A stretch of DNA of 64,000 bases from Hormiphora californensis (Eukaryota; Animalia; Ctenophora): NCBI GenBank assembly GCA_020137815.1, contig CM035357.1, positions 6,634,001 through 6,698,000 on the forward strand. The letters run 5' to 3'. Shown one piece after another: positions 1 through 64,000 of the stretch. How positions within the stretch are numbered: the first letter of the stretch is position 1; the number at the start of each line of letters is the position of its first letter. The notes under the pieces were generated by a model. It was not told the origin of the DNA. It did no database searches and saw nothing but the letters and a program-made list of their open reading frames with translations. The position numbers and the translations under genes were made by a program.

Positions 1-242
1 GTCAGGCGGGTCTAATAGCAGTCCTTGATACCACAGGGGCCTGGACAAATAGTGGTCTCATAACTTGGACACGACAACGTTTTACACAATTATATTTCCC
101 GGACAATCCCTCCCTATCCTCTCACAGTTATAGTTTAGTATTAATATGTTAATAGTTCATGTTGTTGAAGGTATTATAAAGATAGAATTTAAGAGGTTGA
201 GTAAGAAATGGGGTTAACGTTAACTTTCCTTCTCTCTCGCTC

Positions 243-298
<56 letters not shown>

Positions 299-486
299 TC
301 TCTCACCCTCTCTTTATGCTGAAAAACGTGTTCAAAAATAAAAGTGTCTCTCTCTCCATACCGTTATATACCTTTGTGAAGCAGGTTGTTCAATCAAAAT
401 GAACAAACACACACACAGAGAATTAGACCATGAAAAACATTGCTTAATAGAGTCCCTTTCTCTCACTCTCTCACTCTGCTTGTAGT

Positions 487-3565
<3,079 letters not shown>

Positions 3566-3869
3566 TTCTCCACCAGATAAGTAGCTCCCAGCGTTATTTC
3601 ATGCTACAAACAGAGAGAGGGGTCAGTAATTTTGGGGGAGTAGGTAAGAACTCATTTTATAAAGCAAATTAGACTTCAAAACAAATCGAAAATATAATAA
3701 TCGCAACAATGATTGACTAAAAAACTAAACACACTTCAAAGGATAAAAACTTCATCAAGACCAGCTTGACAAGAGGACAGTGTAAAAACTGAAGTTGCTG
3801 TTAAACACACATAAAAACGGAATCTCAGGCACAGAGGGAGACAGAGGAGGGAGAGAGAGAGATAGAGAG

Positions 3870-3930
<61 letters not shown>

Positions 3931-4061
3931 TATAGAGAGAAAGCTGGGACTAAGAGAGAAATAGAAAAAGCAAATCAGAGGGGGAGTGTGAGCGCAAAGA
4001 CGCGTGTGTATTTCCGGTAAAAACGCAGAGTGAGAGGTAGAGAGAGATAGAGAAAGAGAGC

Positions 4062-4141
<80 letters not shown>

Positions 4142-4694
4142 TAAAGAGGAATGTCAAAGAGGGAAGGGACAGAGCCAGGGGCAGAAATTGAGAAAAATAA
4201 AAAACGGAGAAGGAAAATAAGAAAGAATAAATTATATTTTATGAGAAAACCTTGTATTGTTTATACTATTATTTTTTATTTTATAAAATAATAGTCCCGT
4301 GCCCCGGGGGCGCGGGGGAGGTGCAACAGCACAAAGAAAACCAACACACGCAACAGAATCAGGAACACAGCCAGGTTGTATGGGCCGCTGTTATCTCTCT
4401 CACACATCTATTTCTAGCCCTCTCCATGTGGCATTTTATGTGATCTTAGTGTTCCCACAATTACGTCATGTGAGAGAGAACGAAGGAAGCGTGTCACACA
4501 ACTTTATTGGCGGCTAGCAGTCTCTAACCTCTCTAATTCACTGAACTGTGTGTGTGTTTACCGTGCATGGCATATTATGCGGAACATGCAACACATTTAC
4601 ACATTGGATACACACACACCCAGAGACAATACAAGTACACTGACTTAATCAATGTCCGATAAATCGAGGTTTGACTGCAATGATTTAAGAATCT

Positions 4695-6593
4695 TCAATC
4701 ACCAAGAGAGAAATCCATGGTGACAACATTCAACAGTCGACCCACACTCTCTGCTATAAACTCCAGGGGTATATCCCCAATATGTACAGTTAAGATCTCA
4801 AAACACCGCACCTCACCCATGCCTTGTTTCCCAAAATAATGTTCCATCATCTTCCTATACTGTAGGCACTGCATCTCAAATTGTGGCCGGTCTGGTACCC
4901 ACTGGTCCTTTGTTGTAGGAGGACTGATCCGGATCCCCTCTCGGCTGGTGAAACAACACACATACCCGTACTGCAGCTCCCGTTTCCTCATGTATCCAGA
5001 GAGGTACCCCGCCCGGAACATTGATCTACCAAATCTGTGGAGGGTCCGCTGGATAGAGTGACAGAATCGGGAACTATCACCTGTCTCCCCTGTCAAGGAG
5101 GGTACTACTACACGGTGGGTGCTACGGTTTATCACCACAAAGTGGGCCATACCAGGGAAATCAACGAGGTAGTTACCCAGAGTGAAATTCCGTTGTGCCT
5201 TGACTAGAAGGAAGGAGGAGGAATCACGGAGTCCGTTTGAGACATTCTGGTATATTGACTGGATAGCACCAGTGTTACACTCCGATGTTGTGTCCCCTTC
5301 AGAACAGTAGATAACGTAGAAAATCCGGCGGAGTTTGGTGATTAAGGAGGAAAGTGGTGCTTCGATCTGTCTGATAAGGGTGGCCTGTTGTCTGAACTTG
5401 CTATCAACCATTTTCCAATCTCGTACAGCGTCGTTCCACTTTTTAAGAAGATCTCCCGATCCTTTCAAATCCTTCTCGATGTTCTTGTTATACACCTCCA
5501 GTAAGCCCCTGTTTTTGTTGAACGTCTCCTTTATCAGCGCTATATCCTTATCTTTCTCACCCTGAGGCACCACCCCATCCTCTGCACTCTCCCATCTCTT
5601 GATCGTATCCCCTAGCAACCGGTTCATCTTGGATAACTTTTGGATTGTACCGCATATATTTGGTGCTACTGCAGTTTTTATCTCCGCTTGTAACACTAGT
5701 GTTATCCCGGGTCTAATAGAAACTGCAGTCAGAGTATACGGGATATAATTGTTAGGATGACCCTTCCGCTTGATAAACACCGTCTGCTGGTGACTCTTCA
5801 TGTCCCTGAGATCCCCCGCACTACTGTAGTTATCGATATCAACAGGTGACCGGGGCAGGGAGATGTGGGATAGAAATATCAGGAGAAGTCTATCGAGTGG
5901 ATCAATTGAGTTGTGGAGACCTTGAGAGGTGCTCCGTGTACAAATCAACTTCCCATTAGACATCAACATAGCCTGACAATATCCACTATCAATCCCCCGA
6001 GCTGCGTCCAGAGCTGCCGACACTATCTCCCACGCCTGTCGTTTTAGCACAGGATTAACGTGGAGATCCTCAACTCCTTCAAACAGGAAACTCGGCTGGA
6101 AGTGTTCCTCGTATATCTCTTGGAAGTAGGAACTGTCTGGGTTGGTATATTTATCTGAACTGCCCCTGACATCACCCCAACTATCCATAAAGAATGATAT
6201 CCTATTCCACAACCTCTCCCTCAGTTGGGGATCCTCAGGTCGGAGGCAGTGAATAGCAGGCCCGAGATGAAGTTTAGCTACCTTCTCAAACAGCACACAT
6301 CTCTCTATCGCATCCTCAATTGCACACCTATCAATACAGATCACGTCGATGGTATCAAAGCGGTGGAAAGCAACATTGTGGCCGTCATGGAGTCGAACAC
6401 TTTCAAGAGGGTTGTTCAGGTTCTCCTGCTGTTTGGTCTGAGCGAATGTGACAGTGGAAAAGAACTGCAGAACAGCATCAAGGAAGTGGTGATCTGGACC
6501 GTACATTGATGTGATTTTATCAGTGAATTCAGCATCACACCGGGCGTAAATGATGTCATTCTTGACGTTGTTGAATGCCACTAAACTTCGCAT
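4695..6593 (-). CDS. HPS1: Hermansky-Pudlak syndrome 1 homolog (BLOC-3 subunit, longin-domain Rab32/38 GEF), intronless, 632 aa
   Basis: Long open ORF. Motifs FLLVKAQRNFTLGNYLVDFPGMAHFVVINRSTHRVVVPSL and YRKMMEHYF...VRCFEILTVHIGDIP match the recalled HPS1 C-terminal longin region. Confidence 0.85.
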   Translation of the reverse strand: MRSLVAFNNVKNDIIYARCDAEFTDKITSMYGPDHHFLDAVLQFFSTVTFAQTKQQENLNNPLESVRLHDGHNVAFHRFDTIDVICIDRCAIEDAIERCVLFEKVAKLHLGPAIHCLRPEDPQLRERLWNRISFFMDSWGDVRGSSDKYTNPDSSYFQEIYEEHFQPSFLFEGVEDLHVNPVLKRQAWEIVSAALDAARGIDSGYCQAMLMSNGKLICTRSTSQGLHNSIDPLDRLLLIFLSHISLPRSPVDIDNYSSAGDLRDMKSHQQTVFIKRKGHPNNYIPYTLTAVSIRPGITLVLQAEIKTAVAPNICGTIQKLSKMNRLLGDTIKRWESAEDGVVPQGEKDKDIALIKETFNKNRGLLEVYNKNIEKDLKGSGDLLKKWNDAVRDWKMVDSKFRQQATLIRQIEAPLSSLITKLRRIFYVIYCSEGDTTSECNTGAIQSIYQNVSNGLRDSSSFLLVKAQRNFTLGNYLVDFPGMAHFVVINRSTHRVVVPSLTGETGDSSRFCHSIQRTLHRFGRSMFRAGYLSGYMRKRELQYGYVCCFTSREGIRISPPTTKDQWVPDRPQFEMQCLQYRKMMEHYFGKQGMGEVRCFEILTVHIGDIPLEFIAESVGRLLNVVTMDFSLGD

Positions 6594-6776
6594 TCCTCGA
6601 GTTTACCTCATGTATCATGTACACTTCTGAGAAGCCCTACAAGGGGGAAGTGATGGGGAGTGAGGTTCATGTTACAACAGATAAAATGGCTAAAAATAGA
6701 AGACAACCCCAAACAAAATAATGTTGTAAAAACAGGATGCGATAGATAAAATAAATTAAAAAACTCAATAACACAT

Positions 6777-7717
6777 CTAGCTTCCCTCCTCCGACTGTGC
6801 ACCGTATCTCTCTTCCCCTCTGAGAAGGCATTCCACACAGGTAACGAGGTTATCATAGAACGAGCACGTTGCCACTAACCCTGTATCCCCTAACCAACTT
6901 GCACCATACGCCAGAGACCCATGATCAGTATAGGATGTGACTATATCCAATGTATCTCGATATAACACATGAAAACCCACTATGCATCCCAGCCACAAGG
7001 ATATGATCACGTGACTGTTTCAACCTCCAATACTCCACCTCCCACTGAGGATGTATGGAGGGGTGTCCGTGGGTTCCTAGTGTCCCACCTCCTGACCACC
7101 TCATCGTAGCACCCAGTTAGTACGTGATGTTCATGTTCGGGTGAAATACAACAAACACCCATGGTGTGTTCTTTAGTGTTACTAAAAATAGAAACACCAG
7201 ATCGAATATCAGTAGCTTTGAAAACACAATCATCCCCACCAGAGTAGAGAGTATCACCAGACACCCCAATACCCCACACCTCCCAACCCCAACCCCTGGA
7301 ACCATGCAGAGCGGGGAAGGTAGCTGAGACAGAGCTGAGAGAGGGATCCAGAAGGAAAGCTGAACCTTTATTATCACTGACTGCAGTAGTAACACCATCA
7401 CTCTCTACTGCTAACAAGATGTTACCGGGAGATACCTCAATAGTGCGGTCCTTATCATCCGTTATAAGGTGAACTTCACCGGACGCTTTAGCGGCTAGAA
7501 GTGTCTCCCCATCAGGTGTCCACAGTAGATCCAACACCCCTCCAGTTTCCCATTTCCTAATCTCCTTCATGCCATCTGATTCCCATCCCATAAGGGTCAC
7601 ATCACCAGGTCTCATATCACTCTCTAGCTGGTATGTTGCCACTGCAAACTCATTTCTTCCTGGTCTCTGTTCGACACTGTCCGCTGTGTACTGCGTGACA
7701 TACCGGCCAAGCAACAT
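6777..7717 (-). CDS. DPH7: Diphthine methyl ester hydrolase, WD40 (DPH7/WDR85), intronless, with two apparent +1 frameshifts
   Basis: Motifs YTADSVE, VATYQL, LYSGGDD, HTMGV, TGCYDE.VRRWDTRN, GGGV/WRLK, GMHSGF, HGSLAYGASW and ATCSFYDN. The likely start is ATG 7717, which follows a pyrimidine-rich AG. The frame is broken at about 7030 and about 6973. Confidence 0.9.
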
Positions 7718-7834
7718 ACTGCTACAGGAAGATATGGGGATATTACACCGAGATATCGTCATAGCAACAATATATAGAGGGTCAGGGGTCACGTGTCTGA
7801 GGGTAAATATCAGGGTGGTCACGTGATATATGTT

Positions 7835-8317
7835 TTAATGAGGCTGAGGAACGTGCCCATCAACATAAAAGTTCCGTGTTACCCTGGGTAACTCAACTGT
7901 TATCCCATCCAACTCCTGACTCAGTACTATCTGACAACTCAGTCTACTGTTCTCTCTGAGATCAGGTGCCATGTCCAACATGTCCTCTTCCTCCTCTGAT
8001 ATCTCCCCCAGTTTATCAAACGAGGCATCATCCACATACACGTGACAAGTACAACACGCTAGAGATGCCTCACATGCCCCCTCTATATCAATCCCATTTG
8101 AGTGTGCCAGATACATGACGTTGTCTCCCTCTCTGGCAGTTAGAGTTCTAGTACTGCCGTCCTTCAGGATGTAGTTGATGGTAACGGGAGGAGCGGTGGA
8201 GGGAGCAGGGGAACCTCCGTGGAGAAGTAGAGGCGCTGTGTGGAGACGGCGTGAGATGAGGAGCGAGGTTATTGGTTTAGTAAGGGACATTAGACTTCTG
8301 ATACATTTAGTGGCCAT
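7835..8317 (-). CDS. FDX2: Mitochondrial [2Fe-2S] ferredoxin-2 (adrenodoxin-like), intronless
   Basis: N-terminal basic transit-like peptide, GACEASLACCTCHV, EEEEDMLDMA, SRLSCQI, and the FDX2-type C-terminus TRNFYVDGHVPQPH. Confidence 0.95.
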   Translation of the reverse strand: MATKCIRSLMSLTKPITSLLISRRLHTAPLLLHGGSPAPSTAPPVTINYILKDGSTRTLTAREGDNVMYLAHSNGIDIEGACEASLACCTCHVYVDDASFDKLGEISEEEEDMLDMAPDLRENSRLSCQIVLSQELDGITVELPRVTRNFYVDGHVPQPH

Positions 8318-9129
8318 CGCTATAAAGGAGAGGTATCATTCAGTTATCGATTGATTTTAGAGGAATGATTGTTCGACCGGTAGTTTAAATGAGAGAGAGC
8401 TAGGGAGAGCACGCGAAAGATAAAAGTTACGATATAATGCGCTGTGTTTCTATCCCGTCCGTAGGGCGGGTACGGTTTTGCTAGTAAATAAAATGTATCG
8501 CAAACTTCAAAAAAATGACTCCCCCCCCCCCCCCGAAATTTCCGGGTACCTTTTTAGTGACAATTGGCCATTTCTAAGCTTATTAGGGACACATTGGGCA
8601 TTATTTAAGCAGTGTAGAGACCACTGGGGAGTAGGAGGAGGGCAGTGAGTGATTGTTGAATGTTAAAGGAAGAACTGAGTGACAAAATGAGGTGTTTGAA
8701 CTGAGAGAACGAGAGTAACAGGAAACGAGAAACGATCAGAATGCAATGAGGTTTCCGGGAAGTGTGACACGAAGTGGTAACCATGTTTACGGGCCTCCGC
8801 AAGCAACTCTAAAAGTGGACTTTTAAATAAATATGAAATAAAATGCATCGCAAACAACACAGAGATTCTTGGAAATAGTTGTTTGATAACAAAGTTAGTT
8901 TACAAAAATACTTGACACTGCTGTTTTATGTAGAAGAGATAAATAATATACTGCTTCAATCCTTTTCACCCATTTTATACTTCCACTTGACTTTCAAAGT
9001 CTTATTCTCTCGCTCACTTTCCGTTCTACCTCTAGTATATCTCACGCTCTCAATATTATAATATCTCGCCTAATATATAATATACTGCAGCTAAGAAAGA
9101 TTAATTATATAGAAGCTCACAACCACAAT

Positions 9130-9295
9130 TCTCTACACAACACACATGTGTCTCTTGGAAGACAACAAATTGTATCACCACAACACATGTCTCATTTTGT
9201 AAGAGACAACAACACATGTCTCCCTAGCAACTCGTAAGAGACAACAACACATGTCTCCCTAACAACTCGTAAGAGACAACAATATACATGTCTCA
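9130..9295. repeat. ~35-bp degenerate tandem repeat (aagagacaacaacacatgtctcc...)
   Basis: About 4 imperfect copies downstream of the TMEM64 stop. Confidence 0.7.
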
Positions 9296-9675
9296 TATAT
9301 CACAACAGAATATACTTGAAATCACGCACCTCCTAACATACACAAACAACAACATCATTATATTATACGGGGTGGGCACAGAAAATATGGGCATCACAAT
9401 GGGAATATAGTTCACGCTGTATTAGAGACAGTGTACAATATAGCAGTAGCTCTTACAAACACATAAAAACATACTCTTTCTCTCTAACACACAGCAGTTC
9501 AGAGTTTTATACCAACACAAAATCTCCCCCAGCTCCATAGTCCATTATAGTCAGATGATGTTGATAATGATGTTCAGAGCATCTCCAGTAGTAGTTAGGA
9601 ATATAGTGGGGTGTGTAGTTCTTGGTATAAAGCTCTGTGCCCTGATCTCACATCACTAGACTCCAGTTCAGTACT

Positions 9676-12600
9676 TCATCTAAACTGGAGGGGCTGGTTG
9701 ATAATCTTCTGCTTCGACATCAGCACAGCAGAGGCACTTTTAGACCGGGTGTGGCCCTTCTTGTACCCCTCCCCAGCCTCCAGATCCTTCTCCCTCTCCC
9801 CAGCCTCGATGTTCCTATTGATCTCTTTCCTTGCTAACCGCGTTACAAACACCATCAAGAATATAGAGATGAGGAGTTGGAAGGAGAAGATAACGTAACT
9901 CTCACCATCACTCGATACCACATCCTTCATCGATCTGAGAGAGTGGTTTAGGGTTATAATTAGGTGTCTGCGATAAGCGAGAAATTGAAACGAATTGTAA
10001 TGTAACTAGAAGAGTAATGACTAGGATTAGTAACGAGCTAGTAATGACTAGGATTAGTAACGAGCGAGTTATGACTAGGATTAGTAACGAGCGAGTAATG
10101 ACTAGGATTAGTAACGAGCGAATGACTAGGACTAATGACAAGTCACCTGAGAGTGGTCCCAAAGAAAGTATTGAGGACCTGGGTTGGCAGTAAACCCGTC
10201 ACTGTAGCAAAGGTATACTTGAATATTGAGATGTTGGTTAGAGCGAAGACGGCGTTCTGGAAACCGAACGGTAGTGGAGTTAGTCGCGTTAGGGCAATGA
10301 TTTTTATACAGTTTTTACCCTCGATAATTCTCCTAATCGCCATTAAACTTCCCGTATCCTCGCTCTCTCCGCTATCCAAATATTTTTGGATCCACCCCGC
10401 TAGACACTTCCTGATGATGAAAAATGCCAGGATGGATCCGGTTGTAACGGAGATGAAGATTATCAACATACCCAACCAGAACCCGTACATGTAGCCCGCA
10501 GCGATGTTGAGGATTAGGTAGCCGAAGGAGCCCGGGAGGGAAATAATGGTGAATAGGAAGACAAATATTAGACCACTCTGCCATCTTGGAAGATAATCCA
10601 ACCAGTTTAGGAAATCCTGGAAATATACAGAGCGCGTTAGAGAGTTTAGATCGTGTTTAGAAGTATTTAGAATCGGCTAAAGAGTTCCTGTTTTCTATTA
10701 CAATGGGGGGGGGGGTGCAGCCCCAAAAAAAATCAAACTTTTTCCGAAACCCAGGGTATGGTTGATTTTTTTTGGTTTTTTTTGGTTGAAATTTCTTTGA
10801 TTTTTTTTGGTCGTTTTTGATTTTTTTTGGTCGTTTTTGATTTTTTTTGATCGTTTTTGATTTTTTTTGATCGTTTTTGAATTTTTTTGATCGTTTTTGA
10901 ATTTTTTTGATCATTTTTGATTTTTTAAATGTTTAATGTTTTTTGGTCGTCTTTGATTTTTTTTGGTCGTTTTTGATTTTTTTTGATCGTTTTTGATTTT
11001 TTATGAATTTTTTTGATCGTTTTTGATCGTTTTTGATTTTTAAATGTTCAATGTTGAACAAAAAAGTTCAAAAAAAATCAAAAACGATCAAAAACGATCA
11101 AAAAAGTTCAAAAAAAATCAAAAACGATAAAAAAAATCAAAAAAGATCAAAAAAAATCAAAAAAGATCAAAAAAAGTCAAAAAAAATCAAAAACGACCAA
11201 AAAAAATCAACACTTTTGAAAATCCAGGGTATGGTTGGTTTTTTTTTGGGCTGCACCCCCCCCCCCTACAATTCATTCTCAGCTGTCCAACTCACCTCTA
11301 AGTGATCACGGCAAAATATAAAGACAATACAGCAGACTAGAAGAAAGAGCAGGGCGGGAATTCCGCAGGACCTCCATGACCGCTTCGAACTAGCAGCTTT
11401 CTTTGCTACCAACTCATCTAATTTCGTCTGAAGAGGGGGGATGTTAATATTCAATTTACAAGATATTGTTACAAAATATGTCCCCTATTTCTTATCATTT
11501 TATATGGTCAAATTACGAGCTTTATTTCTTATTTCTATTCGTATCTTCTGTGAGTTGATTTATACATCGTCTTCTTCTTCTTCTTCTATTAGGCCGTCTC
11601 CACCATGGGTGAGATTGAGGGGTGGTACCATAGAGATTCCTTTCCCCGGCCTGGTTTGAGGGTGGAATTTCTTAGTCCTCTTCCCCCCGGTTTAACTGTT
11701 TCAGGATATCCATGAAGAATGAAACAGTCTTGGTGATCGGGAAGCCATTCTTGATGTCATCGAGGGTTAAACCAAGCCGATCAAACCTCTCTTGTCGCTC
11801 TTTCCAGAGAGCTGGACAGTCTGTGAGGAGGTGTTTGGCTGTTTCATTTTCTATGCCGCATAGGCGGCAGGTTGGAGTGTTTGCTAGTTTCATCTTGTGA
11901 AAATGGTATTTAAGTGTGTTGTGCCCAGTTAGAAGCTGGGTTGCCGCTCTCAAGTGATTTCGGTCCAGGTGCTGGAGCTGTTTGCCGTGGTTCGGGTTCC
12001 AGAAAAGATTCATGTGAGCCGTTGGAGCCGTTGTCATTTTTATCTTCTCCCTTATACATCGTCATACAGAATACTTATGTTATTCTAACTTTAGCTTTCA
12101 TATATTCCAACATTCATTAATATGCTCCCCCTCGATCTACCATCTCCACCCCCCCCCCCTAGAGTGTGTACGTCATACGGTTCAATAAAACTGCCTTTTT
12201 TAGAATAAGAGAAACAGGGCAGGCTACCGATTTCTCACCTCTTGTCCCCCCTCCCCCCTCTGTATCTCTCACCTCTTGTCACCCCTCCACCCTCTGTATC
12301 TCACCTGTTGTCCAAGGCAGTTGTGGGGAAGCAGCTCATCCTCGTGAACACAATAGTTCATCAGTTGGCTGAGGGAGGGAGTGTGTTATTGTAACATTGT
12401 TTAACACAGTTCTACTCTAATGCGAGAGAGAGAGAGTGCAACAAATTCGGCTGCATGCTAGACAACACTGCTCCACAACTTAATATATGCAAATATGTGT
12501 GTAGCAAAAGATCAGTGCAGAGCTGCAATAAAACCATGGAAAGCAAGGGTAGAGTATAAAATCGTGCAGGCAGCATTATAGGTGTAGCATGTCTAGTGCA

Positions 12601-12923
12601 CTTTCTCTTTCAATGCTCCCCATACCACTTCTCGTACTCAATGCTACGTCTAGTCGTTCGGTTCACCTCCCTTTCCCTCAGCTAATTTCCCAGCCCTACC
12701 ACGTACATGCTAAACACCCCTCCCCATCCTAGCTCAGCTCTCTATTATCCCAGCTGCTCTACCTGGAAGGTCTGCTCGGTGGCATAAGGTCATGTTTTCC
12801 CAGTGTTGTTTCTGCTGTTTCTGCTAGTAGTGTGTTGTTGTTGTCTTGGTGAGGTGATGACTGTGATTTGGTCAGTCTCTCAGACAGTACCACCCTGTAG
12901 CCGTGTTGGTGTCTCTGTGTGTT
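9676..12923 (-). CDS. TMEM64: TMEM64 (VTT/SNARE-associated Golgi family membrane protein); 5' exons tentative
   Basis: Exons 11427-11296, 10616-10147 and 9934-9676 splice in frame. Motifs GYLILNIAAGYMYGFWLG and LTRLTPLPFGFQNAVF. Candidate upstream exons about 12923-12763 and 12368-12305 are phase-compatible. Confidence 0.88.
10014..10140. repeat. 27-bp minisatellite (gtaatgactaggattagtaacgagcga) x~4.5 in a TMEM64 intron
   Basis: Direct tandem copies visible. Confidence 0.9.
10705..11266. mobile_element. Foldback-type non-autonomous DNA element with G-run/C-run TIRs and internal inverted ~20-bp tandem arrays
   Basis: Ends GnTGCAGCCC-A8 and T9-GGGCTGCACn. The left arm is (tttttttgatcgtttttga)n and the right arm is its reverse complement. 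TACAAT flanks both sides (10699-10704, 11267-11272). Confidence 0.85.
11572..12051 (-). mobile_element. 5'-truncated non-LTR retrotransposon (ORF2 C-terminal CCHC region, I/LOA-like) with (GAA)n tail
   Basis: ORF 11672-12037 has LLTGH...CRLCGIENETAKHLLTDCP. The 3' tail is GAAGAAGAAGAAGAA. A 12-bp TSD ttatacatcgtc lies at 11560-11571 and 12052-12063. The element sits in a TMEM64 intron. Confidence 0.92.
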
Positions 12924-12994
12924 CTAGGAGACCTGTTATACCATGGGGTGATGCTAGATGTCAGGGGGAGGGGTGAGGGATACAGTAAAATAAT

Positions 12995-15194
12995 AATGTA
13001 GCAACTAGCAAGCTTGATTGTAATAATCTTAGTTCTGATAAAACTACTAGGAATGCGAAAAAACAAGCTCCCCATACTAAGTTTGGACAAACTCGGTAAC
13101 CTGTGATTATAACAGCTCTATAACATTCTACAGCACAATGTACTGTTTACTACAAGACACAATCATCCTAATTGTTGCACTAATGGCTATTTCATATTTA
13201 TTACTACAGATCTTTTTTAGGCGGTAATTGCAGCGAATTCGTTAATTAGCGGCAATAATTGGACTTTTTTACAGAAGAGCGTCTGTACAAAGCATACGAT
13301 TTATGATCTATTAGCCAGCAGGCTGGGCCTCATGCAAATACGCACTACTAGAGCGAAGTAAGAGAAGGCGTAGTGGAAGTACGAATTAACACGAGTATAA
13401 AGTAAAAACGGAATGAAGAACCATATGAAAATTGTATTGGTTGACAACATGGATCTACGTCGAAATATGTTGTCAATACAAGTAACCAAAACGAACGCTA
13501 AACCAGATATTAAGACAATCAGCTGAAGTACAACGTTGACATAGACTAGGACGTAAGGGGTACAAATGGATAGGAAATTAAAATCGCGAAAAAGTAATGA
13601 GAATCGCGAAAATAAGGCCTCGAAAAATCGTTACGACAATTGTGAGATAAGCTATACAAACAGATCATGTCGCCGGTGAGACAGCGGGTTAATAGCGGGC
13701 TAATGAATGTATAATGAGAGGCTCTGTACAGCAACAGATTATAGAAACATAGCAGAATGTCCACATGAAATCAAAAGAGACGAAAAGAAAGAGAGAGCAT
13801 GGCCATTAACAGCGATTTAATGTACGAAATGAAAGAAGCCTATGAAAATTGTTATTGGTTGCTAGCAGGGATTCGTCGTTGGAACCGTAGTAGACCTACG
13901 AACCTTAGTAGACTAGAATAGTAGAGACCAGACATGGTTGTGAGTACACAGGCCTATTGACAGTGAGACAGACTCACAAACAAAGACAATAGATGGGAGA
14001 GAGAGAGAGAGAGAGGGAAGAGAAGAGAGAGAAAAGGAGAGAGAGAGACGAGATCGAGAGGGATCGTAAATATATGTAGTCAACTAGCCATCTTGATTGT
14101 ATCAGGCTTAGTTCTGAGTAAACTATAAGAATTCGAAAAACAGCTCCCCATACTAGTTTGTGGACAACTCGGTAACCTGTGATTATATCCGCCCGGCCTA
14201 TACCTCACCAGTACTGTTACTACAAGACACAATCATCCTAGTACTGTAAAACTACTAATTTTCGTGAGATTTTTATTTTCGCTCTTTATTTTTGGCTGGA
14301 AAATCCGCGAAAATTAATTCCGCGAAAATATTTTGGACGATTTTTTACAGAAAGCTCGTGCAATGAGAAAATGCTCACATTTCATTGGTCTATGCCAAGC
14401 AGGTCTGGTGTCTCATGGCAATGATGACTGCACTCTTGGCGTAATTACACGGGTGCTTGTAGTGAGAATACGGTATCAGTTCAACACGGTATCAGTGAAA
14501 AACGGTAAATTGAGACCAATCAGAACGCCAGGTTGACAACACATGACACCGAAATATATGTATTTCAAATACATATGTATTTCAGAAACCGTAATGGTCA
14601 AAAACCGTATTATTCAGACACCATATTCCCACTACAAGCAGCACTGTTAGACAATAGACTAGGACCGTGAAATGGGGGTAGCAGTGGGATAAGCGAAAAT
14701 TAAAATCGCGAAAATAGTCAATTTTGATCGAATCGCGAAAATTAATGGCCTCGAAAATATCTAGTTTTACAGTACTAATTGTTGAGCACTAATGGCTTTA
14801 TACCTAAACAGATCATGTCTTTAGTCCGGTATTGAGTGACAGTTCGGGTTAATTAGCGGGCTAATTGAACGTGTTACTAATTGAGAGGGCCTCTTGTACA
14901 GCATACAGAATTATAGAATACTAATTAGCACTGACATGGTCCCTGACATGAAATATCAAATAATAGAGACAGAAAGAGAAAGAGAGAGGACATGGCCAAT
15001 TAACAGCGAGTTTAAATGTACGAAAATGAAAGAAGCCTATGAAAATTGTTATTGGTTGCTAGCAGGGATTCGTCGTTGGAACCGTAGTAGACCATACGAA
15101 CCTTAGTAGACTAGAATAGTAGAGACAGACATGGTTGTGAGTTACACAGGCCTATTGACAGTGAGACAGACTCACAAACAAAGACAATAGATGG

Positions 15195-15226
<32 letters not shown>

Positions 15227-15290
15227 GAGAGAGAGGAGAAGAGAGAGAGAGAGAGAGAAGAGAGAGAGACGAGAGAGAAGAGAAGAGTCT
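12995..15290. repeat. Apparent tandem duplication (~12995-14060 vs ~14073-15290); first copy garbled, probable haplotype or assembly artefact
   Basis: Shared blocks in the same order, for example gctccccatacta, ctcggtaacctgtgattata, actacaagacacaatcatccta and gaaagaagcctatgaaaattgttattggttgctagcagggattcgtcg. Confidence 0.8.
14241..14775. mobile_element. MITE with TIR GTACTGTAAAACTA and TA target (Tc1/mariner-like)
   Basis: Reads ta|gtactgtaaaacta...tagttttacagtac|ta. The duplicate copy reads atcatcc-ta-attgttg (empty site) at about 13163-13177. Confidence 0.85.
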
Positions 15291-15581
15291 AGAGAGCCAC
15301 GTGAGGAGAGATATAAAGGGAGAAATGGGGGAGAGAATATTCCATACCCGGATAAGCAACCTACTGGGGGAAGAAGACCACAGCGCAGAGTGAACGGGGG
15401 AAATTACACAAAGGACAGAAGAATAACATCACAGAGAGCAAGGAGAGTGCATGCTTTACAAGAAAAGCATTCTCTCTTGCTCCATCTCTCTCTTTCTTTC
15501 TGATGCTCTCTCCCTCTCTCTCTTTGCCGTAGTTATTTCCGCAATAACCCACACGCACACAGCAGCGAGCATTTCTACGAA

Positions 15582-15628
<47 letters not shown>

Positions 15629-15871
15629 ATCTCCAAGAAGAATGTACTAGAATACACAAAGACATATGACAGACAACATGACAGAGATTGTAACAACTGT
15701 AACCGTGTGTCACGAGGTAAAATATTACAATTTTAGCTGTACATGATAACAGTTAGAGGTGTTACAATTCACGACAGGCTACTGAAGTAATAACCCAGAC
15801 TCCTGTGTTACTAATAAATAATAATTTTACTCACTCGAGGGAACATAAAAAATTAACTAAACACTACTTAA

Positions 15872-17173
15872 GGGTACACCTGGCGTTTTTCATCATCGAG
15901 TGCCCAACCAAATGACTTCACCAGGGTTTAGGCCATACAAAATGGACCTCAAATATGCAATTTTAGCCCTAAAGTTGAATTCATATTTTTGCTACAGCCT
16001 ATTTTCAAAGTGGCGTTTTTTCAATTTTTGGTGGAATTTTTAACCTCAGGACCACTTTTTTTGAGATAGAAACATTAAATTCTTGGAATTTGAAGAGAAT
16101 ATAAAGGTAAATAAGCCCAAAGAAGGATTTTTGAAATGGAGCTAATTTATGGCCATGAGAACGGTTTACTTTTTTGCTTCTTTGACACGCTGGCTGAGAA
16201 TGTTCCCATGCTTCATTAGAGATGAAAATCTGGAAATAGTTGCTCAAAACGATTATCTATGTGGCCCAAAAATTTTGGAACTTTCCCACCAAAGATGTGG
16301 TGTACAGAGCTTGTTTTGTGAAACCCATCTTTTTGAAAAAGAGGGAGATTCCCTGTATCTCAAAAACGGATGATCGTAGAGACCTGCGACCAAGCTTAAT
16401 CGATTCAGAAGGTCCGATTTTGGGGGGGTCTTCTGAGAGACATTTTGCTCCTACTCCAACCGTTTTTGCTGTACTTGCAAAAAACCAATTCTATGAAAAG
16501 GGGGAACAACTAAATTCCAGTAGCCTGCTTCGGGCTGATTTCCCCCTTACTTGCTGATAGCTTTTTCGCAATTACAGCAAAAACGGTTGGAGTAGGAGCA
16601 AAATGTCTCTCAGAAGACCCCCCCAAAATCGGACCTTCTGAATCGATTAAGCTTGGTCGCAGGTCTCTACGATCATCCGTTTTTGAGATACAGGGAATTT
16701 CCCTCTTTTTCAAAAAGATGGGTTTCACAAAACAAGCTCTGTACACCACATCTTTGACGGGAAAGTTCCAAAATTTTTGGGCCACATAGATAATCGTTTT
16801 GAGCAACTATTTCCCGATTTTCATCTCTAATGAAGCATGGGAACATTCTCAGCCAGCGTGTCAAAGAAGCAAAAAAGTAAACCGTTCTCATGGCCATAAA
16901 TTAGCTCCATTTCAAAAATCCTTCTTTGGGCTTATTTACCTTTATATTCTCTTCAAATTCCAAGAATTTAATGTTTCTATCTCAAAAAAGTGGTCCTGAG
17001 GTTAAAAATTCCATCAAAAATTGAAAAAACGCCACTTTGAAAATAGGCTGTAGCAAAAATATGAATTCGACTTTAGGGCTAAAATTGCATATTTGAGGTC
17101 CATTTTGTATGGCCTAAACCCTGGTGAAGTCATTTGGTTGGGCACTCGATGATGAAAAACGCCAGGTGTACCC
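15872..17173. mobile_element. 1.3-kb near-perfect palindromic non-autonomous DNA transposon, TTAA TSD (Kolobok-like GG...CC termini)
   Basis: Reads ttaa|gggtacacctggcg...cgccaggtgtaccc|ttaa. Arms are about 610 bp with few mismatches and the spacer is about 75 bp. This explains the mirror-image ORFs in the ORF track. Confidence 0.92.
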
Positions 17174-17357
17174 TTAATGCTATTCAAAAACGAAAATAGT
17201 TACTTAAGTTACTTAAGTGCAGGAGTTTTTAAGATCTAAATTTATGAGAATACATTATACAGTCTGTTATTATACACAGGTTCATGTCCAAAGGAGAGAC
17301 AGCAAAGATATTATTAGTGATTGGCTATCGCTTGTAAGAGAGGATAAGGAAATAGTG

Positions 17358-17488
<131 letters not shown>

Positions 17489-18184
17489 ACAGTGTGCCCC
17501 TTCATTTCAAAGCTTGTTACCTGCAATGTGCAAGCAAGGGAAGGGAAAGAACACTGGAGAGATGGGTGAAGTAAATCATGAATGAAGGGAACTGAAGTAT
17601 GAAAGAAACAAATCTAAACGGAACGAAATATTTCCGGAAACACCTCCTATCCGGCCCTAATATATATATAGATAGGACTACTGTTATGGAAGGGTGATGG
17701 AAGGGTGAGGATAGCAGAAATGGGCTGAATATTGAGGGAGATTAGAGGTGTGCTGTACAGTATCCTCTCTCTCTCTCTCTCTCTTTCTCTCGATCGTAAA
17801 GAGATTTCCTCAATAAACAGGATTTTATCAAATATAGACCTTTCTTCAGTTTCATCCCTCCTCTGCAGATATAAGGGGATGTCTCTCAGTAGTATCCTGG
17901 TGATTCTGAAGGTTCAGCAGATATCGCATCCTCTCCTCTCTCCCACAGTGTCTCCTCACCATCTATCAGTCCCTCCTCCTCCCTCTGTCTCTCCTCCTCT
18001 CTCCTCACCGCAGGGAGGATATGCATGGTACGAGGGGGATGTTATGTTGAATACGGCACAAATAACGGACGTGTGGCAAAGGGAGAATTGAGGTGTGCTA
18101 TTGAGTGTGTGTTTATGTGTAAACAAGCGCGTGTACGTGTGTGGGGTGAGAGACAGATAGAGAGAAGGATAGAGATAGATAGAT

Positions 18185-18229
<45 letters not shown>

Positions 18230-18997
18230 TAGAGAGAGATAGAGATAGAACGCTGGGAGACAGAGGTCAGAGAGTGAGCCAAAAAGGAGAGATGAAAGAC
18301 AGAGAAAATAATTTTATGTTCGAACAATTCTAAAAGTAATCATAGTCATTTTAAAAAACAGGTGCTTCCGCCTCGCTTCTGATTAGTGGTAGGACTAGGG
18401 CGCCTCTACTCACTATGTACAACCTACAGTGCAATTTATTTAGTGCCAGCCTCCCTAGTCTCTGCAATCCTACTAAGTACTAAGGTAAGTAATAGGACTG
18501 GAACATGGAAAAAACAAAGACATATGAAAGAGCTGCTCCTACCATTATAATAGAGGTGCAGCACTAGGAGTACAATGGGGGCACGGGGTACTGCAAACTA
18601 ACAATAGACCACGTTTTAATCAATATATTACACAGGTGCACACAGTATTAGGTATCAGTGAGGGGCGGGGGGAATTACAGCATGCAGGAGGGAGGGAGAC
18701 TTAACGAATAACATACAATAATCACAGACACTAATGACTAACGAATCACACCAAAATAACAAAACATCAATAATCACGGGTATTAGAAGTTGAAAATCAC
18801 AGAAATACACTGCTTACCAGTATGAAACTACTCTCTCACTTGCTCACGAGTTGTTATAGCAGCATTGAGCTAGAGAGGGGAAGAATTGAGGTCGTTAGTA
18901 AACACGCAGAGAGACAGAGAAATAATACATCTTGAGTGCCCGGGTTTTAAAAACAAAAACAACAATAAAATATTAAATCAAGATGACAGATCATGTT

Positions 18998-20971
18998 TCA
19001 ATCTAATCGATCCTCCTCTTCAATATCAAATTCCTCCTCCTCCTCACTCTCCCCAGCTCCCTCTCCAGTCTCGTCGACCACCTCAATCCCATCCTCATTG
19101 TTCCGAGCCAGAGAGTTCAACATATCACGTACAAAGTCTCCAAAAGGCCCTGGAATAGCTCTAACATTGTCCCTCCACCCCGCACCTCCAGCTCCCTCTG
19201 GAACTGCTTCTTCATTTCCATCCCCAGCAGGTTGTAAAAACCGTCCTAATTGGAGTCCCCGGGGTGGTGCCCCTCTCTCCTCCTCCTCTACAGCCCCATC
19301 TGGGTTATATCCAGGTAGGAGAGAGTTGATAAATGCTGTTATAGGGTCCAATTGAGCACGACTTCTCTCAACCTCAGATTTGTAATCAGCATAGCTGTCC
19401 GGGGGTGGCATGGGGTCGTGTGGATCTTGGGTAGTTTCAAAGGCATCCGTGGGAAGGAGAGCAGAGACAGGGGGGATATCAGAAATAAAGATATGTCTCA
19501 TGACATTGAGAGGGGGTCTCATGAATACACTCTTTCTAACCTCCATAGATCTGATATACTCAGGATAGTTTAGATAACCCTCGTTTACCTTGTTCACTGT
19601 ACTTTTGAACCACGCTACCACAGCAGAATCTCTCCACAGATCACTACCTCTCTCCACATAAAGTTTACACTGTTGCGTCAGAGATTTGGTATGGGACTTG
19701 TGAACCGTTTCGTTACTAACAAACAACCCGTTACTCGCACACGTGATGTTACACTTGTCACAAAGACCATGTGCAATAAGCGGGAAAAAGAGGATAGCGT
19801 GTTCAAGAAGTGATGTAGAGTTGTCATGTGATCCACTGTTCTCCATAACTTCCTTGTAAAACGTGGCCAGGGCGAGAGAATAGGCAAAGTTAGGCAACAT
19901 CCGAACACTATTTCCGTGCTCAAATTGTTCCACAAACCCAATCACAAAACTGTAATCCTCCGTTTTTAGAGCGAGTGTGTCAATGAAAAGAAGCATTGCT
20001 AGTGGATCTCCCTCTGGCTGCAAGTTGTAGAGTAGTTTACAGAGCTCAAAGGCAGCCTGATGACAGGATTTACGAGATGCGTAGAGGATTTGCCGAAATA
20101 ACCCAACAAACAGGCCCCTGTTTTCAGCCCTCCTATAGTCCATTTGGCAGGACACTGATGTGACATTAAAGTTAGGATGGAATGCCTTCTCAAGGCAGAA
20201 CATGGCCCGGTTCAGAAGATCAGCAGCAGTCTGGGAATCATCACTAATTCTGCATACCTCACTAAGATGAAGGAGGGTGTCAATGTGGTATGGGTGTAGT
20301 TGTAAAACTCTCTGTACAGCGTGTGGGTCTGCTAACCGGGACGCTCTCCAAAACATCTGCTGCAATCCCTGATAGTTAGCTTTACTGTGGACGTACTTGA
20401 AGTAGGTTATACCACCACTTTCTTTTTCCACTACCATTTGGATGCCACATTTTTTCATGGGAGGCCAGTTGCTTTTAGGATTGGAGAATATGTAGCTCTT
20501 CCTCCGGAACTGTTGGTGAACGGTTCCTCGATCTTCAGTCACATCACTGCCAAACAACCGACGTAGTTCATTGTCTGAGTTGAGGAATTTTCGACGAACG
20601 AGTAGGATGGATTTATGTGCTTCTGAGAGATTCTGCTGAAGCGACTTGTTTCCTTGGTTACTCTTAATTTCAAGCTCAGCCAATATTTCGTCGATATCCT
20701 CATTTTGAGACGTTTCTGCTGCCTTTTTCTTTGGTTTCTTTTTCTTCTTCTTCCTTTTGGCAGCAGGGGCGGCTACCTGGACGACTTCAGGTTCGGCAAC
20801 ATCATTTTCTCCACTGTCACTCCCTCCTTCTTGGAGGAGATCGAAGACATTCAGCGACTTTTGAGGTGCTACAACATCATCATCTTTCTCTTGATCGTTA
20901 CTAACAAGGGTTTTAGCTATTCTATCAAGGTCAGAGTCACCACGAAGCTTACGTAAGGCCCTTGAAGACAT
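18998..20971 (-). CDS. TCF25: Transcription factor 25 / Rqc1 homolog (ribosome quality control), intronless, 657 aa
   Basis: N-terminal MSSRALRKLRG, then FLNSDNELRRLFGS, PKSNWPP, LQLHPYHIDTLLHLSEVC, LEKAFHPNF, ENRGLFVGLF, GDPLAMLLFID and LPNFAYSLALA, with an acidic tail. Confidence 0.95.
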   Translation of the reverse strand: MSSRALRKLRGDSDLDRIAKTLVSNDQEKDDDVVAPQKSLNVFDLLQEGGSDSGENDVAEPEVVQVAAPAAKRKKKKKKPKKKAAETSQNEDIDEILAELEIKSNQGNKSLQQNLSEAHKSILLVRRKFLNSDNELRRLFGSDVTEDRGTVHQQFRRKSYIFSNPKSNWPPMKKCGIQMVVEKESGGITYFKYVHSKANYQGLQQMFWRASRLADPHAVQRVLQLHPYHIDTLLHLSEVCRISDDSQTAADLLNRAMFCLEKAFHPNFNVTSVSCQMDYRRAENRGLFVGLFRQILYASRKSCHQAAFELCKLLYNLQPEGDPLAMLLFIDTLALKTEDYSFVIGFVEQFEHGNSVRMLPNFAYSLALATFYKEVMENSGSHDNSTSLLEHAILFFPLIAHGLCDKCNITCASNGLFVSNETVHKSHTKSLTQQCKLYVERGSDLWRDSAVVAWFKSTVNKVNEGYLNYPEYIRSMEVRKSVFMRPPLNVMRHIFISDIPPVSALLPTDAFETTQDPHDPMPPPDSYADYKSEVERSRAQLDPITAFINSLLPGYNPDGAVEEEERGAPPRGLQLGRFLQPAGDGNEEAVPEGAGGAGWRDNVRAIPGPFGDFVRDMLNSLARNNEDGIEVVDETGEGAGESEEEEEFDIEEEDRLD

Positions 20972-21049
20972 TTACATTTCAAAAAACAAGGAAATTTTGG
21001 TTTTTTCGACTTTGAATTTTAAAATTTAAATTTTGATTTTGATACGCGC

Positions 21050-21121
21050 GTGAGATGCATCGCGATTGCAATTTGAAAAATGCCGCGGCATTTTTCAAAT
21101 TGCAATCGCGATGCATCTCAC
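21050..21121. repeat. Perfect spacerless 72-bp palindrome
   Basis: gtgagatgcatcgcgattgcaatttgaaaaatgccg|cggcatttttcaaattgcaatcgcgatgcatctcac; the two 36-bp arms are exact reverse complements. Confidence 0.97.
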
Positions 21122-22059
21122 AAATTAAACGTAACGCGCGAAATTCTTCCAATTTATCAAGTTTTTAAAATCCCCAACTGTTTTTTGAAAACACAAAGTC
21201 GACTTTTTTTTCTGTTGGACCCCGCCGTGATTGGAATGCGCTGCAGCCCCCTCATGCGCGCACCCCCGCAACGAGGGGACTGGAGGGAATGCCGCGCGCG
21301 CGTTTGGCCTGATCCCGGCTGGGTCGAAGATAACTTTGCGGTCGAAAAAACGGCGGTGCTTATAACTTTGGCTCCTGAAGTCCGTTTGACTTGATTCTTT
21401 CACCAGTTGTTAGATCTGACGATTATCTACCTTGCTGTTTTTGAGAGAAGTTAATTGGACTTAAGGAGGCTGAGCAATAGCCGTTGAAAGATGGGTTGTT
21501 TTCAAAAAGTGACGTCACAGATTCTTGCAGGGACACCTTTTTTTAAATTTCATTCAAATTTTGATTTTACCGCACTCGATTTTGCGGAGTTTGGTTCATA
21601 TCTCCTGTTCCTGATAAGATAGAGACCTGAAACCGGTTGCATTTGAAAGCTGTTATCTTCCTCTTTCCAACGCTACCAAAACGATTTCTGTACCTTATCT
21701 GGAACCGGAGATATGATTGATTATGTATTCCCCCCTAGCGCGGTATTCCCTCCAGGCCCCTTATATTATATTATAAGGGGCCTGCAACGTATGCCAACCG
21801 CCGTGAGCCCTCCCTGGCCAAGGACGGCTCACGGCAGGAAGATGGCTCAAGAAGGGTTCACCGTGAATTGGGCCACCGTGAATTGGGTTTAGGGGCTGTA
21901 ACTTTGAAGCCCAGACTCTGGGCCCCAGAGTCGCGGATGCGAACTGCGGTCCAGGAAGCAAAAATTCATTCACCCATCCTATCCTTTCCCAGCAAATTAT
22001 GCAATTTCTCGGTTGTTTCTCACAAAGTTTTAATATTGTCGTGCGTGGCCCTCAGTAGT

Positions 22060-22170
22060 CAGTAGGTACCCCGAGGCCCGAGGCCCCTGAGTCATCAGCC
22101 ACGCATTATTTATTTTAACTTCCGAGATCGAACGAGATCGGGTGCCCGCAAGAAGGGGCGTGTATGTTGA
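22060..22170 (-). pseudogene. 5S rRNA-derived fragment (pseudogene or SINE3-type head)
   Basis: Minus strand 22145-22115 reads GCACCCGATCTCGTTCGATCTCGGAAGTTAA, the conserved 5S helix III/A-box region. The flanks diverge, and a TCGGGCCT..GTAC remnant follows after an insert. Confidence 0.7.
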
Positions 22171-22261
22171 TTGTGATTCAATGTATACAAATTAGATTGA
22201 ATAAATAAATAAATTATTTATTTTGCATTTGTGGTCAATTATCAATAACACTCTTTAGATA

Positions 22262-31551
<9,290 letters not shown>

Positions 31552-31740
31552 TATGGAACTACTGTTTTAAATATAACTTATTACTTTTTTATCAACTCTT
31601 TTAGAAACATATTGTTTTCCTAAACCTGAGCTAACCATTATCCAACTCTATAAAACTCCTTGAATAATACACAGTGTCAGGTGACTAAAAAACTCCCTCC
31701 CAATATAATACTAATTACTACTAAATACTGCAATATAGCC

Positions 31741-33934
31741 ATGGGTAGATTACGAAGTGTAAAGAAGTCAGATTTACCTATGAAGAAAAAGGAACCTGAA
31801 AAGAAACAACTAACTGCCTACCGTGCTACTCGATTGGTATGTGTTAAGTATTATCATTTGGTATAGATCATGTAGTAATTGTATCGTGTTTTGTGTTCTA
31901 TCTAACTGTTAAATTAACAACACTAACAATACTCCTGATACAGTGGAACCAGGTAGTTAACGGGTTCAAGAGGTTCATGCCCCTGAAGACACATCGTGTC
32001 AACATGATACATGTGTATGAGGAGGCGTTCAAGAGAGACGACGCCCAGAAGTGGCTGGTCGAGTTTATCAGGTAAACTGAGAGATGCTAGAGTTTATCAG
32101 GTAAACTGAGAGAGTTCATCAGGTATTATACCCAGATAAGAGAGAGGGTGTCCAGGAGCAGGGAACTGGGCGGGTGTCTAGAAGAGGATGGGGTAGTACT
32201 TTACTAAGGTGTTGTCCCCCTAGAATAGGAACTATTTAGTGTTTTTCGTTCAACCTAATTCAACTTTATTTTCAGGGATAGTGAATTGTTGAAACCGATC
32301 TCAATAGAAAATGCTGGGTTGCTCCTTGATAAGTTTACTGGTATGGGCATTATTGAACAGGTGCGTGTAAACACTAAACTGTAACATTAGAACCCATAAC
32401 ATACTCCGTTTTTATATTGATTGAATCCCCCCAGTGTGCTCCAAGACTTGCACACCATATTATCTCCAATATATTCTATCCTAGGTTTGTTCCAGTAAAA
32501 GTTGGTTAAGGACACCCACAGTAATTTATAAGTTCAGCTCAGTTGATCAGAGTAGAGTTGAGAAACTTCGTTCCCTCAGATACTACAGGTTAGTGTGTTT
32601 CAACTTTCTACTGGGCTAATTGAGGCTACTCGAGACTATTAAAAGTTCAATTTGGGTCTTGAAAATCGTCAATAAAATTAAATTTTGCCGATCTGCTTCG
32701 ATTAACTTTCCACTTTCAGCCGGACCCCCACCAAGGGAACGTCAGTGACAGTGCCTCCTTCAGCCCCCTCCCATCCCCTAAAATCTATACATCCTTCACA
32801 GCAATGTAATCAACAGGTACTTGAAATACAGATCTTGAAAATTATAGAACAGAACAATTAAATAGAAAAGAACAATTATTAAATAGAGAAACATTATTTT
32901 TACTTTGACGTCCTATCCATAAATCTATGGGATGCAGCACGGGGACCAGAAAGGCAGCTTTATATTATTTGGTTGTTTCAGGTAAAACCTGCACCCTTAG
33001 CGGCCCGGAATAATCTGCTAGAATACGAGGCGTCACCTGCACCTGCAGCAAAGGGGAAAGAGAACAAAGAGAATAAAGAGGGCCAGCTCTGTACGCCCTG
33101 CAAAAAGAGTAAGTCTGGGTTTCTCCACATTGTTTCCAAGTTGCAGCTCATTATATTCGGTTGCATAATTTCAAAATTTTTGTTTCAGTTTTTGGTTACA
33201 GTAATGTTCTCTTTCATTCCCTTCAGAACCACAGTTAGTAACTTGCTACACTGTATAGCTGGATGGTCTTGCTAACAATCTATACACTTTGTGATCTTGG
33301 CAATAATCGAATTGTGCCTTGCTAATCTGCGATTGTAAAATAATATGCAACGCTCAAATGATTTCTTGAACTCCAGTCTCTGATCTTGGAATTGTCTGTC
33401 TACCAATACTATCCGCATGAGTGCTAACTAATAATAATAACTATAATCACATACCCCTTTACCCCTATATCCTAACACAACATCTCTCCCAGGACGAAGT
33501 AGTTTCCTGCCCCAGAACCCCATGTTTTCCTCAACACCGAACAAGGGTATGGAGCCCTCACCCTACACCCGAGCACTGGAGACCATCAGAAAGTCACGTG
33601 ACAGGGCGAGGAGACTGAAAGAGAGCAAGAGTACTGGGGTGAAGAGATTAGGGAACAGGGGGCCGCATACTAAAGGTAAGACGTTAGACAACCAGGTATG
33701 ACCAACTTTGATCCGTTACCGTCTTTTGAGTAATATATCTGTATTCATTGCCAGTCCCCCTCTGAGTGTCCCATTATCAAGACCAAATTACTTATATCAA
33801 ATTCAAATATGTCCCCACCAGATCTGTACTCTAAAAAGAGAAGGAACTCTGTGATTGAAGACATTCTAGAGGAGTTCGATGAGTTGATATCAGCTATTGA
33901 CAGAGGGAATATTAAACGGACTTCCTCTCAGTGA
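31741..33934 (+). CDS. DEP-domain protein of the DEPDC1/DEPDC4/DEPDC7 family lacking the RhoGAP region
   Basis: Spliced N-terminus ...AYRATRL|WNQVVNGFKRFMPLKTHR...EAFKRDDAQKWLVEFIR|...NAGLLLDKFTGMGIIEQ|...IYKF aligns by eye to DEPDC1 YRATKLWNEV..FRAGMPLRKHR. Later exons are low-complexity, with a stop at about 33934. Confidence 0.7.
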
Positions 33935-34377
33935 TTATAGTGTTTAAACCCTAGAAAATATAATTTGTAGGATAAAATATCCGTCTTATATTAGGTCTGT
34001 TGTTAGTTTGTCCGGGTGCCTGATAATTCTTTTTTAACTCTTTTTACCTTATCAAATCGGCCAGCATTTTATTTTATTTTCACCAGTCGTTTTCAGAATT
34101 TTGCATGACCTCTCAATCAGTGACGCCTCGATTTAATAGCGTTGTTGATTATTCGATAAGTAGTCGAATTTTGTAAATTGTGAGCTTTCTAAGTTCTATC
34201 TATTACACAATACAATGATATTTCTAATTATCTACCAAACTCGTTGTTTGATTGAAAATGTTTATGAAACCCCAGCCCCATATTCATCCTGTTCCCAGTT
34301 TCAAACAACCCAACATTTGCTATAACATCCTCAACTACATAGTAGTTATAGGAGCGGAAGTAGTTGTCCCTTTTTAA

Positions 34378-34757
34378 TCCCTCCAATTCTCTAATTGTAG
34401 CAGTTGTAACCCCAACACTCCCTCCAATTTTAGTAGTTGTAACCCCAACACTCACTCCAATTTTAGTAGTTGTAACCCCAACACTCACTCCAATTTTAGT
34501 AGTTGTAACCCCAACACTCCCTCCAATTTTAGTAGTTGTACCCCAACACTCCCTCCAATTTTAGTAGTTGTACCCCAACACTCCCTCCAATTTTAGTAGT
34601 TGTACCCCAACACTCCCTCCAATTTTAGTAGTTGTAACCCCAACACTCACTCCAATTTTAGTAGTTGTAACCCCAACACTCCCTCCAATTTTAGTAGTTG
34701 TAACCCCAACACTCCCTCCAATTTTAGTAGTTGTAACACTCCCTCCAATTATAGTAG
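34378..34757. repeat. 33-bp minisatellite (ccctccaattttagtagttgtaaccccaacact) x~11.5 abutting the SRPRB start
   Basis: Tandem copies visible; the last copy ends about 10 nt before ATG 34767. Confidence 0.95.
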
Positions 34758-34766
34758 TCAAGTAGT

Positions 34767-36191
34767 ATGAGTGAAGCAGCAGCTGAGAGGATAACCAGCA
34801 CTCTTGACGTTGCTAACATGTTACCTGTTATTATCGCTATTGTAATAGTCATCCTCTCATTTCTACTGATCAAACAACTGGGAAGGACCAAGGGGAATAA
34901 TGTCATTCTTTATGGGATAGAGGGTGCAGGTAAGAGATCATAGCGCTGGCAAGGAGAGCTAGCTGAATCCCCCAGTATTTTGTGAGCGTGTTAATCACGT
35001 GATCTGTGGTGAGAGAGCACTGTAAAGAAGGTGCTTGTTGTCGCTAAAGTTGCCCATTAGCAGCCGTGGGAGGGCCCCAAAAAGGGAAGATGAGGAAGGA
35101 GGAGGAGGGGGGAGAGAGAGGGAGAGGAGGAGAAAAAAAGGGGGGAGGAGAGGGGGGGAGAAGGGAGAGGGAAAAGAGGGGGGGGGGGAAAAAAGGAAGG
35201 GGGAAAAAAAAAGGGAGGGGGGGGGAAAAAGGGAAAAAAAAAGGGGGAAAAAACCCCAAAAAAAGGGGGCCCCCCCCGGGGGTTTTTTTTTTTTTGGGGG
35301 GCCCCCCCCCTTTTTTAAAAAAACCCCCCCCCCTTTTTTTTTCCCCCCCCCATCTTTTAAAGGTAAAACCCCCCGTTTCCCAAAATTTTTTGTGGGAGGC
35401 CAGGATCAGATATCTCTGAAAGAGAACACAGCCCAACTAGGGGGAACCCCGCCTGTAACTGTGGTTGATATACCTGGAAATGTGAGGCTGAGGAGCGAGA
35501 TTCAACAAGTGAGTACTGTACTGGGAGTAACTCTTTCCTTCCTTGTTGTAGTTAGTTGAACGAGTTCGAACAATTTAGTACATAGTTTTGTTATAACCGG
35601 AATATGATTTATTCTCCCTATGTAGTACCCATTCCTAACCTCCCCCCCCCCCAGATACTCCAAGAGTGCCCGAGGGGTGGTACTGGTGGTGGACAGTGGA
35701 GAATTTGTCGAGAACAAGAGAGAGACTTGTGAGGCTCTATTTGAAGTGCTAGTTAACAGTGATATCCAGAAGGCCCGGTGCCCCGTTCTGGTGCTGTGCA
35801 ATAAGCAGGATTATGAGATGGCACGAGGCGCTGGAGCCATCCTGGCTACCCTCGAGAGTGAGGTGAGAAGATTTGTGCATTAATAAGTAGCCGATTGATG
35901 GAGTAGTTTAGATCGTTTGATCTGTGCTAGTTCTAAAGGGGTGAAAATTGGGAAGAGAAAAATATGTCTGATAAATTTATCTGATAAATTTCTCCCCTAT
36001 TTCAGTTGACAGTTCTGAACGATACTGCTGCCTCCCTGACTGATGACTCTGGATCACAGAAGACCCTTTTCCCTCGTGGCACTGAAATCAAGTTTGAGAA
36101 AGTTTCCAATGCTGTGACAGCAGTTGGAGCTACCTCTATTGGAGAAGAGGTTGATATTGCATCCCTCAAGCAATGGATTATGGAGCTGTAA
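34767..36191 (+). CDS. SRPRB: Signal recognition particle receptor beta subunit
   Basis: N-terminal TM, VILYGIEGAG|KT P-loop split by an intron, VVDIPGNVRLR, ARGVVLVVDS, PVLVLCNKQD and C-terminal LKQWI. The start of exon 2 lies in garbled sequence at about 35360. Confidence 0.9.
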
Positions 36192-36755
36192 TAAAATGGG
36201 CGGGATTAACATTATGTGTGTGTAATAATATTTCATTTTATTAATTGTGAAAAGGGACGTTTTTTGTGTTTCTACCCGCCAAGTTACGAAATTCACTGTG
36301 TTGTCACACGTCAACAGTGGCACGCGCGGTGTCATCCTTACAATGATTGACACTGGTCAGGCGCGCGGGATGACGGGGACCGATTGGCACGCGCAAATCT
36401 AAATCCGCGCATTTATTCAGAAAAAGTGCGCGCGTATGTAAGTTTCTAGGAAATTCTAGTCGGAAAATTTCGCTCTGCTTGTTTTTGTTTCAAAATTCAA
36501 AATTTTGAGCTTCGTCTGATGTTTTACTGCTAAACTATGGTTAGTTTTGCTGCAAAAAAGCTGAATTTAAGCCTTTGAAACATTTCCGGTGTAAATTTTT
36601 CGGCTGCAATCGTTGTATATCTCGGTGTGTCAATTCATCTCAACAGCCTTCAAGGCTCCCGCTAAGCTTTGAGTCATGTTGATTTCTTCCTTTAGGAAAA
36701 ACAGAGATATGTCATGAATGGATAGTTAGACGTTTGAACGAGGCATGTATGGACG

Positions 36756-39668
<2,913 letters not shown>

Positions 39669-40452
39669 GGTATGACCGCGCTCTATCCCCGCCCCAACGC
39701 TGTGTTTTATACATGCTGAATGTGTGCCATGTGTTATGTGTGTCTTTGAACGTGCTCGTGTGTCTTTGAACATGTGTGTGTGTGTGCGTGTGTTTCTCTA
39801 ATATTTTGCACACCTGGTGCCCCTTGTTCAACTGCAATTCACTCATTGACCCCCCCCCCCCCGTATATCTTTGTCTAGGTCCCCCCACGTGTATCTTGAT
39901 CTAAGATCCCCCTTGTATTCAATGTCCCACTGTTATGCGTGTGTGTTCCATGTTACTCCACATCACACAGTTGGGGGGGCTCAGTTAATTGATCCCACTG
40001 CTGCACCTGGTCCTATAATCAAGAGAACACCACACTAGCACTACACCGCAATTAACAACATTCAGCAGCTGTTGTGTCGGCATAGTAACGAGGTGTGGGT
40101 GTGTCACCATAGTAACAGGGTGTGTGTGACCATGGATCGAACTCTAGTAGACATCACTTGACATCATCATCATCACAATCATTATGTTCCAATTTCTGTA
40201 AGTTATGTCTGGTACTGCAGTAGTCCTAATTTCTATAACTACACGACTATATTGTAGTAGGGGTAAAAGGAAGTAAAGGAGAAGGAATATTAAGCATATC
40301 TCGGGGTTTAGAGGCCCTCATTATACCACACCCCCTCCTGCTGCAGCACTACTAAGTCTAACTTTTTTAACCACATTTGTCCCTGGCGTAAGGCATGGTA
40401 TTAAATTATTTAACACGCCCTTTTTTTTTTTAAAAAATTTTAAAAAAAAAAA

Positions 40453-40552
40453 NNNNNNNNNNNNNNNNNNNNNNNNNNNNNNNNNNNNNNNNNNNNNNNN
40501 NNNNNNNNNNNNNNNNNNNNNNNNNNNNNNNNNNNNNNNNNNNNNNNNNNNN
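40453..40552. other. Scaffold gap (100 N) flanked by low-quality homopolymer-rich sequence (~40420-41350)
   Basis: N run visible. Confidence 0.99.
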
Positions 40553-42139
40553 AGGAGGGGAGGGGGATTTAAAAGGGCAAAAAAGGGTAGAATTAAAGGT
40601 TTTTATTAGTATGATTTTAATTAAAAAGGGAAGAAGGGGCAGAGGGGGAAAACAAAACGCAAAAAGGAGGCCACTTTTAGGGGGCACGCAAAAGATGGGG
40701 GGAAAGGGGAAGGAGGGACAGGAGTAAATTGGGGAGCTAAAACGGGAGGAAAAAATTTCCCTTTTACCTATTTTCATTCCAAATAAACCCAAATTCAATA
40801 GTTTAAACCCCCAAACCACGGGATTTAGGTTAATTTTGGGTTTTTTTTTCCCCTTCCCTCCTTTATGGTGATTTTAAAAGTTAAATTTTTTTTTTGTGGG
40901 GGTTTGTTTTTTTTTTTTTGGTGTTTTTAAAAGGCGGACCCTATAGGCAATTTCCGGAGGGGGAAAGGGTTTGGGAAAATGCGATTTCTCGTAAATTAAA
41001 TAAAAAAGGGAACTTGCCGTCAGCACAACTTTTTTCCCTCCTGTTGGGTGAAGGAATTTTTGGCCCTTTGGTTTTTAATTTTTTTTACCCTTTTGTGGAT
41101 TTTGGGGGTTGTGAAGTTCCCCCCCTTGCCACAATTTGTAAATTCGGTTGCCAACTTGGGGGTGTAAAAGGGTTTGGATATGAGGGGGAAGAGAGAGAGG
41201 AGGGGGGGGAGGGAGTAAGGAGGGGGGGTTTAAAGAAAGGAGCAGAAAAGGGGGGGGGGGGGGTTAAAATTTTTGGGGGGGGTAAATTTGTACAATTTCT
41301 TAAAAGGGACCTCATTTGCCCCATTTTTTCATTAGAACATATGGGGGGTGATTATAAAAATGCTGATTATGGTCGTTATTGCCGGACCTCTGTTTTAATT
41401 CTCGTATCTATTTTTAGATCCTTGTTGCACCTGTCAATGCGATGCTGAATTCCTGAGTCCTGACCACTCGCTCCGTGCAAGAAAGGGTCAGTTCAATGCC
41501 TGACAGGTTGATTTGTTTTAACCGTTTGTCACGCAGTGGCTGCCCCGGCCCCCAGGCAGTATTTGAATGAAATTACTGTTCCGTTACAACTTCAACCGTC
41601 TGTCTATAGCTCCATCAGAGGGTTCATTCAGACAGATCCGTAATTAACTCCCTAACTGAACCCTTACTCAATTGTCAGGTACATCGCGCGAAGAGGACGG
41701 TCTTATATGAGACATTTACTCAACATAACTGGACCCTTACTCAACAACTCCCTAACTGAACCCTTATAAAGATGGGGTAAAGATCTTCTAATTCTAAACA
41801 GATATATTCAGATAACTGATATTTCTTTGTAAAGCTATTTTAGTCAGACTAATTACATTATAAGTTACCATTTCTTTACCTAAAATGGGTTGAAACAAGC
41901 CACCAGTTTAAATTAAACTACTTTCCCGAATGGTAGTGAAATGATTCAGTTAAATTTAGCCTGTCTCCCCGTATAATAGGGACCCTATGCGATCTGACAA
42001 CTCCATTAGGGTTGTCAGATCGCATTCGATTTGCTTCTACATATTATATAGCCGCTAGAGTCTAACTTTAGTTCTATCATAGACTGATTCGAGAACTCGC
42101 TACAATTACTTGACATATTCTTTGAAACGAACCTGATGT

Positions 42140-42212
42140 TTGGTTACGAAGTCACCCCTAATATTGCATAGAGGTGAGCTATTATTAACGCAGAGGGGTA
42201 ATTTCATTACCA
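42140..42212. mobile_element. ~75-bp MITE, TIR ttggttacgaagtcacccct, 9-bp TSD
   Basis: acctgatgt flanks both sides. Related copies lie at 54992-55071 and about 47701. Confidence 0.7.
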
Positions 42213-43063
42213 ACCTGATGTAGACTCTGTAGACTCTGTGTGTAGTAGAAGGTGACATGTTAACCAGACCAAGTTTCGTGTTATCTGTCTGCTCTGTTCG
42301 GGTAGTATGTTCTCAGATCGTAGTTGGGACAGTGTCCCCTCTACCCAACATGTCACATCCTGAAATGGGTTGTTGTTGTTGAGTAATGGGTGCAGGTGGG
42401 ACTCAAAAAGGTTATTGAGTGAGCTGATTTACTACCCACACCCAGTGGGTTACCCGCTCTATATCGTGAAAGGGGGAGTAAACCCCAGCTGAGGTAAAGA
42501 TACCCATAGATTATAGAAATCCATTTATTTCTACCCCAATTTGCCCACCACCAATCACTCAATTTACCACTTTAAATCTCTTCTTTTAGAATCCCGCCAG
42601 ATTACGTCGCGTCGCAATACTGACACCTATAATAACTGTCAATCTATTATTGGAAGTGACAACCGTTTTATTGTAACCAATTTATACCGAAGATTTAGAA
42701 CAATTGTCCGGTACTGATCCTTTGTTCGGTGAAAGGGGGGGGGGGAGGAGAGTTCGTATATTGTAAAACTTGTACTACTATAATCACTGTTTAGTAGAAA
42801 GTGCTAGTAACTATACGGCCAATATACCAGCAGCTAACAGGTGGCAAGTTAATGAAACCTATATTAATATGAAGCCCTCAAATGCAAACCTAACCGTGTG
42901 AAATGTGTGTCTGTAGGAAACCCAAAACATGGTTCTGTAGTAATCTATTGTATGCTCCAGAGGATGGCATTATATCAAGATAATGAATTTTTAAATAAAA
43001 TGATCGAAGGTGCTTCAAAGATGCTTGGAGTGAGAGGATGGGAGATGTATGGTAGTGAATTAA

Positions 43064-43956
43064 AGTGAGAGAGAACAGCCCCGATTTTGATGAAACTTGG
43101 TCAGAATAGTGTTTGGTGTCTAATTAGAAGTCAAAAAAATTTTTAGTGCTCAAATTCTAAATTTAGGATTTTTAGGTTTTTAAGGTTTTTCGGCTTTTAT
43201 GGGTTTCAGGAACGTTCTAGAACAAAATGAATAAAACCATCTTTCTCGGCATTAAATTCTGCATCGATTATAGTGGTTATAAACCTTTCTATGACGTAAG
43301 GTTCAGAAGTTATCGAGAAAAAGCCCAAACGGGTACATGTGTTAGGGGCGGGTTCATGTATTAGGCTAACCGGCGAACCTCTTGTCAGAACACCATGTTA
43401 TAGGGTGTCAACGCGTATTGATAAGGAGATCATTTTAGTGAAAATTATTTTGATCTGCGATGTCTGTGTAACGAATGAAACCTAAAAAACCTTACTGAAT
43501 GAAGCATACCCGTTTGGTTAAAACATGTGGTGAGGTTTTTTAGGTTTCATTCGTTACACAGACATTGCAGATCAAAATAATTTTCACTAAAATGATCTCC
43601 TTATCAATACGCGTCGATTGACACCCTATAAAATGGTGTTCTGACTAGAGGTTCGCCGGTTAGCCTAAAACATGAACCCGCCCCTAACACATGTACCCGT
43701 TTGGGCTTTTTCGCGATAACTTCTGAACCTTACGTCATAGAAAGGTTTATAACCACTATAATCGATGCAAAATTTAACGCCGAGAAAGATGGTTTTATTC
43801 ATTTTGTTCTAGAACGTTCCTGAAACCCATAAAAGCCGAAAAACCTAAAAATCCTAAATTTAGGATTTGAGCACTAAAAATTTTTTTGACTTCTAATTAG
43901 ACACCAAACACTATTCTGACCAAGTTTCATCAAAATCGGGGCTGTTCTCTCTCACT
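43064..43956. mobile_element. 893-bp palindromic non-autonomous DNA transposon, TTAA TSD (Kolobok-like AG...CT termini)
   Basis: Reads ttaa|agtgagagagaacagccccg...cggggctgttctctctcact|ttaa; arms are about 430 bp. Confidence 0.92.
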
Positions 43957-44367
43957 TTAATTATAAGATCATTCATAGAGCGAGGGAATAATTCTATCTA
44001 AATTGTCTCCCCGGTAGTGGTATCAGGTATAGCAGGCTGAGTTATCATATTAATATGGGAGCCGGTTCAAGGGCCTATAGTTCCATTAAGGATGTCGGAG
44101 CACGTTAATAGATTCTCGTTTTTAAAAGCTATTTATATATGGATCCTACTTTGCACTGTATCGATCTATTAAAGGACCGTGAGAGCTTAAAGAAATGTTT
44201 TATAAGAATCAAATTCTGCAAAAATCGAATTTATCTAACTTTTGGCAACCCCATGTTCTTAAATTTTCTAATTTTTTCCTTAGATTAACTATCTATTTAG
44301 TGACTAGAAACTAGATATATTAGGGGAGCAAGGGCTAGATATTATAGGGATTCCCATCCCTACATAC

Positions 44368-47300
44368 CCGTGAGGGTGAAGAGGTATACTCCATGGTAGA
44401 TAGACACTGTCCAACCAGTTGGCATGCAGCCTGTCTGATCCACTGATGGGGATACACCAACAAATCACCTAACTTATCTGAGGGAGAGGGAGGTACATTA
44501 ACAAGATTAACAACAATATTATGGTAGTAGGAGACACTAGCGTGGTACGCGCAAAAAAATGCGCGCCACACACCTGTTATTTTAGGTATGTGGCGAACAT
44601 TTTTTTGCGTGTACCACGCTAGTGTCTCCCACTATGGTACTAAATCAATAAATTGACTAAGGAGCTTTTTGGGAGCTCTGTGTTTCCAGTCTTCAGCTCA
44701 TGAGAGGTACAATTGTAGCCAATAAAAGGTGTTATATACGCAGTCTCTCCAGGGGGGTTGTGTAAATTGAGTTGCTTAGCAACAATCTCAGTTCACAATT
44801 CATAACTTACCAACCACCATCTTTGGTAGGTCCTTTCCCTCTGTCAGTTTGAGTAGGTTGACAATGGCCGTGTAGAGCACCTAGAAAGAGAAAGGGGGAT
44901 AGAGAGATGGGGGATAGAGAGAGGGGGGGGATAGAGAGATAGAGAAAGTTGTTTGACCATTTTCAAGAGCACAAAAAACTCTTTAGTTATTCGAATATTG
45001 ATAGATCAGACCTTTTAGAGAGTATCAGTAGGCACTATAGACAAGGGTACTTTCAAATGAGCCTTTTAGGAAACATTTTACAGTATTTAATGGAACCTGT
45101 CAGCCCTCAACTGTTTGCTCTGGTATTATATTCTCAGATTCATCAGCTGTATAATAATGCAGATCAATGATCACACACTCTTGTGTGTTAATGCTCTTTT
45201 GTGTTGTCGTGATTTACTATTTGTAGTAGGCATATATTATATAGTGATAATATAGTGCTAATATGTAGTCAACTTCCATACAACAAAACATTGTGGCGTT
45301 TACTCGAACTTAGTCTGTATAAGAGAGGTACCTGTCAGCTCTCTTGCACCGGGGCGTGATGCACAGAAACCTGACAAGTATAACCTCTCTCTCACTGAGG
45401 GGTCAGAACATGACAACCTAGGTCCTAGAGTTGCTGGACCCTCTCTTAACTATTAGAATATGACATCCTAGGTCCTAGAATATGACAACCTAGATCGTTA
45501 CTGGACCGGCAGGAGGGCCAGGGGCACTATCTCTCTCTTTGTAAGCCTAGCTAGTAGTTATACCTGATCACGCACGGTAGTACTGGCCTCATTCTCACCA
45601 TCAGTCAGTGTGCAGTGGGTTGCTATCACACCCGATAGCAGGGACACAAAACCTAAAAAGTGTTGAGTTATTGAGATTTAATACAAAAGTCAAAAAGCAA
45701 AAGCAAAGATAATTTGGGTAAGGGAAGTGAATGAGGAAGAGATTTAGCGATGATATTTAGCTATACAAGGGTATGATATTACAGGGGGGGGGGGTCGGGT
45801 GACAATAATACAGTTTTAGAACTAGATAATATAATAGACGATATGGTACGCGTGAGAATCTATTCAGCATCTCATTTTGCTTTTAGCTAAGAGCTGATAC
45901 ATTAGTATCATTAGTGTCAATGGCGCTCCCAGAGACTTGGAAACTGCTAAGGGATAATGGCCAATGTATTATCCGGTAGTGGTAAGATATATCACTAAAC
46001 TATTGATCCTTATTGAAGGCTAACATAATTCAGTACCAAAGAACCCCCCTCTCAGTCTAGATAGAATTCCCCATCTCAGTCTAGATTTAAACTTACCGTT
46101 TGCTCGTTTAGCAGTTGCTTGATCGTGCAGAATACCTATCAACTGTACTCCCAAGTATCTGTGCTTTACCTGTTAACAAGATAGATCAGCAATTATTTGT
46201 CTCACAAGACACTGCCCTCTCCGAGTGTGTGTGACATTACAGTCATGTTGTAGTACAAGTAACTTCATTGTTAAGGGATGACAAGTAATTGTTAATCAAT
46301 TCAACACCTCGAATTTTCATGGTGTTTCATACCTTTTTATCAGTAGACCAGCTGTCTATCACAGTGAATATCTTGTTCTGGTGCTCCTCAGGAGATCTTC
46401 TCACCAGAGAACTGACTATCAAACCTAGAGAACGGAATATTATTGAGTTTCACAGATTAAAGAGAAACAACGACTTTGCAGTACTAATGGTTTCCCAGTT
46501 CTGTTTTTATAACATGTTGTCTAGAGTATGGGGCGGAGTTTCTATATTATGCTCTATTTTTACTCCTTTCCCGCTAAACTATGGCTTGTACATGTCAAAA
46601 ACTTTTAAATTTAAGGGAGGCCGGAGGAAATAGATTTAATACCACTGTATGCACCTTTCTGAACTTCCTCGCTGCTCTTTCTAATACTCAGTGACTCCAA
46701 CTAAATAATATGCAACCTATAAGGACTCATTTGTTTGCCATTTTTAGGACTGATTTGATTCACACGCCACGTGGTTACTGCTAAATTAACTTTCAGAGTG
46801 TCATAATTCCCACCCAACTTACCTGTCAAGTTTTAATACATGACTTGCTGTCCGCAGAGAGTTAATAAATGTCAAATGGGTTAACCACCGTGCAGTCGAA
46901 GGAACCCCGACGGAATTTTCAGGAATGTTAGGGGAGAAGCAGAGAGATAGAGTAAAGTATGCGTGATTTATTATACCACTTGACTAGTGATGCCTGACAA
47001 CTTAATTAAGCAATATTGTGAAAGCGGATGTTGGTGTTAAATTATTCAAGGGGAACCAGTGAGGTTAGAATATCAAAAATCCATTACTGAGTGATATTGT
47101 GACTATAGAGCCTAGATAGTATAGACCTCACATTCATACAATACGACTGGTACTATCCTCAATAATACATCTTTCAATGGGGGTTGCTTTTAGTGCCCTG
47201 CAGCCACACCTTGTAGTAACCTCTATCTCTCTATCTCAACAGCTGCTTTCATACACTCGTGTGACCCTCTGCTAACCAGCCGCTAACCCACACTCGTGTG

Positions 47301-50300
47301 ACCCACTGCTAATCTCAACAGCTGCTTATCTAAAACTCAACGGCTGCCTACACCCGTGTGACCCACACCCCCTGCTAACCAGCCGTTATCCCACACTCCT
47401 GTGACCCCCTCCCCAACTCACCGGCTGCCTTCCTGCACTCCACATTATCATCTGACACAATAACAGCAGCAAGACTCATGAAGAATACCAGGGAGTACTC
47501 AGAGAGGGTGTCGGGTGGTAACCTACTGATAACCATGTTAACCAGCTCCAGGGCTGATAACCGTCCATCTTTGAAACCATACCTGGACAGAGTGGTTGGG
47601 GGGTTTAGTTTACCAAGAGGTTGGGGAAGTAAGCTGGGGGAACCGGGTTTAGCTAGGGGGAAGTGGGGGTGAAATAGGAGGGCTGGACAGGGTGATTGGG
47701 TTGGTTACGAAGTCACCCCTAATACCCTGTGTGAGCTTTTGCGGAGGGTATGGTTGGGGTTAGTTAGGGTTAGCTCGGGGGAATGGGGGTGAAATAGGAG
47801 GGCTAGAGGTATATGGGGATTAGATGAAGGTCAATCAGTGGAGTTGGTGTCTGGTGATGTTCAAGCAGAGTAAGAATGTTCCCCACTTGGGGTTTTCGAT
47901 GAAGTTATCACGGCCCTGACCCCCTTGAAAAGATAAAACTTCATCTTTGGAGGAAGATGTTGTCGAGTGAAATATTTATGAAGTCTCTTATTAGATAAGA
48001 TATATTATATCTTATCGGTTATTAGATATATGACCGTGGGAAAAGTGGTAGCTATTGTTTCCGATCCCCCGAATCCTTCAAATTGGATCACGTCTCCGTG
48101 TGTGGTCGATATATTGACACTTGACAGGGGAGGAGAAATCATGGCGGGTGTCCTGCTGGTAATTACAGCAGCACCGTATTCATTTGCTACATGTTAAATA
48201 GTTGGTATCGTCATGTCTTATATATATATATATATATACCTCGACCAAAACGCGGAGTTTTTACGTCAGCCGACCCGAAACCGGATTAAATTTGGCCACC
48301 CGCTGGTCTCAGGGCCTCCAAATATGTCAAAATATGGCTGAATTGTCATTTGGGGTCATGCAGACCTTTTAATTACATGTAATTACCCTTTAATTACATG
48401 TAATTACATTTTAATTACATGTAATTACTTCCAATTACATTCCAATTACTTCAGCACCTCGAGAGCTTTCGAACGCACCCTAGAACACCTTTCTACTCCT
48501 TCTAATTGCCGAGTTCTGTATACCCCTTATTTTGACTGTTTTTCGCGTCCTACCCCTTATAGGTTTGGGTATGGTCATCGCCACACCCCCTATACGTCGC
48601 GGGACCTCGAGACCTTTCCAACGAGCCATAGAACACCTCTCTACTACTTCAGGGGGCTTCAAAACTTTCACTCTAAAAATATCTATGGTTATGGTTTTAT
48701 GGTTTATGGTTACCTCGACCAAAACGCGGAGTTTTTACGTCAGCCGACCCGAAACCTGATTAAATTTGGCCACCCGCTGGTCTCAGAGCCTCCAAATATG
48801 TCAAAATATGTCTAAATTGTCATTTGGGGTCATTTGGACCTTTTAATTACATGTAATTACCCTTTAATTACATGTAATTACCCTTTAATTACATGTAATT
48901 ACTTCCAATTACATTCCAATTACTTCAGCACCTCGAGAGCTTTCGAACGCACCCTAGAACACCTTTCTACTCCTTATAATTGCCGAGTTCTGTATACCCC
49001 TTATTTTGACTGTTTTTCGCGTCCTACCCCTTATAGGTTTGGGTATGGCCATCGCCACACCCCCTATACGTCGCGGGACCTCGAGACCTTTCCAACGAGC
49101 CATAGAACACCTCTCTACTACTTCAGGGGGCTTCAAAACTTTCACTCTAAAAATATCTATGGTTATGGTTATGGTTTTATCTCGACCAAAACGCGGAGTT
49201 TTTACGTCAGCCGACCCGAAACCGGATTAAATTTGGCCACCCGCTAGTCTCAGGGCCTCCAAATGTGTCAAAATATGTTTAATTTTCATTTGGGGTCATT
49301 TAGACCTTTTAATTACATTTAATTACCATTTAATTACATGTAATTACATTTTAATTACATGTAATTACTTTCAATTACATTCCAATTACTTCAGTACCTC
49401 GAGAGCTTTCGAACGCACCCTAAAACACCTTTCTACTGCTTCTAATTGCCGAGATCTGTATACCCCTTATTTTGACTGTTTTTCGCGTCCTACCCCTTAT
49501 AGGTTTGGGTATGGCCATCGCCACACCCCCTATACGTCGCGGGACCTCGAGACCTTTCCAACGAGCCATAGAACACCTCTCTACTACTTCAGGGGGCTTC
49601 AAAACTTTCACTCTAAAAATATCTATGGTTTTATGGTTTTATGGTTATGGTTTTTTTTTCATCTGGTATTAAGGGCCTGTCGGCTCGGCCCCGTTGTTTT
49701 TAGGGGGGATGGGTTGAGTTTGGGTTATATTCGGGTCGGGGGGCCTTGCCAGGCCCCGAATGGTTTATGGTTTATGGTTTTTTTTCATCTGGTATTAAGG
49801 GCCTGTCGGCTCGGCCCCGTTGTTTTAGTTTTAGGGGGGATGTTTTAGGGGGGATGGGTTGAGTTTGGGTTATATTCGGGTCGGGGGGCCTTGCCAGGCC
49901 CCGAATGGTTATGGTTTTTTTTTCATCTGGTATTAAGGGCCTGTCGGCTCGGCCCCGTTGTTTTAGTTTTAGGGGGGATGTTTAGGGGGGATGGGTTGAG
50001 TTTGGGTTATATTCGGGTCGGGGGGCCCTTGCCAGGCCCCGAATGGTTATGGTTATGGTTTTTTTTCATCTGGTATTAAGGGCCTGTCGGCTCGGCCCCG
50101 TTGTTTTAGTTTTAGGGGGGATGTTTTAGGGGGGATGGGTTGAGTTTGGGTTATATTCGGGTCGGGGGGCCTTGCCAGGCCCCGAATATATATATATATC
50201 GAGGCTAAAATCTCAAACATTACGGCAGCATTACCTCATTTTTACAAACTCTATAAAATGCTCATGCCCGTAAACCATCATGCATCTTCCCTGCCTTGAC

Positions 50301-51492
50301 TTGACAAATTGTGCGTATAAAGCTGGGAAGACGGGGAGAGAGAGAGAGAGAGAGAAGAGAGAGAGGAGGAAAAAGAAGGGGGGAGAACCGAGGAAGAGAG
50401 GGAAGAGAGGGGGGGGGGGGGGGGAAAAAGGGGGGGGGAAAATGTTTTTTTTTTCTTTTTCCCCCCCCCAAACCACCCCCCCCCCCCTCCTTTTTCCCCC
50501 TCCCCCCGTGGTTTTCCCCCCGGCCTCCCTTTTTTCCCTTTGGGCTGCTGCTTTTCCCCATCCATTATATTGCTCCTTTATATCGGTTTTAGTGCTAAAA
50601 CCGGTTTTTGTTTTTGATTTTTACTTTCGTTAAAAGTGGGACTGATTTATTAGGTATTACAACTTCATAGGAATCAAGCTATTATTAATGCAAGAATTTT
50701 AATGACTTTCAAAAGGGGGATAAACTTTTATCAGATCACTTCCAATTTAACTTGAACACCCAAACGGTTTTTTTAAAAACAAATTATTTGTTTTTTATCT
50801 TACTCCAGTTGTTTTGTTAAAGATTCATTTGGACCAAAGTAGGCTTCTTCCCAGTGGGTAGTGGATAAAATCTGAGGGAAACCGCAAAAAAAATTTTTAG
50901 TATTTTCAGCTTTGGGTTTTTTTAGTGGTAAATTTAAAGTGGTTTTTGGGGGGGGTTTTGGGCCCTCTTCCCCCAAATTTAGAAAACCAAGTAGAATCAG
51001 TAGTGCCTTATGGAAGTTGGAAATTTCCACGGAACCAATGAATAGTGTTATTTCAAATTTGCACACTCATGCTCCAAAACTCTCTATTTCTAATTTTTTA
51101 ATGTCCGTGACCTTTATGCACAGTCCAGGGGGGTTTTTCACAGAAAAGAACTAGAATTCCAAGGTTCTTTATATTGGGTACAGGCCCTTTTTTAAAAATA
51201 TATATAAGTGAGGGCAGAATATATCTCATTCCCTGGGGGAAACCCAGTTTTTACAAGATATTATTAGCACACACAATTTTACAGCTGTTTATATTTTACT
51301 TTTTTTCTAGTATTTTATCTAAGCTTTTCTATTGTCTTCTATTTTTTTGGGGTCGTTCCCAACCCTTTTCCAAGGTTAGTGGGTGTTTTCTCTGCTTTCC
51401 CAAAACTGTCTTTTTTTTGTTTATTTGGTGGGGTGATCAAAAAAAAAGAAAAAAAAAGGGGAAAAAAGAAAGGGGGAAAAAAAGGGAAAATG

Positions 51493-51585
<93 letters not shown>

Positions 51586-53633
51586 GGGGGGCCCTAATAA
51601 AATTCCCCTTTTTTGGTGGGGGTTCAATATAAAAAGGGTTTAATTTACTCCCGAAACCCGATTTTTTTACAAGTTTATTTTTTACCCCAAAAACAATTTA
51701 TCACTTTTTAAATTGTATTACTTTTTTCTAGATTTGTTATCAAACTTTGTCGGGAAATTGTTTTCTATTTATTGGGGATCTCTCCAAAAACCAATTTATA
51801 CCGTAAGGTGTCAGTGGTGTTAAAAAACTTTTAATCTATCACTAGATCATGATGCTGTGTGTATTTTGTTCATTTGAGTGGCCAACATGGTGTATGGCTG
51901 GGAAGCAGGAGGGAGGGGGAAGGAGAGAAGAGAGAAAGAGAAGGAAGGTGGAATAAGAGTCTCTCCTCTCTCTCTTCTTTTCTCTCCCTCTCTTCTCTCT
52001 CTCTCCTCGCTCTCCTTCTCCCCTCTCTTTTCCCCTCTTTTCTCCTCTCTCTCTCTCTCTCTCCCCCTCTCTCTCCATCTTCTCACCCTTCCGGCCTTTT
52101 ATCATCCCCCCCCTTTTCTCCTCATTAACAAAATTTCCCTTTTCTATCCCTCAACCCCTTATTTCTCCCCTTTTTTCCTCTCCTTTACTTATCTAATCTC
52201 CCCCCCTTTTCTCAAACCCCTTCCTATCCCCTCCTTCTCTCTCTCAACTTCACTCACTCTTTCTCTTTTATTTTTAGGGTTTCGAGCTTTTAACTATATG
52301 ATACCATTAATGGTAATCCCAATTTTAGGATGGAAATTTTTCCTTTCTATGAGCAACCCCCCCCCCCCCATGTATTGAAATTGTGCTTAATAGAGTGTCG
52401 TACTTGGTATTTTAAAAAATAATTTAAAATACCATTTTAACATTTTAACATTTACGCATTTTAACATTTTAACATTTACGCACTCGTTGCCACTTTAATA
52501 TGTATCCCTGATCTTAATAATCTTAATAATTGACCGAATAAAAGTCTAGAATTATAACTCTCAACTTGAGACTAGAATAACTCTCATCTTGATTCTAGAA
52601 TTATAACTTTCTGAACACCTTGTAACTCACAATCAACCCTCTCTACAGTCTACACACCCCTCTAAAGTCGGATTTTTTGAAGTTGTCACCCCCTGTGTGG
52701 CGCACGATGTTTTATTTGCGAGTCGGAAACATGTTTTGGCTCTATTTTGGCTCTCACGCCATTGCTTCTTGACCGATTTCGTTGATCAAAAGTTTTACGG
52801 ACTCACAAAATTATGCTCTTTCCGGTGATATGCGGTTTTATGGCGTAAAGTGAGAGTGAGTGGGGGCTGTCACGCGCAAATACGACGCCGCACTCGGAAA
52901 GGGGGGGGGGTGACAACTTCAAAAATCTGACTTTTCGCCACATCTCTCTAAACCTTTCACACCCGTTTTATAATGACTATATTTGAACTGCGTCGTAGAT
53001 GCGAGATCAGCATCCAATTCACAAATTAGGATTCAAATAGCATTGTCAAGGTGTATTCAGCACAATGGATTTGATAATTCTCGCACCATATAACTCATAC
53101 AATATGATTTATTCAGAATAATCATTTCTTTGAGTTGCATCTTTAAAGTGCTAGTTGAATGGTTTGCTGTCTGTGGATTCTAGAGCATAATTTCCCTGTC
53201 TGGGCATTCTAGAGCATAATTTCCCTGTCTGGGCATTCTAGAGGATCATTTCCCTGTCTGGGGCTTACCTGTCTGGCTTGAGTGCGAGCAAAGTCTGATT
53301 GACCCACGACGCTCAGTTCAAATACTCGCTCCATTAATTCTGGGATCTGAAGATCAAGATATTAATGGGATGCGAGTCGGGTGGTCTAATCTAGAAGAGT
53401 GGGATATATTATTTATAGGATATGAGATAGCGAGTGGGGGGCAGGGGAGGCGATATCCAAATGTTGTGTTTTATAATCCCACACCATTCAAAATATAACA
53501 GCATCTCTTTTACGCAGGCCCTTTTACCTAGTAAAACATCTGGGCCATAGATCGTAGGACGACTAACTATAATGATAGTTGACCCAGGCTGAGCAGTGAA
53601 TGGTGTCAATGATCAATTTTCTAGAAACTCTGA

Positions 53634-53714
<81 letters not shown>

Positions 53715-56582
53715 ATCCCTTTCTCTCATTATCCCTCTTACCTCTGGTAGGATTATGTCCCTAGACAAGATGGATTTGAGGAGAGAGAACGCTGTGGCTT
53801 GTCGGTTTCGATTATGGATATCGTCTGCGATGTACTGCAATAGTGCCTGGAAGGGAAGTGGTTAGGCTCAACCACTCCTAACCACAGCTTGTAGTTGACG
53901 CAGAATTATGCAGTACAACTACAAGCTTGAGTTAGGGGTACTGGCGGGCGAGACCGGTATATATAGTGAGTCAGGAGGAGAGTTGTAGCGGCGGGAATAC
54001 TGCTGGCGATGTTTTTCTCAGTTTAATCTTTCATTTGTTGTATTCATTTATTAGATTAGATAATTGAGACTTTGAAACAGTTTGAAGTATTTAATAATCT
54101 ATTAATAGATTGAGATACACTATATATTAAGTTATCTTGTCACCACAGTTTCTATTAATAACAATATTACGTTACTGTCACTATTATATGCTACCCCGCT
54201 TCTTCCCATGACGCAAGGTGTGCAGCTGTTATATTTACCTTCAGTTCACCCTCGGTGAAGTTAAAATCCCTGTATTCACGCAGCACTACCGTCAATACCT
54301 ACAAGTTTGTGTTGCTTATTAGAGAAAATAGAATTTAATAAATAAAAGTTTTATTGTTTGTGAATTTAAAGGTTGACAAGATACCTAATCAGAACAGTTG
54401 ATGAACGTGACTCAGGTTGTAAACAAAATGTGTCCTATATATTGAAAAATGCGACGGCTGCTTCTAAAAATATACATAATATTATTAATTAGTGAAAGTG
54501 TTATTATATTTGAATACCACGCTATAGTTTTTAATCAATTGTTTAAACCCCCATGACTTGTTTATTCCATTATCCTATTTTTATAAATCCATCTCACGAC
54601 TGCTTCTAGAACTAAATGAGGTCGCATGGGATTCTAACGCAGCAGTTCTATTAACCTATCATTATAAGTAGTCAGGGGGGGGGTAGTCAGGACATGAATC
54701 ATGATAATAATGAGGTGCTGATATAGAATGGAAAACTATTATAGAATGGGGTTCTCAATCGACGGGAGATATGAATGGTTCTCGATAGATGTTGTTTTAT
54801 TTGACACGTCATGATAATTGTATTCTAAATCTAATAATAAATTCCTGCTAACGCAACATAATATACTCAATACTGTCACGCGACCACGTTCTTGTTCGTG
54901 TAATCCATACCACTACCATTATTGTTTAAAACTACGGCCATGGCCTTAAATAAGAACTGAATCTGCTATTTCTTGCTATTCTCAATTCCTCTTGGTATCG
55001 AAGACACCTCACACTCTGTTTAGACCTAGCTCAGGTCGCCGGGCGCTGGCAAGGGGTAACTTCGTAACCAACAATTCCTCCCGTAGCTCAAACTATGTTT
55101 ATTGTATGATCGCAAAAGGCAAGCTTCCCCTCGTCCGACCCGAAGTTGGGAGATTCGTCGAAACAGCAACCTTCAGGCTGTTAAAATATTTTTTGATGCG
55201 CGGCGGCCTGTTTATTATAGTAGGGTCGGTTGTGGGAAGTTGGGTCTGGAATTTTAAATTTGACTTTCTGATATGATTAGGGACTCTATAAAAAGTCCAA
55301 AGTACCATCCCACAGGTCTCTACCACCCCCGGTTCACTAATTAGTCGTAATTATGTGATTTATGACGTTATCGCCAATTAGCACTAATAATGCCAGTTCC
55401 TGGTCACTTAGAGCTTAGATTTTGATACCAGCTGATAGAGGATCACTAGATTTTTCCGTTTGGCTGGCGGTTGGCTGGCACCACGTGGGATTAGGGGTTT
55501 AGGTCGTCGTGGGAGTTCGACATTGGTCGCGTTCGATCGGGCTCGATGAGGTGATCAAAAGCTAGTGGGCCAGACCTTGGCCCCACCCCGTTCTTGGCTT
55601 ATTGGGCTTTTTCGGTTTCCCGCCAAAATATTTTCCCGCCATATATGCTTTATTTTTTGCCCCTGCACTGCCACTGCACATTTTTTTAATTGCTTATAAT
55701 TAATTTGATAATCAATTTTGAATATTCCCACTTTTTGTAGACCTTTCTATATGCTTGAACTACATTACTGCAAAATTGTAGGCCGTTATTTATAGCAGAA
55801 CGGAAAATATTTTCAAATGCTCAGGGGCAATGCTCAAGGGCACCAGAAAAATGTCCATTTTTTAATTGCTTATAATTAATTGGATAATTAATTTTGAATA
55901 TTCCCACCTTTTGTAGACCTTTCTATATGCTTGAAGAGCATTCCTACAAAGTTTCAAGTCGATATTTCAAGCAGATCGGGAGATAATTGCGGCTCAGGTG
56001 CCCCTGGGCCACTTTTGTTAGTGCGAGGGCAATTTTAAAATTTTAATTGCTTATAATTAATTAATTAAGTAAAAAATCAAAAATCAGGCTCCGTGGTGAC
56101 TCTTAGTTATACCACTAGAACATGCCTACAAAGTTTTAGATCGATATGTCAAACAGTGTGGCCACAGTTTGAATTTTAAAATTGCCCAGGGGCAGTTTTT
56201 TCAAATGCTCGGGGGCAAAATTCAGGGGCACCAGAAATGTCCATTTTTGCATGCCTATAACTCATTGATTACTTAATTTTGACTATTCTAACTTTTTGTA
56301 GATCATTTTTTATGCTTGAAGAGCATTCCTACAAAGTTTCAAGTCGATATTTCAAGCAGATCGGGAGATAATTTCGGCTCAGGGGCAATGCCCAGGGGAC
56401 AGAACACCCCATGCTCAGGGGCACGGTGCAGGGGCTACTTTTTAATTACCTATAATTAATTAATTAGGCAAAAAAATCAAAAATCCGGCCACGTTATGAC
56501 ACGTAGTTATACTACTAGAACACGCCTACAAAATTTCAGGTCGATATCTCAAAAAATGTGGCCACAATCGCTGCCTGAAATT

Positions 56583-56621
<39 letters not shown>

Positions 56622-59600
56622 GACCTACGTTTGTATATATAGGGCCGGCTTTTTGGATTTGGTGCAGGGGCAAAAATTTTTTTTTCTTCGTTTTTTCTGT
56701 TTTCTTCGGGTCGGAGGTGCCTGCCGGCACCTAAATAGGGCCGGCTTTTTGGATTTTGTGCAGGGGCAAAAATTTTTTTTTCTTCGTTTTTTCTGTTTTC
56801 TTCGGGTCGGAGGTGCCTGCCGGCACCTAAATATGCGTTATTTTTTTTTGCCCCTGCACTGCCACTGCACATTTTTTTAATTGCTTATAATTAATTGGAT
56901 AGTTAATTTTGAATATTCCCACTTTTTGTAGACCTTTCTATATGCTTGAAGAGCATTCCTACAAAGTTTCAAGTCGATATTTATAGCAGAACGGAAAATA
57001 TTTTCAAATGCTCAGGGGCAATGCTCAGGGGCACCATAAAAATGTCCATTTTTTAATTGCTTATAACTCATTGATTACTTAATTTTGAATATTCCCACCT
57101 TTTGAAGACCTTTCTATATGCTTGAAGAGCATTCATACAAAGTTTCAAGTCGATATTTCAAGCAGATGGGGAGATAATTGCAGCTCAGGTGCCCCTGGGC
57201 AACTTTTGTTAGTGCGGGGGCAATTTTAAAATTTTAATTGCTTATAATTAATTAATTAAGTAAAAAATCAAAAATCAGGCTCCGTGGTGACTCTTAGTTA
57301 TACCACTAGAACATGCCTACAAAGTTTTAGATCGATATGTGAAACAGTGTGGCCACAGTTTGAATTTTTAAAATGCCCAGGGGCAGTTTTTTCAAATGCC
57401 CGGGGGCAAAATTCAGGGGCACCAAAAATGTCCATTTTTGCATGCCTATAACTCATTGATTACTTAATTTTGACTATTCTAACTTTTTGTAGATCATTTT
57501 TTATGCTTGAAGAGCATTCCTACAAAGTTTCAAGTCGATATTTCAAGCAGATCGGGAGATAATTTCGGCGCAGGGGCAATGCCCAGGGGACAGAACACCC
57601 CATGCCCAGGGGCACGGTGCAGGGGCTACTTTTTAATTACCTATAATTAATTAATTAGGCAAAAAATCAAAAATCCGGCCACGTTATGACACGTAGTTAT
57701 ACTACTAGAACACGCCTACAAAATTTCAGGTCGATATCTCAAAAAGACCTACGTTTGTATATAAAGGGCCGGCTTTTTTGGATTTTGTGCAGGGGCAAAA
57801 TTTTTTTTTCTTCGTTTTTTCTGTTTTCTTCGGGTCGGAGGTGCCTGCCGGCACCTAAATGCGGAGTATATACATCAGTCAATAACCCAATTCCTCCCAC
57901 TATATAGCTATGTTTGTGATTGGTTGCACTATGCAGAGCATCTCAGTCCTCATCATGATACTACTAGTTGGAATTGGCCTACCCCTCAACCTGATTCTCA
58001 TATCCGCTGTACTCCTTAAACGCAGGGCCTCCGAGCCCCAGTTCTTCTTATACTGTCTACTGTCCCTGTGGAATCTGGCGGAAATAGCCGTTGTCATGGT
58101 GAGTGTCTGACGTCACTCACATTTAAAAAAGTATCTTCAGCTCCCTGCAGTCCCACTCTACACAGTTGTTCATATTAACACCATCCCTCCCCCACTCCGC
58201 AGTGTACTAACACCATCCCTCCCCTCTCAGATACCCCTAATAGGGACATTCATCTCCCAGAGATGGCCCTACGGAGCAGTGTTCTGTACTATTAAATCTA
58301 TCACTTTTGGAGCGTGCTTCTACGCGACCTTTGTACTGATGGTCCTCATAGTTTATGACAGGTCAGTTAAATTCAATTTATTTTTGCTTTTTAATAAAAT
58401 TTTATTTTTTCAATTTAAATCATGTTATCACTAATAAAATTTGGCGCTTGTTATGATTCTTCATTCCCTCCATTTAGCTATACTACTTCCTCACCCTTAT
58501 TAAGAGAAATCATATGTCGTCTTCCTCTTCGATAGAACTCTATAACGTGTCTCAATCATCTAACTAATCCTGGTTTATTTCTCGTCGCCAGGGTTCCTCG
58601 CCTTTTAAAATAAATAACCAGAAATGCAAATAACCCAGACATTAATTTTTTTTCTCGAGGTGATCTCCATCCCCACACAAAGCTCACTCCATATCCCCCA
58701 CAGGTATCTCTACATAAAGGAACCGTTGAGATACAGCGAGAGAGATGCGGTGTTAACCCTCAAAAAGATAGTCGCCTCCTCCCTGGGCCTGGGGACTCTT
58801 TATTGTGTCCTCTCCATGTCTCTATTGGCTGGGAATAATGATGAGGCCGAACTAATAGCTCAGGTAAGAGGATATTTTAGTAGTTGCCTTGGGACAGTCG
58901 TGTTCGCATCCCCCTCCCCTCTCTCCCAAGTTACTTTAGTTAACAAACAAAGTAACTAAAACCTCTCCACCTCCTTACTAACACCCCCCCCCCCCGCTCT
59001 CCCCCCTCTCCCAAGTAACTAACACCCATCTTCCCCTCGCTCTCCCAAGTAACTAACACCTTCCTCCCCCCTCTCCCAAGTTTCTAACACCCTTCTCCCT
59101 CTCATCAGGTGTGTAGCCCAGAGTTCTCGGGTCGGATCGCACAAGTCTCCCACGGTGCTGGACTCTGTCTTTTTGTCTTAGTTCCCACACTAGTTGAGAC
59201 CTACATAGCAGTTAAAACTTTCCAGGTAAGATGATCCAAAAATAAAATGGTCCAAAACAAAGCTGATCCTAAACAAATATGGTTTTAAAAGTAAGGTGGT
59301 CCTAAAATAAACTGGTCCAAAAACAAACTTTCCAGGTAAGATGATCCAAATAATAATAATAATAATAATATCAGCATTTGTATATAAAATGGTCCAAAAA
59401 TAAAGATGATCCTAAACAAAGATGGTTTTAAAATTAAGGTGGTCCTAAAATAAACTGGTCCAAAAACAAAGATGGTCCTAAACAAAGATGGTTTTAAAAT
59501 TAAGGTGGTCCAAAAATAAACTATTGTATGACCTTTGCATAGATTTAACTAACACTCTTCTTATTGCAGGTGGTTTTAAAGCACATGCTAAACGAAGTGG

Positions 59601-62600
59601 CCACGATTCAACGTAGACAAGACCCTGAAACAAATGGCCCAACTTCGGAACCAGCGACTCACAAAGGCAGCAGCTATCATCTTCATCATCACTATCTCAG
59701 ATACAATAGCCCTCCTTCCTACTCCCTCTACACCTCCCTAAAACTCTTGGTACCCAACCACATCCCCAATGTCTCCGAGGACCTCTATAACGCATTCACT
59801 GTCCTGATGTTCATGAATGTAGTACTTCACCCTCTTGTTTGTATGACAGTGAATACTAAACTGAGGAACCTTATTATGTCAATTGGTAAATCTGGAAGTG
59901 TCATTTTCCCAGAGTTTTCTATTCACGGACTTAGATCTTTATCATTGAACAGTAATTACAGTACAAACAATATTGTCTCACCCTTGTAATTAATTTTGTT
60001 GTTTTGATATAACTTTGCTTTTTGCAAAAATTGAATAACCTTGTTTTCCTTGGTTACAGTCACTTTGCGATGATCGTGATGCCCAATAGAATATTCTGTC
60101 AACTGTTTAATTTTACCACAGAATTAATCCTTTAAGGGAGACTGGGGAGACTGCAGGGAGTGGAGACTGGAGGGAGCGGAGAGTGGAGACTGGGGGGTTG
60201 CAATTGGTGGTGTAGTTAGTAGATTGCAGGAGGGGGTATGTAGTTGAAGGGATGGTTTTCTCTCTGGTTTGATGAGACAGGTATTGATTGATTGACAAGT
60301 TATATTTAGCGGGCGTTGTGCCACTAGACATATGTTAATCTCTCTGTATGTGATGTTATTCTCCTCTGTCTATTCATGAGACAATATCATAATGAATGTC
60401 AAGTTCAGCTTCACTGCAGCATTCTATAGAACGATAGAGATATCTGAAGTTGTTGAATAATAACATCTTACTATACAAAGTCTGACTTGAGCATTCTAAG
60501 AAACACACTCACGTCTATAATAAAAGATATAGATCTGAGAGTTGGTAACATGGAACTGTATGGTGAAGATGTACTGTGTAGCACGAAGAAGAATCGATTT
60601 ATCTCTTTATGGTAGTTGAAAGGAATTGTCTACCCCATCTCTTCCCAAGCCATTATCTACCCCAATTCGTATTATCCAAGAGATAATTTTGCCATAAAAT
60701 GGGTATTTGTGACGATAATAGACATAATATTTCGTGGAATAGATTCAGAGAAATCTTAAATTGTTGAAGGACGACCTAAAGAGAAGAAAGTATGCAGGTA
60801 TGTAGGGAGATATATCGACTAATCAACCAGGTTTAACCACTTTGAACTAGCCCACCGGGGAAGGGCCGGATGAAATACTTAACCAGCTTGACCAGCTCGA
60901 TTTACGCAGTTGCGAGATGCTAGAGAATCTCTTTGATATAATGGAGTCCAGACAGAGAGGTCCTCTATAAAATTTATCATTCTTTAACTACATGCCACCG
61001 TTTCAGACACACTCTCCGCCGTGAGCTGGTGCAATTTGTCTTCCCTTTATCGCACATTTAAAATGAAATTAAGCTGCTGAACTCACAGGAGCAGTTCACC
61101 AGACAGAACTCAAATTAGGGAAATATATAATTTATTGTCAATTTGTCACTAATTACCACTTAGTGACTAGGTCAAGAACATGCCTTATTAATATTTCCTC
61201 TGACTCTCCCCTAATCCGTATGAAGTACAGGTGAGGACAGAGTGAATAGTGAATATAGTGATCATGTTGGCGGCAGAGTGAATAGTGAACATATTGGAGG
61301 GGGATCATATGATGCAGTTCCAAGTTGAATTATTAATTATTTTAGTTTGAACAGTGTATATAATACCTTGAAAGAGGAGAAGATTAGTTCCAACATGAGA
61401 CCAGAGTTGGTCGAATAAGTGTGGTGTCGGAGGGTGTCCAGACAGAATGCAGTCAGCTCCTGGACACCTGTACACAGACCAGGGAGGAGAATAGACTGTT
61501 CGTAGAGCTGTGCAAAGCAGCGCAGCGAGAGAACTTGTGTCTGGGGAAAGGGTTAGGTAATGTAAAGGGTTAGGTAATCTTGACGAATTGTAGTGCAGCG
61601 TTTTATAAAAACGTTTCGGGAGAAAAGCAGAGTGTCAAATATAGTTTTATCCCCCCTCTCTCTCCCTCTCTATCCATATCTCACTCCAGCTCCCTCTCTC
61701 CCTCTCTTTCTGTCTCACCTTAACAGCGGGTGATTTAAGACAGCTTGTTAGCAGTGGTATAAAGGGCTCTAGAAGGCCACCTTGCTCCTTTGAAGTTACC
61801 ATTTCTCGTTTAAAAAGTGTTGAGAGAATCTGCGGAGGAGGGAAAATGTGAGAAGTGAAATTGGAAACGGCAAGGTGGAATCATGAAATATATGATTTGT
61901 CTAGAGGCAAATTTCTAAATCTTCCGATCGGAGAATATAAAATCTGTCACAGGTAATCCGGTAATCTCAGAACTAATTGTACTAATGAAGTTATTGACAA
62001 AGTACAAAATGAAATGTGAACTAGGGTATTACATTCGCCATTCGAATTAAACTCAACTGTGGTGGCAATGCCACAGCCCCATAAGTCACCGTGTTTTCTG
62101 GAATAATATGTCAATCTCCTGAGACACCCCTCCCTTCCCCACTCACTATTGAGGAAGAAATCACTCTAAAAATCTCTCAGTACCTGAAATGTCTCAGTAC
62201 CTGAAATGTCTCAGTACCTGAAGTGCTAGTTCCTGTAGAAGGTGAGAGTTGGACCTAACGGAGATCTTGGGTTTGACCCCTCCCCGCTTAGGAGCAGTTG
62301 GTATTGCATATATGTCAGGGCGTTTATACCGTTCAGCTATTTCTCTAAAGGGGGGCATAGGGGGCATATATAATATATTTATTGTAAAGTATAATTTTAG
62401 AAACATTTATAGATGTAATTATTCTTTGAATCTCTTCCTCAAAGTCTCATTTAAAGTCTAGTACAAATTTGAAATCTAAATCTACTATTATATGACAATA
62501 TTATTCACATACAGATAGTTTTCTAATTTGAATCTTGAATCTTCTATTGGAATCGTTCTATTTGGTAGCTAATCCTAGTTAAACTACCAAACAGAATGTT

Positions 62601-63476
62601 CGATTCCCCTCCCTTGCCATCGAACGAGAGGGGTTATTTCGTTATAACCAACGATTCCAATACTTCCTACCTCTTCTCCTGTTTCTCTTCATCCTCTCCA
62701 TCTCCCCCTTTCTTCTGATCTTCCTCTGCGGAGACAAGTATCTCCCGGGCAAATACCAGAGCTACTGTTGGGGTTACGAGAACGTTCTGGAGAAGTCCCG
62801 TAACAAAGGATTTCAGGACCTCTTCCAGTCTCAACTTCACTTTGCTTCTTGTACATTCTCTAACCATCTGATGGGAAGAGGCTGGATGTGGAGAGAGAGA
62901 TAATGGGGGAGGGCAAATGGGGGAGAGAAATAAATGGGGGAATACAGGGAGAGATACATAAAAGGGGGAGGGGTGAGGACATTGGGCGAGATGAGAGAGA
63001 GATCGAGAGTGGCAGGATGTGAAGGATGATGATGAGGGAGGGTGGCGCCGGGGGAGCTGCAATGAAGATGTCAAATATCAGTTTATTCATCAGCTATACT
63101 GCTTTGTGGTAAGAGAGAAGAAAGAAAGGAACACATGTTGGGTATAAAGAAGCTAATATGACAAATTTCTTGCCGACACCACATATTGACTTCTGACTTA
63201 TGGCGGCCGGAGAGGTCGAGTAGTAGAAACACCACATATGCCAATATAATTACCACCGAGTAAAATCATGAATGTTATTTAAACAACAAATTAATAGAAC
63301 TGTACCGTTTTGATAGGCTCCACGATGAGTGGTAACTGGGATACAGCAGCCACACTAACACATCTCTCAACACACTGTGCACCATAACACTTCTTAGCCT
63401 CTGGTATCATACTCTTCTTGTTCTCTCCTCTCTCCCGGTCCGCTGCAGTCCGCCCCACTAACCCATCAACCACAAT
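44368..63476 (-). CDS. UTP20: UTP20 (SSU processome HEAT-repeat protein), C-terminal-half exons; gene continues beyond the window
   Basis: Collinear exons: SMIPEAKK (63.4k); LEEVLKSFVTGLLQN (62.8k); IPTAPKRGG...NSHLLQELAL (62.25k); LLEPFIPLLTSCL (61.75k); SSFK|VLTVVLREY (61367/54298); ADDIHNRNRQATAFSLLKSILSR (53.8k); ARTQARQ (53.3k); YGFKDGRLSALE...SDDNVECRKAA (47.5k); LVYPHQWIRQAACQLVG (44.45k). Confidence 0.9.
44525..44634. mobile_element. ~110-bp hairpin MITE
   Basis: tagtaggagacactagcgtggtac...gtaccacgctagtgtctcccacta, with a flanking duplication of tgg (or tatggta, depending on boundary). Confidence 0.75.
48239..50186. mobile_element. Composite Helentron/HINE-like element inserted in a (TA)n tract: ~470-bp unit x3 plus ~140-bp terminal unit x4
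   Basis: Units start at about 48239, 48712 and 49180, each with ccgacccga and taattacatgtaatta subrepeats. Terminal units end tcgggtcgg-ggggccttgccaggcccc-gaat. (TA)n flanks both sides. Confidence 0.7.
50330..52400. other. Low-quality homopolymer-inflated sequence (also ~35060-35400)
   Basis: Long G/C/A/T runs begin right after GA microsatellites, typical of degraded read ends. Confidence 0.85.
52664..52933. mobile_element. Inverted-repeat (MITE-like) element
   Basis: aaagtcggatttttgaagttgtcaccccc ... ggggtgacaacttcaaaaatctgacttt; no clear TSD. Confidence 0.6.
54992..55071. mobile_element. 80-bp MITE with 9-bp TSD (Mutator-like target size)
   Basis: caattcctc|ttggtatcgaagacacct...aggggtaacttcgtaaccaa|caattcctc. 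Confidence 0.8.
55105..57860. mobile_element. Second Helentron/HINE-like composite with ~1.19-kb tandem duplication and ~180-bp subrepeats; left boundary approximate
   Basis: cccctgcactgccactgcac at 55660 and 56851; ccgacccga at about 55136; terminal tcgggtcgg-aggtgcctgccggcacct-aaat at about 56706, 56802 and 57830. Confidence 0.65.
57910..59989 (+). CDS. Orphan rhodopsin-like (class A) GPCR, 5 exons, nested antisense in a UTP20 intron; two compensating indels hide TM6
   Basis: Exons 57910-58098, 58231-58361, 58704-58863, 59109-59225 and 59570-59989. Motifs: GLPLN (TM1), WPYG..FC (ECL1/TM3), YDRY..I.EPLRY, ECL2 Cys, VP (TM5), NVVLHPLVC (TM7) and helix-8 NTKLR. Confidence 0.85.
59215..59520. 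repeat. ~21-bp degenerate tandem repeat in GPCR intron 4, including a duplicated donor (aaactttccaggtaagatgatccaaa)
   Basis: Visible repeats of aaa(t/c)aaagatggtcc(a/t)aaa; donor copy at about 59326-59350. Confidence 0.8.
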
Positions 63477-64000
63477 CTGCAAGTGGAGAGGTTTAGGATC
63501 TCAGTTGCTAAGGAGGTTTAATGAGTTCTTGGGAAGGGTTTAATGAAAGATGTCATATCTCGCCCTGGTTTTAAAGTTTTTGAGTCGGTGATATAACATC
63601 GCCATTAAATGTTGTGGGGAAGCTACATATATGGGCAATGGGCATGCAACTAATCAGTATACTACGTGTAGTCTAGTAAAACAATTAAGTTGATAAAACC
63701 TCCTCGTCACATCATTTTGAAATAATAAAACCACCATCCAATAGTTTGATTTGGAAATCAATTGATTTGTAGACGATCCTAAAAGCTTAGTACGTGATGA
63801 CAGGTGGTTTATATAAATTGTACGGGGGGAGGGGGACTCATGACTCCTCCCTGCATCATATAACCTGTCATTTCTGTCTGGCGTTAGGTGTCAGGGGCAT
63901 TGGGCATAATAAATAAATGCCGTGGGTTTAAATTAATTAGGTAACTTTGGCTACAGAGCTCACGACTCATTGAATTTGTAACGCGGGTTTGGGAACCGAA

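Follow-up and report, generated by a model that had tools for sequence, protein, structure and literature searches.

FDX2, DPH7 and HPS1 as a likely spliced-leader-resolved operon in the ctenophore Hormiphora californensis

Introduction

Are the closely packed genes FDX2, DPH7 and HPS1 of the ctenophore Hormiphora californensis transcribed into one precursor RNA that is resolved into separate mRNAs by a spliced leader, or is each gene transcribed on its own? Operons resolved by a spliced leader have been described in nematodes, tunicates, flatworms, chaetognaths and Hydra. In ctenophores, which may be the sister group to the rest of the animals, leader splicing is documented. The genome of Pleurobrachia bachei described by Moroz et al. 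in 2014 is said to contain some hundreds of operon-like clusters predicted genome-wide, and operons in Pleurobrachia are therefore probably not a new claim.

Leader trans-splicing occurs in this lineage, as a spliced leader has been reported for Hormiphora (PMC8527503) and for P. pileus (PMC4824033), and the Hormiphora report gives it for at least 56% of the Iso-Seq reads. The main text of PMC8527503 is free of the words "operon" and "polycistron". The literature searched contained no paper naming the FDX2-DPH7-HPS1 block or a conserved ctenophore operon, and no named and tested ctenophore operon.

Results

In the window, i.e. the whole 64,000-nt stretch of H. californensis DNA that was analysed, FDX2, DPH7 and HPS1 follow each other on the minus strand, are intronless and are separated by spacers of 117 and 183 nt, in agreement with the preliminary description of three intronless, co-oriented genes with short spacers. 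In the order of transcription the features are:

8400..8900, minus strand: possible promoter or outron region on the 5' side of FDX2
8320..8335, minus strand: pyrimidine tract and TATAG, putative acceptor for trans-splicing or for a 5'-UTR cis intron (tract score within the top 3.4% of YAGs)
7835..8317, minus strand: FDX2, mitochondrial ferredoxin-2, 160 aa, intronless (open reading frame; Pfam Fer2, E 1.4e-10)
7718..7834, minus strand: FDX2-DPH7 spacer, 117 nt, with an ATTAAA overlapping the FDX2 stop (donor-like GT not found)
7722..7740, minus strand: pyrimidine tract and TGTAG, putative trans-splice acceptor of DPH7 (AG 4 nt before the ATG)
6777..7717, minus strand: DPH7, the WD40 diphthine methylhydrolase, with four indels and no introns (homologue comparison)
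6594..6776, minus strand: DPH7-HPS1 spacer, 183 nt, U-rich first half, free of AATAAA and ATTAAA
6637..6665, minus strand: strong pyrimidine tract and TGTAG, putative trans-splice acceptor (tract score within the top 0.03% of YAGs)
4695..6593, minus strand: HPS1, BLOC-3 subunit, 632 aa, intronless (open reading frame and homologues)
4503..4508, minus strand: AATAAA, which may be the final polyadenylation signal of the block, 186 nt past the HPS1 stop

FDX2 extends from the ATG at 8317 to a TAA at 7837-7835, which is overlapped by the ATTAAA at 7839-7834, and in the PDB it is closest to mitochondrial ferredoxin-2 (E 5e-42; adrenodoxin about 1e-24). HPS1 starts with the ATG at 6593, and its stop ends at 4695; the sole PDB match is the HPS1 of BLOC-3 (E 1.5e-17), and 621 of the 632 residues (98%) are identical in the P. 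bachei protein P0004, without indels. DPH7 (ATG 7717, stop TAG 6779-6777) is a WD40-propeller protein by similarity, which extends over the full length of named DPH7 proteins, and clusters with proteins named DPH7 or diphthine methylhydrolase; its relative P0001 is 35% identical to Bugula DPH7 over 327 columns (E 3e-49), and the Bolinopsis relatives carry the name diphthine methyltransferase homolog. The in-frame upstream ATG at 7762 was rejected as the start, as homologues begin at the methionine at 7717.

The DPH7 frame is not intact in the assembly. There are +1 indels at about 7030, 6978 and 6839 and a fourth at about 6799, all within the last 250 nt of the gene, and the stop was placed at 6777 because homologues end in EGS. 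Since identity to P0001 does not drop behind the indels (91% before residue 230, 94% after it) and a URB2 exon at about 29880-30870 seems frame-shifted too, the indels are likely assembly errors; on the same identities a decayed pseudogene is unlikely. The earlier reading of DPH7 as an intronless gene stands, with the indels as a correction.

The sequences that had been quoted before the three starts are exact in the window, and each start is preceded by a pyrimidine tract and an AG. These AGs end at 8320 (2 nt 5' of the FDX2 ATG), at 7722 (a second AG before DPH7 lies at 7719) and at 6637, i.e. 43 nt 5' of the HPS1 ATG, close to the roughly 45 nt and position 6638 given before; a branch-like CTCAC lies 28 nt upstream of the HPS1 acceptor. 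An acceptor model was built from 35 hand-picked introns in the window. Ranked by its tract score among 3046 unmasked YAGs, the site of FDX2 is in the top 3.4%, that of DPH7 in the top 3.6% and that of HPS1 in the top 0.03%, and the tracts fall between the 40th and 100th percentile of real introns. An equally good AG is found within 50 nt before 12.3% (FDX2), 8.8% (DPH7) and 0.5% (HPS1) of random ATGs (n=1434), and within 10 nt before 3.5% (FDX2) and 2.1% (DPH7) of them. Under the full acceptor model the FDX2 and DPH7 acceptors are individually weak, at about the 20th percentile of real introns, and the AGs at 8400 and 7797 score equally well. The HPS1 acceptor is strong by itself, and the three sites jointly exceed chance.

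The word T[AG]TAG precedes 7 of the 9 gene starts examined and ends none of the 35 internal introns, of which 27 end in CAG; the motif was chosen after the first sites, 4 of 4, had been viewed. It is also present before Ras, 1129 nt from HPS1, before SRPRB, whose neighbour is 830 nt away, and before an isolated GPCR that follows a repeat tract. Because the word thus stands before genes with long upstream gaps, it would be a mark of leader splicing in general, and it suggests leader splicing and not co-transcription. Of the earlier proposal of an animal operon, the operon-like layout, the probable trans-splice acceptors and the ctenophore lineage stand, but the acceptors alone do not indicate an operon.

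The gene order in other ctenophores, which had been put forward as a check, is favorable to the operon. (i) In Mnemiopsis leidyi, DPH7 (ACHWQZ_G003768/KAL5266483.1) and HPS1 (ACHWQZ_G003769/KAL5266484.1) have consecutive locus tags, an adjacency read from the tags, which do not include orientation and distance. (ii) Among ctenophore contigs of at least 5 kb, 7 of the 13 distinct sizes of DPH7 contigs and 7 of the 9 sizes of HPS1 contigs are identical between the two lists, one of these sizes being as small as 5601 nt. Equal size is an indirect sign that two genes share a contig, and several of the matches are non-independent re-assemblies of the Mnemiopsis cluster. The same-size pairs come from four lineages, 43-54% identical to Pleurobrachia. 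Six of the 13 large DPH7 contigs (8018, 12522, 13241, 29796, 176937 and 18467570 nt), including the most divergent DPH7 lineage, and two of the 9 large HPS1 contigs (8898 and 40949 nt) are without a partner, which may reflect missing matches, contig ends or true breakage. (iii) On contig L001, whose DPH7 is 91% identical to that of Bolinopsis microptera, the FDX2 end GHVPQPH-stop lies 319 nt upstream of DPH7, the differences from the window being four synonymous third-position changes and the stop. The FDX2-DPH7 neighborhood is seen on this one contig, through 8 FDX2 codons that stand in 4.5 repeats where the contig begins; P0185, the closest FDX2 representative (72% identical), is on a contig of 1332 nt. 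Downstream of a U-rich stretch (best 40-nt T fraction 0.625), the L001 spacer has a tract whose AG ends at 430, with 6 nt separating it from the ATG at 437. The spacer also has two ATTAAA and a best donor score of 1.0, and it gives no meaningful alignment with the spacers of the window.

In run X1, a diverged relative with pieces 76-91% alike, three contigs matched 4450-10700 (one 65-nt HPS1 piece and two TMEM64 pieces, none from FDX2 or DPH7) and three matched 18800-24100, with TCF25 only; the loose 23-nt 5' end of an X1 TCF25 contig has no leader-like AATTTGAG end. These contigs speak neither for nor against leader addition. The HPS1 profile matched 0 of 196 candidate stretches of viral contigs, and the DPH7 profile matched 0 of 34 in prokaryote genomes and 2 of 84 in metagenome contigs, one of the two (L002) being an irrelevant plant-like locus. 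Rfam gave no match in the window at gathering scores.

Could the three genes be transcribed separately, from promoters of their own in the spacers or within the 3' portion of the preceding gene, with short outrons and with overlapping promoters that preserve the neighborhood? This is less likely than the operon. Adjacency may persist without co-transcription, since a break is improbable within so short a spacer; most Hormiphora mRNAs are leader-spliced anyway according to PMC8527503, and T[AG]TAG before Ras, SRPRB and the isolated GPCR, like the 319-nt L001 spacer with its two ATTAAA, fits separate transcription. So do Logan contigs, of unstated molecule type, with DPH7 only (1064-1328 nt) or HPS1 only (2135 nt), but processed operon mRNAs would look alike. 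On the other hand, the distances from stop to acceptor, 113 nt (FDX2-DPH7) and 140 nt (DPH7-HPS1), would have to house the 3' UTR of the upstream gene as well as a promoter, and a similar Hydra spacer of 417 nt is described as being without promoter activity (PMC3273482). As a weak sign in the same direction, CCGGAA and CGCG words are absent from both spacers and present upstream of FDX2 and in the TCF25-URB2 region. The FDX2-upstream region has a CpG observed/expected ratio of 0.94 across 8320-8900. It contains CCGGAA twice, near 8540 and 8753, and additional acceptor-like AGs at 8624 and 8701. The DPH7-HPS1 spacer is U-rich, as had been noticed (42% T, best 40-nt window 60%), and the FDX2-DPH7 spacer is not (31% T, best 40-nt window 42.5%), all of these values being raw T fractions. 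Spacer folding gave z-scores of -1.30, 0.41 and 0.57, and a bacterial promoter scan, which is not applicable here, was at chance level.

Alternatively, the AGs could serve ordinary cis-splicing, either of introns within the 5' UTRs or of one common 5' exon, located upstream of FDX2, that is alternatively joined to each gene. We consider this very unlikely. A donor-like GT was found neither in the FDX2-DPH7 spacer nor upstream of the acceptor in the DPH7-HPS1 spacer: The best scores are -2.7 and -2.8, respectively, and the lowest leave-one-out score among the 20 hand-picked real donors that make up the donor model is -1.5. Each downstream gene is thus preceded by an acceptor without a donor, as predicted from 35 + 20 hand-picked sites. 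Donor-like sites do exist within the coding regions, at 7703 (score 3.1) and 8073 (0.9), and upstream of FDX2, at 9329 (6.0) and 8549 (0.7), so that FDX2 itself may have a cis acceptor. Against cis-splicing, T[AG]TAG ended 4 of 4 first sites and 0 of 35 internal acceptors, with the reservation that the motif was chosen post hoc; a 20-nt piece of the Hormiphora leader is not matched in the window even with 3 mismatches allowed; and shared first exons in Hormiphora were interpreted as artefacts of leader mapping (PMC8527503). Finally, that tract and TAG are transcription-start or translation-context motifs or partly chance, with the block reflecting dense packing, is hardly credible: The FDX2 and DPH7 sites are modest individually and differ from the mostly CAG-ending intron acceptors, but the tracts are within the range of real introns, tract and AG are retained before DPH7 in L001, and TATAGCNATG occurs three times in 128 kb (both strands), every time at an inferred gene start.

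Discussion

Combining layout, acceptors and gene order, we suggest that FDX2-DPH7-HPS1 is likely an operon in which one precursor RNA is resolved by the spliced leader. In this model, (i) a promoter upstream of FDX2 would give rise to a single transcript covering the three genes, (ii) 3' ends would be formed by cleavage within each spacer, just behind the FDX2 and DPH7 stops, and (iii) the leader would be trans-spliced onto the donor-less AGs at 7722 and 6637 to yield three mRNAs. The unit may also take in TMEM64, 1358 nt upstream, or Ras, 1129 nt downstream; membership of Ras is less likely because two AATAAA and a CT-repeat tract lie in between. More tentatively, and with some doubt on our part, the block could be an ancient, phylum-wide ctenophore operon, with T[AG]TAG a trans-splice word distinct from the intron acceptors, which are mostly TTCAG.

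The preliminary description also saw a functional pairing of an Fe-S ferredoxin with the diphthamide pathway. This link is weak: DPH7 acts at the methylhydrolase step, HPS1 is unrelated to both, and the literature search gave no support for Fe-S coupling of FDX2 and diphthamide synthesis; the Fe-S step of the pathway is described as that of Dph1-Dph2 with Dph3 (PMC8251694).

The neighborhood of three unrelated housekeeping genes appears to be kept in distant ctenophores with a reportedly scrambled gene order; collinear blocks between Hormiphora and Mnemiopsis are given as at most four genes (PMC8527503). A block common to Pleurobrachia, Mnemiopsis and Bolinopsis-like lineages provides a concrete locus for long-read and chromatin data, and an operon could explain which small gene blocks outlast the reshuffling of ctenophore genomes. 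If T[AG]TAG holds, it would aid the annotation of trans-spliced genes, and the spliceosome as well as a genome scan could separate leader sites from intron ends by their sequence.

Among known systems, the RFC140-flp operon of Hydra, likewise a non-bilaterian with leader trans-splicing, resembles the ctenophore block in its short co-oriented spacer, polyadenylation signal, T-rich stretch, tract, donor-less AG and intronless downstream gene (PMC3273482). It differs in that a reporter, a promoter test and mutation of the AG have proven it to be an operon, whereas the ctenophore block is a candidate known from its sequence, and in a stop-to-acceptor distance of 417 nt compared to 113 and 140 nt (PMC3273482). 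The ctenophore block, for its part, consists of three ancient housekeeping genes with a neighborhood kept across ctenophore families. The SL2-type operons of Caenorhabditis elegans are similar in their intercistronic distances of about 100 nt and their unrelated housekeeping genes (PMC7986045), and the U-rich element of C. elegans (as cited in PMC3273482) may have a parallel in the U-rich stretches of the DPH7-HPS1 spacer and of L001. In contrast to these operons, the FDX2-DPH7 spacer is without a U-rich tract. The acceptor word is T[AG]TAG in the ctenophore block and TTTCAG in nematodes, and we know of no second, operon-specific leader in ctenophores. Ciona, Oikopleura and chaetognaths also use one leader pool for monocistronic and operonic genes; their operons were called from leader-bearing reads and the ctenophore block from its sequence, and Ciona operons mostly have no intercistronic DNA whereas the block has 117 and 183 nt (PMC7986045, PMC12460157). 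Both of these spacers are below the 250 bp between genes applied to chaetognath operons. FDX2-DPH7-HPS1 is in this sense a further example of a known operon type and not a new kind.

Layout and identity of the block

FDX2, DPH7 and HPS1 form a real, conserved and tightly packed block, with gaps of 117 nt between FDX2 and DPH7 and 183 nt between DPH7 and HPS1; the flanking TMEM64-FDX2 and HPS1-Ras gaps are 1358 and 1129 nt, respectively.

Genes of the region, and T[AG]TAG sites near starts (7 of 9 starts overall, both strands together)
20971-18998, minus strand, TCF25
Stop ending at 9676, minus strand, TMEM64
8317-7835, minus strand, FDX2
7717-6777, minus strand, DPH7
6593-4695, minus strand, HPS1
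ATG at 3565, minus strand, Ras
8320, 7722, 6637 and 3604, minus strand, T[AG]TAG sites
About 31738, 34754 and 57907, plus strand, T[AG]TAG sites

All coordinates and quoted sequence words of the preliminary description are present in the window sequence, and its gene identities are upheld by homologue matches: the best match of FDX2 is mitochondrial ferredoxin-2 (E 5e-42), HPS1 matches BLOC-3 HPS1 (E 1.5e-17), and relatives of DPH7 are named DPH7 or diphthine methylhydrolase. Two Pleurobrachia bachei proteins, one sharing 621 of 632 residues with HPS1 and one about 92% identical to DPH7, led to the assignment of the window to this ctenophore genus. The DPH7 frame is interrupted by four indels, near 7030, 6978, 6839 and 6799, which the preliminary description did not include. 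Identity to the DPH7 homologue P0001 is 91% before residue 230 and 94% after it, and a second homologue, P0046, puts the indels at the same four sites. We read them as assembly errors; loss of function through an allele of very recent origin is less likely. Further signs of a noisy assembly are an apparent frame shift in a URB2 exon, an indel-rich 1.1-kb tandem copy at 12950-15200 (73% identity, 95 gap openings) and a homopolymer-rich stretch within SRPRB (35080-35400). The window also contains a near-perfect 1.3-kb inverted repeat (15868-17177; 96% identity), MITE-like or a foldback, and a tandem array between URB2 exons (26044-29051; period about 155 nt, about 94% identity).

HPS1 has a role in vesicle traffic. 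DPH7 is, by the source names, the methylhydrolase of the diphthamide pathway, and the Fe-S step of that pathway is the one of Dph1-Dph2 (PMC8251694). The functional pairing of an Fe-S ferredoxin with an Fe-S-dependent pathway, as proposed initially, is weak. The block looks like a common housekeeping mix and not a pathway unit, and mixed housekeeping genes are usual in animal operons according to PMC12460157.

Splice acceptors before the start codons

The acceptor model was trained on 35 intron acceptors of the window chosen by eye, eight of which were verified by open spliced translation (five in Ras, two in TMEM64, one in the gene after URB2). Scored on the tract, the acceptors of FDX2, DPH7 and HPS1 are among the best 3.4%, 3.6% and 0.03%, respectively, of the 3046 unmasked YAGs; compared with real introns, they stand at percentiles 46, 40 and 100. 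In the full model, which includes the last bases, the FDX2 and DPH7 acceptors drop to percentile 20, since in both the final TAG is preceded by a purine. Of 1434 random ATGs, 12.3%, 8.8% and 0.5% have an AG as good as that of FDX2, DPH7 and HPS1, respectively, no more than 50 nt upstream. By these ranks and rates, the FDX2 and DPH7 sites are modest, the HPS1 site is strong and a chance origin of all three together is unlikely.

T[AG]TAG, a motif picked after inspection of the first four sites (FDX2, DPH7, HPS1 and Ras), ends all four of them versus none of the 35 intron acceptors. It is present at three of five further starts (the gene after URB2, -2; SRPRB, -12; a GPCR, -2), those of the GPCR and of the gene after URB2 being predicted without homologues. 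TCF25 and URB2 lack it, URB2 being scored as a miss because its start is not placeable. Random ATGs have the motif within 15 nt in 4.4% and within 45 nt in 12.4% of cases, giving p 0.0008 and p 0.016, respectively, for three of five. TATAGCNATG occurs three times in the window, both strands counted, every time at an inferred gene start. T[AG]TAG is possibly a trans-splice acceptor signature. Ras, SRPRB and the GPCR have it without being tightly packed, and it therefore supports leader splicing generally and not operons. L001, a Bolinopsis-like ctenophore contig with DPH7, has TTCTAG in its place, and the word may thus be restricted to the genus of the window.

The HPS1 and Ras acceptors are each followed by an upstream ORF of two codons (MR-stop within 6636-6594 and MK-stop within 3603-3566, respectively, both minus strand), as is an acceptor-like AG at 1449 in L001 (MY-stop within 1450-1474); in HPS1, an additional out-of-frame ORF overlaps the start.

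Elsewhere in the window, 188 nt separate the URB2 stop from the start codon of an unnamed gene with introns (plus strand, spacer at 31552-31741). The spacer has a T-rich stretch, and its TATAG stands 2 nt ahead of the ATG; the two genes form a second operon-like pair. The divergent TCF25/URB2 upstream region (20972-22260) is CpG-rich (o/e 1.1) with 10 CGCG, and the region upstream of the TCF25 start has no acceptor before the ATG. This region is likely a bidirectional promoter, and TCF25 a non-trans-spliced gene.

Conservation in other ctenophores

Gene neighbourhood in other ctenophores agrees with the block. In Mnemiopsis leidyi, DPH7 (ACHWQZ_G003768/KAL5266483.1) and HPS1 (ACHWQZ_G003769/KAL5266484.1) have consecutive tags on a 14,925,576-nt record, and in L001 FDX2 and DPH7 are adjacent. 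Among contigs of at least 5 kb, 7 of 13 distinct DPH7 (ctenophore clade) sizes and 7 of 9 HPS1 sizes coincide (5601, 50710, 148260, 276330, 342086, 357603 and 14925576). Since four of the seven fall in the Mnemiopsis cluster, the independent count is four lineages (DPH7/HPS1 proteins P0174/P0034, P0167/P0039, P0050/P0007 and P0051/P0010), whose identity to Pleurobrachia is 48-54% for DPH7 and 43-47% for HPS1; they are scattered over the ctenophore section of the DPH7 tree and of the HPS1 tree. Contig sizes without a partner number six for DPH7 and two for HPS1. The partnerless DPH7 include the two contigs of the deepest branch of the DPH7 tree (P0054, P0184) and the RefSeq chromosome of Bolinopsis. 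Two RefSeq DPH7 proteins of Bolinopsis microptera (P0165, P0166) lie on the same 18.47-Mb record, and the clusters examined contain no RefSeq HPS1 of this species.

L001, a DNA or RNA contig with a DPH7 91% identical to that of B. microptera, opens with the final FDX2 codons (GHVPQPH-stop), which match the FDX2 end in the window apart from four synonymous changes and a different stop codon. A 319-nt T-rich spacer follows, and then a tract and AG 6 nt before the DPH7 ATG. At the contig start (1-118), a 26-nt unit containing these FDX2 codons with the stop is repeated 4.5 times without a mismatch, perhaps through an assembly loop, or else as a real repeat. Hormiphora and Mnemiopsis have little microsynteny, in blocks of at most four genes (PMC8527503).

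A model for expression of the block

We infer the RNA steps of the following model from the observed layout, motifs and conservation, and consider it probable that the block is a leader-resolved operon with one promoter, one precursor and leader addition at the downstream acceptors: (i) a single promoter upstream of FDX2 would generate one precursor RNA, (ii) cleavage and polyadenylation would occur soon after the FDX2 stop, which ATTAAA overlaps, and soon after the DPH7 stop, where there is a U-rich tract and no canonical hexamer, and (iii) the spliced leader would be joined to the uncapped downstream RNA at 7722 and 6637. The operon-like block of the preliminary description thus stands in its layout, acceptors and conservation, and its co-transcription is predicted. 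One sequencing run of a diverged relative does not extend over the junctions.

The main rival, which we regard as rather unlikely, is that the genes have promoters of their own, located in a spacer or in the coding region upstream and each followed by a short outron; the acceptors expected under it are those of the operon, and it could likewise keep the three genes together. Cis-splicing at the AGs fits worse than both and is improbable: the donor model (built from 20 sites; real donors score -1.5 to 7.2) identifies donor-like sites upstream of FDX2, so that the FDX2 acceptor could be the end of an ordinary 5'-UTR intron, but no donor-like site in either the FDX2-DPH7 or the DPH7-HPS1 spacer (best -2.7 and -2.8). 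That the tract and TAG words are non-splice motifs likewise fits worse than operon or separate promoters and is the least probable of all.

Comparison with known systems

The 2014 P. bachei genome paper reportedly described hundreds of operon-like clusters, and ctenophore operons have therefore probably been predicted before; our literature search found no paper naming the FDX2-DPH7-HPS1 block or any tested ctenophore operon. In Hormiphora, the leader is borne by at least 56% of long reads (PMC8527503). The anatomy of the block is like that of the proven Hydra RFC140-flp operon (PMC3273482), and its spacing falls within the limit of less than 250 bp between genes that is used for chaetognath operons (PMC12460157). 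In layout, acceptors, lineage and conservation the block corresponds to the operon class, the two defining RNA features of which are predicted here. Leader-resolved operons are an already known kind, of which the FDX2-DPH7-HPS1 block is likely a further example.
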